Source: Thermoanaerobaculia bacterium
GTDB taxonomy: Bacteria > Acidobacteriota > Thermoanaerobaculia > Multivoradales > UBA5704
NCBI GenBank assembly: GCA_044226625.1
Contig: JBGAGQ010000007.1
Span: 1-64,000, forward strand
DNA: 64,000 nucleotides
Direction: 5' to 3'
The notes under the pieces were generated by a model. That model did not search any database. It was not told the origin of the DNA and saw nothing but the letters and a program-made list of their open reading frames with translations. Both the position numbers and the translations under genes were made by a program. Shown here piece after piece: positions 1-64,000 of this stretch. How positions within the stretch are numbered: position 1 is the first letter of the stretch; every line of letters begins with the position of its first letter.

Positions 1-3000
1 CTCCCACCCGATTGACGACCCGTCGGGCGAGGTCGCCGGAGCGATAGGCCCGGGCGCCGGGGCGGCCGGAGAACGCGTCGGGTACGAAGCGCTCGGCCGA
101 GAGCTCCGGCCGGCCGAGATAACCGACCGCGAGGCCGGAGCCCGCGACGATCATCTCGCCCGGTACGCCGAGCGGCGCCGGGACGCCGAACGCGTCGGTC
201 ACCTGGATCGCGAGGTCGGGGATCGGCACGCCGATCAGGCTGCCTCGCTTCGCGTCCACGTCCGCCTTCGCGATCGGCCGGTAGGTGACGTGCACGGTCG
301 TCTCGGTGATGCCGTACATGTTGACCAGGCGCGGCCCCGCGCCGTCCGATTCGCCCGAAAACTCCGGATGGCGGTCGAACCAGGGGGCGAGCGTCGGCAG
401 GTCGAGCGCCTCGCCGCCGAAGATCACGTAGCGCAGGGAAAGCGGCGCCTCGCCGTCGGCTTCCACCACGCCGCGCTCGGCCCAGAGGAACTGCTGGAAC
501 GCCGACGGTGTCTGGTTGAGCACGGTCACCTTGCGGTCGCGGACCAGGCGATAGAACGTCTCCGGCGCGCGCGAGACGTCGGTCGGGACCACCTCCAGAC
601 GGCCGCCGTAGCCGAACGCGCCCCAGATCTCCCAAACGGAGAAATCGAAGGCGTAGGAGTGGAACAGCGTCCAGACGTCCTCGGGGCCGAAGCCGAACCA
701 GGGCTCGGTCGACGAGAGCAGCCGCGCCACCTCGCCATGCCGCACCGGCACCCCCTTGGGCTTGCCGGTCGAGCCGGAGGTGTAGATCACGTAGGCGACG
801 TCGCCCGGGTCGACTCTCGGCAGCGCGACCTCTTCCGCGCTTTCGAGGGCAGGGCCGAGGTCCGCGAGCATGCCGGCGTCGATCGTCAGACGCGCGCCCG
901 AATCCTCCTGGAGCAGAGACTTTCGATCCTCCGGGTAGGTCGGGTCGATCGGCACGTAGCCCGCGCCGCTCTGGAGCACCGCGAGCAGGGCGACCGGCAG
1001 GTCCAGCGAGCGATCGAGCGAGACGGCGACGAAATCGCCCGGACGGACGCCGGAGCGGACCAGCCGGCGCGCCAGGGCTTTCGCGCGGGCGTCGAGCTCG
1101 GCGTAGGTGAGGACCTCGTCGCCCGCCCGCACCGCGTCGCGCCCGCCGTGCGCGGCGACGGACCGATCGAACAGATCGACCAGCGTCGGCAGCGCCCTCG
1201 GATGGATGGCTGGATCGACGGCCGGGGCGAGCGCCGAGGTGGCGCGGATCTGCTCGCGCTCCTCGGGCGAGAGGAGCGAGACGGTCGCGCTCGACCGGTC
1301 GGCGTCCTCGGCGAGCGCGGCGAAATAGCGCGTGTAGTAGCCGGCGATCCAGGCCGCGTCGTCGTCCGAGAGGCGGGCCGAGTCGTATTCGAGCGCGAAG
1401 TGGATCCCCCGCTCGTCCGAGCCGGGGGCGAACGCCGCTTGGAGCAGGAAACTCGTCCCCTCGGCGGCCTGGAACCCGGCGAGCGCCACCCCTTCGCGGG
1501 CGAGCATCTTGTTGGCGACGTGGAAGTGGATGTAGTTGAAGATCACGTCGTAGAACGGCTGGCCGCCGTGCTCCTGCTGCAACCGGCTGTACGGGTAGCG
1601 GCGGAACGGCAACACCGACCGCTCGGTCTCGAACGCCCGCTCGGAAATCCGGGCGAAGCTCTCGTCCGCGACCCGGAACCGGATCGGCAAGGTGTTGAGG
1701 AAGAGGCCGCGCACGTCCTCTCCCCCGAGCACCTCGGCCCGGCCGTTGAAGCCGAGGCCGATCATCACGTCGGGCGAGCCGGACAAGAGGCTCATCACCT
1801 TGAAATGGCCGCCGAGCAGCACGCTCTTGAGCGGGATCCCGAGGCGGCGCGCGAGCGCGCGCACGCCGTCGGAGACCTCGGGCGACAGGTTCGGCGTGTG
1901 GCGATGGACGCGCGGGCCGTCGGGAGCTTCGGCGACCGGCGTCCGGCGCGGCAGGGCGAGCATCGTGGCGCCCGCCAGCCGCTCGCTCCAGAACGCCTTG
2001 GCCTCGGCCGAGGCGAGCGTCCGCCGCTCGGCGGCGATGAAGTCGCGGAAGACCAGCGGCAGCGGCGGCTCAGGCAGCGGGTTTTCCCCGCGCAGGAACG
2101 CGAAGTAGCGGCCGAAGATCTCGGCGAGCGTCGAGTGGAGGCTCCAGCCGTCGAAGATCGCGTGGTTCTCGGTGAGCGTGAACTGGAAGCGCTCCGGCGA
2201 GAGGACGTGGACGAAGAACCGAATCTGCGGCGGCTGCGTGAAATCGAAGAGCGCCTTCTTCTCCGCCCGCACCAGAGACGCCACCTCGCGCTGCTGGTCC
2301 TCGGGAGCGAGACCCGTGAGGTCCTTGACGGTGAGCGGAACGGTCGCCCGCGCGTGGACGATCTGGATCGGCTCGGTGTATCCGGTGAGGTGGAACGAGG
2401 TGCGCATCACCGGATGGCGGGCGACGACGTCCGCGGTAGCCCGGGCGAACGCCCCTTCGTCGAATCGAGCGACCAGCTGCCAGCTGTCGACGTTGTGGTA
2501 CGGCGGATCCTCCGGCCGCAGCACCATGTGGAACAACATGCCCGCCTGGAGCTGAGCGAGCGGATAAGCGTCCTCGATCGCGGGATCCCGTCCGTCCGGG
2601 CCGCTCGGCAGGCGCTGCCGGTCCTCGGGCGTGAGCAGGGAGAACGGCTCGGACGAGGCGACATCGGCGAGCGGACCCTCGGCGCGGCCGGCGTGCGCCG
2701 CGAGCTCGGCGATCGTCTGGTGCTCGAACAGCTGCTGGAGCGAGATCTCGAGCCCACGCTCGCGCGCGAGGGCGAGCACCTGGATGCTGCGGATCGAATC
2801 GCCGCCCAAGGCGAAGAAGCCGTCGTGGATGCCGACGCGGTCGACCTCGAGCACCTGCTCCCAGATCGCCGCGAGCGTCTCCTCGGCGAGGTTTCGTGGC
2901 GCCACGTAGGCCTCGGCGTCGGTCGTCGAAGCCGGCTCGGGGAGCGCCTTGCGATCGATCTTCCCCTGCGCGGTGAGCGGGAGCGCTTCGAGCGTCACGA

Positions 3001-5959
3001 ACGCCGCCGGGATCATGTAGTCGGGAAGGCGCTGCGAAAGATGGGCGCGCAGATCGGCAACCGAGGGAGCCTGCCCGCCGGAGGGGGTTGCGTAAGCGAC
3101 CAGGCGCGGCGCGGAACGGTCGCCGCGGGCGAGCACGATCGCTTCGCGCACGCCGGGGTGCTCGGACAGCGCCGATTCGATCTCGCCCAGCTCGATGCGG
3201 AAGCCGCGGATCTTGACCTGGGTGTCGATGCGCCCGAGGTATTCGAGATCGCCGTCGGCCAGGCGGCGGCCCAGGTCGCCGCTTCGATAGAGCCGCGCAC
3301 CCGGCTGCCCCGCGCCGAGCGCCGGTACGAACCGCTGCGCGGTCAGCTCCGGCCGGCCCAGGTAGCCGCGCGAAAGGCCCGCGCCACCGACCAGGATCTC
3401 TCCCGGCACCCCTACCGGCGCCAGCTCGCCCCAGGCGTCGAGAAGGTTGATCGAGAGGTCCGGGATCGGCTCGCCGATCCGGCTCTTCGCGCCGAGGTCG
3501 GCGGAGCGGATCCGCCGGTAGGTCACGTGGACCGTGGTCTCGGTAATGCCGTACATGTTGACCAGGGCGGGGGTGTCGTCGCCGTAGCGGCCGAACCAGC
3601 CCGAGAGCGCCGCGAGGTCGAGCGCCTCGCCGCCGAATACGACCGTCGTGAGCGGCAGCCGCTCCGCGCCGCCGGACATCGCGGCGGCGTCGACGCGATC
3701 GAGCTGGGCGAACGCCGAGGGCGTCTGGCTGAGCACGGTCACCTTCTCCGCCGCGAGCAGCGCCCGGAAATCCTCCGGCGACCGGCTCACCAGATACGGC
3801 ACGACCACCAGCCGGCCGCCGTAGAGCAGCGCACCCCACAGCTCCCAGACCGAGAAGTCGAACGCGTACGAGTGGAACAGCGTCCACACGTCGTCCGGGC
3901 CGAAACCGAACCAGGGCTCGGTCGAGGTGAACAGCCGGGCCACGTTCGCGTGAGAGATCACCACGCCCTTCGGTTTACCGGTCGAGCCCGAGGTGTGGAT
4001 CACGTAGGCCGCGTGAACGGGCGAAAGGTCCGCCGGGACGGCCTCGCCCGCGGGCTCCCCCTCACCTACCCCGTCGACCAGGACGCGCTCCACCCAGGAC
4101 GGCAGCGTCGCGTCGAGATCGCCGCGCGTCACCACCCAGCGCGCCGCCGTGTCTTCGAGGACATAGGCGTTGCGCTCCGCGGGATAGGTCGGGTCGAGCG
4201 GGACGTAGACGCCCCCGGCTTCGAGGACGGCGAGGATCGCGACCGGCAGATCGACCGACCGGTCGAGGCAGAGCCCCACGCGCGACTCGGGACCGACCCC
4301 CGCCGCGCGCAGCTTGCGTGCGAGGGCCGTCGCCTTCCGGGCGACCTCGCCGTACGAGACGGTCCGTTCGCCACACGTGACCGCCGGCGCGTTCGGCCGT
4401 GCCGCGGCGACCTCATGGAAGCGCCGATGGAGCAGGAACGGCGGCGCCGGCTCGCTCCGCGGCGTCGAGCAAGCCGCCCGACGCTCCGCGTCGTCGAGGA
4501 GCGGCAGATCGGCAAGCCGCTGGTCCGGATTGGCCGCGCCAGCCGCGAGCAGCCGCGCGAAGCGAGCGACGAACGCCCGGACGGTCGCCATGTCGAACAG
4601 GTCGGTCGCGAGCTCGGCCATGCCGCCGATCGGCGTTCCCGCCTGTCCGCCGTCGATCATCGACAGGGTGAGGTCGAACTTCGCGGTGCCGTGCTCGACC
4701 CGGATCGGCTCGACCCCGCCGCCCCCCGCGCCGCCGGCACCGCCGGCTTGGAGCGCGAGCACCACCTGGGCGAGCGGCGCATGGGCGAGGTCGCGCTCGG
4801 GCTTGAGCTCCTCGACCAGCTTTTCGAACGGCAGATCCTGGTGGTCGTACGCCGCGAGCGTCCGCTCCTTGGCGCGACGGACCAAGGTGCGGAACGTCGG
4901 GTTGCCGGAGAGGTCGGCGCGCAGCACCAGAGTATTGGCGAGGAAACCGATCATCCCTTCGAGCTCGGGCCGATTGCGGTTGGCGATCGGCGCGCCGATC
5001 AGGAAATCCTCGCTGCCGGTATAGCGGCCGATCAGCGCTTGCAGCCCAGCGAGCAGGGCCATGAAGGTCGTCGCTCCCTCGGCGCGCGCGAGCCCACGGA
5101 CGGAATCGGCGAGATCCGGCGGCAGGGAGAACGGCTCGCTCGCGCCGCGGAAGCTCTGCTTGGCCGGGCGCGGGCGATCGGACGGAAGCTCCAGGACCTG
5201 CGGCGCTCCGGCGAGCGCGCCGCGCCAGTAGGAGAGCTGCCGGTCGAGCTCGTCGCCGGCGAGGTGGCCGCGCTGCCAGAGCGCGAAGTCGGGATACTGG
5301 ATCGGCAGCTCGCGCAGCCCCGCCGCGCGGCTCGCGCGGCCGGCCGAAAACGTCGCGTAGAGCGCTCCGACCTCGCCGAGAAGAACCGCCATCGATCCAC
5401 CGTCCGAGATGACGTGGTGCTGGGTCGCGAGCAGCGCGTCACCCGAGGCGGAACGCAACAGCAGGGCGCGCAGAAGCGGCCCGCGCGCCAGGTCGAACGG
5501 ACGGCGCGCTTCGGCGCTCGCGATCCGCTGCAGCTCCAGTCCGCCGAGCCCTTCTCCCACCGCGACGAGGTCGACGGTTCGGAGCGGCACGAACGGCGTG
5601 CCGGACGAGGCGACCGGATGGACGACCTGCACGGCCTTGCCCTTCACCTCGGCGAACGTCGTGCGCAGCGATTCGTGGCGGGCGACGACCTCGGCGACGG
5701 CGCGGGCGAGCAGCCCCGGGGCGATGCGGCTCGGAAAGCGAAACGCCGAATAGAGGTTGTACTGGGCCGAGTTGGGATCGAGCCGATCGAGGAACCAGAG
5801 CCGCTGCTGAGCGTAGGAGAGCGGGATCTCGCCCGCGGCGGGATCCCGGCGCGGAATCGCGGCCGGGACGGCCGCGCCGAACCCTTCCTGTTCGAGCATC
5901 CTGGAAAGGAGGTCCAGGTCCTCGCCGGAAATCTCCCGGACCTTCGTCGTATCGCTCAT
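1..5959 (-). CDS. NRPS, 3'-truncated by the window edge: C-A(Thr/Dhb)-T-C(modAA-like)-A(Thr)...
   Basis: Missing from the ORF track because its stop lies outside the window, so translated by hand. ATG at 5959 overlaps the upstream TGA (ATGA). It starts MSDTTKVREISGEDLDLLSRML...LSYAQQRLWFLDRL. C motif HHVISDG; two A domains with FHSYAFDFSVWE and NMYGITETTVHVTY; T motif FFALGGDSI; second C with ENHAIFDGWS. Confidence 0.95.
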   Translation of the reverse strand, partial: MSDTTKVREISGEDLDLLSRMLEQEGFGAAVPAAIPRRDPAAGEIPLSYAQQRLWFLDRLDPNSAQYNLYSAFRFPSRIAPGLLARAVAEVVARHESLRTTFAEVKGKAVQVVHPVASSGTPFVPLRTVDLVAVGEGLGGLELQRIASAEARRPFDLARGPLLRALLLRSASGDALLATQHHVISDGGSMAVLLGEVGALYATFSAGRASRAAGLRELPIQYPDFALWQRGHLAGDELDRQLSYWRGALAGAPQVLELPSDRPRPAKQSFRGASEPFSLPPDLADSVRGLARAEGATTFMALLAGLQALIGRYTGSEDFLIGAPIANRNRPELEGMIGFLANTLVLRADLSGNPTFRTLVRRAKERTLAAYDHQDLPFEKLVEELKPERDLAHAPLAQVVLALQAGGAGGAGGGGVEPIRVEHGTAKFDLTLSMIDGGQAGTPIGGMAELATDLFDMATVRAFVARFARLLAAGAANPDQRLADLPLLDDAERRAACSTPRSEPAPPFLLHRRFHEVAAARPNAPAVTCGERTVSYGEVARKATALARKLRAAGVGPESRVGLCLDRSVDLPVAILAVLEAGGVYVPLDPTYPAERNAYVLEDTAARWVVTRGDLDATLPSWVERVLVDGVGEGEPAGEAVPADLSPVHAAYVIHTSGSTGKPKGVVISHANVARLFTSTEPWFGFGPDDVWTLFHSYAFDFSVWELWGALLYGGRLVVVPYLVSRSPEDFRALLAAEKVTVLSQTPSAFAQLDRVDAAAMSGGAERLPLTTVVFGGEALDLAALSGWFGRYGDDTPALVNMYGITETTVHVTYRRIRSADLGAKSRIGEPIPDLSINLLDAWGELAPVGVPGEILVGGAGLSRGYLGRPELTAQRFVPALGAGQPGARLYRSGDLGRRLADGDLEYLGRIDTQVKIRGFRIELGEIESALSEHPGVREAIVLARGDRSAPRLVAYATPSGGQAPSVADLRAHLSQRLPDYMIPAAFVTLEALPLTAQGKIDRKALPEPASTTDAEAYVAPRNLAEETLAAIWEQVLEVDRVGIHDGFFALGGDSIRSIQVLALARERGLEISLQQLFEHQTIAELAAHAGRAEGPLADVASSEPFSLLTPEDRQRLPSGPDGRDPAIEDAYPLAQLQAGMLFHMVLRPEDPPYHNVDSWQLVARFDEGAFARATADVVARHPVMRTSFHLTGYTEPIQIVHARATVPLTVKDLTGLAPEDQQREVASLVRAEKKALFDFTQPPQIRFFVHVLSPERFQFTLTENHAIFDGWSLHSTLAEIFGRYFAFLRGENPLPEPPLPLVFRDFIAAERRTLASAEAKAFWSERLAGATMLALPRRTPVAEAPDGPRVHRHTPNLSPEVSDGVRALARRLGIPLKSVLLGGHFKVMSLLSGSPDVMIGLGFNGRAEVLGGEDVRGLFLNTLPIRFRVADESFARISERAFETERSVLPFRRYPYSRLQQEHGGQPFYDVIFNYIHFHVANKMLAREGVALAGFQAAEGTSFLLQAAFAPGSDERGIHFALEYDSARLSDDDAAWIAGYYTRYFAALAEDADRSSATVSLLSPEEREQIRATSALAPAVDPAIHPRALPTLVDLFDRSVAAHGGRDAVRAGDEVLTYAELDARAKALARRLVRSGVRPGDFVAVSLDRSLDLPVALLAVLQSGAGYVPIDPTYPEDRKSLLQEDSGARLTIDAGMLADLGPALESAEEVALPRVDPGDVAYVIYTSGSTGKPKGVPVRHGEVARLLSSTEPWFGFGPEDVWTLFHSYAFDFSVWEIWGAFGYGGRLEVVPTDVSRAPETFYRLVRDRKVTVLNQTPSAFQQFLWAERGVVEADGEAPLSLRYVIFGGEALDLPTLAPWFDRHPEFSGESDGAGPRLVNMYGITETTVHVTYRPIAKADVDAKRGSLIGVPIPDLAIQVTDAFGVPAPLGVPGEMIVAGSGLAVGYLGRPELSAERFVPDAFSGRPGARAYRSGDLARRVVNRVG

Positions 5960-8900
5960 GCGTCTTCGGCTCCTTCGTGGGCGGGTGCGCCGGCGAGCAG
6001 CGTCTGACGCTCCTCGGCCGACATCTCTTGGATCTGACGTAACAGCTTCGCGGTGCGCGCCGTGAGGCCCGGCTGCTTTTCCTTGGCGATCAACGCGCGC
6101 GCCGCCGCCTCGATCGTCGTCGCGGCAAAGAAGTCGCGCAGCTCGAGGTCGATGCGGAACACCTTCTGGACCCGGGCCACCACCTTGGTCGCGAGCAACG
6201 AGTGGCCACCGATGTCGAAGAAGTCCTCGTCGATGCCGATCCGGTCGCGGTCGAGCACCTCGCACCAGATGTCGGCGAGCACCTTCTCGACGTCGGTCTG
6301 CGGCGCGACGTACGGGCGTTCGCCGGCGATCTTCGACGGGTCGATCGCCGCGAGCGCGCGCCGGTCGACCTTCCCCGCGGCGGTGCGCGGGAAGTCGTCG
6401 AGCACGGCGATGATCGCCGGCACCATGTATTCGGGGAGCTTGCCGCGCAGGATCTCCTTGAGCTGCACCGGATCGGGCCGCGCCTCCGTTGCGACGACGT
6501 AGGCGGTCAACCGCAGGTCGCCCTCCGCCGCCGGTCGAGCGATCACCGCGGCCTCCTGCACGCCCGCCTGCGTCCCGAGCACGGTCTCGATCTCCCCTAG
6601 CTCGATTCGGTAGCCGCGGATCTTCACCTGATGGTCGATGCGGCCGAGGAATTCGAGCTCGCGCGACTCGTGCGACGCCGCGTCGCGCGGCACGGCGGTC
6701 CAGCGCGCGAGGTCACCCGTCCGGTAGAGGCGCGCACCGGGCTCGCCGGAGAACGGATCGGGGACGAAGCGCTCCGCGGTGAGGTCGGGCCGGCCGAGGT
6801 AGCCGCGCGCGAGCGACGGACCGCCGAGCAGCAGCTCGCCCGGCACGCCGAGCGGTTGGGCCTCGCCGCCGCGATCGACGACATAGGTGGCGAAGGTCGC
6901 GATCGGCCGGCCGATCGTGAGACGCCCTCCCTCGTAGAGCAGGGCGGTGGCGCACACCGTGGTCTCCGTCGGCCCGTACGCGTCGACGAAGCGACGCCCC
7001 TGGCGCCACCGCTCGGCGAGGTCGGGAGGACAGGCCTCGCCCGCCACGATCAGCGCCGCCGGGACCCCCTCGGGAAGCTCGGGCAGGGCGGCGAGCGCGG
7101 AGGGCGGAAGCGTCGCGAGGGTGATCCGTTGCTCGACGAACAGGCGCGCGAGCCCGGCCCCCGGCATCCTCTGCTCGCGGCCGGCAAAGACCAGAGCGGC
7201 TCCGGCGCCCCACGCTTCGACGATCTCGGAGATCGAGGCGTCGAAACCGATCGAGGCGAACTGGAGCAACCGGTCGCCCGGTTCGAGCCCGGTGAGACGG
7301 GCGAGCTCCGTTCCGAGGTTCGCGACGCCGCGGTGGGTGACTCCCACCCCCTTCGGCGTCCCGGTCGAGCCCGAGGTGAAGATCAGATAGGCAAGAGTGT
7401 CGAGCGCCGCCGGCTCGTCGAGCGCCGGCTCGGGACGGGACTCGGGTTGGGTCGCCACGAGATCCCAGCCGCCGCCGTCGAGCGCGATCGCGAAGATCGG
7501 CATCGCCGGCAGAGACTCTTGGAGATGCTCCTGGGTGAGCACGATCGCGAGCCCGGCGTCCTCGATCAGGTGGGTCAGGCGCTCGAGCGGCAGTTGCGGA
7601 TCGAGCGGAACGTAGACGCCGCCCGCCTTGGCGATGCCGAGCAGGGCGATGCCCAGCTCGAACGACGGATCGCAGAACACGCCGACCGCCACGTCCGGCC
7701 CGACGCCGAACGCGCGCAGGTGATGGGCGAGCTGGTTCGCCCGCGCCTCGAGCTGGGCGTACGACATCTCCCGCTCGCCGGCGACCATCGCGGCGAGCTC
7801 GCCGTAGCGCTCGGCCGAGTCCTCGAACAGGCCGGCGAGGGTCCGCGGCGCCGCGGGAGCGTGGTCGGCTCCGTCAAAATGGCTCCAGTTCGAGACGATC
7901 TCCGTTCGCTCCGCCGCGGCCAGCAACGGCAGCTCGGCGAGCGGACGCGCGGGATCGGCGAGGGCCGCGGCGAGCAGGTTTTCGAGATGGCCGGCGAAGC
8001 GCCCGATCGTCGCGCGGTCGAAGAGATCGCTCGAGTAGACGAAAGCGCCGGTCATCCCCACCCCTTGATCGGAGAGGAAGAGCGCGAGGTCGGTCTTCGC
8101 GGTGCCGCTTCCGCCTTTCCACGGCTCGATCTCGACGCCGGGAAGCTCCAGGCGCCCCATCGCCGCGTTCTGGAACGAGAAGTTGACCGAGAAGATCGGC
8201 GGGCGCGACGGGTCGCGCTCCGGGTTCAGCTCGCCTACCAGCTTTTCGAACGGCAGGTCCTGCTCGGCGACCGCGTCGAGCAGGGTGCCGCGCGCCTCGT
8301 TCACGATCTCGGCGAACGTCGCGCCGGACCGCGGCCGCGAGCGGAGGACGAGCGTGTTGATGAAGAAGCCGATCAACCCCTCGATCTCGGGACGCGAACG
8401 CCCCGCGACCGGCGAGCCGACGAGCACGTCCTCGACCCCAGCGAGCCGGCCGAGCAACGTCGCGAACGCGGAGAACAGCACCATGAACGGCGAGGCGCTC
8501 GCGCCGCGGGCGAAGGAGCGGACGGCCGATTCGGTCTCCGGCGCGACGCGCCACCCGAGGTTGCCGCCACGGAACGTCTGTGCCGGCGGACGGGGACGAT
8601 CGGAAGGCAGGTCGAGCGCGAGCGGCGCGCCCGCGAGCGCGCGGGTCCAGAAGCCGAGCCGCTTTTCGAGCGCCGGGCCGTCGAGCCATGCGCGCTGCCA
8701 CGCCGCGTAGTCGGCGTATTGGATCGAGAGCGGCGGCAGCGGGTTTGGCCGTCCGGAGCGCGCCGCCGTATAGAGAGCGACCAGCTCGCGCACCAGGATG
8801 CCGCTCGACCAGTCGTCCGAGACGCTGTGGTGGAGGTTGAACAGACCGACGTGGTCCCCCTCGGCGAGCCGCACCAGCGTGGCCCGAACGAGTGGCCCAG

Positions 8901-11900
8901 TCGAGAGGTCGAACGCCCGCCGCCCTTCGCGGTCGGCGAGGCGCTCGGCCTCCGGACGCCGGCGCTCTTCCGGCAGCGCCGCGAGATCGGCGAGGTGAAT
9001 GCGCGCGATCCGCGCCGCCTCTTCGGCCGGCGCGATGCGCTGGGCCGGCCGCTCCCCCGCCTCGACGAAGGTCGTGCGCAAGGCCTCGTGGCGCCGGACG
9101 ATCTCCACCAGCGCGCCGCCCAGCGCGGGAATTCGGAGGCCGCCCACGAAGCGGAGGAAGATCGGCAGGTTGTAGACCGGGCTCCCGGGCAGGAGGCGAT
9201 CGAGGAACCAGAGCCGCTCCTGCGCGAACGAGAGCGGCAGCGGGCGATCGCGCGGAGCCAGCTCGAGCGCCGGCAACGGCTCGCTGCCGGCGGCGCGCGC
9301 TGCCTCGATGCGCCGCGCGAGCTGCTCGACCGTCGGCGCCTCGAACAGGGTCCGGACCTTGACCGGCACGCCGAACGCGGCGCGCGCTCGCGAGGTGACC
9401 TGGAGGGCGAGAAGCGAGTGGCCGCCGAGGTCGAAGAAGCTGTCGGTGACACTCACCGACTCGAGGCCCAGGACCTGCGCCCAGATCGTCGTGAGGATCT
9501 CCTCGACGGGGGTCTTCGCCACCGCGATTTCGACCGCCGGGAGCGCGGCGATCCCTGCGGCCGACGGCGCCGGAAGCGCCGCGAGGTCGAGCTTGCCGTT
9601 CGGCAACGTCGGCAGCGCGGCGAGCGAAACGAAATCTCCCGGCACCATGTGCTCCGGCAGCTCGGCGGCGAGGAAAGCCTTCAGCTCGCGCGGCGCCAGA
9701 TCCTCGGGATCGGTTCCCGGCACCGGGACCAGATAGGCGACCAGGCGGCGCTCTCCGCCCTCTTCGACGCTCCGAGCGACCACCGCCGCGTGCGCGACGA
9801 GCGGATGCTCGCGGAGCCGGCTCTCGATCTCTCCCAGCTCGATGCGGAAGCCGCGGATCTTCACCTGGCTGTCGATCCGGCCCAGGTATTCGATCTCGCC
9901 GTCGGCGAGGAAGCGCGCGAGGTCGCCCGTGCGATAGAGGCGCGCGCCGGGGCCGAAGCCCAGCTCCGGATTCCCGCCGGCTTCGGCGATCGGATCGGGG
10001 ACGAACTTCTCGGCGGTAAGGTCGGGCCGTCCGAGATAGCCCCATGCGAGGTTGACCCCGCCGATGCAAAGCTCCGCCGGCTGACCGAGCGCCACCGGTC
10101 GTCGCTCGCGATCGAGCAGAAGAAGCTTCAGATTCGGCAGCGGCCGGCCGATCGGCGAGATCGTCCGGCCGGCGACCTCGGCCACCCGCGGGCGGCTCGC
10201 GACGTCGATCGCCGTCTCGGTCGGGCCGTAGAGGTTGTGCAAGGGGATGTCGAGCCGCTCGGCGAGACGCCGACCGAGCGCGGTGGGCAGCGCCTCACCG
10301 CCGGCGAACACCCGTCGCAGGTCCGTGCAACGCGAGAGATCCGGCTCCTCGACGAACGCCGCGAGCATCGACGGCACGAGCTGGAGCGTGCCGACCCGGT
10401 GGTCGGCAATCGCGCGCGCCATGTAGGCGGCGTCGCGATGGCCGTCGGGTTGCGCAAAGACCAGGACCCCGCCGACCGCGAGCGGCGCGAACAGCTCCCA
10501 CACCGAGGCGTCGAACGAGGTCGGCGTCTTCTGGAGCAGCCGCTCGCCGGGGGCGAACGGATGCGCCCAGAGCTGCCAGCCCACCCGGTTGGCGATCGCT
10601 CGATGGGGAATCAACACGCCCTTCGGCTTGCCTGTGGAGCCGGAGGTATAGATCACGTAGGCGAGGTCGTTCGGCGCCGATCCGACATCGGGTCGAGACG
10701 CACTCTCGTCGCCGAGCTCGGGATCCGCGTCGATCTGGACGATCGGATGGCTGGATTCCGGGAGAGAGCCGACGAAGCGCGCCTGCGCCACCACCGCGGC
10801 GGCCTTCGAGTCCTCGAACAGGTACGCCACGCGCTCGGCCGGATACGACGGATCGAGCGGCACATAGCCGGCGCCGGCTTTCTGGGTGCCGAGGATCGCC
10901 ACGATCAGGTCGAGGCTACGCTCGGCGACGATCGCCACCCGGTCGCCGCGACGGACGCCGAAGCGGATCAGCCGGTTCGCCAGGCGGTTCGAGCGCTCCT
11001 CCAGCTCGGCGTACGTCATCTCGACCGGCTCGCGGCCGTCGGCGCCGAGGGCGATCACCGCGAGCGCCTGAGGAGTGCGGTCGACCTGCGCTTCGACCAT
11101 CTGGTGCAAGCAGACCCGGGGATCGTACGGCGCGGGCCGGTCGTTCCATTCGACGAGCGTCTGCTGCATCTCCACCGGCGTTCCGGCCGGCAGAGAGGAC
11201 AGCGGCCGGTCGGGCTCCGAGCTCACTCGCTCGAGCAGCTCCGCGAAACGCGCTCCTAGGCGCAGCATCGTGGCCGGGTCGAACAGGTCGACGTCGAACT
11301 CGTATTGGGCCATCAGCCCCGCGGTCCCTTGGAACAGGGTGAGCGTCAGGTCGAGCTTCGAGGTGGTCTTCTCGTAATCCACCCGTTCGAGCGTCAGGCC
11401 CGGGAGGGCGAGCGCCCCGGCCGGTGCGTTCTGGAGCAGGAGCATCACCGAGAAGAGCGGCGAGCCGCCGAGGTCGCGGTCGGGCTGGATCTCCCCGACG
11501 ACCTTTTCGAACGGCACCTCCTGATGCGCGAACGCGCCGAGCGTGAGGCCCTTGGCGCGGCGTACCAGCTCGCGGAAGGAGGGATCCCCGGAGTGGTCGA
11601 GGCGCAGGGCGAGCGTGTTCATGAACACGCCGATCAGGCCTTCGATCTGCGCCCGGGTGCGGTTCGCCACCATCGTTCCGATCGCGAAATCCGTCTGGCC
11701 GGAAGCGCGCGAAAGGACCGCTCCGAACGCCGCGAGGAAGAGCAGGAACGGAGTCGCTCCTTCTTCCTGCGCCAAGCGATCGAGGCCGTTTAGCCGCTCG
11801 GCCGGAACCGAGTAGAACCGCGTGGCGCCGCGCTTGCTGGTCACCGACGAGCGTGGCCGATCGGTCGGCAGCTCGAGGGCGGGAGGCAACGAGCCGCCGC

Positions 11901-14900
11901 GGCTCGCGGGGGCGAGCATCTCGCGCCACCAGCCGAGCTGCCCCTGAAGCGTAGGACCCGCGAGCCAGGCGCGCTGCCAGACCGCGTAATCGGCGTACTG
12001 GACCGGCAACGGCGCGAGCCCCGAGGGGCGGCCTTCGAGCGTCGCGGCATAGAGCGCGCCCACCTCGCGCGCGAGGATGCCCGAGGACCAACCGTCGGAG
12101 GCGATGTGGTGCATCGCGAACAGGACCGCGTGATCCTCGCCCGCCAGACGCACAAGCGCGGCGCGCAGAAGGGGACCGCGCACCAGATCGAACGGGCGAA
12201 GCGCTTCGGAGAGCGCGAGACGCGACAGCTCGGCTTCACACATCTCCCCTTCGATCCGGCCGAGATCGAGCCGGCGGAGTGCCACGGGCCGCGCCGGCTC
12301 GACGATCTGCACCGGATGGCCGTCCCGATCGCCGAACCGCGTGCGCAGCGCCGCGTGGCGGGCGACCAGCTCGTCGAGGGCGGCGGTGAGCGCCGGTACT
12401 GACAGCCGGCCGCGAAGGCGCAGGGCGGTCGGAATGTTGTAGGCCGGCGATTCCGGCTCGAGCCGCGCGAGGAACCAGAGCCGTTCCTGCGCGTAGGACA
12501 ACGGCAGCTCCTCGCCCTCGCGCCAGCCGGACGGTCCGAGCGGCACCCAACCGACCTCGCGGCGGGCGAAGCCGAGCGTTTCGGCCATGTCGCGCGTCGG
12601 CTCGCCGAGGAAGTCTTCGGTGATCTCGGTCTTCCAGCGGTCCGCGACGCTCTGCTCGACCCGTCCGTGGGTGTGGAACTTGACGTCGCCCAACATGCGC
12701 GACCAGGAGTGGAGGCCGTCGGTCATGCGCGCCGACTTCTTCTGCTCCGAGGCCTGGTAGGGCGCCGCCATCTCCGGCTGGTAGTCGAGACCGAGGAACG
12801 AGCAGACGCCTCGCAACACTCGCTCCGGTTCGGCCAGCAGCTCCTCGAACACCACGGCGTGCTTGCGCTCCGCCGGAATCCCCTCGAAGAACGCCAGGAT
12901 GTTCCGATGCGAAACGAGCCAGATCAGCTCGGCCAGCTCGCGGCGCGAGAAGTCGTGCTCGGCGCGGAAGAACACCTGGTCGAGCTTCGCCTCCTCGAAC
13001 GACCGGATCATGCCGTACGGATGGCGGATCAGATGGATGTAGCGCGCTCCGTCGAACATCTGCTCCGCGCGCTCGAGGATGCTCGGATGGAGCGAGTAAC
13101 CGGGGGTCTTGTCGACCAAGAGTCGCGGCGCCGCCGATTCCTGGAGCCGCGCGAAGACCTCGGCCATCGAGATCCCCTCCTGCTCCCAAGCGTCGAGCTT
13201 CGCCTCGGCTTCCTCGGCGGTCGAGCGGTCGAGCTCCATCACCGCGCGCACCGCCCCTTCGAGGAAGTGGTTGTAGCGGCCCGGGAAGTCGTCACGCCGC
13301 TCGCGCAGGTCGTCGTACGGCAGCAGCTCGAGCTCGGGCGGCGCGAACAGCAGCGGATGCCCCGCGAGCATGACGCGGAACAGCGTCGAGCCCGAGCGCG
13401 GAGGCGAGAGCACGAACGCGGCCGCGGGGTTCTTCCGATCGGCTGCGAGACGCGCCGGACGACGCACCGGGACCAGCGCGTTGAACCGCGCGATCTTCGC
13501 CTCGTCGATCGGACCGACGCGGGTCGCCGAGCCGCCGGCCTCGACGCCGAAGCGGCGGGCGAGCGCCGCCGGGTAGTGCTCGGTCAGGTAGGCCGCCAAG
13601 CCCTCGACGGTCGGCGCCTCGAACATCACCACCACGTGGACGATCTCGCCCAGCTCCTCCTGGAGCCGGTTGACCAGCATCGCCCCCGCGATCGAATTGC
13701 CCCCGAGCTCGAAGAAGTTCTCGTCGATCCCCACCGCGTCGACGTGCAGGGTCTCGGCGAACAATCCGACCAGGAACGACTCGAGCGCGTTCCTCGGCGC
13801 GGCGATCTCGCGCTCGGCGGCCCCCGCCTCGCGCGGATCGGGCAGCGCCCGGCGGTCCACCTTGCCGCTCGCATTCTTGGGCAAGGCGGCGAGGATCGCG
13901 ATCGCCGAGGGGATCATGTATTCGGGCAGCGTCCGACCGAGGAACGCCCTCAGCTCGGCCGCCTCCAACGGACCGCCGGAGCCCTCGCGCGGCACGACGT
14001 AGGCGACGAGGCGCTTTTCCGTGCCCCCTTCCGCCCGCGCGACCACCACGGCCTCCAGGACCTCGCCGTGGCCGAGCAGCGCCCGTTCGATCTCCCCCAG
14101 CTCGATGCGGAAGCCGCGCACCTTGACCTGCGTGTCGATCCGGCCGAGGAATTCGAGATCGCCGTGCGAGCTCCAGCGGACCAGATCGCCCGTGCGATAC
14201 AGCCGAGCCCCCGGAACGGAGCCGAAGGGATGCGGCACGAAGCGTTCGGCGGTCAGGTCGGGCGCGCCGAGGTAACCGCGCGCGAGCGCGATGCCGCCGA
14301 CCGCGAGCTCTCCCGGCGTGCCGATCGGCGCCAGGCTCCCTCTCGCGTCGAGCACGTAGGCGTCGACGCCGGGGATCGGAGCGCCGAGCGGCAGCCTGCC
14401 CGAGCCGGGCACGAAGGCGTGCATCGCGATGCAGACCGTGTTCTCGGTCGGACCGTAGGCGTTGACGACCTTCCGCCCGGCGCACCAGGTCTCGGCCAGG
14501 TCGACCGGGCAGGCCTCTCCGGCGACCACCAGCGAACGCAAGGCGGGCAGCGCTTTGTCGACCGGCAGCGCAGCGAGCGCGGACGGCGGCAAGGTGACGT
14601 TGGAGATCGCCTTGTCGCGCAGCAGCGTGTAGAGCTCGAACCCGGGGAGGATCGAGGCCTTCGCCGCCATCACCAGCGCCGCGCCGTTGGCGAGCGCCAC
14701 GGCGATCTCGGACACCGACGCGTCGAAGCCGCTCGAAGCGAACTGCAACAGCCGCGGCTCGGGTCCGGAGCCCGGCAGGACCTCGAACATCCGGCCCTGC
14801 TCCCGAGCCAGGTTTTCGAGACCCCGGTGGGTGACCGCGACCCCCTTGGGCTTACCCGTCGAGCCCGAGGTGTAGATCACGTAGGCGAGCTGGTCGGGCT

Positions 14901-17900
14901 CGACGACCGTCGAACCGGCATCGTCGGGAGCGTGATCGAGCGATCCCTCGATCGCGTCGAGGTCGATCACCCAGGCGGCATGCTCCGGCAGCTCGTCGAG
15001 CAGCGACGCCTCGCTGAGCAGGATCGGCACGCCCGCGTCGCGGATCATCAACGCGAGCCGGTCGGAGGGCAGGGTCGGATCGAGCGGCAGATACGCGCCC
15101 CCAGCGAGCCAGGTCGCGAGCATCGCCTCGACCAGGCGCGGCGAGCGCTCCAGGAACAGTCCCACCAACACCTCGGGGCCCACGCCCATGCCGCGCAGAT
15201 GCCGCGCGAGGCGCTCGCAGCGTTGCGCGAGCTCGCCGTAGGTCGTCCGCTCCTGCTCGAACAGGATCGCGAGCGCCTCCGGCCGTTCCTTCGCTTGCGC
15301 CAGGAACAGCTCGGCGATCGAACGTCCGGAGGACGGCGGCGAGGCGACGCGGGCCGAGCCCGAGAAGACGTCGAGCAACTCGTTGCGCTCGGCCGGCAGC
15401 AGCAGGTCGAGCGTCGACAGCGGCCGTTCGGGCTCGGCGGCCGCCCGCTCCAAGAGGAGGACGAGTCGCCGCGACAGCCGCTCGATCGTCGCCGGTTCGA
15501 ACAGCTCGACGTTGTAGCGAAGCTGGGCGTGGATGGGCTGGCTTTCGCCGCCGTCCACCGCCATCCAGGTCAGGTCGAACTTCGAGATCTCGAGCGCCTG
15601 AACGAGCGGCCGGATGACCAGGTTCGGCAGCGGCTCGACCCCGCCCGACGGCGGCGCGTCGACCACCAGGTGGACCTGGAAGATCGGCGAATGGGCACGG
15701 CTCCGGGTCGGCGAGAGGTCCTCGACGATCCGTTCGAACGGCACGTCCTGATGCGCGTAGGCGCCGAGCGTCGTGCCGCGCACGCGGCCGAGCAGCTCCG
15801 CGAACGACGGGTCGCCCGCGAGGTCGGTGCGCAACGCGAGCGTGTTGACGAAGAAGCCGATCAGCCCTTCGAGCTCGCGCCGGGTCCGGCCGGCGATCGG
15901 CGTGCCGACCACCACGTCCTCGACGTTCGCCACCCGGGCGAGCAGGGCGTCGAACGCGGCGAGCAGGGTCATGAAGATCGTCGTACCGCGCGCGCGGCCG
16001 AGCGCACGGAGCGCGTCGGCGAGCGCCGCCGGAACCTCGAAGCGGACCCGGCTGCCGTCGAACCTTTGCACGGCCGGTCGCGGCCGGTCGAGCGGCAGCT
16101 CGAGGAGCGGCGGCGCGCCCGCGAGCTTCTCGCGCCACCAGGCGAGCTGCTGGTCGAGCGCTTCGCCCTGGAGCCAGCCGCGCTGCCAGAGCGCGAAATC
16201 CGCGTACTGCACCGGAAGCTCGGGAAGCGGCGACGGCCGCCCGAGCGCGAGCGCCGGATACAGAGTGCCGATCTCGGCCAGGATCACGTCGTTCGACCAG
16301 CCGTCGGTCGCCAGGTGATGCATCGCGACCGTCATCCGCCAGGAGCGTTCCGCCATCCGCACCAGCACGGCGCGAGCGAGCGGCGCCTCGCCGAGGTGGA
16401 AGGGCCGATGCGCCACCTCGTAGGCAATCGCTTCGGCGCGCTCGATCCGAGCCTCGTCGGGCAAGTCGAGGAGGTCGACTTGCTCGAACGGGAAAGGCAT
16501 CGCGGGCTCGACCACCTGCACCGGTTTGCCCCCCTCGACCGCGAAGCGGGTGCGGAGCATCTCGTGCCGAGCGACGATCCCGTCGAGCGCGCCGCGCAGG
16601 GCGGCCACGTCGAGGTCGCCGTCGAGAGTCACCGACGACGAAACGTTGTACGCCGAAGTGCCCGGCTGCAGCTGTTCCAGGAACCAGAGCCGCTCCTGGG
16701 CGAACGACAGCGGCGAGGAGGCTCCGCGCGGCTGACGCTCGAGCGGCGGGACTTCGGCGAGGAGCGCGCCGCTCCCGCCGAGGATGTGCTCCATCCCCTC
16801 CTGCTCGATCGCTGCGGCGAGCCGGCCGAGCTCGGGCGCTTCGAACACGCGCCGCAGCGGCAGCTCGACGCCCAGCACCTCGCGGATCCGAGAGACCAAA
16901 CGCATCGCGAGCAGCGAATGTCCGCCGAGGTCGAAGAAGTGCGATTCGACCCCGACCGGCCGCCCCCCGAGCAACTCCTGCCAGATCCCCGCGAGCAGCT
17001 CTTCGATCGGGGTCCGCGGCGGCGTGATCGGCGTCTCGGCCGAGCCCGAGGCGACCGCGGAATCCGGCGCCGGAAGCGCCTTGCGATCGACCTTGCCGCT
17101 CGGCGTCAGCGGGAATCGTTCGAGCCGCGAGAACGACGACGGCAGCATCGGCTCCGGCAACCGGCCGCGCAGGAAATCGAGCAACGCCTCGCGCAACGTG
17201 GCGCCGCCGCCGAGCCCCGCGCCCGCGCGCTCGACCACGTACGCCGCGATCCGCTTGTCCTCCCCTTCGCCCACCAGCGTCGCCGCCGCCGCCGACACTC
17301 CCGGATGCTCCGCGAGCACCCGCTCGATCTCTTGCAACTCGATCCGGTGCCCTCGCACCTTCACCTGGTGGTCGATCCGGCCCAGCGCTTCGAGCCGCCC
17401 GTCAGCTCCGAATCGTGCGAGGTCCCCCGTCGCATACAGCCGCGCACCCGCCGCTTCCGCGAACGGATCCGGGAGGAAGCGCTCCGCCGTCAGATCCGGA
17501 CGCCCGTGATATCCGCGTGCCACGCCCGCGCCGCCGATCCACAGCTCCCCTGGAACCCCGCGGGGCACGAGATTGCCGCGCCCGTCCACCACGTGGACCG
17601 TGGTCGCCCGGATCGGCCGCCCGATCGTGATCGGTCCCTCGTCCACCCGGTCGAGCGTCGACCAGACCGCCGTCTCCGTCGGACCGTACATGTTCCACAG
17701 CTCGCCGACCTTCGGGCCCAGCTCCGCGGCCAGCGCGGGCGGCAGCGCCTCGCCGCCGACCAGCGCCTTGAGCTTCCCGTCGCCCGTCCAGCCCGAGGCG
17801 AGGAGCACCCGCCAACCCGAAGGCGTCGCCTGCAAAGCCGTGGCCCCGCTCGTCCGCAGCAGATCGGCGAGCAGCCGGCCGTCCGCGACCTCGTCGCGCC

Positions 17901-20900
17901 GGGCGATGACGATTCGAGCGCCGACCAGGAGCGGCGCGTAGAGCTCCAGCCCCGCGATGTCGAAGGAGAGCGACGTCGAGGCGATCCAGACGTCGGCCGG
18001 AACAACCCCCGGCCGCTCGATCATCGCCGCGAGGAAGTTCGCGAGCGCGCCGTGCGGCAGCTCGACGCCTTTCGGCCGGCCGGTCGAGCCCGAGGTGTAG
18101 ATCGTGTAGGCGAGGCCCGCCGGCAGCGTGCGCGGCGAAAGGCTGCCGCCAGCCTCCGGTCGGCCCTCCCCTTCGAGGGCGCCACCGGGTGCGAGGCGGA
18201 CGATCGAGGGGGCGAGCGTTTCGAGGGCGTTTCCGGAGCTGCCGGCGTCGACGATCAGCGCCGCGAGGCCCGCATCCGCCGCCATGTAGGCGAGGCGCTC
18301 GGCCGGGTAGCCCGGGTCGAGCGGCACATAGGAAGCGCCCGAGGCGAAGACGCCGAGCGCGGCGATGGGAAGGGAGGCCGAGCGCTCGACCGCGATGCCC
18401 ACCTTGGCCTCGCGCTCGATACCGAGCGCGATCAGCCGGCGCGCGAGCGCGTTCGAGCGAGCGAGAACCGTGGCGTAATCGAGCGTCGCCGCGCCGTCGA
18501 TGACCGCCGGTGCTTCCGGCGTGCGCAACGCTTGCGCCGCGAACAGCGACGGAACGGTTTGCTCGCTGCCGTCCTGAAGGCCCTCGGCGCCGCGACCCAA
18601 CGCCGACAACTCGGCGCGCTCCGACGCGGAGAGCAGCGGCAGATCGAAAAGCCGCGTTTCCGGCCGCTCCGCGGCGCCCGCGAGGAGGGTCGCGTAGCCG
18701 CGCGCGAGGCGCTCGATCGTCGCCGTCTCGAACAGGTCGGTCGCGTACTCCCAGCGGATCGAAAGCCCGTCCGCACCCAGCCGCAGGTAGAGCTGCAGGT
18801 CGACCAGGGCGGTCTCGGCCGAGACCGCGACCGGCGCGAGCGAGAGATCTCCCGACTCTCCCCCTTCGAACGGCGTGTTGACCAGGTTGAACATCAGCTG
18901 GAACAGGGGATTCCGCGACAGGTCGCGGCGCGGCGAAAGCTCTTCCACCAGACGCTCGAACGGCAGGTCCTGATGCGCATAGGCACCGAGGGCCGTCGCC
19001 TTCGCGCGGCCGACCATCTCGGCGAACGCCGGGTCGCCCGCGACCGAGGTGCGCAGGACGAGAGTGTTGACGAAGAACCCGATCAGCCCTTCGACGTCGG
19101 AGCGCGTCCGGTTCGCGACCGGCGTACCGAGCACCGAATCCCCCTCCCCAACGTAGCGCGCGACCAGCGCTTGGAAGCCGGCGAGCAGCACCATGAAGGT
19201 CGACGCCGAGCGAGCGCGGCCGAGCGCCTCGAGCGGCGCCAACCGCTCGGCGTCGATCGCGGTCTGGATCGTGCGGCCGCGATGGCTCGCGACGCTCGGC
19301 CGAGGCTTGTCGGTCGGCAGCTCCGAGGCGGGCAACGCCGCGAGCCGCTCCCGCCAGTAGGCGAGCTGGCGCTCCAGCTCTCCTCCCGCGAACCAGGCGC
19401 GCTGCTCGACCGCGAAATCGGCGTATTGGAGCGGCAGCGCCGGCAACGGCGAGGTCAGGCCACGACGCAATGCCCCGTAAACCCGCGCCACCTCACCGAA
19501 GAGCAGGCCCATCGACCATCCGTCGGAGACGATGTGGTGCATCGCGTAGACCAACGCGTGCTCGCGCGGTCCGAAGCGAACCAGCCAGGAACGGAGCAAC
19601 GGCGCCTTCTCGAGATCGAACGGCAGGGCGAACTGCGCCCGCGCGAGGCGCGTCAACTCTCCCTCTTCCCGAACCGAGGCCAGAGCCGAGAGATCGATCT
19701 CCGCGGTCCGGAGCTCGAGGTTCCGTTCGATCACCTGGACCGGCTCGCCGCCCACGTCTTCGAAGCGGGTTCGCAGCGTGTCGTGCCGTCGGCCGATCTC
19801 GCGCACCGCCTCGTAGAGGGCGGCGCGATCGAGAGGACCGGACAGGCGGACCGCGCCGCCGAGGTTGTAGAACGGATTGCCCGGCGCCAGTCGATCGAGC
19901 AACCAGAGGCGCGACTGGGCGAACGACAGCGGCGCGCGGTCGCGCCGCGCCCGCGGCATGAAAGCCTCGGGGGCCAGCTCGGTCGCGGAATCCCGCGAGG
20001 CCGCCGCGGGCGTTTCGGTTCGGCCGTCGATCGCCGCCGCGAGCGCGCCGAGCCTCGGCGCTTCGAACACACGGCGCAGCGGCAGCTCGACGCCCAGGTC
20101 CTCGCGAACCCGTGCGAGGAGCCGCATCGCGAGCAGCGAATGGCCGCCCAGCTCGAAGAAGTGCGACTCGACCGAGAAGGTCGGATGTCCCAACAACTCC
20201 CGCCAGAGCACGGCGAGCCGCAGTTCGGTCGGCGTGCTCGGCGCGGCACCCACCTGGTCGGCGGCTTGCGGGACGATCGCGGCGAGGGCCTTGCGGTCGA
20301 CCTTGCCGTTCGGCGTGAGCGGCAACTCGGCGAGCCGCACGAACGTCGAGGGGATGAAGCTCTCCGGCAACCGCGCCCCCAGGTGCGCCGCGAGCGATTC
20401 ACGCAGGGCCGCGCCTTCCCCGAGATCCGCCCCGGGCCGCGCGACGACATATCCCACCAGGCGCCGGTCCTCGCCGTCGCCCACCACGGCCGCCGCGGAC
20501 GCGAGGACGCCCGGCATCTCGGCGAGAGCGCTCTCGATCTCGCCCAGCTCGATCCGGTGCCCCCGAACCTTCACCTGATGATCCGTCCGGCCGAGGCACT
20601 CGAGCCGCCCGTCGGCAAGGAAGCGGCCCACGTCGCCCGTTCGATAGAGCCGCGCCCCCGGTTCTTTCGAGAACGGATCGGGAACGAATCGCTCGGCCGT
20701 CAGATCGGGGCGGCCGCGATACCCGCGCGCGACGCCGGTGCCGCCGATCCAGAGCTCTCCGACGAGGCCGCGCGGACGCGTCTCGCCGCTCGGATCGACA
20801 GCGTAGATCCGAGATCCGGGCAGCGGCCGGCCGATCGAGACCGGTCCCGGCCGCACCGGCTCAGCCGTAGACCAGACCGCGGTCTCGGTGGGGCCGTAGA

Positions 20901-23900
20901 GGTTCCACAGCTCTCCCACCTTGCTCCGTAGCTCGGCGGCGAGCGCGGGCGGCAGTGCCTCCCCGCCGACGAGGGCCTTCAAGCGGCGATCTCCGCTCCA
21001 TCCGGAAGCGAGCAGCACGCGCCAACCCGAGGGGGTGGCTTGGAGGATCGTCGCCTCTTGGCTCTCGAGCAGGTCCGCCAACAGCCGGCCGTCGGCGGTC
21101 GTCTCGCGCGAGGCGAGCACCGTCCGGGCGCCGACCAGGAGCGGCGCAAACAGCTCGAGCGCCGCGATGTCGAACGACAGCGAGGTGACCGCCACCCAGA
21201 CGTCGTCGGCGCCGGCCCCGGGCCGGTCGATCATCGCGGTCAGGAAGCTCGCCAGCGCGCCGTGAGATACCTCGACCCCCTTGGGCTTGCCGGTCGAGCC
21301 CGAAGTGTAGATCGTGTAAGCGAGGCTCTCGGACGACGGAGCCGGGAGCTCCCGCACCTTCGCCCCTTTGGCTCGGCCGACGATCTCGCCGCCCGCCGTC
21401 AGCTCGACCGCGACCCGGGCCGTCACCCCTCCGGCCGCGAGCGTCTCTTTGAGCTGCGTCCCCTCGACGATCAGCGCGGCGAGCCCGGCGTCTTCCGCCA
21501 TGTAGGCGAGGCGCCCGATCGGATAAGCGGGATCGAGCGGAACGTACGAGGCGCCGGAGGCGAGCACGCCCAGAACCGCCACGGGCAACGCCGCGGAGCG
21601 CTCGACCGCGATTCCCACTTTCGCCTCGGCACCCGCTTCCCCTCCGATCCCGAGCGCGACGAGGTGCGCCGCCAGGCGCTGCACCCGCGAGCCGAGCGTC
21701 GCGTAATCGAGCGTCTCGCCGCCGGCGACGACCGCCACGCGCTCCGGAGCTTGGCGGACCTGGGCGCGGAAGCGTTCGGGGACGCTCTGGGCGGAGGCCG
21801 TCACCTCGACGCCGGCGCCGACGCGCAACGTCTCGTCGCGTTCCGCCGGCGACAGGAGCGGTAGGTCGGAGAGGCGGACGGACGGCTCCTTGCCGGCCGC
21901 CTCGACCACGTTGCGGTAATGCCGGGACAACCGCTCGACGGTCGCCGGTTCGAACAGGTCCACCGCGTATTCCCAGCCGATTTCCACCCGGTCGGCCGCC
22001 TCGAACAGGTAGAGCTGCAGGTCGAACGGCGAAGCTCCCGAACGCAAGGCGAGGAGCCCGCCGAGACGGTCCTGACCGTCGCTCTCCTCCCCCATCGGCA
22101 GCAGGTTGAACATCAGCTGGAAGAGGGGGTTCCGCGACAGGTCGCGACGAGGGGAGAGCTCTTCGACCAGGCGCTCGAACGGCACGTCCTGATGCGAGAA
22201 GGCGTCGAGAACGAGATCTTTGGTCCGGTCGAAGATTTCATCGAACGACGGATCGCCCGCGAGGTCGGCACGCAACACCAGGTTGTTGACGAAGAAGCCG
22301 ATCAGCGACTCCTCGTCCGCGCGCGTCCGGCCCGCGATCGGCACGCCGATCACCAGATCGGTCTGGTTGGCGTAGCGCGAAACCAGAGCGTAGTAGGCGG
22401 CGAGCAGCGCCATGAACGGCGACCCTCCGCGGCCGCGCGCGTTCTTGGCGAGGGGTGCGAAAACGTCCGAGCCGAGCGTCGATCGGAAGGTGACGCCGCG
22501 ATGGCTCGGCGACGCGGGACGAGGGCGATCGACGGGGAGCTCCGTGATCGGCGCACCGCTCAGGCGGGCGCGCCAGAACGCGAGATGACGGTCGCCCTCG
22601 CCGCGCGCAAAGCGCTCGCGCTGGCGGGCCGCGACGTCGGAATAGCGGATCGGCAGAGGCGGCAAAGGCGAAGGGAGACCCGCCGCGAACGCCGGATAGA
22701 CCGCGAGCAGCTCGCGGCCGAACACGCCGAGCGACCAGCCGTCGGAGATGATGTGGTGGAAGCTGTAGACGAGCGCGGAATCGCGCGGGGCGAGGCGGAG
22801 CAGGACGAAACGGGCGAGCGGGGACCGCCCGAGATCGAACGATCGCCCGAGCTCCAACGCCGCCAACCGCCTGGCTTCCGCGTCGCGCCGGAACTGCGGC
22901 AGCCCTTCGAGCCGAACTTCCGGCAGCGGCACCGCGACCTCCGGAGCGACCACCATCCGCGGCCGGCCGTCGACCTCGCCGAAGCTCGCCCGCAGGGGCT
23001 CGTGCCGCCGCACCACCTCGGCCAGCGCCGAGCGAAGCGCGCGGACGTCGACCTCTTGGGTGAGCCGCTGCGCCGAGCCCAAGGTGTAGAACGAGTTGTC
23101 GGGAACCAGCCGGTCCAGCAGCCAGAGCCGTTCTTGGGCGAACGCCATCGGCCGCTCCTCCCCGACGGCGGCGGGGCCCCTCGAGGCGACGGCTTCGAGC
23201 GCGGGGCTCGGTCCGGCGAGCAGCCCGTCGACCTCCCGCGAGAGGGCGGCAACGGTCGGCGCTCCGAACAGGGCGTCGAGCGGCAGGTCGACCCGGCAGA
23301 CCTCGCGGACGCGCGAGACGACGCGGGTGGCGAGCAGCGAGTGGCCGCCGAGATCGAAGAAGTTGTCGTTCGCTCCGACCTCGGCGATCCCGAACAGATC
23401 GCCCCAGATCGCCGCGATCCGGCGCTCGCTCGCGGTCCGAGGAGCGACGTAGGCCGTGCTGAGCGCGGGCCTCGCGTGAGAGGCGATGACGTTCGCCGGC
23501 GAGATGCCGCTTCCGGTCGACCGAGGGGCGGCGATGTCGCCGACCGGAGCGGCCGCAATGGCTGTGACGGCGAGGCTCGCCGCGCGCGGTTCGAGGAAAT
23601 AGCGCTGGCGTTCGAACGGATACGTGGGCAGCTCGACCTTTCGCCGTCGCTCCCCCGCGTAATAGAGCCGCCAATCGATCTCGCCGCCCCGCACCCAGAG
23701 CTCGGCCACCGCGCGGGCGAGCCGTTCGGCGTCGGCGATGTCCTCTTTCGGGTGGCGTAGGCTCGCGATCGCGACGCCCGCGAGACCTCCTTCTCGACGG
23801 CGCGCGAGCGTCCCGAGCGAGTTGCCCGGACCGACCTCCAGATAGATCGCGTCCCCTTCCGCGGCGAGCGTCTCGAGCCCAGCGGCGAAGCGGACCGCAT

Positions 23901-26274
23901 GGCGAAGGTGAGCCGACCAGTAGGCCGGATCGGTCGCCTCGGCCGCGGTGATCCAAGCGCCCGTTCGATTGGAGACGAAGCGGCGCTCGGGAGCGCGCCG
24001 CGCGGCGTCCGCCACCGCCTTCTCGAACGGTTCGAGAATCGGCTCCATCGCGGCGGTATGGAACGCGTGCGAGGTATGGAGCAGGCGGCTCTCGAGCCCC
24101 TGCGGCAGTTGGCCGGCGATCGCGACGCGGAACCGTTCGACCTCGGCGGCGTCCCCCGCCACCACGACGCTCTCGCGCGCGTTCTCCGCCGCGACCTCGA
24201 GCGACGGAAACTCCGCGGCGAGGCGAGCCGCGACCCACGCCTCGTCGCGCGGCACCGCGAGCATCGCCCCCGCGGGCATCGACTGCATCAAGCGGCCGCG
24301 CAGAGCGACCAGACGGAGGGCGTCTTCGAACGAGAAGACTCCGGCGAGGTGGGCCGCGACGTACTCGCCGACGCTGTGCCCGATCATGCCCGCCGGCTCG
24401 ACTCCCCAGGAGATCCACAGGCGCGCGAGGGCGGTCTCCACCGCGAACAGCGCGACCTGCGTCCATTCCGTGCGCGCGAGGCGCCGTTCGGCCTCGGCCC
24501 GCTCTTCGCCCGTCCTTCCGCGCACGAACAGCACGTCGCGCAGATCGGCCCCGAGGGAGCCCCCTAGGATCTCGGCCGCGCGGTCGATCTCGGCGCGGAA
24601 CACCGGCTCGCGCTCGTAGAGATCCTCGCCCATGCCGAGGTATTGCGCCCCCTGACCGGGAAAGAGGAAATGGACGGGCCGCTCCGAGGCGAGCGCCGTC
24701 GGCGACGAGAAAGCTCCCGCCCCATCGAGGGCCGCGGCGAAGCCGCGCGCGGGATCGACGACCACGGCTCGCCGATGGCCGAACGTCCTCCGGCCGACCG
24801 CCGAGGTATAGGCGACATCGGCGAGCTCCGTTGCGGAGAGTTCGGATCGCGCGGCCCCGTTCGAAGCCAGATGCGCCTCCATCCGCTCGGTCGCCCGCTC
24901 GAGCGCGGCGGAGCTCTTGGCGGAAAGAACCACCACGGGGAACGCCCGCGACGGCCCAGAGGCCGGCGGCGGGGGCGCCTGCTCGAGGATCGCGTGGGCG
25001 TTGGTGCCCCCCATGCCGAACGAGGAGACGGCGGCCCGGCGCGGCTCGCCCGGCGCGACGGGGAACGGCTGAGGCTCGACGTTGACGAAGAAAGGCCCGG
25101 CCGCGAGGTCGATCTCCGGATTCGGCCGCTCGAAATGCAACGTCGGCGGCACCTCTCCCCGCTCGACCGCGAGCACCGCCTTGATCAGACCGGCCACGCC
25201 GGCCGCCGCGTTCAGATGGCCGATATTGCTCTTGACCGAGCCGAGCGCCGTGCTCCCCGGCCGGCCTCGGCCGAAGGTCTCGGCGAGCGCCGCCACCTCG
25301 ATCGGATCGCCCATCTGGGTGGCGGTGCCGTGTCCTTCGACGAATCCGATCGTCTCGGGCTCGACTTCGGCGACCAGTTGCGCGGCGCGGATCGTCTTGG
25401 CCTGGCCGGCGGCGCTCGGCGCCGTGTAGCCCAAGCGCGCGCCGCCGTCGTTCGTCACCGCCGAGCCCTTGATCACGGCGCGGATGCGATCGCCGTCGCG
25501 GATCGCGTCGTCCAGGCGTTTGAGCACGACGACGCCCAGACCGCTGCCGAAGATCGTCCCCGCCCCTTTCTCGTCGAACGAACGGCAGCGGCCGTCGCGC
25601 GAGAGGATGCCGCCCTCCGTCCACTCGTAACCGATCTCCTGCGGGAAGACGATCGACACGCCGCCCGCGAGCGCCGCGTCGCACTCGCCGTTCAGCAGGC
25701 TCTGCGCCGCCACGTGGACGGCGACGAGAGAGGTCGAGCAGGCGCTCTGCACCGCGAAGCTGGGCCCCGACAAGTCGAGCTTCCAGGACACCAGCGTCGG
25801 CAGATGGTCCTTGTCGGCGCCGAACAGTCCGCCGATCGCGCCGAGGTCGACTCCGCTCGGCAGGACGTTGCGGAAGAAGTAGGTGGAGACCGAGCAGCCG
25901 GCGAAGACGCCCACCGGCCGCGGATCGCGCGAGGAATCGAAGCCCGCGTCTTCGAGCGCCGCGTGGCAGGCCTCGAGGAACAGGCGGTGCTGCGGATCGA
26001 GGATCTCGGCCTCGCGCGGAGCGATGTCGAAGAAGCGGGCATCGAACAGGTCGGCGCCACCGATCTCGGCGGCCGCCTTGACCCAGCGTGAACCGTTCAC
26101 CACCGCCGGATCGGCACCACGGGCGATCAGCTCCTCGGCCGAGAGGTCGACGACCGAGGAGACCCCCGCGATCAGGTTCTGCCAGAAGGAGGCGACGTCG
26201 TCGGCTCCCGGAAAACGTCCCGCGAGCCCTACGACCGCCACTTCGAGGCCGGTCCTCGTGCCTTCTCCGCTCAT
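5956..26274 (-). CDS. Hybrid PKS-NRPS megasynthetase (6772 aa): KS-AT-T-C-A-T-C-A-T-C-A-T-ST-C-A-T-C-A-T
   Basis: KS with VQSACSTSL and EGHGTAT; AT with GHSVGE and HAFH (malonyl-type); five C domains (HHxxxDG, one HHSVSDD); five A domains (TSGSTGxPKG); six carrier motifs GG(H/N)S; sulfotransferase motifs PPRSGSTL and IRHPYG. ATGA overlaps on both sides. Confidence 0.97.
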   Translation of the reverse strand: MSGEGTRTGLEVAVVGLAGRFPGADDVASFWQNLIAGVSSVVDLSAEELIARGADPAVVNGSRWVKAAAEIGGADLFDARFFDIAPREAEILDPQHRLFLEACHAALEDAGFDSSRDPRPVGVFAGCSVSTYFFRNVLPSGVDLGAIGGLFGADKDHLPTLVSWKLDLSGPSFAVQSACSTSLVAVHVAAQSLLNGECDAALAGGVSIVFPQEIGYEWTEGGILSRDGRCRSFDEKGAGTIFGSGLGVVVLKRLDDAIRDGDRIRAVIKGSAVTNDGGARLGYTAPSAAGQAKTIRAAQLVAEVEPETIGFVEGHGTATQMGDPIEVAALAETFGRGRPGSTALGSVKSNIGHLNAAAGVAGLIKAVLAVERGEVPPTLHFERPNPEIDLAAGPFFVNVEPQPFPVAPGEPRRAAVSSFGMGGTNAHAILEQAPPPPASGPSRAFPVVVLSAKSSAALERATERMEAHLASNGAARSELSATELADVAYTSAVGRRTFGHRRAVVVDPARGFAAALDGAGAFSSPTALASERPVHFLFPGQGAQYLGMGEDLYEREPVFRAEIDRAAEILGGSLGADLRDVLFVRGRTGEERAEAERRLARTEWTQVALFAVETALARLWISWGVEPAGMIGHSVGEYVAAHLAGVFSFEDALRLVALRGRLMQSMPAGAMLAVPRDEAWVAARLAAEFPSLEVAAENARESVVVAGDAAEVERFRVAIAGQLPQGLESRLLHTSHAFHTAAMEPILEPFEKAVADAARRAPERRFVSNRTGAWITAAEATDPAYWSAHLRHAVRFAAGLETLAAEGDAIYLEVGPGNSLGTLARRREGGLAGVAIASLRHPKEDIADAERLARAVAELWVRGGEIDWRLYYAGERRRKVELPTYPFERQRYFLEPRAASLAVTAIAAAPVGDIAAPRSTGSGISPANVIASHARPALSTAYVAPRTASERRIAAIWGDLFGIAEVGANDNFFDLGGHSLLATRVVSRVREVCRVDLPLDALFGAPTVAALSREVDGLLAGPSPALEAVASRGPAAVGEERPMAFAQERLWLLDRLVPDNSFYTLGSAQRLTQEVDVRALRSALAEVVRRHEPLRASFGEVDGRPRMVVAPEVAVPLPEVRLEGLPQFRRDAEARRLAALELGRSFDLGRSPLARFVLLRLAPRDSALVYSFHHIISDGWSLGVFGRELLAVYPAFAAGLPSPLPPLPIRYSDVAARQRERFARGEGDRHLAFWRARLSGAPITELPVDRPRPASPSHRGVTFRSTLGSDVFAPLAKNARGRGGSPFMALLAAYYALVSRYANQTDLVIGVPIAGRTRADEESLIGFFVNNLVLRADLAGDPSFDEIFDRTKDLVLDAFSHQDVPFERLVEELSPRRDLSRNPLFQLMFNLLPMGEESDGQDRLGGLLALRSGASPFDLQLYLFEAADRVEIGWEYAVDLFEPATVERLSRHYRNVVEAAGKEPSVRLSDLPLLSPAERDETLRVGAGVEVTASAQSVPERFRAQVRQAPERVAVVAGGETLDYATLGSRVQRLAAHLVALGIGGEAGAEAKVGIAVERSAALPVAVLGVLASGASYVPLDPAYPIGRLAYMAEDAGLAALIVEGTQLKETLAAGGVTARVAVELTAGGEIVGRAKGAKVRELPAPSSESLAYTIYTSGSTGKPKGVEVSHGALASFLTAMIDRPGAGADDVWVAVTSLSFDIAALELFAPLLVGARTVLASRETTADGRLLADLLESQEATILQATPSGWRVLLASGWSGDRRLKALVGGEALPPALAAELRSKVGELWNLYGPTETAVWSTAEPVRPGPVSIGRPLPGSRIYAVDPSGETRPRGLVGELWIGGTGVARGYRGRPDLTAERFVPDPFSKEPGARLYRTGDVGRFLADGRLECLGRTDHQVKVRGHRIELGEIESALAEMPGVLASAAAVVGDGEDRRLVGYVVARPGADLGEGAALRESLAAHLGARLPESFIPSTFVRLAELPLTPNGKVDRKALAAIVPQAADQVGAAPSTPTELRLAVLWRELLGHPTFSVESHFFELGGHSLLAMRLLARVREDLGVELPLRRVFEAPRLGALAAAIDGRTETPAAASRDSATELAPEAFMPRARRDRAPLSFAQSRLWLLDRLAPGNPFYNLGGAVRLSGPLDRAALYEAVREIGRRHDTLRTRFEDVGGEPVQVIERNLELRTAEIDLSALASVREEGELTRLARAQFALPFDLEKAPLLRSWLVRFGPREHALVYAMHHIVSDGWSMGLLFGEVARVYGALRRGLTSPLPALPLQYADFAVEQRAWFAGGELERQLAYWRERLAALPASELPTDKPRPSVASHRGRTIQTAIDAERLAPLEALGRARSASTFMVLLAGFQALVARYVGEGDSVLGTPVANRTRSDVEGLIGFFVNTLVLRTSVAGDPAFAEMVGRAKATALGAYAHQDLPFERLVEELSPRRDLSRNPLFQLMFNLVNTPFEGGESGDLSLAPVAVSAETALVDLQLYLRLGADGLSIRWEYATDLFETATIERLARGYATLLAGAAERPETRLFDLPLLSASERAELSALGRGAEGLQDGSEQTVPSLFAAQALRTPEAPAVIDGAATLDYATVLARSNALARRLIALGIEREAKVGIAVERSASLPIAALGVFASGASYVPLDPGYPAERLAYMAADAGLAALIVDAGSSGNALETLAPSIVRLAPGGALEGEGRPEAGGSLSPRTLPAGLAYTIYTSGSTGRPKGVELPHGALANFLAAMIERPGVVPADVWIASTSLSFDIAGLELYAPLLVGARIVIARRDEVADGRLLADLLRTSGATALQATPSGWRVLLASGWTGDGKLKALVGGEALPPALAAELGPKVGELWNMYGPTETAVWSTLDRVDEGPITIGRPIRATTVHVVDGRGNLVPRGVPGELWIGGAGVARGYHGRPDLTAERFLPDPFAEAAGARLYATGDLARFGADGRLEALGRIDHQVKVRGHRIELQEIERVLAEHPGVSAAAATLVGEGEDKRIAAYVVERAGAGLGGGATLREALLDFLRGRLPEPMLPSSFSRLERFPLTPSGKVDRKALPAPDSAVASGSAETPITPPRTPIEELLAGIWQELLGGRPVGVESHFFDLGGHSLLAMRLVSRIREVLGVELPLRRVFEAPELGRLAAAIEQEGMEHILGGSGALLAEVPPLERQPRGASSPLSFAQERLWFLEQLQPGTSAYNVSSSVTLDGDLDVAALRGALDGIVARHEMLRTRFAVEGGKPVQVVEPAMPFPFEQVDLLDLPDEARIERAEAIAYEVAHRPFHLGEAPLARAVLVRMAERSWRMTVAMHHLATDGWSNDVILAEIGTLYPALALGRPSPLPELPVQYADFALWQRGWLQGEALDQQLAWWREKLAGAPPLLELPLDRPRPAVQRFDGSRVRFEVPAALADALRALGRARGTTIFMTLLAAFDALLARVANVEDVVVGTPIAGRTRRELEGLIGFFVNTLALRTDLAGDPSFAELLGRVRGTTLGAYAHQDVPFERIVEDLSPTRSRAHSPIFQVHLVVDAPPSGGVEPLPNLVIRPLVQALEISKFDLTWMAVDGGESQPIHAQLRYNVELFEPATIERLSRRLVLLLERAAAEPERPLSTLDLLLPAERNELLDVFSGSARVASPPSSGRSIAELFLAQAKERPEALAILFEQERTTYGELAQRCERLARHLRGMGVGPEVLVGLFLERSPRLVEAMLATWLAGGAYLPLDPTLPSDRLALMIRDAGVPILLSEASLLDELPEHAAWVIDLDAIEGSLDHAPDDAGSTVVEPDQLAYVIYTSGSTGKPKGVAVTHRGLENLAREQGRMFEVLPGSGPEPRLLQFASSGFDASVSEIAVALANGAALVMAAKASILPGFELYTLLRDKAISNVTLPPSALAALPVDKALPALRSLVVAGEACPVDLAETWCAGRKVVNAYGPTENTVCIAMHAFVPGSGRLPLGAPIPGVDAYVLDARGSLAPIGTPGELAVGGIALARGYLGAPDLTAERFVPHPFGSVPGARLYRTGDLVRWSSHGDLEFLGRIDTQVKVRGFRIELGEIERALLGHGEVLEAVVVARAEGGTEKRLVAYVVPREGSGGPLEAAELRAFLGRTLPEYMIPSAIAILAALPKNASGKVDRRALPDPREAGAAEREIAAPRNALESFLVGLFAETLHVDAVGIDENFFELGGNSIAGAMLVNRLQEELGEIVHVVVMFEAPTVEGLAAYLTEHYPAALARRFGVEAGGSATRVGPIDEAKIARFNALVPVRRPARLAADRKNPAAAFVLSPPRSGSTLFRVMLAGHPLLFAPPELELLPYDDLRERRDDFPGRYNHFLEGAVRAVMELDRSTAEEAEAKLDAWEQEGISMAEVFARLQESAAPRLLVDKTPGYSLHPSILERAEQMFDGARYIHLIRHPYGMIRSFEEAKLDQVFFRAEHDFSRRELAELIWLVSHRNILAFFEGIPAERKHAVVFEELLAEPERVLRGVCSFLGLDYQPEMAAPYQASEQKKSARMTDGLHSWSRMLGDVKFHTHGRVEQSVADRWKTEITEDFLGEPTRDMAETLGFARREVGWVPLGPSGWREGEELPLSYAQERLWFLARLEPESPAYNIPTALRLRGRLSVPALTAALDELVARHAALRTRFGDRDGHPVQIVEPARPVALRRLDLGRIEGEMCEAELSRLALSEALRPFDLVRGPLLRAALVRLAGEDHAVLFAMHHIASDGWSSGILAREVGALYAATLEGRPSGLAPLPVQYADYAVWQRAWLAGPTLQGQLGWWREMLAPASRGGSLPPALELPTDRPRSSVTSKRGATRFYSVPAERLNGLDRLAQEEGATPFLLFLAAFGAVLSRASGQTDFAIGTMVANRTRAQIEGLIGVFMNTLALRLDHSGDPSFRELVRRAKGLTLGAFAHQEVPFEKVVGEIQPDRDLGGSPLFSVMLLLQNAPAGALALPGLTLERVDYEKTTSKLDLTLTLFQGTAGLMAQYEFDVDLFDPATMLRLGARFAELLERVSSEPDRPLSSLPAGTPVEMQQTLVEWNDRPAPYDPRVCLHQMVEAQVDRTPQALAVIALGADGREPVEMTYAELEERSNRLANRLIRFGVRRGDRVAIVAERSLDLIVAILGTQKAGAGYVPLDPSYPAERVAYLFEDSKAAAVVAQARFVGSLPESSHPIVQIDADPELGDESASRPDVGSAPNDLAYVIYTSGSTGKPKGVLIPHRAIANRVGWQLWAHPFAPGERLLQKTPTSFDASVWELFAPLAVGGVLVFAQPDGHRDAAYMARAIADHRVGTLQLVPSMLAAFVEEPDLSRCTDLRRVFAGGEALPTALGRRLAERLDIPLHNLYGPTETAIDVASRPRVAEVAGRTISPIGRPLPNLKLLLLDRERRPVALGQPAELCIGGVNLAWGYLGRPDLTAEKFVPDPIAEAGGNPELGFGPGARLYRTGDLARFLADGEIEYLGRIDSQVKIRGFRIELGEIESRLREHPLVAHAAVVARSVEEGGERRLVAYLVPVPGTDPEDLAPRELKAFLAAELPEHMVPGDFVSLAALPTLPNGKLDLAALPAPSAAGIAALPAVEIAVAKTPVEEILTTIWAQVLGLESVSVTDSFFDLGGHSLLALQVTSRARAAFGVPVKVRTLFEAPTVEQLARRIEAARAAGSEPLPALELAPRDRPLPLSFAQERLWFLDRLLPGSPVYNLPIFLRFVGGLRIPALGGALVEIVRRHEALRTTFVEAGERPAQRIAPAEEAARIARIHLADLAALPEERRRPEAERLADREGRRAFDLSTGPLVRATLVRLAEGDHVGLFNLHHSVSDDWSSGILVRELVALYTAARSGRPNPLPPLSIQYADYAAWQRAWLDGPALEKRLGFWTRALAGAPLALDLPSDRPRPPAQTFRGGNLGWRVAPETESAVRSFARGASASPFMVLFSAFATLLGRLAGVEDVLVGSPVAGRSRPEIEGLIGFFINTLVLRSRPRSGATFAEIVNEARGTLLDAVAEQDLPFEKLVGELNPERDPSRPPIFSVNFSFQNAAMGRLELPGVEIEPWKGGSGTAKTDLALFLSDQGVGMTGAFVYSSDLFDRATIGRFAGHLENLLAAALADPARPLAELPLLAAAERTEIVSNWSHFDGADHAPAAPRTLAGLFEDSAERYGELAAMVAGEREMSYAQLEARANQLAHHLRAFGVGPDVAVGVFCDPSFELGIALLGIAKAGGVYVPLDPQLPLERLTHLIEDAGLAIVLTQEHLQESLPAMPIFAIALDGGGWDLVATQPESRPEPALDEPAALDTLAYLIFTSGSTGTPKGVGVTHRGVANLGTELARLTGLEPGDRLLQFASIGFDASISEIVEAWGAGAALVFAGREQRMPGAGLARLFVEQRITLATLPPSALAALPELPEGVPAALIVAGEACPPDLAERWRQGRRFVDAYGPTETTVCATALLYEGGRLTIGRPIATFATYVVDRGGEAQPLGVPGELLLGGPSLARGYLGRPDLTAERFVPDPFSGEPGARLYRTGDLARWTAVPRDAASHESRELEFLGRIDHQVKIRGYRIELGEIETVLGTQAGVQEAAVIARPAAEGDLRLTAYVVATEARPDPVQLKEILRGKLPEYMVPAIIAVLDDFPRTAAGKVDRRALAAIDPSKIAGERPYVAPQTDVEKVLADIWCEVLDRDRIGIDEDFFDIGGHSLLATKVVARVQKVFRIDLELRDFFAATTIEAAARALIAKEKQPGLTARTAKLLRQIQEMSAEERQTLLAGAPAHEGAEDA
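12570..13430 (-). other. Embedded PAPS-dependent sulfotransferase domain (CurM/OLS-like) between T and C
   Basis: VLSPPRSGSTLFRVMLAGHP..FAPPEL (5'-PSB loop), LLVDKTP, YIHLIRHPYGMIRS (3'-PB), FEELLAEPERVLRGVCSFLGL. Confidence 0.9.
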
Positions 26275-29200
26275 CGCTGCTCCCCATCCGTTGAGCCGGC
26301 CTGACCGGCCGCCTGCCTACGTTCAAGCCGCATCCGCCGGCGGTCCTTGCCCGCTTCGATCACGTCCGCCCGCGCCTCGACCGACGCCACGTCCGAGGCC
26401 GCCCCACCGTCCAGGAAACGCGCGAGCGACGCCACGTCGGGGTGACGGAACAGGTCGATCACCGCGATTTCCCGGCCGAGCCGTTCGGCCAGCCGACCGT
26501 GGGCTCGCACCAGGAGGAGCGAGTGCCCTCCCAGGGCGAAGAACTTGTCGTGACGGCCGACCCTCTCGAGGCCGAGCACCTCGCGCCAGACCTCGGCGAT
26601 CGCCTGTTCGGTCGGCGTCCGCGCCGCCACGTATTCGGCCGACGCCGTCGCCGTCGCGCGCGGCTCGGGCAGAGCCCGGCGATCGATCTTGCCGTTGGGC
26701 GTGAGCGGCAGACGTTCGAGCGCCATCCAGAGCGAGGGCACCATGTACTCGGGCAGCCGGGAACGCAGCAGCTGACCGAGCTCCTCTCCCGAGGGCTCCG
26801 CGGCTCCCGGCGCCGTCACGAAATAGGCGACCAGCCGCTTCGCTCCCGAGGCGTCCGGCCGCGCCACGACGACCGCCTCGCGCACGCCGGGATGGCGCGC
26901 GAGGGCCGCCTCGATCTCGCCCGGCTCGATGCGGAAACCGCGAATCTTCACCTGCGCGTCGGCGCGCGCGACGAACTCCACCTCGCCGTCCAGCCGATAC
27001 CGGCCGAGGTCTCCGGTGCGATACATCCGATCGCTCGCGGCGACCGCCCCCGGCGCCGCCACGAACCGCTGACGGGTGAGCTCCGGGTCGCCCAGGTAGC
27101 CGGCCGACAGATGAGGGCTCCGCACCGCGATCTCGCCCACCTCGCCGAAACCCGCTGGACGCCCCTCGGCGTCGAGCACCAGGAGCTGCACGTCCTTCAT
27201 CCCGCGGCCGAGCGGCAGGATCTCGCGCCGGGCGGCCGCGGGACCGTTCGCCCCGGCGCCGTCGCTCCGCTCCTTCCCATGCTCGACCACGTGATAGGCC
27301 ACGGCGCGCTGGGTTTCGGTCGAGCCGTAGAGGTTGACGCAGGTGAGATTCGGCGCCAACCGTTCGAGCCGGGCCACGTCGAGGCGGGTGAGCGCGTCGC
27401 CGACCAACAGAGCGCGGCGCAGCGAGGGCACCGAGACCGTCGTGCCACGCGACGCCATCAGCTCGGCCGATTCGGCGATCAGCTGTCCCATCGCGGGGGT
27501 GAGGTGGGCGACCGAGACGCCGCGCTCGGCCATCCAGGCGGCCAACCGCCCCGGGGTCGCGATGTCGGAAGGATCGGGCACCGCGATCGTCGCGCCCAGG
27601 CTGAGCGGGGTGAACAGATCGCGCTGCAGCGGATCGTGCGCGAGGCCGGAGAGCAGGCTGAAGACGTCGTCCTCGCCGAGCGCGAGCTCCGCGCACTGCC
27701 AGGGCAGGAAATGCGAGAGCGGTCCGTGCCGGCCGACGATCCCCTTCGGTTGCCCGGTCGAGCCCGAGGTGAACGCGACGAGCGCCGGGTCGTCGGGCCC
27801 CAGCTCGACCGGTGCCAGCGGCGAGCCGGCCACCGCCACCAGGGCGGCCAACGTCGAAGCGGCCCCTCCGACCGGCAGGTCGATTCGGATCGCGTCGGCG
27901 CGCGCGAGCCAGGCTTCGATCTCGGCCGGCAGCGGGCCCGCGGCCTCGAGCCGGATGAATCCGCGCGGGGCGGCCAGATCGAGCATCGCGAGGATCCGCT
28001 CGGCCGGATAGGCCGGATCCAGCATCGCGAACGCGCCTCCCGCTTCGAGCGTGCCGAGGACCGCCGCGGCCAAGGGAGCGCTCCGATGGGCCCAGACCGC
28101 CACCCGTTCTCCGCGCTCGATCCCTCGGCGACCGTCCTCCGGCTGGCGGAGGCGCGAAGCGATCCTCGCGGCGGCTTCGGCCAGCTCGCCGTAGCTCCAG
28201 GCGCCCGCCCGGTCGACCACGGCGAGGCGCTCCGGCCGGCGGTCGGCCTGCCGGCGAAACAGCGAATCGATCGAGCCGTGCCAGGTCGAGTCGAGCGCCT
28301 CTCTCGGATCCGGGAGCACCGCGTCGGCCGCGGCCGTGCGCAGCCGGATCTCGGAGATCGGCCGGTCGGGCGCGGCGAGCGCCTGAACGGTCACGCCCTC
28401 GATTTGCTCGAGGAGGTCGCGCATCCGCTCGGGGCGGAAGAGGTCGGCGTTGTAGACCAGGTGCAGCGAAAGGCCGTCGGGGACTTCCGCGGCGTAGATC
28501 GTGAGGTCGAATTTCGATTCGACCTCCGGCACCGAGATCGGCTCGATCGAGAGCCCCTCGAACCTCACCTCGGCGCGGGGCAGGTTCAACATGTTCAGCA
28601 GGACTTGGAAGATCGGCGTGCGCGACAGGTCGCGCTCGACGTCCAACTCCGAGAGCAGCCGTTCGAACGGCACGTCCTGGTTGGCGTAGGCCGCGAGCGC
28701 GGTGTCGCGCGACCGGCTCACCAGCTCGCGGAAGCTCGGGCGCCCCGAAAGATCGGCGCGCAGGGCGAGGGAATTGAGGAAGAAGCCGATCAACCCTTCG
28801 AGCTCGGGGCGGCCGCGACCCGCGATCGGGCTGCCCACCGCGAAGTCCTCCTGCCCCGACTGACGGCCGAGCACCAGGGAGAAAATCGCGAGCAGCACCA
28901 TGTAGGGGGACGCGCTCATCGTCCGCGCGAATTCCGCGAGCTTCGCGGCGAGCGGTTGCGGCAGGACCTTGAGCTCGCTGCCGCCCCGGAACGTCTGAAT
29001 CGCCGGCCGCGCGAAGTCGGTCGGCAGCTCCAGCGCCGGCACGCTGCCGAGCCGCTTGCGCCAGTACGCGAGCTGCTCCGCGAACGTATCGTTCGCCCCG
29101 AGCCGCTCGCGCTGCCAGACGGCGAAGTCGGCGTACTGGATCGCGAGCTCCGGCAAGGGGGCGAAGGCGCCGCCGCGCGCCGCGGCCATCCGCGGATAGA

Positions 29201-29804
29201 GGGCCGACAGCTCGCCGATCAGAACTCCCATCGACCAGCCGTCGGTGACGATGTGATGGACGTTCAGGAGCAGGGCATGCTCCTCGGGGCCGCGACGGAT
29301 CAGGATGATCGAGAGGAGCGGACCGCGCGAGAGGTCGAAGGAGCGCTTCGTGTCCTCGGCGGCGAGCCGGCGCAGCTCCCCGTCCCAGCGCTCCGAGGAA
29401 AGACCGCCGAGGTCGACGAGCGGTTGGGCGAGCGTCCGCTCTCCCGGGGGGTCGATCACCTGACGGGGGACGCCGCCTCGCTCGACGAAGCGGGTCCGCA
29501 GCGACTCATGCCGGCGCGCGATCTCCGTGAAGCAGCGGGCGAGCACGGTGCGATCGAGAAGACCGCGGAGCCGTACCGAGACCGGAATGTCGAGCGTCGA
29601 GGTGCCGGGCGACATCCGGTCGATGACCCAGAGGCGCTCCTGCGACCACGACAGCGGGGCCTCCAGGGCGAGGTCGGCGGCACGCCGAGGGATCGCCGTG
29701 CTCTCGGCCAGCTCCACCCCCTCCTCGGCGAGCAGGAGGGCGAGCAACTCCCGGTCCTCCGGCGAAAGCCCGGCGGCGTTGCCCAATTCGTCGATGCTGC
29801 TCAT
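26271..29804 (-). CDS. Single-module NRPS C-A-T with a Lys2/aminoadipate-reductase-like A domain
   Basis: Start set at ATG 29804 (AAGGAG upstream). C motif HHIVTDG; A motifs SGLAHDPLQRDLFTPL, HLTPAMGQL, NLYGSTETQRAV; T motif FFALGGHSL. Confidence 0.93.
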   Translation of the reverse strand: MSSIDELGNAAGLSPEDRELLALLLAEEGVELAESTAIPRRAADLALEAPLSWSQERLWVIDRMSPGTSTLDIPVSVRLRGLLDRTVLARCFTEIARRHESLRTRFVERGGVPRQVIDPPGERTLAQPLVDLGGLSSERWDGELRRLAAEDTKRSFDLSRGPLLSIILIRRGPEEHALLLNVHHIVTDGWSMGVLIGELSALYPRMAAARGGAFAPLPELAIQYADFAVWQRERLGANDTFAEQLAYWRKRLGSVPALELPTDFARPAIQTFRGGSELKVLPQPLAAKLAEFARTMSASPYMVLLAIFSLVLGRQSGQEDFAVGSPIAGRGRPELEGLIGFFLNSLALRADLSGRPSFRELVSRSRDTALAAYANQDVPFERLLSELDVERDLSRTPIFQVLLNMLNLPRAEVRFEGLSIEPISVPEVESKFDLTIYAAEVPDGLSLHLVYNADLFRPERMRDLLEQIEGVTVQALAAPDRPISEIRLRTAAADAVLPDPREALDSTWHGSIDSLFRRQADRRPERLAVVDRAGAWSYGELAEAAARIASRLRQPEDGRRGIERGERVAVWAHRSAPLAAAVLGTLEAGGAFAMLDPAYPAERILAMLDLAAPRGFIRLEAAGPLPAEIEAWLARADAIRIDLPVGGAASTLAALVAVAGSPLAPVELGPDDPALVAFTSGSTGQPKGIVGRHGPLSHFLPWQCAELALGEDDVFSLLSGLAHDPLQRDLFTPLSLGATIAVPDPSDIATPGRLAAWMAERGVSVAHLTPAMGQLIAESAELMASRGTTVSVPSLRRALLVGDALTRLDVARLERLAPNLTCVNLYGSTETQRAVAYHVVEHGKERSDGAGANGPAAARREILPLGRGMKDVQLLVLDAEGRPAGFGEVGEIAVRSPHLSAGYLGDPELTRQRFVAAPGAVAASDRMYRTGDLGRYRLDGEVEFVARADAQVKIRGFRIEPGEIEAALARHPGVREAVVVARPDASGAKRLVAYFVTAPGAAEPSGEELGQLLRSRLPEYMVPSLWMALERLPLTPNGKIDRRALPEPRATATASAEYVAARTPTEQAIAEVWREVLGLERVGRHDKFFALGGHSLLLVRAHGRLAERLGREIAVIDLFRHPDVASLARFLDGGAASDVASVEARADVIEAGKDRRRMRLERRQAAGQAGSTDGEQR

Positions 29805-30084
29805 CCTGCCTGCTCCTTGCCGCACCGCTTCGACCGATTTCGCGCGCGGCAAAACACCGCTACCCACATCGCGGCGCTGTTCTGAAGATGGGCCACGGAC
29901 CCTCCGGGGGTCCAAGCGCCATCCTTAGTTTGTCGTTGGCTGGGAAGCGAAGAGAGCCAGCGTGGCGGCTCTCTCCGAACGGCACGAAGTCCACCCGATG
30001 GATAGTGCCGCCTACGAACCGAAACGGGACGTTCGCGACGCGCCCGGAATCTGTGCAAGAACCTGAAAACGCAGGGGCTAACGG

Positions 30085-30102
30085 CCCACCCCACGGGGTG
30101 GG
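30085..30102. promoter_or_regulatory. Inverted repeat CCCACCCC-AC-GGGGTGGG in the divergent NRPS/dnaE2 intergenic region
   Basis: Perfect 8-bp arms seen directly; function unknown. Confidence 0.35.
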
Positions 30103-30265
30103 AGGCGGCTTACGAAGGATCGGTTGCCGCCAGTGAAACGTAATACGGACCAACCCCTGCGTTCGGATTCATGGCCGTCGCGCGGCGGCGAGAAATATCG
30201 CTACGGCGAAGCCGTCGAGGGGAGGGCGGCCGCTCTGCCCCAAGATCTTACGCCTGACTTGCGCT

Positions 30266-33200
30266 ATGCTCGCGTCCATGGCCCTCGGTCCTCCATCGCG
30301 CGACTTCGGCCATGGCATGGAGCGGCTGGCGACCGGCCCCGGCGCCCGGAAAGAGGCGTTGCGCAAGCTCCCCCCTGGCATCCGGCGGATTTCCCCGCGC
30401 GGCGGAGGAGGAACCGGACCACCCCCGTACGCCGAGCTGCGCGCCGCGTCGTCGTTCTCCTTCCTCGACGGCGCCTCACCTCCCGAGGACTTGGTCGCGC
30501 GGGCAGCGGAGCTCGACCTTCCGGCCGTCGCCCTGGTCGACCGCAACGGCGTCTACGGGGCGCCGCGCTTCTATCGCGCCGCGCTCCAGACCGGCATCCG
30601 CGCCCTGGTCGGCGCGGAGGTGACGATCGGCAAACGAGACGGCCCCGCGCCGGCTCTCGCCCTCGCGGCGCGCGCGGTGCGCCGGCGCGCCGGGACTGAA
30701 GACGAGATTCCACCGCCGCCGCCGCTCCTCGCGCCTCCCGGGGCCGACGGCGAGCTGCCCGACCTGCCGCGCCTCACGCTCATGGTGGAGAACCGGACCG
30801 GCTACAAAAATCTCTGCAAGCTGATCACGGCCGCCGCGCGGGAGCGCCCGAAGGGGGATCCGCGCGCCACCTGGGACCTGGTCGAGCACCATGCCCGCGG
30901 CCTGCGCTGCCTGACCGGTGGCGAGGAAGGGACGGTCGCGCGCGCGCTCCGAGCCGAAGGGATCGAGGGGGCACGGCGCGAGCTCGAGCGTCTCGTGGCC
31001 CTGTTCGCCGGCCGGGTCCACGTCGAGATCGGCCGCCACCGTCTGCGCGAGGAGGAGCACGCGAACCGCGCCCTCGTCGACCTCGCCCGCAAGCTCCGTC
31101 TGCCGCTCGTCGCGACCAACGGCATCCGCTACGCCACCCGCGCCGACAAGCCGTTGTTCGACGTGCTCACCGCGATCCGCCACCGCACTCCCCTGGACCA
31201 GGCGGGGCGCAAGCTCGCGGCCCACCGCGAGCGACACTTGAAGAGCGGCGCCGAGATGGCCGAGCTGTTCGCCGATCTGCCCGAGGCGCTCGCCGGCAAC
31301 GCCGAGCTCGCCGCGCGGCTCGATTTCACCCTCGCCGACCTCGGCTATCGCTTTCCCGAGTACCCCCTGCCCGCGGGCGAGACGCCCGCCTCCTACCTCC
31401 GGCACATCACCTGGAACTGCGCCCCCGCGCGTTTCCGTCCGTTTTCGGCGAAAGCCCAGGCGCAGATCCAAAAAGAGCTGGACTTGATCGAGAAGCTCGA
31501 CCTCGCCGGCTACTTCCTGATCGTCTGGGACATCGTCCGCTTCTGTCTCGCCGAAAACATCCTCGCCCAGGGGCGCGGCTCGGCCGCCAACAGCGCGGTC
31601 TGTTACGCGCTCTCGATCACCGCGGTCGATCCGGTGCGGATGGACCTCCTGTTCGAGCGCTTCCTTTCCGAAGAACGCGGCGAATGGCCGGACATCGACC
31701 TCGACCTCCCCTCGGGTCCCCAGCGCGAGAAGGTGATCCAGTACGTCTACCGCCGCTACGGCCCGCACGGCGCGGCGATGACCGCGAACGTCATCACCTA
31801 CCGCGACCGCTCCGCGGCGCGCGAGACGGCGAAAGCCCTCGGCTACTCCCCCGAGCAGGTCGACAAGCTCGCCAAGCAGCTCGGCCGGTGGAGCTACGAC
31901 CGCTCGCGCGGCGACACCAAGGCGTTCGATACCGAGCTCACCGCCGCCGGCTTCGATCCGAGCGATCCGCGGCTCCGGCTCTTCACCGAGATGTTCCAGA
32001 AGATCCAGCACCTGCCGCGCCACCTCGGCCAACACTCGGGCGGCATGGTGGTCGCCGCCGGGCGCCTCGACGAGGTCGTGCCGCTCGAGCCGGCCTCGAT
32101 GCCCGGCCGCACGGTGATCCAGTGGGACAAGGACGACTGCGCCGACCTCGGAATCGTCAAAGTCGACCTGCTCGGACTCGGCATGCTCGCCGCGCTCGAG
32201 GAGGCCGTCCCCACCATCCGTACCCATGAGAAGAAGCACGTCGACCTCGCCCACCTGCCGGCCGACGACCCGAAGGTCTACCGGATGCTCCGCGAGGCCG
32301 ACACCGTAGGGGTCTTCCAGGTCGAGAGCCGGGCTCAGATGTCGGCGTTGCCGCGGAACCGCCCCGAGCGCTTCTACGACTTGGTGATCCAGGTCGCGAT
32401 CATCCGCCCCGGGCCGATCGCGGGCAATCTGGCGAACCCCTATTTCGAGCGCCGGAACGGCCGCGAAAAAGTCTCCTACCCGCACCCCTCCTTGGAGCCG
32501 ATCTTGAAGCGCACGCTGGGGGTGCCGATCTTCCAGGAGCAGCTGCTGCGCATCGCCATGGTCGCCGCGGGCTTTACCGGCGGCGAGGCCGAGGAGCTAC
32601 GCCGCGCGATGGGCTTCAAGCGCTCGGCCGACCGGATGCGCGCGATCGAGGCGCGCCTGCGCTCCGGCATGACCGAGCGTGGGATCTCCGGCGAGGCCCA
32701 GGAGCAGATCGTCCAGGGGATCACCTCGTTCGCCCTCTACGGCTTCCCGGAATCGCACGCCGCGAGCTTCGCCCTGATCGCCTACGCGAGCGCCTACTTG
32801 AAGGCCCATCATCCGACGGCGTTCTACCTCTCGCTGCTGAACGCCTGGCCGATGGGCTTCTACCATCCGGCGACCCTGATCAAGGACGCCGAGCGCCAGG
32901 GGGTCGTGGTTCGCCCGCTCGACGTCCAAGCTTCCGGCTGGAGCTGCCGCTGGGAGGAGCGGGATGCGCCGGGCGTCGGATCGGCCGCGATCCCCGCCAG
33001 AGGGTCTCGGAAAGCACCGCCCGTCGGCGCGATCCGCCTCGGCTTCAAGTTCGTCCGCGGCCTGCGCCGGCACGCCGCCGCGGCGATCGAATCGGAACAG
33101 GCGCGGCGCCCCTTCGCCAGCGTCGAGGATCTCGCCCGCCGCTGCGGGCTCCACGCTCCGGAGCTCGAGACCCTGGCGAGCCTCGGCGCCCTTCAGGGGC

Positions 33201-33736
33201 TCGGCGGCGCCGCGAAGCCCCTCCCCCGCCGAGCCGCGCTATGGCAGGCCGCGCGCGTCGGCCGGCCGACCGGTCCGCTGCTCGAGACCCTTCCGGACGA
33301 CGCTCCTTCCCCGCTCCCCGAGATGACGACCCAGGAGAAGACGCTCGCCGACTACGCCGGGCTCCAGCTCACGCTCGGTCCCCATCCGGTCGCCTTCTTT
33401 CGCGAGGGGCTCGCCCGCCAAGGGGTGCTGCCCGCGGCCGAGCTGCCCAGACACCGGGACGGCGAGCGCGTGCGCATCGCGGGCTCGGTGATCGTCCGCC
33501 AGCGCCCGGGCACCGCGAAAGGAATGCTCTTCCTGACCCTCGAAGACGAATCGGGGATGTGCCAGGCGATCGTCTCCCCCGATCTCTTCCAGGAAAACCG
33601 CAAGATGATCGTCGGCAACCCGGGCCTCGCCGTCGAGGGAAAGCTCCAAAAGCGAGACGGCACCCTGTCGGTCCGGGCCGAGAAATTCTGGCCGCTACGC
33701 GACCTCGCGGCGACGCCGAGCCACGATTTCCATTGA
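30266..33736 (+). CDS. dnaE2: Error-prone DNA polymerase III alpha subunit DnaE2 (ImuC)
   Basis: PHP-like N-terminus (SFSFLDGAS), GRGSAANSAVCY, PDIDLD, HLGQHSGG, YGFPESHAASF, OB fold RQRPGTAKG, C-terminal SHDFH (the SRDFH-type DnaE2 motif). Exact start uncertain. Confidence 0.95.
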   Translation: MLASMALGPPSRDFGHGMERLATGPGARKEALRKLPPGIRRISPRGGGGTGPPPYAELRAASSFSFLDGASPPEDLVARAAELDLPAVALVDRNGVYGAPRFYRAALQTGIRALVGAEVTIGKRDGPAPALALAARAVRRRAGTEDEIPPPPPLLAPPGADGELPDLPRLTLMVENRTGYKNLCKLITAAARERPKGDPRATWDLVEHHARGLRCLTGGEEGTVARALRAEGIEGARRELERLVALFAGRVHVEIGRHRLREEEHANRALVDLARKLRLPLVATNGIRYATRADKPLFDVLTAIRHRTPLDQAGRKLAAHRERHLKSGAEMAELFADLPEALAGNAELAARLDFTLADLGYRFPEYPLPAGETPASYLRHITWNCAPARFRPFSAKAQAQIQKELDLIEKLDLAGYFLIVWDIVRFCLAENILAQGRGSAANSAVCYALSITAVDPVRMDLLFERFLSEERGEWPDIDLDLPSGPQREKVIQYVYRRYGPHGAAMTANVITYRDRSAARETAKALGYSPEQVDKLAKQLGRWSYDRSRGDTKAFDTELTAAGFDPSDPRLRLFTEMFQKIQHLPRHLGQHSGGMVVAAGRLDEVVPLEPASMPGRTVIQWDKDDCADLGIVKVDLLGLGMLAALEEAVPTIRTHEKKHVDLAHLPADDPKVYRMLREADTVGVFQVESRAQMSALPRNRPERFYDLVIQVAIIRPGPIAGNLANPYFERRNGREKVSYPHPSLEPILKRTLGVPIFQEQLLRIAMVAAGFTGGEAEELRRAMGFKRSADRMRAIEARLRSGMTERGISGEAQEQIVQGITSFALYGFPESHAASFALIAYASAYLKAHHPTAFYLSLLNAWPMGFYHPATLIKDAERQGVVVRPLDVQASGWSCRWEERDAPGVGSAAIPARGSRKAPPVGAIRLGFKFVRGLRRHAAAAIESEQARRPFASVEDLARRCGLHAPELETLASLGALQGLGGAAKPLPRRAALWQAARVGRPTGPLLETLPDDAPSPLPEMTTQEKTLADYAGLQLTLGPHPVAFFREGLARQGVLPAAELPRHRDGERVRIAGSVIVRQRPGTAKGMLFLTLEDESGMCQAIVSPDLFQENRKMIVGNPGLAVEGKLQKRDGTLSVRAEKFWPLRDLAATPSHDFH

Positions 33737-33763
33737 GCCGCGAGGGAGGTCTCGCAGGCGCAG

Positions 33764-35398
33764 TCAGGCCGAGGCCAGGAGACGCCTCAGGTTTTCGAGC
33801 GAAACCGGCTTGACCAGATGGGAGTCGAAGCCCGCCGCCTGCGAGCGATCTCGGTCCCGCTGCTGGCCGAAGCCGGTCATCGCGACGATCAGGGACGACT
33901 CGAGCCCCGCCTCGCGCAGCCGGCGGCACACCTCGTAACCGTCCATTCCCGGCAGCAGGAGGTCGAGCAGCACGACCTCCGGAAGGCGACGGGCGACGCT
34001 CGAGAGCGCGCTCGGTCCATCCAGGACCACCTCGACGTCGTGCCCCTCGCGGCGCAGCAGCATCGCCAGGCTGTCGGCGGCGTCCTGGTTGTCGTCGACC
34101 ACCAGGAGACGGCGGCCGACGCCCCCCGACTCTTCACCGAACACGTCGGATGAGCTCGCGTCGGACAGGGGATCGCCCAGGACGGGCAGCTGCACGACGA
34201 ACTCACTCCCCCGGCCGACCCCGCCGCTGGCCACCCTCACGGCCCCGCCGTGCATCTCGATCAGCGATTTGACCAACGACAGACCGATGCCCAGCCCGCC
34301 GCGCGACGGGAGAGACGGATGAATCTCGCCCTGGAGGAAAAGGTCGAAGATCTTCGGAATCGTCTCGGCCGGAATGCCGATCCCCTGGTCCCTCACCGCG
34401 ACCTGAGCGAGGTCTCCCTCGCGGCGGATCTCCAGCTCGATCTCTCCTTGGGGATCCTGGTAATTGGCGGCGTTGTTGAGCAGGTTGGCGATCACCTGGG
34501 TGAGACGCGCCGAGTCGCCTAGGATGGGGATCGCCGCCGCGGGAGCGCTCACCCGCAATCGATGCTGCCGCGAATCGATCACCGGTTGGCTGGTCTCGAC
34601 CGCGCGGCTCGCCACGGTCACCAGGTCGACCGGCTCGAGGCGCAGCTTGATCTTCCCCTGCGTGATGCGCGACACGTCGAGCAGGTCGTCGACCAGACGG
34701 GTGAGCAGGCTCACCTGGCGCTCGATCACCTCGCGGCACCAGGCCTGATCCTCCGGCCCGACGTCGGAGCGGCCCATGATGCTGATCGCGTTCTGGATCG
34801 GCGCGAGCGGATTGCGCAGCTCGTGCGCGAGCAGGGCGAGGAACTCGTCCTTCCGGTGGTCCTCCTCCTGGAGCTTACGCGCCAGCTCGACCTGCTTGGC
34901 GACCGATGCCTCGAGCTCGGCGGTCCGGTCGGCCACCCGCTGCTCAAGCTCGCGGGTGAGGCGCTCGGATTCGCGGGTCTTCCGGTAGAGCTCGGTAAAG
35001 ACGCTGACCTTTGCGCGCAAGAGCTCGGGCACGATCGGCACCGAGACGTAGTCGACCGCGCCGGAGGCGTAGCCTTTCAGCCGGTCGAGATCGGTGAGGT
35101 GAACTGCCGACACGAAGATGATCGCCGTCTTCTGGTACCGCGGATGGCCGCGGATGATCTCGGCCAGCTCGAAGCCGTCGAGCTCGGGCATGCTCACGTC
35201 CATCAAGACCACCGTGATGTCGGTCTTGAGGAGGTGCTCGAGCGCCTCGCGGCCGGAGCTCGCGGTGATCAGATTTTCCCCGAGCTCGCTGAGGATCGCC
35301 TCGTAGCTCAGCAGCTTGCCCGGCTGGTCGTCGACCAGCAGGATGTTGACCCGATCGGTCGGGTCTTCCGCCGCCGCGGACGTTATCGGTGCAGCCAT
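33764..35398 (-). CDS. Hybrid response regulator-histidine kinase (REC-HisKA-HATPase-REC)
   Basis: ILLVDDQP...[11 protein letters not shown]-box [10 protein letters not shown]-box NLLNNA, G-box GLGIGL, C-terminal REC. ATG 35398 overlaps the end of the upstream gene. Confidence 0.92.
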
Positions 35399-38300
35399 AG
35401 GCGAAGGGCCGAGAGGAGCTGTTCGGTGTTGACGGGTTTGGCCAGGTAGTCCGACGCCCCGGCATCCAAGCACTTCTCGCGGTCGCCCTTCATCGCCTTG
35501 GCGGTGAGCGCGACGATCGGCATCCGTTGGAACTGCGGCTTCTGACGGATCGCGTGCATGGTCTGGTAGCCGTCCATCTCCGGCATCATGATGTCCATCA
35601 AGACGATCGCGACGTCGTCGGTCTGCTCGAGCGTGGCGATCGCTTCATGCCCCGTACCGGCCGACAGGACCTCCATGCCGCGCCGCTCGAGCACGCTCGA
35701 CAGGGCGAAGATGTTGCGGAAGTCGTCGTCGACCACCAGGACCTTCTTGCCCACCAGGTCGTCGTCGGACTGGTGGAGACGATCGAGCATCAGTCGCTTC
35801 TCCGCCGGCAGCTCGGAGACCACCCGATGGAGGAAGAGCGCGGTCTCGTCGAGCAGCCGCTCCGGCGACTCGACCCCTTTGACCACGACGCTCCGCGCCA
35901 GGCTGTGGAGCCGGGCGTCCTCCTCGGGCGAGAGCTCCTTGCCGGTGAAGACGATAACCGGCAGGTCGGCGAGCACCCGCTCGTCGCGGATGTGCTCGAG
36001 CACTTCGAACCCCGACATGTCGGGCAGGCGAAGGTCGAGCACCGCGCAGTCGAACGGCTCACTGCGCAAGGCGTCGAGGGCGTCGCGTCCGGTCCCCGCG
36101 GTCGCGATCTCGATGTCGTCGTGCCCGAGGAGCGCCGCGATCGACAGCTGCTCGGCCTCGTCGTCCTCGACCACGAGCAGACGCTTCTTGCGCGGCTGGG
36201 CGTAGTCTTTGATCCGCGCCACCGCGTCGTTCAACCCTTGGGCGGTGGTCGGCTTCGACAAGAAGTTGAACGCGCCGCGGGCGAGGCCGTGCTGGCGATC
36301 CTCGTCGAGGGTCAAGATCTGGACCGGGATGTGGCGAAGCGCCGGATCCTGCTTGAGCTGGTTCAACACGGTCCAACCCAGCATGTCGGGCAGGAACACG
36401 TCGAGCGAGATCACCGCCGGCCGATACTCGCGAGCGAGCGCGAGCGCCTCGCTGCCGCGCATCGCCACCAGCGCCTTGAAGCCGTGGGCGTGCGCCTGAT
36501 CGAGCAGGATGCGCGCGTAGTGGGGGTCGTCCTCGACGATCAACATGGTCGAGTCGCCCGGCGCCAGGCTCTCCCGATCGTCGGGGATCTGCTCGATCGG
36601 GCGGTCGGCGTTGCGCACGACCGGATGCGTCATCGTCGGGCTCGCGAGCCTCTCTCCCGTGGACGGTGGGGCGGCCGGGGCAGCCGGGCCGACGTACGCC
36701 TGCGGCAGATAGAGCGTGAACGTGCTGCCCAGGTTCGGGGTGCTTCGCAGCTGGATCTCGCCGCCGAGCAGGCTCGCGAGCTCGCGGCTGATCGCGAGGC
36801 CCAGGCCCGTGCCGCCGTATTTCCGGGCGGTGCCGGCGTCGGCCTGCTGGAACGCCTCGAAGATGATGCGCTGCTTCTCGGGCGGGATGCCGATTCCGGT
36901 GTCCGACACCTCGAACGCCACGATCCCCGTCGCCCGGCTCAGGATCGGATGGTCGGGCGTCCAACCCGCCGACGCCGATTTGACCGCGAGCCGCACACCT
37001 CCCTGCTCGGTGAACTTGAACGCGTTGGACAGGAGGTTCCGCAGGACCTGCTGGACTCGTTTCGTGTCGGTCACCATGGTCGGACCGAGCTGGGGATCGA
37101 TCTCCACCTCGAGGTTCAAGCGCCGGCTCTCCGCCTCGTGGCGGAACGGCCGCGCCACCGCCTCGACGACGCTCGGCAGGACGATCTCTTCGGCGGTCAC
37201 GGTGACCGTGCCCGAGTCGATCTTCGACAGGTCGAGGATGTCGGTGATCAGGTTCAGCAGGTCGGTTCCGGCGCCATGGATCGTGCGCGCGAACTCGACC
37301 TGTTTGGGCGTCAGGTTCCCCTCGGAGTTGTCGCCCAGCTGCTGGCCGAGGATGAGGATCGAGTTGAGCGGCGTCCGCAGCTCGTGCGACATGTTGGCGA
37401 GGAACTCGGACTTGTACTTCGAGGTGAGCGCGAGCTCGGTCGCCTTCTCTTCGAGCGCGCGGCGGGCCTGCTCGATCTCCTGGTTCTTCCGCTCGACCTC
37501 GGCGTTCTGCTCGGCGAGCTGCTGCGCTTTCTGGGCCAGCTGCTCGTTGGTCTGCTGCAGCTCGCGCTTCTGCGTCTGGAGCTCCGCCGCGAGCTGCTGC
37601 GACTGGTCGAGCAGCGACTCCGTCTGCATCGTCGCCTCGATCGAGTTGAGCACGATGCCGATGCTCGAGGTGAGCTGCTCGAGGAACGCGAGGTGCGACG
37701 CGGTGAACGACGCGAGAGAGGCGAGCTCGATCACCGCCTTGACCTCGTCTTCGAACAGGACGGGCAGAACGATGACGCTCTTCGGCCGGGCGGCGAAGAG
37801 ACCGGAGCTCACCGGCACGGTCCCGTCCGGAAGGTTGTCCACGACCACCCGCCGGCGGTCCGCGGCGCACTGGCCGAGGATCCCCTCGCCGATGCGGATG
37901 AACTGGGCGTGGCCGTTCGCCCCGTTGTCGGCGAACGTCGCGACCAGGCGGAGGCCCGTGGCGTCCGCCGCTTCCTTCCGGTAGATCACCCCCTGGTGCG
38001 CGTTGACCAGCGGCGTCAGCTCCGAGAGGAGCATGCGGCCGACGGTGGCCAGATCGCGCTGCCCCTGGAGCATGCCCGTGAACCGCGCGAGGTTGGTCTT
38101 CAGCCAGTCCTGCTCGGTGTTGCGGTCGGTGGTCAACCGCAGGTTGTCGATCATCGTGTTGATGTTGTCTTTGAGCTCGGCCACCTCGCCGCGCGCCTCG
38201 ACCTGGATCGAGCGCGTGAGGTCGCCCTGGGTGACCGCGGTCGCCACCTCCGCGATCGCGCGCACCTGGGTGGTCAGGTTCGCCGCCAGCAGGTTGACGT

Positions 38301-41070
38301 TGCCGGTCAGGTCCTTCCAGGTCCCGGCCGCTCCCGGCACGTTCGCCTGGCCGCCGAGGCGCCCTTCCACGCCCACTTCGCGGGCGACCGTGGTCACCTG
38401 ATCGGCGAAGGTCGCGAGCGTGCCGGTCATGTCGTTGATCGTCTCGGCGAGCGCGGCCACCTCGCCCTTCGCGTTGACCGTCAGCTTCGGCTTCAGGTCG
38501 CCGTTCGCGACCGCGGTCACCACGCGAACGATGCCGCGCACCTGCTCGGTCAGGTTGACCGCCATGACGTTCACGTTGTCGGTGAGGTCTTTCCAGGTGC
38601 CCGCGACGCCGGGCACCTGCGCCTGACCGCCGAGCTTGCCCTCCGTGCCCACTTCGCGGGCGACGCGCGTCACTTCAGCGGCGAACGCGTTCAACTGGTC
38701 GACCATCGTGTTGATCGTCAGCTTGAGCTCGAGGATCTCACCCTTCACGTCGACGGTGATCTTGCGCGAGAGGTCGCCGCGGGCTACCGCGGTGGTCACC
38801 TCGGCGATGTTCCGCACCTGCGTGGTGAGGTTCGCCGCGAGCAGGTTCACGCTGTCGGTAAGGTCTTTCCAGGTGCCCGCGACGCCGGGCACCTGCGCCT
38901 GGCCGCCGAGCTTGCCTTCCGTGCCCACTTCGCGCGCCACGCGCGTCACCTCGCCCGCGAAGCCGTTCAACTGGTCGACCATCGTGTTGATCGTGTTCTT
39001 GAGCTCCAGGATCTCGCCCGAGACGTTGACCGTGATCTTTCTCGACAGGTCGCCGCGCGCGACCGCGGTCGTCACCTCGGCGATGTTGCGCACCTGGGCG
39101 GTCAGGTTGCCGGCCATGAAGTTGACGTTGTCGGTCAACCCCTTCCAGGTACCCGCAACGTCCGGCACCTGCGCCTGGCCGCCGAGCTTGCCTTCCGTGC
39201 CCACCTCGCGCGCGACGCGCGTCACCTCGGAGGCGAACGCGTTCAGCTGGTCGACCATCGTGTTGAGCGTGTTCTTGAGCTCCAGGATTTCGCCCGAGAC
39301 GTCGACGGTGATCTTCCGCGACAGGTCGCCGCGCGCGACCGCGGTCGCGACCTCGGCGATGTTTCGCACCTGGGCGGTCAGGTTGCTCGCCATCGAGTTG
39401 ACGTTGTCGGTGAGCCCCTTCCAGGTGCCCGCGACGCCGGGCACCTGCGCCTGGCCGCCGAGCTTGCCTTCGGTACCGACCTCGCGCGCCACGCGCGTCA
39501 CTTCGGCGGCGAACGCGTTCAACTGGTCGACCATCGTGTTGATCGTGACCTTGAGCTCGAGCACCTCGCCCTTGACGTCGACCGTGATCTTCCTCGAGAG
39601 GTCGCCGCGGGCGACGGCGGTCGTCACCTCGGCGATGTTTCGCACCTGGGTGGTGAGGTTCGCGGCGAGCAGGTTCACGTTGTCGGTAAGGTCTTTCCAG
39701 GTGCCCGCGACGCCGGGCACGGCGGCCTGACCGCCGAGGCGCCCTTCGGTGCCCACCTCGCGCGCCACGCGCGTCACCTCGGAGGCGAAACCGTTCAGCT
39801 GGTCGACCATGGTGTTCAAGGTCTCTTTGAGCTGGAGGATCTCGCCCGAGACGTTGACCGTGATCTTCTTCGACAGGTCGCCGCGCGCGATCGCGGTCGC
39901 CACCTCGGCGATGTTGCGCACCTGGGCCGTCAGGTTGCTCGCCATGAAGTTGACGTTGTCGGTGAGGTCTTTCCAGGTGCCGCCGACGCCGGGCACCTGC
40001 GCCTGGCCGCCCAGCTTGCCCTCCGTGCCCACCTCGCGCGCCACGCGGGTCACCTCGCCCGCGAACGCGTTCAGCTGGTCGACCATGGTGTTGATCGTGT
40101 CTTTGAGCTCGAGGATCTCACCCGAGACGTTGACCGTGATCTTTCGCGACAGGTCGCCGCGCGCGACCGCGGTCGTGACCTCGGCGATGTTCCGCACCTG
40201 GGCGGTCAGGTTGCCGGCCATCGCGTTGACGCTGTCGGTCAGGTCTTTCCAGGTGCCCGCGACCCCGGGGACGACAGCCTGGCCGCCGAGCTTGCCCTCG
40301 GTGCCCACCTCACGGGCGACGCGCGTCACCTCCGAGGCGAACGAGCGCAGCTGGTCGACCATCGTGTTGATCGCCTCTTTGAGCTGAAGGATCTCGCCGC
40401 GGACGTCGACGGTGATCTTTCGCGAGAGGTCGCCGCTCGCCACCGCGATCGTGACTTCCGAGATGTTCCGGACCTGGGCGGTCAGGTTGCTCGCCATCGA
40501 GTTGACGCTTTCGGTGAGGTCCTTCCAGACGCCGCTCACCCCCGGCACCTGCGCCTGGCCGCCGAGCTTGCCGTCGGAGCCGACCTCGCGGGCCACGCGG
40601 GTGACCTCGGACGTGAAGACCCCGAGCTGCTCGATCATCGTGTTGACGATCGTCGCCGAGCGGAGGAACTCGCCTTCGAGCGGCCGGCCGTCGACGTCGA
40701 GCCGTATCGTCTGGTTGAGATTGCCCTGGGCGACCGCGGCGATCGCCCCGGTCACCTCGGTCGTCGGCCGCAGGAGGTCATCGATCAACGTGTTGATCGA
40801 GACCTCCATCTCGCCCCAAGCGCCTCGCGCTTGCGAGAACTTGGCACGCTCTCGGGTCCGCCCCTCGCGCCCCACGACTTGACCGACCCGCCGCAGGTCC
40901 TCGCACATCTTTTGGTTCGCGGCGACGATGTCGTTGAAGGCGTCGGCGATCTTGCCGTCGACGCCGTCCCAGTCCGCGGGGATCCGGACCGTAAAGTCTC
41001 CGGCGAGCATCCCCCGGAGCGCTTGCAGCAGTTGTTGCCGGTCGAGCGAAGGCGACGACACCTCGATCAT
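35383..41070 (-). CDS. Cytoplasmic poly-HAMP hybrid histidine kinase (HAMP repeats-GAF-HisKA-HATPase-3xREC; OsaA/Nik1-like)
   Basis: Nine ~92-aa repeats ([31 protein letters not shown]), a GAF domain, [18 protein letters not shown] and three REC domains. GGAGG precedes ATG 41070. Confidence 0.95.
38150..40650 (-). repeat. Coding tandem repeats of ~276 bp (poly-HAMP), 9 copies
   Basis: Recurring near-identical blocks such as ggcacctgcgcctggccgccgagcttgcc at ~276-bp spacing. Confidence 0.9.
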
Positions 41071-41362
41071 GGGCAAGGAACCTCCGTGCGATGGACGGTG
41101 CACGAACGGGAACGGCACGCTTCCGCTTCCGGCATCAAACCAACCTTACGATGCGTTGCGCCTGAGAAGACGTGCCTGAATAGCCAACGGCGGAGACTGG
41201 ACGGACGCCGCCTGCGCTTCGAACATAACGGCTCCGGACGAGCGAAGCAACTTGCAGCGGCGGGGAGCAGATTTCGCGCGACCGCCCGTTCGGCCGCTCA
41301 GCCTCCGGCCGAAAGCTCACGGTCGATCGGGCGAGCCCCGCCCCCCGGATCTCCGCGAGTAC

Positions 41363-41391
41363 CTGCCACAACGTGCACCCTCGGCTATAAT
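41363..41391 (+). promoter_or_regulatory. Putative sigma70 promoter of the tRNA
   Basis: CTGCCA-N17-TATAAT, 10 nt upstream of the tRNA 5' end. Confidence 0.6.
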
Positions 41392-41401
41392 TCCCGGCTC
41401 T

Positions 41402-41478
41402 GCGGCTGTAGCTCAGGTGGATAGAGCAGAAGTTTCCTAAACTTTTGGTCGGGGGTTCGAGTCCTCCCAGCCGCACCA
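41402..41478 (+). tRNA. tRNA-Arg(CCT)
   Basis: Acceptor stem GCGGCTG/CAGCCGC, D arm AGCTCAGGTGGATAGAGC, anticodon loop TT-CCT-AA, T loop GGTTCGAGTCC, encoded CCA end. Confidence 0.97.
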
Positions 41479-41599
41479 GACGAACCCGACGGCCGCGGGG
41501 CTCTGCCTCGGCCTACCTCGCCTTGCCCTCTGGCAACGTTGTTCGCTATCCTCTCTTAAGAGATTAAAGTCGACACAACTTGAGACGGAGGAAGCTCCG

Positions 41600-43075
41600 A
41601 TGGCTCGGCTCAGGAATGCCGTTGTCTCTGGGTTTTTCGTCGCCGCCGGTCCATTCGCCTTCTGCTTGGCGTCTCGAGCCGAACCACGCCCGGTCCGCCC
41701 CAATCCCGTTTTCCTCTCGCCGCAGTCTTCTGTTGCGACGGGTCGCACCCTCCTCGTCGTCGGGCAAGGCGAGCTCCGTTTCGATTCGAGGGATCTGACC
41801 GAGGTTTCGCTGGACGCTTCCGCGGATTCCGGCAGGACCTGGCAGCCTATTCGAGCCGTGGTGGGCCTCGACGGAGAACAGAGCGAGCTCTGGCAGGCCT
41901 ATTGGGACACTGCGTCGATCCCCTCGGGCTTCTATCTCATCCGGGCGACGATGACGTATCGGCAGGACGGACAGCTGCGGCGGCGATTCCGTTGTCGGGG
42001 GATGGTCGTCAACCGCCCGCCGGTCGTTCGCTCGGTCCACGTCGTTCCCGATTTCGAGCCGGGTTACGTCCGTTTCGACGGGTCGGACGTCATCGATCCC
42101 GACGGAGAGGTGAAGTACTGGCGCTGGGATTTCGGAGATCCGACCGCCAACCAGGAAGCGCGGTTCTCCCGCGGGGGCCGGGAAGCGATCACCTACTTCG
42201 CCGAGCCCGACCGTTGCTACTCCGTCCGCCTGCTCATAGCCGACGAGCACGACGCGACGACGGAAGCCGTTTATCGGCTCTGCCCCGGCGAGTCGGGCGT
42301 GCTGATCAGCGTCGATCGCACCTGCACCTGCAAGAGCCTCAAAGTGAGAACACGGGGGCAGGCCTTGGGCCCCGACGCCAACGGATCCGCTTGGCCGGAG
42401 ATGGCGAAACTGTTCGACGGGAAGACCCTAGGGCCGCTTCGCGAGAACCCCAAGAACACCAGCAAGCGGGTCGGGTTCTCGTTCGAAGTCGTCGCGGAAG
42501 TCGAGGGTAACGCTTCGCTCTGCCCCGAGACACAGCTCATCAAGCGGACCTTCGGCGAGCTCCACCCTGGCATCGAGGATCACAAGATCTACACCGGCAA
42601 GGCCGACCGGAATCTCGACGGCATCTCGGAGATGGACAGCTCTGACGAGCCCGGTTGCACCACCGCCGGCGGAACCTGGGCGCGGGCCACCGCGGATAAA
42701 CCCGGACGCTGCGAGTTTCCCCAAAGTGGGGACGGTTATGCCCCGGACAGCATGAGCGACGGCTTGCTGCTGGGTAGCGACTATGACCGGCCGGTGACCG
42801 ACGGCTACAAGCAGCACGTAGGGACCAAGATCCTCTGGTTCGACACGCCCGGTTTTTCGGGCGATCTTGCGCTGGGCGCTTCCTACAAGGCCGATTTCAT
42901 CGCGATGCTGAGGAGTAGCCCGCCGTCCAACCTCTATTGCTACGCGAAATTCCAGGTAGACCTCGAACGAAAGAACGGCGGCAACAAGGAGGAGCTCACC
43001 TCAAGCTTCGAGATCAACTCGGACGGCGACGTCATCGGGAGAGTGGACCAGGAAAGCGTCGAGGGTGTTCCTTGA
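41600..43075 (+). CDS. Secreted protein with a PKD-like domain and a Cys-containing C-terminal region
   Basis: GGAGG RBS; N-terminal signal-like segment; NRPPV...VRFDGSDVIDPDGEVKYWRWDFGD PKD signature. Confidence 0.75.
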   Translation: MARLRNAVVSGFFVAAGPFAFCLASRAEPRPVRPNPVFLSPQSSVATGRTLLVVGQGELRFDSRDLTEVSLDASADSGRTWQPIRAVVGLDGEQSELWQAYWDTASIPSGFYLIRATMTYRQDGQLRRRFRCRGMVVNRPPVVRSVHVVPDFEPGYVRFDGSDVIDPDGEVKYWRWDFGDPTANQEARFSRGGREAITYFAEPDRCYSVRLLIADEHDATTEAVYRLCPGESGVLISVDRTCTCKSLKVRTRGQALGPDANGSAWPEMAKLFDGKTLGPLRENPKNTSKRVGFSFEVVAEVEGNASLCPETQLIKRTFGELHPGIEDHKIYTGKADRNLDGISEMDSSDEPGCTTAGGTWARATADKPGRCEFPQSGDGYAPDSMSDGLLLGSDYDRPVTDGYKQHVGTKILWFDTPGFSGDLALGASYKADFIAMLRSSPPSNLYCYAKFQVDLERKNGGNKEELTSSFEINSDGDVIGRVDQESVEGVP

Positions 43076-43108
43076 TCCGGATTCTTGAGCCTGGGCAACG
43101 ACCTTCGC

Positions 43109-43423
43109 TCAGCCTACGAATCTCCAGCCATGGATCAAGCCGCCGATCACAAGGCCTCCCAGGCCGCCGAGGACGAGAATGGGCAGATAAGACTTGGTGA
43201 CGATGGCCGACGGCAGGCTGAGCAGAACACCGAACGAGAGACCCACGAGCCAACCCGGCGCAGGCAGTTGTACGCAGCCGATCACCACGCCGATGGCGAA
43301 ACGGTCCCAGAAGGCGGCCATCAAGGCTGCTCTCTTGTCCGGAAACGACAACGGAATCATCATGGCGACCGCGATGGCGCCGAACACGGCTCCTGCAATC
43401 AAACCCAAGACCGGATCCGACAT
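43109..43423 (-). CDS. Small integral membrane protein (about 4 TM)
   Basis: 104 aa, almost entirely hydrophobic Gly-rich helices; GGAGG upstream. Confidence 0.75.
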   Translation of the reverse strand: MSDPVLGLIAGAVFGAIAVAMMIPLSFPDKRAALMAAFWDRFAIGVVIGCVQLPAPGWLVGLSFGVLLSLPSAIVTKSYLPILVLGGLGGLVIGGLIHGWRFVG

Positions 43424-43449
43424 TTCGTTCCTCCCGGGATGAAGGCCCC

Positions 43450-43803
43450 TCAGCCGCTGATTGCGTAGGCGGCGGCAAGCCAGCGAGACAATTCGGCGTC
43501 CACGTCGTCCGGCGAGGCGAGCTTCACCTTCTGATGATAGCGCCTCGCGGACAGCCGTTCCGATTTGGAGATTCGCGGGCTTTCGATCGGGACTTCGGAT
43601 TTGAGGTTCACGAGGAGATAATCCCGCCGCACCTCGACCCCTGCTAGGGCGGAAGACCGCACGAGGTGAATCGAAGTTTTCTTCGGATCTTCCTGAACCG
43701 GCCCGATCGTGCGAAGCACGTTGAGGAGCTTCGCGTAGGTCTCCCCCACCAGGGCCGACCTTCCTTGAAAATGGTCGGCCACGGAGACTTCTTCAGCTGA
43801 CAC
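43450..43803 (-). CDS. DUF5655-like small protein
   Basis: GAGGG upstream of GTG; motifs PKKTSIHL and DVDAELSRWLAAAY are typical of this family (recalled, not searched). Confidence 0.7.
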   Translation of the reverse strand: MSAEEVSVADHFQGRSALVGETYAKLLNVLRTIGPVQEDPKKTSIHLVRSSALAGVEVRRDYLLVNLKSEVPIESPRISKSERLSARRYHQKVKLASPDDVDAELSRWLAAAYAISG

Positions 43804-43903
43804 GAGGTCCCTCCTGGTTCGGCGGATGCTCCAGTCACTCTACCTCAGCTCGCCGTTCGCAACCGGGGTTCGAGGACGAGCGATGGGCCGGCTTGATTCA
43901 GGC

Positions 43904-45256
43904 TTACCGCGCCCCGCGCTCGATCGCCACAACCGACTGGGCGGCTTCCCGCAGCAACACGACGGTCGCCCGGTCCTGCCGCGCCGCCTGTTCCAGCAGC
44001 AAAAGCGCGGCGAGTGCCTCGCGAGCGATGCCTCGACTGGTGAACTGCAAGAGGATCTCCTCGACCGCGCCGCGAACCTCTTCGGTGCGGCCGGTGTGGA
44101 GCCAAACCTGGCACAGGTCGAGGGCCGCGAGGGCGGCGAGGAAGGGCAGGTCCATCTCCTCGAACTGCCTGCGCGCTTTGCGCAGGGTCGACTCCGCCTT
44201 GTGAAAGCGGCCGAGACCGAGATCTATCCGGCCGGAGAGCCAGTGTAAGCGGACGCGATCTTCGGATTGGACGTGCCGCTCGATGAGAGGGGCCAGCGGA
44301 ACAAAGAATCGTTCGGCCGGGCCGTACTGGCCTGAATCGGTCAGGGCGACAAGAACGTTGTACAACGCAGTCGCCCAGAGAACAGGTTCGCGTGACGGAT
44401 CGAACTGATCGAGCGCGCGGCAAAACTGGCGAATCGCCTCCGTCTTGAGACCGCGCTCGTTCAGGAAGCGCCCGAGGTTCATGCAGGCTCGGCTCGCAGC
44501 TGGAAAATCACCGGCCGTGCGATATAGCCGTTCCGCGAGAGAGATCTGTCGTTCGGCTTCATCAAATCGCTTGATGTCAAACCATAGCGAACTCGAGAGA
44601 TCGAGAAGCTCACCGAGAAGGAAAGGCGCACCCGTCCCGCGTTGGGCACCGGCCATCGCCGCATCGAATGCTTGCTCGGCCCGGGCGAATTCACCACGCC
44701 GCCGATGAGCGTTGGCTCTTTCGGCCCAGGCCCGGGCCAAATGGTCCGCTTGTTCTCTCGACTCTCGAGATTTTGGCAGCACCTGCGCCGCCTGGAGTGC
44801 CCAGCCGGCGGCGATCTCGTAGTCGCCGGGATCGGCCCGGCGGAGCGAGCGGGCGCGATCCAGGAGCGCAACGGCACGGGCCAAGGCAATCGCCGGGTGG
44901 GCATTCGCGACGGACCGCTCGCTCACGAGAAGCGGCTCGATCGCCAGCAGCGCTTTCTTCCGTGCGGCATCGAGACTACCCGCGAACTTGCCGGCTTTGC
45001 GCAACACGAAGTCGTAGTCTGGCTTGGGGCCGCGCCGGGCGAAATTCGGCGGCAGGCCCGGGTCGGCGTCGTGCCAGCCGCGCAGCTTCGCGCGACAAGG
45101 CTCGCAGCCTGCCAGCACGTGGCGCAGAATCTCACTACGCTCCGCGGCGCTTACCCGGGCAAGAAAGAACGCCTGGAGCCGTGCGGTCTTCGGATGGCGC
45201 GGCGGCCGCGGGGAGCGCTTGAACATGGACCCTTTCCTTTGCAGGATGTCCGTCAT
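43904..45256 (-). CDS. TPR-like helical-repeat protein with an N-terminal HxxxxCxxC (zf-HC2-like) motif
   Basis: RHVLAGCEPCR followed by Ala/Leu-rich helical repeats (AWAERANAHRRRGEFARAEQAF; LSGRIDLGLGRFHKAESTL). Confidence 0.75.
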   Translation of the reverse strand: MTDILQRKGSMFKRSPRPPRHPKTARLQAFFLARVSAAERSEILRHVLAGCEPCRAKLRGWHDADPGLPPNFARRGPKPDYDFVLRKAGKFAGSLDAARKKALLAIEPLLVSERSVANAHPAIALARAVALLDRARSLRRADPGDYEIAAGWALQAAQVLPKSRESREQADHLARAWAERANAHRRRGEFARAEQAFDAAMAGAQRGTGAPFLLGELLDLSSSLWFDIKRFDEAERQISLAERLYRTAGDFPAASRACMNLGRFLNERGLKTEAIRQFCRALDQFDPSREPVLWATALYNVLVALTDSGQYGPAERFFVPLAPLIERHVQSEDRVRLHWLSGRIDLGLGRFHKAESTLRKARRQFEEMDLPFLAALAALDLCQVWLHTGRTEEVRGAVEEILLQFTSRGIAREALAALLLLEQAARQDRATVVLLREAAQSVVAIERGAR

Positions 45257-45719
45257 TTCGCGAGGCGACTAAATTGTCGCACAGGCGCAGCGGGCTATGG
45301 AAGCTAGAAATTCTTTTCGGATTTCCTGACGGCTCCATTTCTCTCCACTGAAGCTCACCGATCGCGCTCAATGCCACTTAGAGAGTCTCCGACACCGCCT
45401 TTAGATTTTGTCCGATAACCATGGAATTTGCCCGTGTATCCAAAAATAGCGGACATAAGACGAAGAAAAGGAATCTGAGAAGACTATTCGCCTCGCCACG
45501 CACCAAATACTGGACGTTGCCGATAAAATCCATTAAGTTCTCGGAATCGACAACGCCGCGCGCCCACCTGGAGGATACGCGCGCCATCCGAGCAGCCAAA
45601 CCGGTGCCCTCTCTGGCATGCTCGCCGTTGTGAATGCAACCCGCTTCGGCGCGTTGCCCCCGCGGGCGCGGGGGCCCTGCCGGCCCTTCCAGCGATCCAC
45701 GGGCTCGGAGGAATCATCC

Positions 45720-46043
45720 ATGGCTCATCCTCGCTTCCCGCGTGTTCTCTTCCCCCTTACCCTGGTTGTCGGATTCGCCATCTTCGCCCCAGTCCGCTCC
45801 TATGCTGCCGCCGGCAGTTTCGAGTTTGTCTGGGAACGACTGTCCGATCTCCTCTGGGGCAGGGCAGCTGGAGACGCACGAATCGGCATGGACTCATGCG
45901 GAAGGCCGGCGCCAAGTGGTCTAACGGCTGGAGGGGCGAAGGGCCTGTTTGCGAACAATGGCATCTCTATGGATCCGAACGGCAGGCCCGAGCCGAATGG
46001 TGTCACGGGGGGCGGTAGCGCAGCGCCGCTGCAGGACAACTGA
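45720..46043 (+). CDS. Small secreted peptide/protein (107 aa) with two MDxxGRP repeats
   Basis: GGAGG RBS at ~45707; signal peptide (VLFPLTLVVGFAIFAPVRSYA-A); RIGMDSCGRP and GISMDPNGRP. Confidence 0.65.
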   Translation: MAHPRFPRVLFPLTLVVGFAIFAPVRSYAAAGSFEFVWERLSDLLWGRAAGDARIGMDSCGRPAPSGLTAGGAKGLFANNGISMDPNGRPEPNGVTGGGSAAPLQDN

Positions 46044-46084
46044 CTAGGATGGATCCGGAGGGACCCTCGATATTGAAAGATGGC

Positions 46085-46130
46085 TTGCCCCGGCAGGCTT
46101 AGGAAGACTGCCGGGGCGGATTGTTTCTTT
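46085..46130 (+). terminator. Rho-independent terminator
   Basis: Stem GCCCCGGCAG/CTGCCGGGGC followed by ATTGTTTCTTT, just downstream of the small peptide gene. Confidence 0.7.
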
Positions 46131-46224
46131 ATCCGCAGCGATAGAAGGCGACGCGTACTCTCGGCTTGTCCCCCGCTGCGCCGCCGGGCAGCGCACCGAG
46201 CCCGTTACTGAACGCTTACGGGTC

Positions 46225-47520
46225 TTAAGGTCGCCGTGTGACGCCTTCACCATGCAGTTGAGGGTGCTTCAGGAAGATCCGCTGGTCTTCGTCGATGATC
46301 ATGAGCGCGCGATCCGGCTCGATCCGGAAGCTCTTTTCCGGGAGATCGACGTTCACTCCGAGCTCCTGCACCGTGTAGTGGAGCTCGCCGAGCGATTCGC
46401 CGTTCTCTCCCAAGCCCGCGAGCACGATGTGCCAAGGGAACGCGAGAGAGCTTCCCTTCGGCGTCCGGTAGTCGAGCAACTCCATCCGCGTGAAGACTTC
46501 ACCTCCCCGATGGACCAGCTCGATCCGATGAACCTGGCTTGTTTGCCCGTCGATCCCTATGCGGAAAAAATAGGCTTCACCGCCCAGAATACCCCCCGGT
46601 AGCTCGATCACGAGACCTTCTTTCGTCCTACGTTCCGTCGCGGCTCCAACGCGAGCCTGCCAGCGCGCCGGATCCAGGATGGACTCTCGGGTCGGGATAC
46701 AAGGCGAGCAGTCGTCGTCTCCCCAGCCAAGAAATCCAGCGGGCAGGAACAAAGGGTTCGGGAAGGGGAAGGGCGCGGCCCCTTTCGGCCGCCGCGAAAG
46801 GTGGAGGCGCTTCTCCTCGGGATAGAACAACTGGTAAGTCGCTCCGTCGTACGCCGTCTCGATCCCTGGGGCGAGCCCGAAACGGGGGTCGATACTGGCG
46901 CTGGCAAAGATCCGATCGCCTTGCTCCGCATAGGCGAACATCCCCTCGCTGCTGCGATCCGTACGCCAAGCCCAGACGGTCGCCCGGAAACGAACCGACC
47001 GCAGGTTCTCGTAGAAGTCGACCAGAGCGCGAAGCGCCCCTTCCGCTCGCGGCGCGATCTCGCGCGATCCACCCGTCGGGACATAGGTCGACCGCGGGGA
47101 AACCGGCGGGATCGAGGGCCGGCTCCAAGCGGCAAGCTGGTCCGGATCGACCGGCCTGAGCATTTGGTTCAACACCTCGGGTGAGGTATCGCACGGCATT
47201 CCGGCCCCGCATTCACGACATCCGCCGCCTCCCTCCGCGGCACCACAAACGGAAGTCGAGAGAGGATTGCCACAAGGACATCGAGCCGGGATCATCCCCA
47301 AGAGGAAGCAACTCTTCGTTCCACAGGCCCCTCCGGCATTCCATCCCTCCCCGGTGTTGGCCACCAAGGTCACCGGAACGAAAGAGGTCGGACTCTTGAT
47401 GCAAGCCGGCTCGAGGGGGGCGCACGTCAGAACATCCGTGTGGCAGGTGAGCTGGGAGGATCCAGCAACCGAGAAGAAGGCGGAGAAGGTCAGGGCGCTG
47501 AAACGAGGAAGGGTTCGCAT
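46225..47520 (-). CDS. Secreted protein: Cys-rich N-terminal domain plus a LolA/LppX-like beta-rich C-terminal domain
   Basis: GAGGA RBS, signal peptide and 11 Cys within ~90 aa. The C-terminal part has ETAYDGATYQLFYP and LAFPWHIV...VQELGVNVDLPEKSF patterns. Confidence 0.65.
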   Translation of the reverse strand: MRTLPRFSALTFSAFFSVAGSSQLTCHTDVLTCAPLEPACIKSPTSFVPVTLVANTGEGWNAGGACGTKSCFLLGMIPARCPCGNPLSTSVCGAAEGGGGCRECGAGMPCDTSPEVLNQMLRPVDPDQLAAWSRPSIPPVSPRSTYVPTGGSREIAPRAEGALRALVDFYENLRSVRFRATVWAWRTDRSSEGMFAYAEQGDRIFASASIDPRFGLAPGIETAYDGATYQLFYPEEKRLHLSRRPKGAAPFPFPNPLFLPAGFLGWGDDDCSPCIPTRESILDPARWQARVGAATERRTKEGLVIELPGGILGGEAYFFRIGIDGQTSQVHRIELVHRGGEVFTRMELLDYRTPKGSSLAFPWHIVLAGLGENGESLGELHYTVQELGVNVDLPEKSFRIEPDRALMIIDEDQRIFLKHPQLHGEGVTRRP

Positions 47521-47746
47521 GTTCGTCCTCTTTTCTACCTTCAGATACCGCGCACAGGCTGTTCCGATCTCGCTCTCCTGTCAACCCCTCGCCGGCCCGC
47601 AGCTCACGCCGCCCTTCGCTGACCGTCTGCGTGACATCTCGCGGTTGAAGCGCTCGCCCACGTCCTGCTGAAGGCAGAATTCGGCACCTGCCGATAAGAG
47701 CGATCCTAAAGCAGTGCTTCTGGATCACGAAGCCAAATCTCATCGC

Positions 47747-47775
47747 TTGACAGGTGAAATCCATCGCCTTATCGT
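47747..47775 (+). promoter_or_regulatory. sigma70-type promoter overlapped by a direct repeat
   Basis: TTGACA-N17-TATCGT; AAATCTCATCGCTT and AAATCCATCGCCTT abut or overlap the -35 and -10 boxes. Confidence 0.6.
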
Positions 47776-47896
47776 CTAGCGCCATGAAGCAACGAAAAAT
47801 TGCCTTATGACTACAAGAACTCCCTCGCGGCAACCAACGAGATCCCGCCGCGATGTCCCGATCAGCTCAACCCACCCAACGAGAGGACGACAAGCC

Positions 47897-48241
47897 ATGA
47901 CCGATCCGAGCCCGCTCGAAGCCAGCGACGAATCTCAATCCGTCGCCGCCCCACCGCCTCCGGTCTCCCTCAAGTCGGAGCGCATTCAGCTCGCCCTCCG
48001 CGAGCTGCCCGGATGGGAGTTGACGGCCGACGGCGACGCCATCGAGCGTCTCTACAACTGCACCAGCCTCGAGGCGGCGCTGACCTTCCTTTGTTTCACT
48101 CTGACGACCTCGTTCGATCGGAAGCGCACCGCCCGGGCGACGATCGAAGAAACGAGCGTTCGTCTTCGGCTGTTCACCCCGGCCGCCGGAGGCGTCACCC
48201 AGCCGGATATCGACTTCGCCTATCTGCTCGACCGGCGATGA
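47897..48241 (+). CDS. Pterin-4a-carbinolamine dehydratase (PCD/DCoH)-fold protein lacking the catalytic His motif
   Basis: LKSERIQLALRELPGWEL...IERLY..TSLEAALTF...VRLRLFTPAAGGVTQPDIDFAYLLD matches the PCD pattern, but the HHP motif is absent. GAGGA upstream. Confidence 0.7.
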   Translation: MTDPSPLEASDESQSVAAPPPPVSLKSERIQLALRELPGWELTADGDAIERLYNCTSLEAALTFLCFTLTTSFDRKRTARATIEETSVRLRLFTPAAGGVTQPDIDFAYLLDRR

Positions 48242-48296
48242 GCATCGAGGCCGGAGTCTTGGCGAACGAGGAGAGCGTGCTCCGATCGCCCGGTCG

Positions 48297-48836
48297 GTGG
48301 ATCGACCGGCGCCTCAGCCATTCTCCAGCGGGCTCGAATCGTTTCCCGACGGCTTCTTTCCAACGCCCGACGAGCCGTACCCGGTTCCCGTCGGCCTCTA
48401 CCCAACTCCCAACCGGCCGTACCCGCTTCCCGACGGCAGCTACCCGATTCCCGGCGGGCCCTACCCATGGTCCGACGGCCTCTACCCAATTCCCGACATG
48501 CCGTACCCAGGTCCCGACGACCGCTACCCAGAACCCGACGACCTCTACCCAGTTCCCTACGACTCCTACCCATGGCCCGACGACCTCTACCCAATTCCCA
48601 ACGAGCCGTACCCATGGCCCGACGGCCTCTACCCGATTCCCGACGAGCCGTACCCGGTTCCCATCGGGCTCTACCCGATTCCCGACGGACCGTACCCCGT
48701 TCTTCTCGGGCTCTCCCCGGATCTCGGCGAGCGGTACCCCGGTACCCCACGCCGTCGCCCGCTCCTAGCGCGATCTAACCCATCGCGGGGACCGACCCGC
48801 GATCTTTCTTGTAGGAGGTATTCATGGCCACCTTGA
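48297..48836 (+). CDS. Possible heptapeptide-repeat protein (YPxPDxx)n; the alternative frame 48238-48768 gives (TRFPTxx)n
   Basis: Open frame across the array with GC-rich third positions but no clear RBS. The alternative frame begins with an ATGA overlap on the upstream stop. Coding status unresolved. Confidence 0.3.
   Translation: MDRPAPQPFSSGLESFPDGFFPTPDEPYPVPVGLYPTPNRPYPLPDGSYPIPGGPYPWSDGLYPIPDMPYPGPDDRYPEPDDLYPVPYDSYPWPDDLYPIPNEPYPWPDGLYPIPDEPYPVPIGLYPIPDGPYPVLLGLSPDLGERYPGTPRRRPLLARSNPSRGPTRDLSCRRYSWPP
48336..48749. repeat. Strictly phased 21-bp degenerate tandem array (~20 units; consensus TACCCRNNNCCCGACGNNCYS)
   Basis: TACCC occurs at 48378, 48399, 48420 ... 48693 (16 consecutive units at exactly 21 nt) and again at 48735, with degenerate units at both ends. 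Confidence 0.93.
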
Positions 48837-49216
48837 ACGTCGCAGAACGACTCCGGTCCTGGGAACAGCTGTCGTCACAGCTGGCGCTCCGTCTGACCGA
48901 GGTCCCTCATCTCGAACGGCAGCACACCGAGCTGACCAGCCGCACGGCGCGCATCAAGACTCTTCAGGATAGCCGCCAGCGGCACAAAAGCGCGATGGCC
49001 CAGGATCAGGCGGAGCTCGACCTGGAAATCTTTCACGCCGGCGAGGTCTATTCGGCGCTGGCGGAGGCGCTCCGCGCCTCCTTCGGACGGCGGAACAAAG
49101 ACCTCCTGACGTTCGGGCTCCGTCCCCGACGCGCCTCGGCGAAGGCGCGCGAAGCGAACATCGAAGCCACCAGCACCAACCCACCCGTCCCCCCGGCGCC
49201 GCCGGCCACCACCTGA
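48824..49216 (+). CDS. Hypothetical alpha-helical (coiled-coil) protein, 130 aa
   Basis: Strong AGGAGG RBS; amphipathic helices; C-terminal LRASFGRRNKDLLTFGLRP motif, then a Pro-rich tail. Confidence 0.8.
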   Translation: MATLNVAERLRSWEQLSSQLALRLTEVPHLERQHTELTSRTARIKTLQDSRQRHKSAMAQDQAELDLEIFHAGEVYSALAEALRASFGRRNKDLLTFGLRPRRASAKAREANIEATSTNPPVPPAPPATT

Positions 49217-49226
49217 AGACCCCAGA

Positions 49227-49262
49227 GAGGCGGCTCGAGCCGGGGCCGCCTCCCTCCCCTTT
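49227..49262 (+). terminator. GC-rich hairpin after the 130-aa gene
   Basis: GAGGCGGCTC...GGGCCGCCTC stem followed by a pyrimidine run; the U tract is weak. Confidence 0.45.
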
Positions 49263-49297
49263 CGTGAAGATCGCGCTCGAAGCGCCGGAGAGATCCC

Positions 49298-49882
49298 ATG
49301 AATCCCACCGACTCGAAACGGATGGAAGGAAAAGAGTGGAAGCGACTGAACGCCTTCGCGGAAGGCTTTCTCGCGCTCATCAACCTGCTGGACGAAAGCT
49401 CGCATGCCGACCTTGAGGTCGAGTGGAGCGGACCGTGGGAGGTCCAACGCACCACGAGGCCGCACCCCTGGGGCGTGTCCCGATGGCAGCTTGAGGAGGA
49501 CTCGGCCGACGACGAACAGGCTCCCCGCGAACGTTCGCCGCTCGAATTCGACACATGGGAGCGAGCCTTGCTCGCGGCCGCGGTCCTGCCGATCCATGCC
49601 CGCGATCCGCTGATCGTCGAAGGAGAGAGCGAAGGCCAAGGGGTCGATCTTCTGGCCTACCGGCCGGAAGGAGCGTTCGGCGTCGTCGGCTGGGCGCTCG
49701 AGAGCAATCCGGACCTCCTCCGCGCGTTGCATGTGGCCGAAGGGCTTTCGCGCAATCCGCGCTCGCTGGCGATGGTGCTCGAAGCGGCGGGACCCGGTGG
49801 AATCCGGGCGACAGGACTCTATCTCGCGCGCAGACTTGCAGCGCGCGTCCGTGAAACCCCGGCGCAAGCCAAAAACGATTGA
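49298..49882 (+). CDS. Hypothetical protein (194 aa)
   Basis: GGAG upstream of ATG; co-oriented with its neighbours; protein-like composition. Confidence 0.7.
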   Translation: MNPTDSKRMEGKEWKRLNAFAEGFLALINLLDESSHADLEVEWSGPWEVQRTTRPHPWGVSRWQLEEDSADDEQAPRERSPLEFDTWERALLAAAVLPIHARDPLIVEGESEGQGVDLLAYRPEGAFGVVGWALESNPDLLRALHVAEGLSRNPRSLAMVLEAAGPGGIRATGLYLARRLAARVRETPAQAKND

Positions 49883-49915
49883 CGCCCAGAACGGTCACCC
49901 GCTAGGATTTTGGCC

Positions 49916-50413
49916 ATGATCGACCCGGAAAAGCGTGCGCTCGCCCTCCTGGACTTCTTGATCTCCACCAACGCGCTGTCGCTGCGAGACGTCGATCACA
50001 AATGCGGCTTCGCGCGCGGCACGACGGGCAATCTGCTGAATCGCCGCACCCGGCTTCGCTTCAACCAGATCTTCCAGATCCTCGAAGCGTGCAACGTCGA
50101 GCCGAAGGCCTTCTTCCTGGGGCTCTTCCCGCCCGAGCCCCCGGCCCGCCAGCCCGGCAGAAAATCAGTTCACCAGGAATTGATGGACGCGGCCGAGCGC
50201 GCCGGCCTGCTACAGGAGGAGCCCGTCTCGCCGCTGGTGCCGATGCTCCCGGCCGACGTATCCATGACCCCGGAAGACCTGGTGAAGATGGTCGAGATCC
50301 GCGTCCTCAAGGCCATCGAACAACAGCGCGAGCTGGACGAGACGAATCCGCCCAAAAAGCGCCCCCGCCGCCGGCCCGCCCCGAGGCGGCGGCGTAAGGC
50401 GGCGGAAGGGTAG
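49916..50413 (+). CDS. XRE/Cro-like HTH transcriptional regulator
   Basis: LSLRDVDHKCGFARGTTGNLLNRRTRLRFNQIFQILEACNVEPKAFF HTH pattern; basic C-terminal tail. Confidence 0.75.
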   Translation: MIDPEKRALALLDFLISTNALSLRDVDHKCGFARGTTGNLLNRRTRLRFNQIFQILEACNVEPKAFFLGLFPPEPPARQPGRKSVHQELMDAAERAGLLQEEPVSPLVPMLPADVSMTPEDLVKMVEIRVLKAIEQQRELDETNPPKKRPRRRPAPRRRRKAAEG

Positions 50414-50518
50414 GCCGAGGAAGGTTGGACGCCGGCGGAAACCAGCTCACCTGCAGCAAGTAGCGGCGCTCGCTTGGGCGTGAACGGCGGTCGAGATCTG
50501 ATGGTACCTTGAGAGGCC

Positions 50519-52126
50519 ATGTCGAACGCCGCGCCAGAGCCGAAGGGCCGTAGTTACACAGACCTCCTGGGGGCGATGAACGAACTGCTCGCCATCCTGC
50601 TCAAGGATGGCGACCGAGAGGCGGCGCTCCGCGCCTCGTTCCAGGCGGCCGCCCGAGGCTTCGGTGCGCAAAAGGCGTTGCTGCTGCTCGTCGAGGAGGT
50701 GGAGCCGCTTCGGCTCCGCGCGGTGCACGCTCTCGGCACGCTCACCGCCGAACAGGTGAGCGCCTGCGAGCGGGGCGAGTCGGTCCGCGGCGTGAGCCCC
50801 TCGGTCATCCATCGCGTGATCGCGACGGGGGCGCCCGAACGAATCGAGGATCCCCGCCTCCTTTCCGACGCCGGCCGGACTCCTTCGCTCGCCGGAGATC
50901 AGTTCAGCGTCCTGTGCGCGCCGATTCGGGATCCGCTGCGTGGCATCGTCCTCGCGGTGGTCTACTTTCAGAACGGCAGCCCGATCGAGGCATACCAAGA
51001 GGCCGACCTTTCGTGGCTCGACCGGTACACATCCGCTGTGGGGCAGGTCTTCGGCTTCTATTTCCGCAAGGAGCGCCAGGAGCGCGAGCTTCGCGACCTC
51101 CTCGCCGTCGCCGAAGCTCCGGACGACGCCCCAGAGATCCTCGGCGATTCGGCTCACACCCGAGCGCTCCGGCGCATGCTCCACGAGATCTACATCCCAT
51201 CGCTCGATGCCGAAAATCCGGAGCCGATCTTGATCCTCGGCGAGCGGGGCACGGGCAAGGACCTGATCGCCCGCTACCTCCACGCGTTCAGCTCTCGCCG
51301 GAAGCGCCCGATGGTGGTCGTCAATTGCGCAGAGATCACGGACGACCTCGCGGCCTCCCGCTTCTTCGGTCATAAGCGAGGCTCGTTCACGGGGGCGCTC
51401 TCGGACGAGCCCGGATTCTTCCGCGCCGCTCACGGCGGCGTGCTCTTCCTCGACGAGGTGGCAGAGCTCTCCCTCCGCGCCCAGGCCCACCTGCTCCGGG
51501 TGCTCGAAAACCACACCATCGTCCCGGTCGGCCAAACGCGCGAACATCCGGTGGACGTCGCGGTCGTCCTCGCGACCAACCGGGATCTCGACGAGGCCGT
51601 TCGCGACGGCGCCCTGCGGGCGGACTTCCACGATCGCTTCCGCGCGCTCACCATTCGGATCCTCCCTTTGCGCGAACGGCCGTGGGACGTGCCCCTCCTG
51701 CTGGAACATTTCCGCCGCCGCCACGAACGCAAGCATCGCAAGCCGACCCTCGGCTTCAGCGAGGAGGCCCTGCGCGCCCTGGTCTCCTACGCCTGGCCCG
51801 GCAACGTCCGCGAGCTCGACCGCTCCTGCTCGCTGCTCTTGATCCACGCCCGCGCAGGGGAGCGCATCGACGTCGCGCTCCTCGAACGCTGCCTGCCAGA
51901 GATCCTGCGCGCAGAGCCCAACCCCCGGTCCGGCCCGCTGCTCTGGGACGGCGTCTCGATGAGAGACGCCGTCCGCGCCTTCGAACGCGAGCTGATCCTC
52001 GCCCGCCTCGAACGCCACGGCGGAAGTGCAAAGGCCGCCCGGGAGAGCCTGGGGCTCACCAAGACGACCTTCCACCGGCAGGTCAAGGCGCTGGGAATTT
52101 CCAGAGCCCAGGATGAATCGAACTGA
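50519..52126 (+). CDS. GAF-domain sigma54-dependent transcriptional activator (GAF-AAA+-Fis HTH)
   Basis: Walker A GERGTGKD, GSFTGA loop, LFLDEV, WPGNVREL and a C-terminal HTH. Confidence 0.92.
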   Translation: MSNAAPEPKGRSYTDLLGAMNELLAILLKDGDREAALRASFQAAARGFGAQKALLLLVEEVEPLRLRAVHALGTLTAEQVSACERGESVRGVSPSVIHRVIATGAPERIEDPRLLSDAGRTPSLAGDQFSVLCAPIRDPLRGIVLAVVYFQNGSPIEAYQEADLSWLDRYTSAVGQVFGFYFRKERQERELRDLLAVAEAPDDAPEILGDSAHTRALRRMLHEIYIPSLDAENPEPILILGERGTGKDLIARYLHAFSSRRKRPMVVVNCAEITDDLAASRFFGHKRGSFTGALSDEPGFFRAAHGGVLFLDEVAELSLRAQAHLLRVLENHTIVPVGQTREHPVDVAVVLATNRDLDEAVRDGALRADFHDRFRALTIRILPLRERPWDVPLLLEHFRRRHERKHRKPTLGFSEEALRALVSYAWPGNVRELDRSCSLLLIHARAGERIDVALLERCLPEILRAEPNPRSGPLLWDGVSMRDAVRAFERELILARLERHGGSAKAARESLGLTKTTFHRQVKALGISRAQDESN

Positions 52127-52161
52127 GGACGGGTCGAAGAGTTCGTGGGCCGTTCTATTTT

Positions 52162-55100
52162 CTACTGGCAGATGTTTCCGCTGGTCAGGTCCTTGAAACC
52201 ACCCTCCACCTCTGCGACATCGTCCTCGCGATCAAAGAAGGAGGTGAAGGAACCCGGCCTGTTCCCGGCTTGGAATCCGCCCGTGACGTAGGACGCGATT
52301 TGGACAGCACCCGCTCCCGATTTGGCTACACTCAAAGAAACTCCCGCTGCGGCGGCGACCGCGCCGTAGTGGTAATTCCCATAGCCTTCCAGGTCTGGCG
52401 AAACACTTCTTTTGAAATCCCACAGCTGACCTGGCGACGAGAAGAATGCCATTACTGAAAGTGCAGCTCGAGCTCCTCCCCAAGTTCTCGCTTTTTGAAT
52501 CATGCCAACGTCCGCGCAGAGCACGGTATACATCTGAGCCGACCGTTCAAAAGTACGAATCCTTGTATTGGCACCAAAGCTTGAGGTGAACAAGCCCAAG
52601 AAGCTCATTCGCCCTTGAAGTAGCGAGTCCAAAGTGGAGGTCCCGATGCGATTCACACTGGTCGATGCGGGAATTGCGGGGGCAATCACGGTCATCGAGT
52701 CGGTGAAATCGATGTTGTACGCCTGAGTCCCCGCCAGGCCGGCAGGATCTCGGAACGCCAACGGTCGCGCCGTGACATACGAATAGCGGTTCCAGCTTTG
52801 AGGAGTTTCTGCCATACCCCTCCTCCGATCCGCGCTCAGGAATCTCAGGTTGACGGGGCCGTAAAATCTCGCATGCATGTAGTCCAAGTCATCGCCTGTT
52901 CCCGCCAGGCTCGCCAAGTCCCGCTCGTGGCCCGTGAACTTCATCCTTTCCGTGTCGCCCGCGGTGGCTTCCTCGCCGAAAGGAAAATAGGCGTGGTATG
53001 CGACTTGGGCTCCAGTCCCGTTGGTGATCAGGCGTGGCGTGCCCAAGTGGTCCAGATGGAAGTGACGGGAACCGCTAGGAGTTTCGGCGGCGAGGAGAAG
53101 ACCGTCCCGGTAGACGTAATCTTCGATGACGCTTCCGGACCAGTTGAAGCCTGAGGACTCGTACGTGCGCAACACCTTCCCATCGAGCCCGCGGAGCGTC
53201 CAGCGATCGAAACGCGGCACTCCGCTCGGGTTCACCTTGAACGACCAGGCCCGCTCGTCGTCCGCGGTGTACAAGTAGAGCCACTCCTCGTTGCCCGAAA
53301 CCATCCGCTTCATCTGGTTGAACGCGTCGTACTCGTAAAAGGCTCCGTTCCAATCGGTCAAATTTCCGGCGAAGTCGTAGAACGATCCGGGGCCGTTCAA
53401 CCGGTTGTTCGCGGGATTCGTCGGCGTGCTGCGGCCGCCGGAGCCGCCGATCGCCTGGATGTTGCCGAACGGATCGAAGCTATAGGTCTGCTGCACCGAC
53501 GCCCCGCCACCACTGTTGCCGAGGAATACGGTGGCGTCCTTGAGCCGGCTCACCGGATCGTAGAGGAAGCGAGCGTTGCCCATCTTCGTGATGTTCCCCG
53601 CGCCATCGTAGAGATAGGTCCCGGAGCTCCAGGAGGCAAGCGGGGCGGTGGCGGAGATGGAACCGGGCCGGCGCATCGAATTGGGGTCGTTGGTCTGAGT
53701 ATCGACCGCGCCGTTCGAATGGGCGACCTGATTGACCAGAAGGTTCGGGTAGTACGTGATCCCGAACGAAGTGCCCGGAATCGTTCCCGTGTATCCGGGA
53801 ACGCCGGTAAGAAATCCCTGCGTGAAATTGAAAGTGACCGTCCGCGGCGAGGCGGCGACGCCGGCACACTCCGGGAAGGTGCATTGAGGGTATTCCAGCG
53901 AGGAGATCTCGCCCAGTGGGCTGTAGGCAAGAGCCTGCGTGAAAGATTCCGCGACCGCCCCGTTGAAGAGATTGGCAGTGTCGAGCCGCGATACGCGCCC
54001 GCCCCGTCCGCCATACGTATAGGACTGCGTCAGGAGCACTTGGTAATTCGTCATTCCAATGGACGGATAGTTGTACCGCGTCGCCTGCACGAGCTTTCCA
54101 TTACGCCGGTCACCGGTTCCATTGGCCGTCCCGAACACGAACGACTTGAGGAGACGCCGTTGCCCCGATGTCTCCTGGATTTGAGTGAGTCGCTCGGAGC
54201 GGTCGAACGTGAAGGTTAGGTCGTTAGGCGCGTCCACCTTCCTTCGAGCGTGGCCGCGCGCGTCAAAATTCGAATAGGTGACGGCGCCGTTGCCCGTCAG
54301 CCCTTTTTCCGGATGTGTCTCCGAGAGCAGAAATCCTCGGTTGTCATAGGTAAAAGTCCGACCCTGGGTGAAACCGCTGCCGCTGGTGAATACCGACCGA
54401 AGTCGGTCTTTGGCGTCGTAGCCATAGAATGTGGTCACGCCGGCACCGTTGGTTCCCGAGGGCTCTCCGACCTGTTGCAGGCGTCCTTGCCGGTCGTAAG
54501 CTTGAATCGTCAGCGAATCGGATTCCGTGACAGATCCCGTTCCGGTATTGAAGCTCGTCCCAACCCGAGAGACACGCGAGACCGTCCGGATCCCTGCGTA
54601 GGTGAGCGAAACGTCATGGTTGGGACCGTCCGGGGGGCGGATGATGCCAGGACGACCGAACGGGTCATAGTTCAGAAACTGGGTTCGCTTGCTCGGCGTG
54701 ACTTGAAGCTCCGAAACCGAGCGGCGGTTGCCGATCCCATCGTACAAGGTCTCACGGATTCCCCAGACCCCTTCGGGCATGAGCTGGGCTTCCCGCCAGA
54801 CCCGGCCGAATCCATCGAAGGAAACGCGGCTGTTTGCCAGGGGGCTGGACGACTGACTCCCGTTACCACGCCGCCGGATCAGCACTTCCGCCGCCACCGT
54901 GCTCCCCTGCGCCGAGGAGTAGACGAGCTCCGTCCAGCCGTCCTGGCCGATCTCGGGCATCGCCCATGTCATCCGGCCCAGGACGTCGTAAAGGAAATCG
55001 GTACGGAGGCCGGTCATGTCGCGACTGGTGGTTGGAAGACCCGTGTTCAAGTCGATCTCTCGGTCCACGGATTTGAACGTCGCCGTGTCGTACTGAGCGG

Positions 55101-57102
55101 TCTTCAAGACGCCGTACTGGTACGTCATCACGTTGCGGTACTGGCTGGCCGGAAGACCCCCTGAATTGCAGGGATCTATGGTGCTCAGACCTCCGGGGTC
55201 ACCGCCGAGAGATGACTGGGCGGTTACGTTTCCCGCGGCATCCTTTTCATACGTGAATAGTACATCTTGCGCGCTCAAGCTGCCCGTGTTGAGCAACGTC
55301 CGCCGTGCTAGGAGGAATCCAGTGGTCAGATCGAAGCAACTGAGGTCGCGTTCGGCATAGGAACCCTCGGTGACCGATCGATCCCAGAACATGTTCAGAA
55401 TCCACGGCGCGCTCGGGGCGACCATGACGAATCCGGGCAGCGCCTGGCCGCCGTCATCGAGCTGGTAGGTGCCGTTGCCGGAGTTGAAGTTCACGAAAGT
55501 CGCTCGCGCGTCGGCCGCGCCGAAGTTTCCGTCGGTCACCGTTTGCCGGTAGTGTCCCAGCCCATCAAAATTCGTGTGAGTCTCGCCGGCGAACCGGTTT
55601 CCATCGTCGTGGAAGACGGTGCGGGTAGAGGCCAGCCGCTGGTTACATCGAGATTGATCGGGACTCGCTATGGAGGCTCCGATCTGATCCCGTTCATAGC
55701 GCACGTAGGTCGATCGCAAGAGGGCTCCCGCCGAGCTGAAGACTCTCGCGGACAGGAATCTGCCTTGACCATCGGGAGATCGCCGCGAGTAAGGAAGTCC
55801 GTACTCGGCGATCGAGCCGCCATATGCCGAGGCGCTGGAGACCTTCGCGTAGACCGCGAAATACCGCTCGGTCTTATGCCCCAACGGATCGATGACGGTG
55901 TTGACCGCCTCTTCGATCGGACCTCCGGGGCTATTGGCGGGAGTCAGGTGAGTCTGATAGGTCCAGGTTCCGAGCAACGAGCCGTCGCGTTCCCGCATCG
56001 TCCGCGTCGCCACGCCCGAGGAGAAGGTTCGAAAGGGTTTGGTCGAGGATTCGCTGGGGAAGGAATACCCCTGATAGGTCCATTCGAGCCGTCCGCGAGT
56101 TGGCAGGGTCAGGCCGCGGATGCTCCCCGACCAACCGGCGACGCAACTGTCGCTCGATGTAAGGTCGGAGAAGTAGTCGCTTACGGGCATCGTATAGGCC
56201 GAACCATCTGCCAAGGGGAGCGTGACACTGGTGAGTAACGGCACCGAGACGTCGAGCGGAAGCCCGCCGATGGCGAGCTGGTCGTTGTGCGGGCAGGCGC
56301 GGCGAATAACGCTCACGGTATAGTTGAACTTGTAGGTCGCGCGTGCTCCGCTCGGCGCCGCGACTTCCACTCGATCGACGGTCTGCGGATAGGCCGGGAG
56401 GTCGCTCCGAAAATATACCTTCTGAAACCTCCCCTGGCTGTCGGTCAGCGTCCAGAGATTGGTCGCGTAGGAAATATTGGCGAAATTGCCGAAACGATCG
56501 CGAATCTGATCGGGAAAGCCGTCGGAGCGGAAGTGATGAATCGTCCCGTCCGGAAACTCGATCTCCGCGGTACTCGCCACCAGCTTCTTGAGCCTCAGAT
56601 ACGTGCCGTCCCGCGTATAGAGGACGTTGGCGGCCGGAGCATCGCCGACGTGGAGTCGGTCGTAGAACTCGTGTGACGCGCCGTCCGGCGTCAAGTACTC
56701 CGCGAGCGGCGCCTGATCGACCGAGGCGTGAGGAGGATTGAGCCGCCCCAGCGAGACCATCCATCCGAGACCCGCATTCGACACCAGTCGGGGGAGCGCC
56801 TGGGTGAACGTGACCTGGGTTCCATCCGCGTGCTCCGCGAACTCCCAGACGTTCGAGTTGTAGGCGAGCGTCATTCCGTAGGAGAGTCCGGCGTTGACTG
56901 GGTAGGTCTGCCCCAGGGGGATCGTCAAGGTGAGACCGCCGTTGAACAGGTTCACATGATCGATCTCGCCGATCTGAAAGGACCGGTCGGCGGCGAGACC
57001 TCGCGCGACGTTCGGGTTCTCCTGGCCGAGGAGAGGGCTTCCGGAGAGGATGAGAACGCTGAGGAAGTAGAACATGTGCCGCCACGTCGACGTTCGAGCC
57101 AT
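52162..57102 (-). CDS. Rhs/YD-repeat polymorphic toxin with a Sec signal peptide and an Ntox44-like C-terminal domain
   Basis: YD repeats; HLDHLGTPRLIT; KFTGHERD; core end NRYSYV..RPLAFRDPAG; tip WDFKR...GNYHYGAVAAAAG...GAGAVQ...DREDD...GF. AAGGAG precedes ATG 57102. Confidence 0.9.
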   Translation of the reverse strand: MARTSTWRHMFYFLSVLILSGSPLLGQENPNVARGLAADRSFQIGEIDHVNLFNGGLTLTIPLGQTYPVNAGLSYGMTLAYNSNVWEFAEHADGTQVTFTQALPRLVSNAGLGWMVSLGRLNPPHASVDQAPLAEYLTPDGASHEFYDRLHVGDAPAANVLYTRDGTYLRLKKLVASTAEIEFPDGTIHHFRSDGFPDQIRDRFGNFANISYATNLWTLTDSQGRFQKVYFRSDLPAYPQTVDRVEVAAPSGARATYKFNYTVSVIRRACPHNDQLAIGGLPLDVSVPLLTSVTLPLADGSAYTMPVSDYFSDLTSSDSCVAGWSGSIRGLTLPTRGRLEWTYQGYSFPSESSTKPFRTFSSGVATRTMRERDGSLLGTWTYQTHLTPANSPGGPIEEAVNTVIDPLGHKTERYFAVYAKVSSASAYGGSIAEYGLPYSRRSPDGQGRFLSARVFSSAGALLRSTYVRYERDQIGASIASPDQSRCNQRLASTRTVFHDDGNRFAGETHTNFDGLGHYRQTVTDGNFGAADARATFVNFNSGNGTYQLDDGGQALPGFVMVAPSAPWILNMFWDRSVTEGSYAERDLSCFDLTTGFLLARRTLLNTGSLSAQDVLFTYEKDAAGNVTAQSSLGGDPGGLSTIDPCNSGGLPASQYRNVMTYQYGVLKTAQYDTATFKSVDREIDLNTGLPTTSRDMTGLRTDFLYDVLGRMTWAMPEIGQDGWTELVYSSAQGSTVAAEVLIRRRGNGSQSSSPLANSRVSFDGFGRVWREAQLMPEGVWGIRETLYDGIGNRRSVSELQVTPSKRTQFLNYDPFGRPGIIRPPDGPNHDVSLTYAGIRTVSRVSRVGTSFNTGTGSVTESDSLTIQAYDRQGRLQQVGEPSGTNGAGVTTFYGYDAKDRLRSVFTSGSGFTQGRTFTYDNRGFLLSETHPEKGLTGNGAVTYSNFDARGHARRKVDAPNDLTFTFDRSERLTQIQETSGQRRLLKSFVFGTANGTGDRRNGKLVQATRYNYPSIGMTNYQVLLTQSYTYGGRGGRVSRLDTANLFNGAVAESFTQALAYSPLGEISSLEYPQCTFPECAGVAASPRTVTFNFTQGFLTGVPGYTGTIPGTSFGITYYPNLLVNQVAHSNGAVDTQTNDPNSMRRPGSISATAPLASWSSGTYLYDGAGNITKMGNARFLYDPVSRLKDATVFLGNSGGGASVQQTYSFDPFGNIQAIGGSGGRSTPTNPANNRLNGPGSFYDFAGNLTDWNGAFYEYDAFNQMKRMVSGNEEWLYLYTADDERAWSFKVNPSGVPRFDRWTLRGLDGKVLRTYESSGFNWSGSVIEDYVYRDGLLLAAETPSGSRHFHLDHLGTPRLITNGTGAQVAYHAYFPFGEEATAGDTERMKFTGHERDLASLAGTGDDLDYMHARFYGPVNLRFLSADRRRGMAETPQSWNRYSYVTARPLAFRDPAGLAGTQAYNIDFTDSMTVIAPAIPASTSVNRIGTSTLDSLLQGRMSFLGLFTSSFGANTRIRTFERSAQMYTVLCADVGMIQKARTWGGARAALSVMAFFSSPGQLWDFKRSVSPDLEGYGNYHYGAVAAAAGVSLSVAKSGAGAVQIASYVTGGFQAGNRPGSFTSFFDREDDVAEVEGGFKDLTSGNICQ

Positions 57103-57879
57103 CGTCAAGTCTCCTTTCGACGCCCGTCCTCAGAGGCAAGATCTGTTCCGCGGGCCTCACTCCCACTCACCACTCCCTCGGCTACTGCATCCACGGACTG
57201 ATAGAGATTCTCGGGCCGCTCGGGGTGGTTCCATTCCTGGAACCACGGAATGGCGTCGCGATCCGAGTTTGGAACTGTCTGCACGCTCTCTTCGCATCGT
57301 GCTCTCCGCCCATTACTTGGTTTAACCATTGCAGTCGAGTCAAACCGCTGGCTATTGGTCAGCCAATTGAAAGGTGTCGACATGAAGGAGAGAATCCAGA
57401 CTCGCCCGCTCGAAGGCGAATCTCGATCCCTGTAATCAAGATCCCAAGCCAGGAGCTAGTCGTCGCTTCAGCTGGAATCAAGGTACACATCATTGCTGAG
57501 GCCTCGACGATTCAACAGGTTCCGGTATCGATCCGGCATCCTGAACTTCCCCGGAAGCGGCTGCCCAACGAAGGGGGTCGCAATGCGCACGCGAGGAGCA
57601 AGGACATGAAGAGGAAACGCCCCGTCGTACTGCCCACTTTACCCATCCTGCCAGGATCAAACTTGGACCACGAACGGCTGACCGTTTGCGCGGCCTCTCG
57701 AGCCCACATCATCACGGGCGGTCTCGACGATCCGGCCGACTCCAATCCGGACGCTCCGTAGGCGAGGGCCGCCCGAGGCATTACCTGGCGGCGGAAGGGA
57801 GTCCACGCCGCCGCCAGGCGCGGACAGGCTCCGGGAGCGATGAGCTCCCCATCTTGAGCCGACGGGTAAAATAAGGACT

Positions 57880-60800
57880 GTGTTCGCTTCAGCAAACGGT
57901 CGGAACCTCTGCTACTTGCTCCTTGTCTCGATCCTTCTCGCCGCCGGCCTCGCTTCAGCGACCGAGGCCTACGCCAGGGATTTCGCTGCGCCTCGCGGCC
58001 TTCTCGTTGAAGTTGTTTGGCCGCACTTCGGTGGTGAGGCCGCCGGAATCGAGGCGGGAGACCACCTCGTCTCCTGGTCCAGAGCCGAACCCCTTTCGAC
58101 GAACCCGGGACCTGACGGTTCGCTCGAGACCTCATTCGATCTCTGGCGGGTGATCTTCGAGCAGGCTCCGCTCGGTCGCGTCACCCTGGAAGGGACGCGC
58201 GCTGGAGCGGCCATGAGCTGGACGCTCCCGCCGAGCCGATGGTGGGGGCTCGAGATTCGCCCGGAACTCCCCGAGGATTCCTTGAAATCCTATCTCGACG
58301 CGAGAGCGGCTTTTCTGGTCGGCGACTACGAACGGAGCTCGAAGCTCGGACTGGCTGCGATCGAGCGGCTCGAGGAGCGCGGCGACGTTCTCGACGCCGC
58401 CTGGATGTGCCGCTGGTTGGTCATGCACGATGGCGGACCGGAAGCGGGATCTCGCGGCGACGAGATCACCGAAGCGAGCGTCGAGGCACTCGTCGCGCGA
58501 GCCCATTCTTGGGAAGCGGCCCTCATCCTTCGCTGGCGCGCCTTGGATTGGCAGCTGCACGGCGATTGGGAGGTCGCTCGACTCCTCTATCTCCGCTCGC
58601 TCGATCTCGTTCGCCGCGCGCCGGGGCGGACCGTCACAGAAACCAAGATCCTGATCGGGCTCGGCGCGGTGGCGATCGGCGAGGGGGACTTGAAGACGAG
58701 CGAAGAGTCTTTCCTCGCGGCGCTCCGGCTCACGGAAGGCATTGCGCCCGAAAGCCTCGACCGGGCCGAATGCCTCGCCGATCTCGGCGAAGTCGCCCTG
58801 CAGAAAGGAGACCTTACGGCGGCTGATCGGTGGAACCGGGAAGCGCTTGCCTTGCAGGAGCGCCTCGCGCCGACGGGCCTCGACATCACGGCAACCCTCC
58901 AGACGCTCGCCGGGATCGCTACGGAACGGGGTTATCTCTCGGACGCCGAGGCACTCTTTCGCCGATCGCTCGCGCTCGTCGCAAAGAACCTTCCCGGTCA
59001 GCCGAGCACCGGGCAGAACCTTCAGCTTCTCGCAGGCCTGGCCCTCCGACGGGGCGACCTCGCTTACGCCGAGCAATACCTCGAGACCTCGCTCAAGCTG
59101 TACGGCCACGACCCGAACGAGAGGCAATACAACTATTCCGAGGCCTTTGTCACCCTTGCGGAAATCGCCTTCCGGCGTGGCGATCTCGCCAGCGCGCATC
59201 AACACCTCGTTCATGCCCTCGAAGTTCGGGAGAACAGCGCTCCGAACGCGAGCGGCGTCGCCGACGCGCTCGTGAGCCTCGGCCGCCTCGAAGTGACGCG
59301 CGGCGACCTTGGCGCGGCGCGCGAGCACTTCGAGCGCGCGCTGGCGATCCGCGAGCGTCAACAGAAGCGGAGCATCCATGTCGCCGCCATCCTCCGCGAG
59401 CTCGGTTCCATTCAGAAGGGATCGCGCTCCGAGAAGCAGCTCGAGGAGGCGGTGTCGATCTTGCGAGATGAGGTCCCGGGCAGCCTGGATGAAGCCGAGG
59501 CTCAAGAGGCGCTCGGCAAGCGGTTCACCGAGCGCGGCGCGTTCGATCGGGGCCTCCACCATTTCTCCCGAGCCTTCGAGATTCGCGAACGGATCGCGCC
59601 CGGAAGTCTTGAGCAAGCCGACGCGCTCTACCAGATCGGTTTGATCCGACATCGCCTTGGCCGCGAAAAGGAAGCGACCGACGACTTCTGCTCGGCCATC
59701 GATCGGCTCGATCGCCAACGGAAGATGATCGGAGGGCCGACGGAGTCGAGAGCCTTCTTCGAGTCCGGCGTCGTCCCCTATTACGAAGCGTGTCTCCGTG
59801 GCTTGCTCGCGCGTGGCCGAGCCGATCAGGCGTTCGCGGTTCTAGAGCGCGGACGCGCGCGCGTCTTTCTCACGCTCCTCTCCGAACGGGACCTCCGTCC
59901 TACCGAGCTGCCTGCTGAGATGGCGGCCGAGCGCTGGAAGCTCGGCGAAGACTATGACCGCCTCGAAGCGGCGCTCGGTCGATTGAGCCCAGAGCGCGCC
60001 GCGGCGGAGGTAGAACGGATCCGTTCGGAGCTTTCCGCGGTACGAAACGCCCAAGCCGCTCTCGCGGACCGTATTCGCGCGGCAAGCCCACGACCCGCCT
60101 CCCTCGATCATCCCGAAGTCCTCGACCTGAAAGGCACGAAGGCGATCCTGGATCCGGGAACCGTGCTTCTCTCCTACTCGGTCGGCCAGAGGGACACCCT
60201 CCTGTTCATCGTCGAGGGAGCCGACCGGCCCGGACTTGCGGTGCGCACTCTCCCGATCGGGCGCCAAAAACTACGTGAGAAGGTGGAAAGGTTCCGTGCC
60301 TCGATGACCGCGCCGGTTCGCCCAGGCGCCCGCTCTCGGGCCGAAGCCGAACGGCTCTACCGCGAGCTACTATCGCCGGCCGAGCCCTTCCTTCGCCGCG
60401 CAGCCCGGATCCTGATCTGCCCGGATGGCCCGTTGCACGCGCTGCCGTTCGCCGCTTTGAGGCACAGGGGCGCCTACCTGGTCGAGGGCAAGCCGCTCCA
60501 CTTGGCCCCGTCGATGTCCGCGTACGCGGCGCTCCGGAACCGTGGAGAATCTCAGGGCGAGGATTCCCGAGTGGCGATCGCGGCCTTCGGCGGACCGACC
60601 CCGCGTGCCGATCGCGGAGCTCCGAGCGAACCCGAGCTCCGCTCCGCCGTCCGCCGCGGTCTCAGATTGGAGCCGATTCCCTTCGCCCGCGAAGAGGCGA
60701 CAGAAGCCGCCAGGCTGTTCCCCGGCGGCCAAGCTTTCGTCGGCGATCAAGTGACCGAAGAAGCGGTCAAGCAGATCGCCCCCCGAGCCCGGATTCTTCA

Positions 60801-61239
60801 CTTCGCCTGCCACGGCTTGCTGGACGAACAGATGCCCCTGAATTCGGGCCTGGCACTCTCGATTCCGGAACACCCGGCCGAGGGACAGGACAACGGTGTG
60901 CTTCAGGCTTGGGAGATCATCGAGAACCTGCGTCTGGACGCCGATCTCGTCACCCTCTCGGCGTGCGATACAGCGCTCGGGAAGGACATGGGCGGTGAAG
61001 GCATTCTCGGTCTCACCCGAGCCTTTCAGTTTGCCGGCGCGCGGTCTGTGCTCTCTTCGCTCTGGAGCGTCGAAGACGAGTCGACGGCCGAGCTCATGCG
61101 CACGTTTTACTCCCGCCTCTCCGAGGGCGAGAGCAAGACCGGAGCGCTTCGGGCCGCTCAACTCCGCCTCGTTCGCTCGGCTGAGTTCGCCGATCCTTAC
61201 TATTGGGCGGCGTTCGAGCTGTTCGGTCGCTGGAAGTAG
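57880..61239 (+). CDS. Signal peptide-PDZ-like-TPR-CHAT (caspase-like) protease
   Basis: GLLVEVVWPHFGGEAAGIEAGDHLVSW (PDZ-like); ~10 TPR-like repeats; CHAT motifs PDGPLHALPFAAL, HFACHG (His), LSACDT (Cys), SLWSVED, PYYWAAF. Confidence 0.93.
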   Translation: MFASANGRNLCYLLLVSILLAAGLASATEAYARDFAAPRGLLVEVVWPHFGGEAAGIEAGDHLVSWSRAEPLSTNPGPDGSLETSFDLWRVIFEQAPLGRVTLEGTRAGAAMSWTLPPSRWWGLEIRPELPEDSLKSYLDARAAFLVGDYERSSKLGLAAIERLEERGDVLDAAWMCRWLVMHDGGPEAGSRGDEITEASVEALVARAHSWEAALILRWRALDWQLHGDWEVARLLYLRSLDLVRRAPGRTVTETKILIGLGAVAIGEGDLKTSEESFLAALRLTEGIAPESLDRAECLADLGEVALQKGDLTAADRWNREALALQERLAPTGLDITATLQTLAGIATERGYLSDAEALFRRSLALVAKNLPGQPSTGQNLQLLAGLALRRGDLAYAEQYLETSLKLYGHDPNERQYNYSEAFVTLAEIAFRRGDLASAHQHLVHALEVRENSAPNASGVADALVSLGRLEVTRGDLGAAREHFERALAIRERQQKRSIHVAAILRELGSIQKGSRSEKQLEEAVSILRDEVPGSLDEAEAQEALGKRFTERGAFDRGLHHFSRAFEIRERIAPGSLEQADALYQIGLIRHRLGREKEATDDFCSAIDRLDRQRKMIGGPTESRAFFESGVVPYYEACLRGLLARGRADQAFAVLERGRARVFLTLLSERDLRPTELPAEMAAERWKLGEDYDRLEAALGRLSPERAAAEVERIRSELSAVRNAQAALADRIRAASPRPASLDHPEVLDLKGTKAILDPGTVLLSYSVGQRDTLLFIVEGADRPGLAVRTLPIGRQKLREKVERFRASMTAPVRPGARSRAEAERLYRELLSPAEPFLRRAARILICPDGPLHALPFAALRHRGAYLVEGKPLHLAPSMSAYAALRNRGESQGEDSRVAIAAFGGPTPRADRGAPSEPELRSAVRRGLRLEPIPFAREEATEAARLFPGGQAFVGDQVTEEAVKQIAPRARILHFACHGLLDEQMPLNSGLALSIPEHPAEGQDNGVLQAWEIIENLRLDADLVTLSACDTALGKDMGGEGILGLTRAFQFAGARSVLSSLWSVEDESTAELMRTFYSRLSEGESKTGALRAAQLRLVRSAEFADPYYWAAFELFGRWK

Positions 61240-61297
61240 GCGCGCAACGAATCGACGCGGCGACGCGACACACCGTCGTCTTAGGGCCGGTCGGCAC

Positions 61298-62200
61298 TCA
61301 ATCGGGGTACGCTCTTTCGAGAGCCGCGAGGAGCTCGGAGAGTTTCGAATCTCTCGGCGACCTCTCCACCGCCGCCCGCAGCTCTTCACGCGCCTCGAAC
61401 CAAAGTCCAAGGCTTCGGTCGACCTCGGCGAGAAGCGCGAGCGACGGTCCGTCTCCATCTCTTTCGACGGATCGTCTCAGGCTCTCCCGAGATTTTGCGA
61501 TCTCTGGGGAGAGCGTCACGAAATCCGCTCGTCCCGTCGCGGTCGGCCCCACCCGGTCGATCGACTGGACCTTCCAGTCGTACCTCATTCCCGATCTGAG
61601 CGCTTTGCCCGTGTCGACGGCGAGCTCGGCGGTCTCCACCGAAAAGACGACGCTCCCCTTCCGGTCCATGACTTCGACGCGGTACTTGCCGACCCCGTCG
61701 ACGGGCTCGTAGCGGAGGATCGTCCCACCGGCGAGGGTCGCCGCTCCGTGGCGAGGATAAAGACCCAAGATTCGCTCCGAGCGGATGCGAATCGCGCCCG
61801 CGCTCAAGCCGGCCGGCTCGTCGACGGCAATCGCCTCGAGCCCCGGCAACGGCGAAACCGGCGAGAGCGGGCGAACCGGGCCGGAGCGTGAGCCGAGATC
61901 CCTGCGGCCGATTCGTGCCGTCGAGCCCTCGTCCATTTCGTAGCGGCGGCCGTTCACAAACGCCAACGCGAGCTTCGAGCCCGTTGGAACTCGGACGACG
62001 CTTCCCGCGACGAGACGATCGAAAAGGCGCAGAGAACGCCGCGCCTCGGCGGAGGTTTCGACCGTCGCTTCGCCCGCGAGCGAGTAGACGAGCGCCGCCG
62101 GCCGAGCGGGAGAGCGTGCTCCGTGCGGTTGCGCGGCAGCGACGCAAAGGCACACGAGCCACCCGAAGCCAGCGAGCCGGGCAGCTGAAGCGAACTTCAT
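61298..62200 (-). CDS. Secreted FecR-N/DUF928-like protein
   Basis: ATG 62200 overlaps the kinase stop (ATGA); signal peptide; LRLFDRLVAGSVVRVPTGSKLALAFVNG; LRSGMRYDWKV; C-terminal TPR-like helix (GLWFEA). Confidence 0.7.
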   Translation of the reverse strand: MKFASAARLAGFGWLVCLCVAAAQPHGARSPARPAALVYSLAGEATVETSAEARRSLRLFDRLVAGSVVRVPTGSKLALAFVNGRRYEMDEGSTARIGRRDLGSRSGPVRPLSPVSPLPGLEAIAVDEPAGLSAGAIRIRSERILGLYPRHGAATLAGGTILRYEPVDGVGKYRVEVMDRKGSVVFSVETAELAVDTGKALRSGMRYDWKVQSIDRVGPTATGRADFVTLSPEIAKSRESLRRSVERDGDGPSLALLAEVDRSLGLWFEAREELRAAVERSPRDSKLSELLAALERAYPD

Positions 62201-64000
62201 CGAGAGACCTCCGGCGCCGGCGGCAAACGCCGCCGGACGAGCAGGACGAGGAGCGAGCCGATCAGCGCGAGCGCGAGAGGCAGCGTCGAAGGGAGCTGCC
62301 ACCCCAGCCACCAGAAGGCGGGAAACGAGGCGCCGAGGTAGGTGCATGCCCCACCCAGGAGCACGATCGGCGCCAGCCTCGCACGACGCGCGAAGAGGCA
62401 ACCTGCGAGGAGCGCGCCGAACGGCACCAGCGACCCGACGAGGAACGGAATCCGCGCCGGCTCGGCGACCGGAGATCCGGCGGCAAGCGTGTCGACGAGC
62501 ATCGCTTGAAGGGCGAGTCCGGACACCGAGCCGCGTCGCCCCGCGCCAGGCGGCACGCGATGGACGTCGTCGCCGGAAGGATCGAAATCACCGCCCAGCA
62601 GGACAAGCCGGTCGCGAAACCGGCCGGGCCTCCGGTCGAGGGCATTCGACACCTCGCGCCAGGAGATGCGGTCGAAGCGGCTAACGGCGATCCGCGAATC
62701 GAGCGCAAAGGCGCCGTCCCGAGTTTCGTCGATGCGGAGCGAAGGGGGCAAGGTCCCGGCGGTTTTCGCGGCCCATGACGGGCGCGTCGCGCCCGACCGG
62801 TCACGGTAGCGAATCCGTCCGAAGCGCGTAACGCCGTCCGTCCCTTCGTCGAGGTTCACGAATCCGAACAGGTCGGCGGCTCGCTGGGAACCGAGCGCCA
62901 CGGTGGTGAGCCCCCCAATGCATTCGCGTCCGACCACCTGACCGTCCGGGCGAGAGAAGGCGGCCAGGGTGATCGCACTCGGATGGCGAAGGATCAGGGT
63001 CGAGAACGCCTCCGACTCGGACCAACTCGCCGGAAGCAAGAGGTCGATCGCGAGGCCCTTCGCTCCCGCGGCGAAGACCCGCTCGAGGGTCGTGCCGACC
63101 TCGTCCCCTCGGCTCGCCAGCGGGGGCGCTCCCCCGCCGAGGCTCGCCTCGTCCAGGGAGAGAAGGAGGATGCGCGGGTCGGGCGCTCGCGACGGCGCCG
63201 TCGCGGCTCGAAGATCTTCGACCCATCGATCGATCGCGGGAAGAAACGGCGTAGGAAGCACGAGCCCCAAGAGAAACAAGCACGCCGTCAAACCCGCGGC
63301 AAGGAGCGCCCGCCGCGGCCGCTCACGGACCCGCCATCGGCGGAGGGATTCACGCTCGGTGGCCCGACGGATCGTCGACAGGGCCTCCCCCGCGCTCGCC
63401 GGGCGCCGGGCCGGGTCCTTCTCCAGAAGTGCCCGCAGGGCATGCCAAACCACATCGGGCAACGGCGAGCCCGCCGGGGTCGGCACGGAGGGCTCCCGGT
63501 CGACGTGTGCTCGCAGCACCTCCGCCGTCGTTCCCAAGAACGGCGGCTGCCCGGCGAGGAGCTCATAGGCGATGACGCCGAAAGAGTAGAGGTCCGAAGC
63601 GCGCTGGGGGCGCTCGCCAAGAATCACCTCCGGCGCGACGTAGTGGGGCGTGCCGAGAAGTGCACCGGTTTCGGTCAAGCCGGCATCTTCCGGGCCCGAA
63701 AGCGTTTCACTCCAGCCACTCTCCGGCGGCGATCCCGCCTCACTGCGCTCTTTGGGTTTCCCTAAGAGGTCGGCCAATCCGAAGTCCAGGACTTTTGCCT
63801 GCTGATCGCCGCCCACGGCCACGATTAGCACGTTGTCCGGTTTGAGGTCGCGATGAAGGATTTTCCGTTCGTGGGCAGCATCGATCGCTTGGGCGATCTC
63901 GTCGAGCCAAAGCAGCGCGCGAGGGAGTGGCGTGGGACCTTTCCGGCAAATCTCGGCGAGCGACTTTCCCTCCAAGAGCTCCATCACGAGATAGGGAGCG
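62197..64000 (-). CDS. Ser/Thr protein kinase fused to a membrane-anchored CHASE2 sensor (5'-truncated by the window edge)
   Basis: HRDLKPDN, DFGLA, GTPHYVAPE; a TM helix; CHASE2 motifs ILLLSLDEASL, AGAKGLAIDLL, GFVNL..DGVTR, FRDRLVLLG, SGLALQA; three C-terminal TMs. Confidence 0.9.
   Translation of the reverse strand, partial: APYLVMELLEGKSLAEICRKGPTPLPRALLWLDEIAQAIDAAHERKILHRDLKPDNVLIVAVGGDQQAKVLDFGLADLLGKPKERSEAGSPPESGWSETLSGPEDAGLTETGALLGTPHYVAPEVILGERPQRASDLYSFGVIAYELLAGQPPFLGTTAEVLRAHVDREPSVPTPAGSPLPDVVWHALRALLEKDPARRPASAGEALSTIRRATERESLRRWRVRERPRRALLAAGLTACLFLLGLVLPTPFLPAIDRWVEDLRAATAPSRAPDPRILLLSLDEASLGGGAPPLASRGDEVGTTLERVFAAGAKGLAIDLLLPASWSESEAFSTLILRHPSAITLAAFSRPDGQVVGRECIGGLTTVALGSQRAADLFGFVNLDEGTDGVTRFGRIRYRDRSGATRPSWAAKTAGTLPPSLRIDETRDGAFALDSRIAVSRFDRISWREVSNALDRRPGRFRDRLVLLGGDFDPSGDDVHRVPPGAGRRGSVSGLALQAMLVDTLAAGSPVAEPARIPFLVGSLVPFGALLAGCLFARRARLAPIVLLGGACTYLGASFPAFWWLGWQLPSTLPLALALIGSLLVLLVRRRLPPAPEVSR

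Follow-up and report, generated by a model that had tools for sequence, protein, structure and literature searches.

A sulfotransferase domain inside a hybrid PKS/NRPS follows a tyrosine-type module and may install a sulfotyrosine

The window, a stretch of 64,000 nucleotides, comes from an uncultivated, soil-type bacterium. It contains, on the minus strand, a hybrid PKS/NRPS gene (5956–26274) encoding the protein P0001 as one uninterrupted ORF of 6772 aa, as judged from the ORF call and translation. The layout of P0001 is KS-AT-ACP-C-A-T-C-A-T-C-A-T-ST-C-A-T-C-A-T, with domain envelopes set by HMMs built from the protein's own domains and with Pfam in agreement. The first module of the line lies in the upstream NRPS gene (26271–29915, minus strand), a C-A-T unit with the code DPRHLVLRAK that was assigned from Pfam, its code and the orthologue g1_153317_156970. 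The downstream NRPS gene (2–6265, minus strand) reads C-A(DFWSVGMVHK)-T-C-A(DFWNIGMVH-) by Pfam and codes and runs off the contig; base 1 of the window is also base 1 of contig C109, so the downstream part of the cluster ends at the contig edge. The PKS module (23233–26244, minus strand) comprises a KS (residues 11–430), an AT (536–816) and an ACP (947–1014), matched by Pfam ketoacyl-synt, Acyl_transf_1 and PP-binding. The translated AT displays the motif HAFH, linked to malonyl in the part of the source consulted (PMC7327777). The preliminary description had stated that this module lacks a KR; no Pfam KR match was found in it, and the gap between AT and ACP is about 130 residues.

The region of interest is the third NRPS module of P0001 and its junction with the fourth, all on the minus strand. 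The condensation domain C3 (residues 3185–3634; 15373–16722), identified by its envelope and by HHLATDG at residue 3319, is followed by the adenylation domain A3 (3651–4152; 13819–15324) and the carrier T3 (4162–4229; 13588–13791), whose envelope contains LGGNSI at 4190–4195 with Ser4193. A sulfotransferase domain (ST; 4271–4590; 12505–13464) comes next, and directly behind it lies C4 (4588–5040; 11155–12513; envelope, HHIASDG at 4722), which hands the chain to a module with the code DAWQFGLIDK. Beyond C4 the line continues with two more modules in P0001 and one further gene. The ST thus sits mid-line between a carrier and a condensation domain, T3-ST-C4 within one ORF, as had been proposed for the span 12570–15320, which takes in A3, T3 and almost the whole ST. 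The earlier statement that no TE stands behind the ST is likewise correct, because C4 begins where the ST ends.

The ST is a member of the CurM/OLS-type sulfotransferases, a clade within Pfam Sulfotransfer_3. The Sulfotransfer_3 profile search proposed in the preliminary description returned E 9.4e-27 and 95.1 bits (cut-off 27), and phmmer against the PDB matched about 290 residues to the olefin synthase ST (4gox, 1.2e-67) and the CurM ST (4gbm, 3.1e-66). An AlphaFold2 model (mean pLDDT 80, pTM 0.81; residues 241–270 lower, at 57–65) has the same two structures as its top Foldseek matches, with E 3.5e-24 and TM 0.86 for 4gbm and E 7.9e-24 and TM 0.89 for 4gox (target-normalised), so that the suggested kinship is borne out in both sequence and fold. 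The motifs quoted earlier (PRSGSTLFRVMLAGH, PPEL, VDK, RHPY) are all found. They place PRSGST at 4292–4297, PPELE with Glu4314, VDK with Lys4389, RHP at 4417–4419 and Ser4425; PRSGST, PPEL, VDK and RHP...S, which we take to be the PAPS-binding loops and the catalytic Glu, are invariant or at least 90% conserved in alignments of 15 and 123 rows. The His of PPELH, two residues after the catalytic Glu, is absent from the window ST. PPELE is shared by 120 of 123 NRPS-type STs, and PPELH is found in CurM, OLS and the two PKS-type STs of G104.

Profile alignment reproduced the code DASTVAAVCK that had been read by hand for A3, a domain whose PDB homologues include 1amu (4.9e-94). With the code columns set, as we assume, by motif anchors from GrsA-PheA numbering, we take DASTVAAVCK to be a Tyr-type code; the main difference from the Phe-type pattern is presumably Ser for Trp at position 239, the classic Tyr signature. 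The string had no match in the literature searched. It recurs in a paralogue and an orthologue, and DASTAAAVCK occurs in two further orthologues. The atypical GGNSI noted earlier in T3 marks a non-His carrier subtype that is, on these alignments, typical of ST partners: GGHS[LI] is present in only 8 of the 118 T domains that precede an ST, against GGHSL in 32 of 38 other T domains.

Judged from its relatives, the window ST is part of a large uncharacterised family of NRPS-embedded STs. There were 905 ST matches at E ≤ 1e-20 within the 609–2000 aa band, and the best 120 longer homologues are mostly NRPSs from Thermoanaerobaculia/Acidobacteriota MAGs. Downstream of the ST, these 120 continue with a C domain (50, T-ST-C) or a TE-size tail (60) or end at the ST (10); the window ST fits the pattern of A-T-ST with a downstream C domain. 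Among the best 120, 105 A domains directly precede T-ST, and the 66 complete codes divide into 15 Thr-like, 13 Ser-like, 8 Tyr-like, 22 of the form DG[LF][FY]xGE..K and 8 others. Ser-, Thr- or Tyr-like codes therefore make up 36 of the 66, and A domains not placed before an ST have Ser- or Thr-like codes in only 1 of 12 complete cases. Exceptions to this preference for hydroxy residues are the Gly-like code DILQLGMIWK ahead of an ST in G097, the 8 other codes and the 22 DG-class codes without an assigned substrate. The pattern indicates that STs of the window type work on the hydroxy amino acid that their own module loads.

The ST sequences themselves follow the adjacent code. Their tree requires 48 changes of A-code label, whereas shuffled labels averaged 78.6 and none of 200 shuffles came down to 48; this clustering is inflated by near-copies among kin that are not independent. 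The window ST falls in a 15-row clade (starred in the tree) in which 5 rows are Tyr-coded and none is Ser- or Thr-coded. Position 4334 appears to be an acceptor-linked residue that discriminates between the classes, being Asp in 30 of 33 Ser/Thr-partner STs and Phe (5), Tyr (4) or Asn (3) in 12 Tyr-partner STs; the window has Tyr4334, and CurM and OLS have Leu by phmmer alignment. Partners of DG[LF][FY]xGE..K codes carry Tyr-class residues at 4334, 4434 and 4523, so STs of the window type seem to serve more than one aromatic-looking code.

In a complete orthologous line in G001, a Ser-like module, two Thr-like modules and another DAST-type module all lack an ST, and given these modules in the same line the sulfation would be site-specific. 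The complete G001 line, together with ~8 kb of upstream and ~10 kb of downstream flank, showed neither a hydroxylase nor any other tailoring domain, and no genes for unusual amino-acid supply were found beside the cluster. The lack of a hydroxylase there favours the phenol over a beta-hydroxy-Tyr as acceptor; such an enzyme may have its gene at another genomic site.

The best reading of these data, which we hold with moderate confidence, is O-sulfation in cis of a carrier-bound Tyr, probably on its phenol, with the sulfate retained. With an ST built in right after a Tyr-type module, the enzyme probably yields a sulfated peptide. A3 would load tyrosine onto T3, a carrier subtype adapted to its ST partner, and the ST would move sulfate from PAPS to the bound Tyr, most likely to the phenolic oxygen, at a stage that may precede or follow the attachment of the upstream chain by C3. 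C4 would then condense the sulfated intermediate with the next residue, selected by an A domain with a Gln-type code, and the outcome would be one specific sulfotyrosine in a hybrid peptide of roughly 15 units. Inference enters this scheme at four points: that the ST uses PAPS, that A3 loads Tyr, that the phenol accepts the sulfate and that the final product keeps it. By analogy, retention would be backed by the FkbH-T-ST kin described below and by a TE tail behind an NRPS ST, the one examined of the 60, that resembles ordinary NRPS TEs and has no match to the CurM TE. Against the reading counts the ancestral acceptor geometry of the family, a beta-hydroxyl and not a phenol, because CurM and OLS act on a beta-hydroxyl and the Ser/Thr partners also offer one.

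In a rival explanation the ST works as in CurM: it would sulfate a beta-hydroxyl, which a beta-hydroxy-Tyr produced in trans could supply, and so make it a leaving group. The sulfate would depart while condensation takes place or later, leaving behind a dehydro-residue, a ring or some other product of elimination or substitution, and the final peptide would be free of sulfate. CurM and OLS, whose STs are activating ones as the available parts of the literature describe them, provide the nearest solved homologues, many sister STs are paired with Ser/Thr modules, in which the hydroxyl sits beta to the thioester, and G104 has a KR-ACP-ST-C arrangement in which a related ST stands mid-line behind a beta-hydroxyl-forming KR. 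We nevertheless regard such activation as unlikely, with no hydroxylase in or beside the complete orthologous cluster, with PPELE throughout the NRPS-ST family versus PPELH in CurM and OLS, and with both the examined TE tail and, as far as their described counterparts go, the FkbH-T-ST kin pointing away from it; the Asp of Ser/Thr-partner STs is moreover lost in Tyr-partner STs, which suggests a different binding mode. A3 might also load a mixture, or a hydroxylated aromatic amino acid related to Tyr in place of Tyr itself, and the ST would then sulfate that residue. The substrate is read from a ten-residue code, and the DG[LF][FY]xGE..K class shares the Tyr-class residues of its STs, but the presumed Tyr signature at position 239, the recurrence of the code in paralogue and orthologues and the lack of supply genes beside the orthologous cluster leave this substitution a small chance.

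The acceptor might instead be a hydroxyl elsewhere on the T3-bound peptidyl chain, sulfated after C3 has acted; in G097 it cannot be the side chain of the ST's own module, because that module is Gly-coded. In the window, however, the starter, the KR-less malonyl unit and the two Gly-type modules upstream offer no obvious hydroxyl, and ST subtype follows the class of the adjacent A code, making an acceptor of this kind improbable. Least of all do we expect a catalytically dead ST kept as a structural spacer. Such a role could account for departures from the family consensus at seven conserved columns (e.g. Phe→His 4336, Thr→Asp 4322), two small inserts and the low-pLDDT stretch of the model. 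The domain nevertheless retains 115 of 128 columns that are at least 90% conserved among 121 relatives, including PRSGST, the PPEL Glu, VDK and RHP...S, so that every presumed PAPS-binding and catalytic motif is intact; it is 85–88% conserved across one paralogue and three orthologues, and its dN/dS, calculated with the G001 orthologue (87% identical), is 0.13, the lowest of the catalytic domains of P0001 (others 0.16 to 0.34). An APS kinase is encoded in the host genome. On these grounds the ST looks functional and under purifying selection.

The T-ST-C design is common to many related uncharacterised enzymes. The preliminary description had interpreted the ST as probably a repurposed CurM-like unit, whose product was possibly a mimic of sulfated signalling peptides. 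Its core stands, a CurM/OLS-type ST placed T-ST-C behind an A domain with a Tyr-type code; the singular repurposing gives way to a family with PPELE throughout and T-ST-C in 50 of its best 120 members, and no support was found for the signalling mimic. In-line sulfation with retained sulfate is also not without precedent as a concept, because FkbH loading modules are described for OciA and DysB in the parts of the literature seen. More broadly, and as a tentative proposal to which we give somewhat less than an even chance, the Acidobacteriota, especially one Thermoanaerobaculia family, may own uncharacterised NRPS 'sulfation modules', in which an in-line ST is matched to the Ser/Thr/Tyr specificity of its own A domain via a dedicated non-His carrier and an acceptor switch at the position equivalent to 4334 (Asp versus aromatic). 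The window line would then be the first nonribosomal line shown to form a sulfotyrosine while the residue is carrier-bound, with one Tyr singled out from several.

In the literature searched, in-line STs were found only as ACP-ST-TE units and FkbH loading modules. The ST shares with CurM and OLS its fold and family, the PRSGST loop for the 5'-phosphosulfate, the PPEL Glu, VDK and RHP...S, and, by prediction, action in cis on a carrier-bound substrate. In CurM and OLS, as far as the consulted accounts go, the ST turns a beta-hydroxyl into a leaving group by sulfating it. Their substrate is a KR-made beta-hydroxyacyl-ACP and a TE follows the ST, whereas in the window an NRPS T domain is loaded by a Tyr-coded A domain and a C domain follows; the role there is leaving-group activation, and here it is predicted to be decoration. 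An ACP-ST-TE unit for decarboxylative termination was ruled out, as C-A-T precedes the ST, the sole PKS module is KR-less and no TE follows.

The next solved folds after CurM and OLS are tyrosylprotein sulfotransferases (E 2e-8, TM 0.44–0.52), a proximity that speaks for the main reading. Membership in that group was rejected, at a sequence E of about 2e-3 and with the TM values just given, and the kinship with that group is only distant. The substrate of SulN is an NRPS intermediate bound to its carrier. Together with StaL and RaxST, SulN is one of the stand-alone natural-product STs characterised in the portion of the literature consulted (PMC11143521). TPST1/2, SulN, StaL and RaxST have in common with the predicted activity the PAPS-dependent O- or N-sulfation of peptide-bound residues, but they are free-standing, act in trans or post-assembly and show marginal sequence similarity (E about 2e-3).

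A further comparison is with the FkbH/ST loading modules of OciA (cyanopeptolin) and DysB (dysinosin), in which, according to the parts of the sources available, the sulfate is retained as sulfated glyceric acid (PMC2533009, PMC6520454). Two FkbH-T-ST proteins, P0109 and P0113 (FkbH domain at 4.3e-91 and 1.9e-82), have STs that are 51% identical to the window ST and nested in the same tree. An FkbH-T-ST loading module was ruled out for the window itself, where T3 is loaded by an A domain and P0001 has no FkbH. Known here by description, OciA and DysB resemble P0001 in embedding the ST in an NRPS with more modules after it, and differ in the substrate: theirs is an FkbH-derived glycerate in a loading module, that of P0001 an amino acid in an elongation module, internal to the line and equipped with an A domain.

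Three co-directional NRPS/PKS genes on the minus strand fill bases 1-29915 of the window, which covers 64 kb from base 1 of contig C109. A C-A-T NRPS gene (26271-29915, minus; Pfam) precedes the gene for P0001, a 6772-aa hybrid PKS/NRPS (5956-26274, minus; ORF, translation and Pfam), and the contig end interrupts the third gene, a C-A-T-C-A NRPS (2-6265, minus; ORF and Pfam). Pfam, motif positions and domain envelopes give P0001 the order KS-AT-ACP-C-A-T-C-A-T-C-A-T-ST-C-A-T-C-A-T, where ST is a sulfotransferase domain. The translated AT carries HAFH, the malonyl motif of AT domains according to PMC7327777, and Pfam found no KR in the protein. Profile alignment read the five A-domain codes, in order, as DILQLGLVWK, DILQLGMVWK, DASTVAAVCK, DAWQFGLIDK and DASTIAAVCK, the third of which (domain A3) reproduces the earlier hand alignment. 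By published code tables we take these to be of Gly, Gly, Tyr, Gln and Tyr type; the extraction columns were anchored on GrsA-PheA positions, with the return of several canonical-looking codes as an internal check, and a literature search for the code strings found no match. The final C domain of P0001 reads HHSVSDD in place of the usual HHxxxDG (residues 5815-5821; window 8814-8834, minus).

The source genome, G000 (6.6 Mb in 133 contigs, 67.7% G+C, 97.9% completeness, 5.5% contamination), is that of an unusually NRPS-rich organism: tblastn with one C and one A domain of P0001 gave 80 and 82 matches on ~20 contigs. Inspection of coordinates at the other NRPS-bearing contig ends of G000 did not find the missing C-terminal part of the interrupted A domain at their start. 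Since the cluster is cut by the contig end and its remainder was not found in G000, the orthologous cluster of the same-genus genome G001 (C118:153317-206017, inside a 325-kb contig) was chosen for study. It comprises four genes with 15 modules and ends in a thioesterase (TE); an additional domain of the condensation family is probably an epimerase. The single ST of the cluster lies behind the first of two DAST-type modules; the second, like the one Ser-like and the two Thr-like modules, has none. A type I restriction-modification system lies upstream, and a PLD-like protein, a di-haem oxidoreductase-like fragment and an AAA/DUF4143 protein lie downstream; no hydroxylase or other tailoring enzyme was found in the cluster or the examined flanks.

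The neighbourhood is not conserved, as the window cluster is instead bordered by a DnaE-type DNA polymerase III alpha gene (30266-33736, plus strand), with which a stretch of genes unrelated to biosynthesis begins: histidine kinases, an RHS protein, a CHAT/TPR protein and a Ser/Thr kinase. One hybrid histidine kinase (1911 aa; 35383-41118, minus) has nine HAMP stretches, a GAF domain and three receiver stretches, and adjoins a second hybrid kinase (33764-35473). The 1648-aa RHS-repeat protein (52162-57108, minus) has a weak C-terminal Ntox44 match under the Pfam cut-off (E 1.2e-4) and is a likely polymorphic toxin.

Residues 4271-4590 of P0001 (window 13464-12505, minus; domain envelopes and Pfam) form the ST, which lies between the carrier T3 (Ser4193 in LGGNSI) and the condensation domain C4 (HHIASDG at 4722), with a linker of ~40 residues upstream and none downstream. 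Domain envelopes, Pfam, phmmer and the model fold thus uphold the A-T-ST-C order of the preliminary description at the coordinates given there (12570-15320). Pfam Sulfotransfer_3 scored 95 bits (cut-off 27). The absence of a TE behind the ST and of a KR in the PKS module was likewise borne out, C4 following directly. A phmmer search of the PDB returned the olefin-synthase (OLS) ST 4gox at 1.2e-67 and the CurM ST 4gbm at 3.1e-66. An AlphaFold2 model (15-row alignment, mean pLDDT 80) had the same two structures as its top fold matches (target TM-scores 0.89 and 0.86), and tyrosylprotein sulfotransferases came next (E ~1e-7 to 1e-8). The resemblance to CurM/OLS STs, previously noted from motifs, is thereby confirmed at the level of the predicted fold. 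NCBIfam gave nothing beyond a sub-threshold match to NoeE (44 bits, cut-off 500), so a curated family for STs of this type is absent.

The domain belongs to a sizeable uncharacterised family. Among 8000 scored candidate proteins of 609-2000 aa, 905 matched the ST at E<=1e-20. The best 120 of these, annotated with HMMs made from the window protein's own domains, are 51-63% identical to the window ST and, where named, come mostly from NRPS fragments of Thermoanaerobaculia, Pyrinomonadaceae, Blastocatellia and other Acidobacteriota MAGs. In 50 of them a C domain follows the ST, in 10 the protein ends, and in 60 there is a tail exceeding 150 residues (211-410, with two exceptions) to which these HMMs assign no domain; precomputed Pfam lists place a PF00975 thioesterase in most tailed proteins. 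A dedicated clade of C domains behind STs was considered and rejected: the labels cluster, yet 13 changes are needed and no single clade emerges. At E<=1e-40, an ST was present in 5 of 401 evenly sampled genomes of the Acidobacteriota phylum: one is G000, two are the remaining members of its family, with 3 and 5 copies, and the last two are distant genomes. Four close orthologous loci (86-90% identity) occur in Thermoanaerobaculia/Acidobacteriota MAGs. Two further STs reside in G000 itself. On contig C28 the order is A(DFWNVGMVHK)-T-ST-C, and C98:3669-18527 (ST locus L022, 14200-18529) encodes a paralogous line, KS-AT-ACP-C-A-T-C-A-T-C-A(DASTVAAVCK)-T-ST-C. In this paralogue the ST is 85% identical to that of the window, against 76% for A3 and 55% for C4, which suggests that the ST is under tighter constraint or has been exchanged between the lines; the C98 line may come from a second strain, given the 5.5% contamination.

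In the best 120, 105 A domains immediately precede T-ST, 39 of them truncated. The 66 complete codes were Thr-like (DFW[NS].G[ML]VHK, 15), Ser-like (DVWH.SLVDK, 13), Tyr-like (DAST.A.V.K, 8), DG[LF][FY]xGE..K (22) or other (8), whereas Ser- or Thr-like codes made up 1 of 12 complete codes elsewhere in the same proteins; the relatives are kin, and these counts are not independent. On a maximum-likelihood tree of 123 STs the code classes required 48 changes (shuffled mean 78.6; 0 of 200 shuffles as low), which we count as supportive and not as a probability because near-copies inflate such clustering. The window ST and its C98 paralogue fall in a starred 15-row clade with five Tyr-coded rows, three coded DLKNVGSDVK, seven without a readable code and none coded Ser or Thr. 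Three ST columns tell Tyr-partner from Ser/Thr-partner STs, most clearly residue 4334 (P0001 numbering), which is Asp in 30 of 33 Ser/Thr-partner STs and Phe (5), Tyr (4) or Asn (3) in the 12 Tyr-partner STs. It is Tyr in the window ST and in all 22 DG-class partners, and Leu at the equivalent position of CurM and OLS. The carriers before STs also form a subtype of their own: GGHS[LI] occurs in 8 of 118, with GGNSI in 31, GGDSI in 26, GGDSL in 20 and GGSSI in 10, while 32 of 38 other T domains carry GGHSL. The GGNSI of T3, earlier called atypical, is thus a common motif of its subtype and is explained by it.

The DG-class partners (e.g., the proteins P0054, P0064 and P0095) have their STs in one starred 23-row clade, with a TE-size tail in 21 of 22; those of full length in this class are all single-module C-A-T-ST-TE, ~1700 aa, and resemble a conserved stand-alone terminal module for sulfation. 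At locus L019 (G097:C229), the arrangement C-A(DILQLGMIWK, Gly-like)-T-ST-hydrolase departs from the Ser/Thr/Tyr rule, its partner residue having no side-chain hydroxyl. Two mid-line PKS-type STs of genome G104, L021 (C24) and L020 (C95), carry PPELH as CurM does; in one, the order KR-ACP-ST-C means that a sulfated beta-hydroxyacyl chain would pass to a condensation domain and not to a TE.

Our favoured reading, which we hold to be somewhat probable, is that the ST sulfates T3-bound Tyr in cis, most likely on the phenol, and that the sulfate would stay on the residue; the identification as Tyr relies on the specificity code. That the ST is a dead domain is highly improbable. It departs from conserved columns of the 123-ST alignment at seven substitution and six insert columns, yet retains 115 of the 128 columns conserved at >=90% in the other 121 rows, including PRSGST, the PPEL Glu, VDK and RHP...S, the motifs presumed to serve catalysis and PAPS binding. 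Relative to its G001 (= G269) orthologue the ST is 87% identical with a dN/dS of 0.13 (the gene's KS, AT, A and C domains have 0.16 to 0.34), the G000 genome encodes an APS kinase, and judged by its sequence the domain looks functional. The ST might instead activate a leaving group, which we regard as unlikely. The solved relatives of the family activate beta-hydroxyls, and this counts against a retained phenol sulfate. Retention is nevertheless favoured by several observations: two FkbH-T-ST proteins (P0109 and P0113) have STs nested within the window ST family on the tree; the FkbH/ST loading modules of the cyanopeptolin and dysinosin synthetases are associated with sulfated glyceric acid whose sulfate is retained, according to PMC2533009 and PMC6520454; the TE tail of P0096 (C-A-T-ST-TE) resembles ordinary TEs of the NRPS and FAS kind; and the NRPS-type family motif is PPELE, as opposed to PPELH in CurM/OLS. 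The idea that NRPS ST-TE units are CurM-like terminators was dropped, the CurM TE being absent among the 37 matches of the P0096 tail, the one of the 60 tails tested.

A different aromatic residue as substrate is likewise unlikely. Another acceptor on the carrier-bound chain is quite improbable. The preliminary description had allowed beta-hydroxy-Tyr beside Tyr; its CurM/OLS-type ST, T-ST-C order and Tyr-type code stand, but the beta-hydroxy option is disfavoured, as no hydroxylase or tailoring enzyme was found in or beside the G001 cluster. Its interpretation is thus supported in part. A hydroxylase elsewhere in the genome may act in trans, which weighs against the phenol. Further points against sulfation of T3-bound Tyr are the Gly-like code before the ST in G097, the eight other codes and the 22 DG-class codes.

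Sulfate esters are rare among nonribosomal peptides and are usually installed by free-standing enzymes. An in-module ST, if the proposal is true, would provide a site-selective, co-linear route to sulfotyrosine, with O-sulfo-Ser and -Thr in sister modules, and the ST domain could be taken into structure-prediction rules for NRPS clusters. The family is concentrated in uncultivated, unusually NRPS-rich Acidobacteriota, and given its size (905 matches in one length band), one A-T-ST tridomain assay would annotate hundreds of orphan modules. The pairing of ST subtype with A code and the candidate Asp/aromatic switch offer hypotheses for engineering acceptor choice.

In openly accessible main texts, the only STs found belong to ACP-ST-TE systems or FkbH/ST loading modules or are free-standing, and no description of an A-T-ST-C amino-acid module or of assembly-line sulfotyrosine came up; supplementary BGC tables of Acidobacteriota genome-mining papers may list such domains. 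The window ST shares the structural family of the CurM and OLS STs but, without KR, TE and PPELH, is not a member of an ACP-ST-TE termination unit. Closest in mode of working are the STs that sit in line within FkbH loading modules, from which the window ST differs in lying within an internal amino-acid module that has its own A domain.

Follow-up and report, generated by a model that had tools for sequence, protein, structure and literature searches.

Lys2 is a fungal enzyme of A-T-R order (adenylation, thiolation and thioester reductase domains) that activates the distal, side-chain carboxyl of alpha-aminoadipate, and predictors of adenylation (A) domains call domains of this kind 'aad' from their likeness to Lys2. 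In the products of McyE and NdaA, a D-Glu residue is joined through its gamma-carboxyl. For zeamine, the starter domain Zmn16 A1 has the specificity code DPRHLALLAK and was predicted as 'aad' through its likeness to Lys2, as given in PMC3547906; prezeamine starts with a side-chain-linked ('gamma') aspartate according to PMC5811116, and two A domains that tether Asp via the side-chain carboxyl are mentioned in PMC13126170.

Here, a Lys2-like A domain was studied in a C-A-T subunit of a Thermoanaerobaculia bacterium. The window, i.e., the whole stretch of DNA analysed (64,000 nucleotides), contains the following features:

26271..29804, minus strand: gene 1, NRPS subunit C-A-T, 1177 aa (translation and Pfam)
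28323..29663, minus strand: condensation (C) domain of gene 1, HHIVTDG intact (Pfam and motif reading)
26685..28259, minus strand: Lys2-like adenylation domain of gene 1, code DPRHLVLRAK (Pfam, alignments, profiles and trees)
26412..26606, minus strand: thiolation (carrier, T) domain of gene 1, GGHS serine motif (Pfam and motif reading)
5956..26274, minus strand: gene 2, hybrid subunit, 6772 aa (Pfam and alignments)
25129..26244, minus strand: ketosynthase (KS) of gene 2, motifs SACSTS (Cys), HGTAT and NIGH (Pfam and motifs)
23827..24669, minus strand: acyltransferase (AT) of gene 2, motifs GHSVG and HAFH (Pfam and motifs)
23236..23421, minus strand: carrier domain of the PKS module of gene 2 (Pfam and motifs)
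2..5959, minus strand: gene 3, additional NRPS modules (C-A-T-C-A), truncated at the contig start (Pfam)

All four peptide strings quoted in the initial annotation were found in the translation of 26271-29915, which places them on the minus strand, left unstated there, and the A-domain span it had proposed (26690-28270) agrees with the Pfam span of 26685-28259. Gene 1 starts with ATG at 29804, with AAGGAG upstream, and its stop codon and the start codon of gene 2 overlap in ATGA. Pfam matches in the protein are Condensation at residues 48-494, AMP-binding at 516-904, AMP-binding_C at 963-1039 (516-1040 for the two A-domain matches together) and PP-binding at 1067-1131. The three domains form an NRPS C-A-T module with its catalytic motifs intact, including FTSGSTGQPKG, YRTGDLGRY and PNGKIDR of the A-domain core. 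A thioester reductase domain like that of Lys2 is absent from the protein by Pfam, the C-terminus lying 46 residues past the T domain, and the load would be passed to a PKS instead. Full-length homologues, 74-83% identical, are found in five genomes of the same genus (G001, G002, G003, G005 and G006), and a sixth (G007) gives a partial match of 83% with a TAG stop.

Gene 2, right after gene 1, opens with a KS-AT-T module without KR, in line with the KS-AT of the initial annotation. No KR, DH or ER match was obtained with Pfam, and the gap of about 136 residues between the AT and the T domain cannot accommodate a KR. With the Cys-His-His of the KS, the GHSxG of the AT and a carrier, this is a minimal non-reducing type I PKS module, in which the HAFH motif of the AT is presumably of the malonyl type. 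The full domain order of gene 2 is KS-AT-T, three C-A-T modules, a sulfotransferase and two C-A-T modules, with the A codes DILQLGLVWK, DILQLGMVWK, DASTVAAVCK, DAWQFGLIDK and DASTIAAVCK, and the ATG of gene 3 overlaps the gene 2 stop. No NRPS gene was found upstream of gene 1 in the window, nor upstream of its homologue in the intact cluster of G001, where type I restriction-modification genes are located instead. In that cluster, which spans about 153.3-206.0 kb of G001 contig C118, the gene 1 homologue is the first gene and a thioesterase (TE) ends the line, so gene 1 opens a colinear NRPS-PKS line of four genes. The 'linker' proposed for this residue was thus abandoned: since the line opens with this module, whose own first domain is a C domain, the residue would be a head group, possibly N-acylated.

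The resemblance to Lys2 stated in the initial annotation was borne out by profiles and trees, which mark the domain as specifically Lys2-like, unlike ordinary A domains. TIGR03443 (L-aminoadipate-semialdehyde dehydrogenase, Lys2) was used as a proxy for Lys2, the trees holding no Lys2, ACVS or SulI sequences. The gene 1 protein scores 610.2 bits with this model (E = 6.8e-183; model positions 2-753 of 1390), below the curated cut-off of 1030.1 bits, whereas the five sibling C-A units of the window give 156.6-238.1 bits. For the A domain alone, TIGR03443 is the best NCBIfam family, with 461.6 bits, which places it in the same sequence subfamily as Lys2, and the match of the whole protein extends beyond it into the C-terminal half of the C domain. 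The same family ranks first for three of four other clade members (C67, 494.3 bits; L046, 412.7 bits; L018, 469.1 bits) but not for the fourth (L079, only 304.7 bits), for three zeamine-type domains (225.1-264.8 bits) or for two DVRH-type domains (232.1 and 282.6 bits). Among 118 matches to TIGR03443 in the genome, the best two are the gene 1 domain (530.5 bits) and a domain on contig C67 (589.6 bits), followed by one of 262.8 bits, and the Lys2-like type accounts for 2 of the 74 A domains of the genome. The best 120 protein homologues are all bacterial, and the best 150 representative proteins are multi-module synthetases of 3188-7864 aa, as ranked by summed A-domain scores. Among solved structures, none is close to the gene 1 A domain, and a search of the ESM Atlas returned generic AMP-binding clusters only.

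Two trees separate the Lys2-like domains from ordinary A domains with support of 99-100, so the grouping with ordinary A domains that had been named as a refutation of the initial reading was not observed. With FastTree on 151 A domains, 79 Lys2-like rows share one side of a branch (support 99), and in a quick IQ-TREE run with 56 rows, 13 Lys2-like rows are grouped (support 100). In the latter, Lys2-like, zeamine-type and DVRHFALLAK-type domains form a 27-row set from which 24 ordinary A domains are separated (support 99), the branching order among its three subclades being unsettled. The phylogeny with Lys2, McyE and ACV synthetase that had been suggested was completed for McyE-type domains, which fall outside this superclade, with Lys2 and ACVS absent from the tree. 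Judged by sequence, the clade of the gene 1 A domain appears to be the nearest bacterial kin of fungal Lys2.

The code DPRHLVLRAK was obtained again, exactly as previously annotated, when its ten positions were read off MAFFT alignments. Positions 235-517 were assumed to map onto the A-domain motifs of gene 1 by GrsA numbering, as follows, each motif being read from the translation:

27603..27650, minus strand: motif SGLAHDPLQRDLFTPL, code positions 235 (D), 236 (P) and 239 (R)
27480..27512, minus strand: motif VAHLTPAMGQL, code position 278 (H)
27390..27413, minus strand: motif ALLVGDAL, code positions 299 (L) and 301 (V)
27300..27335, minus strand: motif NLYGSTETQRAV, code positions 322 (L), 330 (R) and 331 (A)

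Gene 1 thus has D235, P236, R239 and H278, the four letters of the DPRH code. The first three of these are invariant in the 80 fetched clade loci; at position 278, H predominates (60 loci) over N (17) and other residues (3), position 330 holds either R (55) or Q (25), and K517 is kept in 77. A basic pocket is therefore predicted for the Lys2-like clade. Compared with the Lys2 code, presumably only two hydrophobic positions of the gene 1 pocket differ. The strings HDPIQRD, HLTPAMGQL and TETQRAV, which had been attributed to Lys2, were not found in a literature search.

The zeamine/fabclavine starter A domain has 8 of its 10 code letters in common with gene 1, and both sit in the opening module of an NRPS-PKS hybrid line. 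In a Xenorhabdus locus, the codes follow the order that was published. Nevertheless, the zeamine-type domains form a sister clade to the Lys2-like one within the superclade and not the same clade; the generic A model ranks first for them, unlike for the gene 1 A domain, their position 330 is L instead of R, and the Xenorhabdus homologue begins as A-T with no preceding C domain, whereas gene 1 has one. As for McyE, its DPRH-type code was confirmed as DPRHSGVVGK in 12 cyanobacterial loci (89 matching stretches, of which 80 loci were read), but kinship could not be upheld. McyE/NdaA-type domains share with gene 1 the first four code letters and the hybrid PKS-NRPS setting, but their score of 142-163 bits against the gene 1 A domain is that of any A domain, their long branch is placed outside the superclade, and their PKS part is upstream of the A domain and not downstream as in gene 1. 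The letters of the code are thus not enough to define a lineage, as these DPRH domains show.

Two other candidates for a close relative were discarded. The top whole-protein NCBIfam match of gene 1 is the PvdL family NF004282, with 687.3 bits, and module 2 of PvdL (pyoverdine) is, like gene 1, a C-A-T module, one placed after a lipid-loading step. It was rejected as a model on the grounds that sibling modules score higher with NF004282 (705.5-830.2 bits) and the solved PvdL A domain reaches only about 178 bits against the gene 1 A domain. LgrA was rejected as a close solved relative, its 391 bits being a total over three stretches (62.7 + 120.0 + 203.0).

Lys2-like A domains are strictly paired with a dedicated clade of C domains. 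In one 68-row set of the C-domain tree with support 100, all 66 C domains located directly upstream of Lys2-like A domains are found, together with 2 others; such a dedicated clade fits an unusual acceptor geometry. The gene 1 C domain is the N-terminal domain of the line's first subunit, the position of a starter C domain, and groups with the C domains preceding Lys2-like A domains, mostly in elongation positions, in a tree that contains no known starter C sequence. Its best solved relatives are of the elongation type (Txo2, Txo1 and TycC6), and the PvdL C domain gives only about 137 bits against it.

The best overall explanation, to which slightly better than even confidence is attached, is that gene 1 loads an acidic alpha-amino acid via its distal carboxyl and that the unit is extended to a beta-keto chain. 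Side-chain-carboxyl activation of Glu, aminoadipate or Asp is probably the best reading, by analogy with Lys2 (through homology) and with the product of the zeamine/fabclavine starter. The gene 1 A domain would adenylate the acid (Glu, alpha-aminoadipate and Asp being the candidates) at the distal carboxyl and then load the T domain, leaving the alpha-carboxylate free; the basic residues R239, H278 and R330 would bind it. The KS of gene 2 would then condense this thioester with malonyl-S-T from the AT, and the chain is expected to be a beta-keto one because the PKS module has no KR; it would pass to the next C domain, which may add a Gly-type residue. For the intact G001 cluster, the predicted product has an acid residue whose side chain is linked to CH2-CO-Gly, and a sulfated Tyr is expected further along. 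The N-terminal C domain of gene 1 would N-acylate the alpha-amine or, alternatively, stay as an obligatory partner of this type of A domain.

Ordinary activation of the acidic amino acid (Glu, Aad or Asp), through its alpha-carboxyl, is considered rather unlikely. The Arg/His/Arg pocket would then recognise the side-chain carboxylate, and the KS would make a normal gamma-amino-beta-keto unit. D235 and K517 are the anchors of the alpha-amine and the alpha-carboxylate in standard A domains, and their conservation in the clade (80/80 and 77/80) favours this alternative, as do the 61 of the 80 clade loci in which the module occupies an ordinary elongation position behind an upstream module and the 55 in which a normal C domain comes next. 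In addition, no product, assay or substrate for any bacterial clade member was found in a literature search. On the other hand, no characterised relative is closer by profile than Lys2, the zeamine-type starter, with a side-chain-linked Asp in its product, falls in the sister clade, and a dedicated clade of C domains is not obviously needed for an ordinary acceptor. A further point against this alternative is that ordinary Glu/Gln-type codes (DAWQFGLIDK and DAKDLGVVDK) are found elsewhere in the same genome.

A different carboxylate-bearing substrate, e.g., diaminopimelate, a beta- or gamma-amino acid or a dicarboxylic acid, was judged improbable, because the D-P-R residues with H or N at 278 match the pattern of known distal-carboxyl activators (zeamine A1 and the McyE code), which the Lys2 and ACVS codes are also assumed to fit, and because the upstream C domain requires an amine nucleophile on the loaded unit. 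This alternative draws on the fact that the gene 1 pocket is identical to that of no assayed domain, on the variation of clade members at code positions 299, 301, 322 and 330 in the 80 loci, so that the clade as a whole probably handles more than one substrate, and on the supply of aminoadipate. In contrast to fungal Lys2, the gene 1 host is a bacterium with no LysW in its genome and with neither LAT nor homocitrate synthase over the cut-off (best matches of 157.7 bits vs. 520.8 and 183.2 bits vs. 413.55, respectively), which counts against aminoadipate as the substrate. The saccharopine-dehydrogenase-like content of the genome is one weak Sacchrp_dh_C match (37.3 bits), LAT and LysW are absent from all 8 genomes of the genus, and no supply gene was found adjoining the intact G001 cluster. 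Finally, the gene 1 module may be inactive or skipped, with the KS primed otherwise, as could be thought from a paralogous KS-first gene on contig C98 with no adjoining loading gene; this is very improbable given the intact core motifs of the A, C and T domains, the full-length conservation of gene 1 in the five genomes of the genus and its translational coupling to gene 2.

Returning to distal-carboxyl loading, a broader proposal is put forward tentatively and with some doubt: the pair formed by a C domain and a Lys2-like A domain may be an ancient, self-contained bacterial unit, present in at least eight phyla, that installs omega-linked acidic residues, including aminoadipate, and fungal Lys2 may have descended from such a unit. 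The N-terminal region of Lys2 would then be, just as tentatively, a remnant of the partner C domain needed by the A domain, and the same need would explain the C domain retained by gene 1 at the start of its line. If true, omega-linked acidic residues would be a common, hitherto unrecognised building block of bacterial non-ribosomal peptides. The Lys2-like clade is in any case a concrete candidate for a bacterial origin of fungal Lys2, and it bears on whether side-chain-linked acidic residues are routine in the peptides of little-studied phyla.

The Lys2-like domain type is not rare. At least 597 relatives were found among 600 scanned stretches, with hosts in Acidobacteriota, Gemmatimonadota, Chloroflexota and Cyanobacteria as well as in Streptomyces (including S. 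venezuelae ATCC 10712) and Pseudomonas. The chemistry of one clade member would settle that of hundreds of orphan clusters. A KS comes next in 7 of the 80 related loci. Coupling to a KS was considered as a trait of the lineage and rejected, as KS-followed domains are 9 of 79 rows, including the gene 1 and C67 domains, and require at least six changes on the tree. The second Lys2-like module of the genome, on contig C67, is followed by a KS gene of the order KS-AT-KR-DH-T-C, and hence both Lys2-like copies in this genome precede a KS.

The four motif strings quoted for gene 1 in the initial annotation were all present in the translation of 26271-29915 on the minus strand, the coding strand of this gene. 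None of them (0/4) occurred in the plus-strand frame opposite, which resembles Arg/Gly-rich antisense sequence. Long open frames exist on both strands because G+C is 70-72% across the first 32 kb of the window; past position 40000 it drops from about 0.71 to 0.60-0.68. Gene 1 starts with an ATG at 29804, preceded by AAGGAG, and its product of 1177 aa contains the following Pfam features.

Residues 48-494, minus strand: Condensation (C)
Residues 516-904, minus strand: AMP-binding
Residues 963-1039, minus strand: AMP-binding_C
Residues 1067-1131, minus strand: PP-binding (T)
Window 26685-28259, minus strand: A domain, Pfam span

This span matched the one initially annotated, and the code at the ten specificity positions, numbered by the GrsA convention, was read as the same DPRHLVLRAK.

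By sequence, the gene 1 A domain is Lys2-like on four lines of evidence. TIGR03443, the NCBIfam model of L-aminoadipate-semialdehyde dehydrogenase (Lys2), scored 610.2 bits on gene 1 versus 156.6-238.1 bits on the window's five other C-A units, and the generic A-domain model TIGR01733 scored lower on gene 1 (365.0 bits) than on those five (399.0-446.0 bits). On the A domain alone, TIGR03443 was the best NCBIfam family (461.6 bits), bearing out the resemblance to Lys2 originally proposed. A search of solved structures with this domain returned none close. Among the 74 A domains of the host genome (G000), only two stood out as Lys2-like, that of gene 1 and one on another contig, C67.

C67:21292-22836, minus strand: second Lys2-like A domain, code DPRHFVYRSK (loci L001/L002)

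Scores against the gene 1 A domain were 1125.6 bits for the domain itself, 541.9 for the C67 copy and 233.1 for the next, and TIGR03443 gave 530.5, 589.6 and 262.8 bits for gene 1, C67 and the next domain, respectively.

The Lys2-like clade is large, with a C-domain partner of its own. D-P-R at positions 235/236/239 was found in the best-matching A domain of 113 of the best 120 database proteins, and the exact code DPRHLVLRAK in 16 of these 120. When one genome per species was scanned, at least 597 of the 600 stretches listed were relatives; the hosts among the matches listed were Acidobacteriota (many of them Thermoanaerobaculia), Gemmatimonadota, Chloroflexota, cyanobacteria, Streptomyces (including S. 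venezuelae ATCC 10712), Nonomuraea and Pseudomonas. The 80 loci kept for position counts all had D-P-R, with H (60), N (17) or another residue (3) at position 278 and R (55) or Q (25) at position 330. In a FastTree analysis of 151 A-domain rows, one branch with support 99 separated 79 Lys2-like rows from 72 rows representing the rest of the G000 A domains; the clustering with ordinary A domains that the initial annotation had named as counter-evidence was not seen. Since an upstream module precedes the Lys2-like A domain in 61/80 loci and the next domain is C in 55 (KS in 7, nothing seen in 18), the type is used mostly inside peptides. KS coupling is scattered over the tree, requiring at least six changes, despite which both G000 copies hand on to a KS. 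All C domains directly upstream of Lys2-like A domains (66/66) fell in a single 68-row set with support 100, separate from 63 other G000 C domains and from 45 of the 47 C domains downstream of Lys2-like modules. In Pseudomonas spp. (L077-L079, code DPRHFGFQAK), the proteins are stand-alone A-T without a C domain, with about 350 extra residues lacking a Pfam family; they may be the bacterial sequences that Bushley and Turgeon 2010 reported next to fungal aminoadipate reductases.

Other A domains with similar codes were gathered by two pattern scans, one for the zeamine type and a second for the McyE type. The zeamine paper gives Zmn16 A1 the code DPRHLALLAK with 2-aminoadipic acid as predicted substrate (PMC3547906), and its follow-up reports that prezeamine opens with a side-chain-linked ('gamma') aspartate (PMC5811116). 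A Xenorhabdus locus beginning A-T showed the published code order (DPRHVSLLAK, DTWTIASVGK, DATKVGEVGK). DPRHSGVVGK domains were found in Microcystis, Planktothrix, Nostoc and others; in Planktothrix, the locus has the methyltransferase-aminotransferase-C-A-T-C tail expected of McyE. A quick IQ-TREE run (56 rows, LG+C20 PMSF), which like the FastTree contains no fungal Lys2, ACVS or SulI sequence, recovered the Lys2-like clade (13 rows, support 100) within a 27-row set (support 99) together with the zeamine and DVRHFALLAK types, with no branching order among the three. The DPRH-type code initially given for McyE stood, as DPRHSGVVGK, and in this tree the McyE type fell on a long branch outside the 27-row set. 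For the zeamine and DVRH types, TIGR03443 scored 225.1-264.8 bits and 232.1 and 282.6 bits, respectively, without exceeding the generic model. Thus, the DPRH letters are found in at least three lineages, with that of gene 1 nearest to Lys2. The DVRHFALLAK type, sister to the Lys2-like and zeamine-type clades, is very common in many phyla (e.g., L107, L137, L163), and no substrate was found for it. In Nostocales, it is paired with DPWATGCIDK (L099, L104, L134, L144, L152, L165, L174), and proteins (P0027, P0038, P0074, etc.) combine DPWATGCIDK with DPRHF[AG]FQAK, followed by a thioesterase; this pairing may reflect a conserved small peptide in which two residues are of an unusual acid type.

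Genes 1 and 2 overlap, the stop of the former with the ATG of the latter, and the downstream subunits are organized as follows.

5956-26274, minus strand: gene 2, hybrid subunit of 6772 aa
Gene 2 residues 11-382, minus strand: KS, first domain
Gene 2 residues 536-816, minus strand: AT, after the KS
Gene 2 residues 952-1013, minus strand: T of the PKS module, after the AT
Gene 2 after KS-AT-T: three C-A-T, Sulfotransfer_3 (about 4287-4499), two C-A-T
Window 12778-13416, minus strand: in-line Sulfotransfer_3 of gene 2, between the T of a Tyr-type module (DASTVAAVCK) and the next C
2-5959, minus strand: gene 3, C-A-T-C-A, truncated by the contig start

The Cys, HGTAT and NIGH motifs of the KS are present, as are GHSVG and HAFH in the AT. 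No KR, DH, ER or methyltransferase family was detected in gene 2 at E ≤ 1e-5, in agreement with the KR-less KS-AT first described. Within gene 2, the last C domain (residues 5680-6121) has HHSVSDD in place of HHxxxDG (window about 8810-8830, minus strand). Gene 1 has a divergent DnaE-like polymerase gene on its upstream side, along with two hybrid histidine kinases, one at 33764-35473 and one of 1911 aa at 35383-41118 (minus strand) with nine HAMP and eight HAMP_2 stretches, GAF and three receiver domains. The entire cluster was found in a same-genus genome (G001), with 83% identity for gene 1, an unchanged domain order in gene 2, two modules in gene 3 and six in gene 4, which ends in a thioesterase. 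The upstream neighbours of this cluster are type I restriction-modification genes, and neither a tailoring nor a supply gene lies in its flanks. Therefore, gene 1 encodes the opening subunit of a colinear line, which comprises 14 amino-acid modules and a single PKS module. Its N-terminal C domain, with HHIVTDG intact, groups with elongation-type partners; its role may be N-acylation of the head residue, or it may be retained since this A type would work only with its C partner.

Lys2, the nearest characterised kin of the gene 1 A domain, activates the δ-carboxyl of aminoadipate. The predicted pocket is basic and would suit a carboxylate (invariant Arg239, His/Asn278, Arg/Gln330), and the sister zeamine-type clade includes a starter whose product has a side-chain-linked Asp. 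For these reasons, activation of an acidic amino acid through its distal carboxyl is the best reading, held with somewhat more confidence than doubt. The main rival, ordinary α-carboxyl activation, is retained because D235 and K517 are conserved. The pocket presumably differs from the Lys2 code at two hydrophobic positions only, and this near-identity points to aminoadipate. In G000 (97.9% complete), LysW was not found, LAT and homocitrate synthase gave nothing over the cut-off, and the one saccharopine-dehydrogenase-like match was weak; LAT or LysW was present in 0/8 genomes of the genus. Since aminoadipate supply genes were not found and none flank the intact G001 cluster, Glu or Asp is favoured as the candidate substrate. 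The KR-less KS-AT-T would add a β-keto unit, which the next C domain would join to a Gly-type residue (code DILQLGLVWK). The initial observation on this domain is thus confirmed and its interpretation partly supported, the domain being an uncharacterised addition to the Lys2-related distal-carboxyl-type A domains.

The Lys2-like module on C67 is the final one in a 4497-aa NRPS, and the gene after it encodes KS-AT-KR-DH-T-C. The in-line sulfotransferase insert recurs twice in G000, on contig C98 behind another Tyr-type module and on contig C28 behind a Thr-type one, which suggests on-line O-sulfation of hydroxyl residues. The gene 2 paralogue on C98 (L003, from about 3.7 kb) reads KS-AT-T, three C-A-T, sulfotransferase and C, with a divergent MacB/FtsX-type permease upstream and no loading gene adjoining. 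Overall, the NRPS/PKS load of the 6.6 Mb genome is unusually large, with 74 A domains and at least eight hybrid KS domains spread over many contigs.
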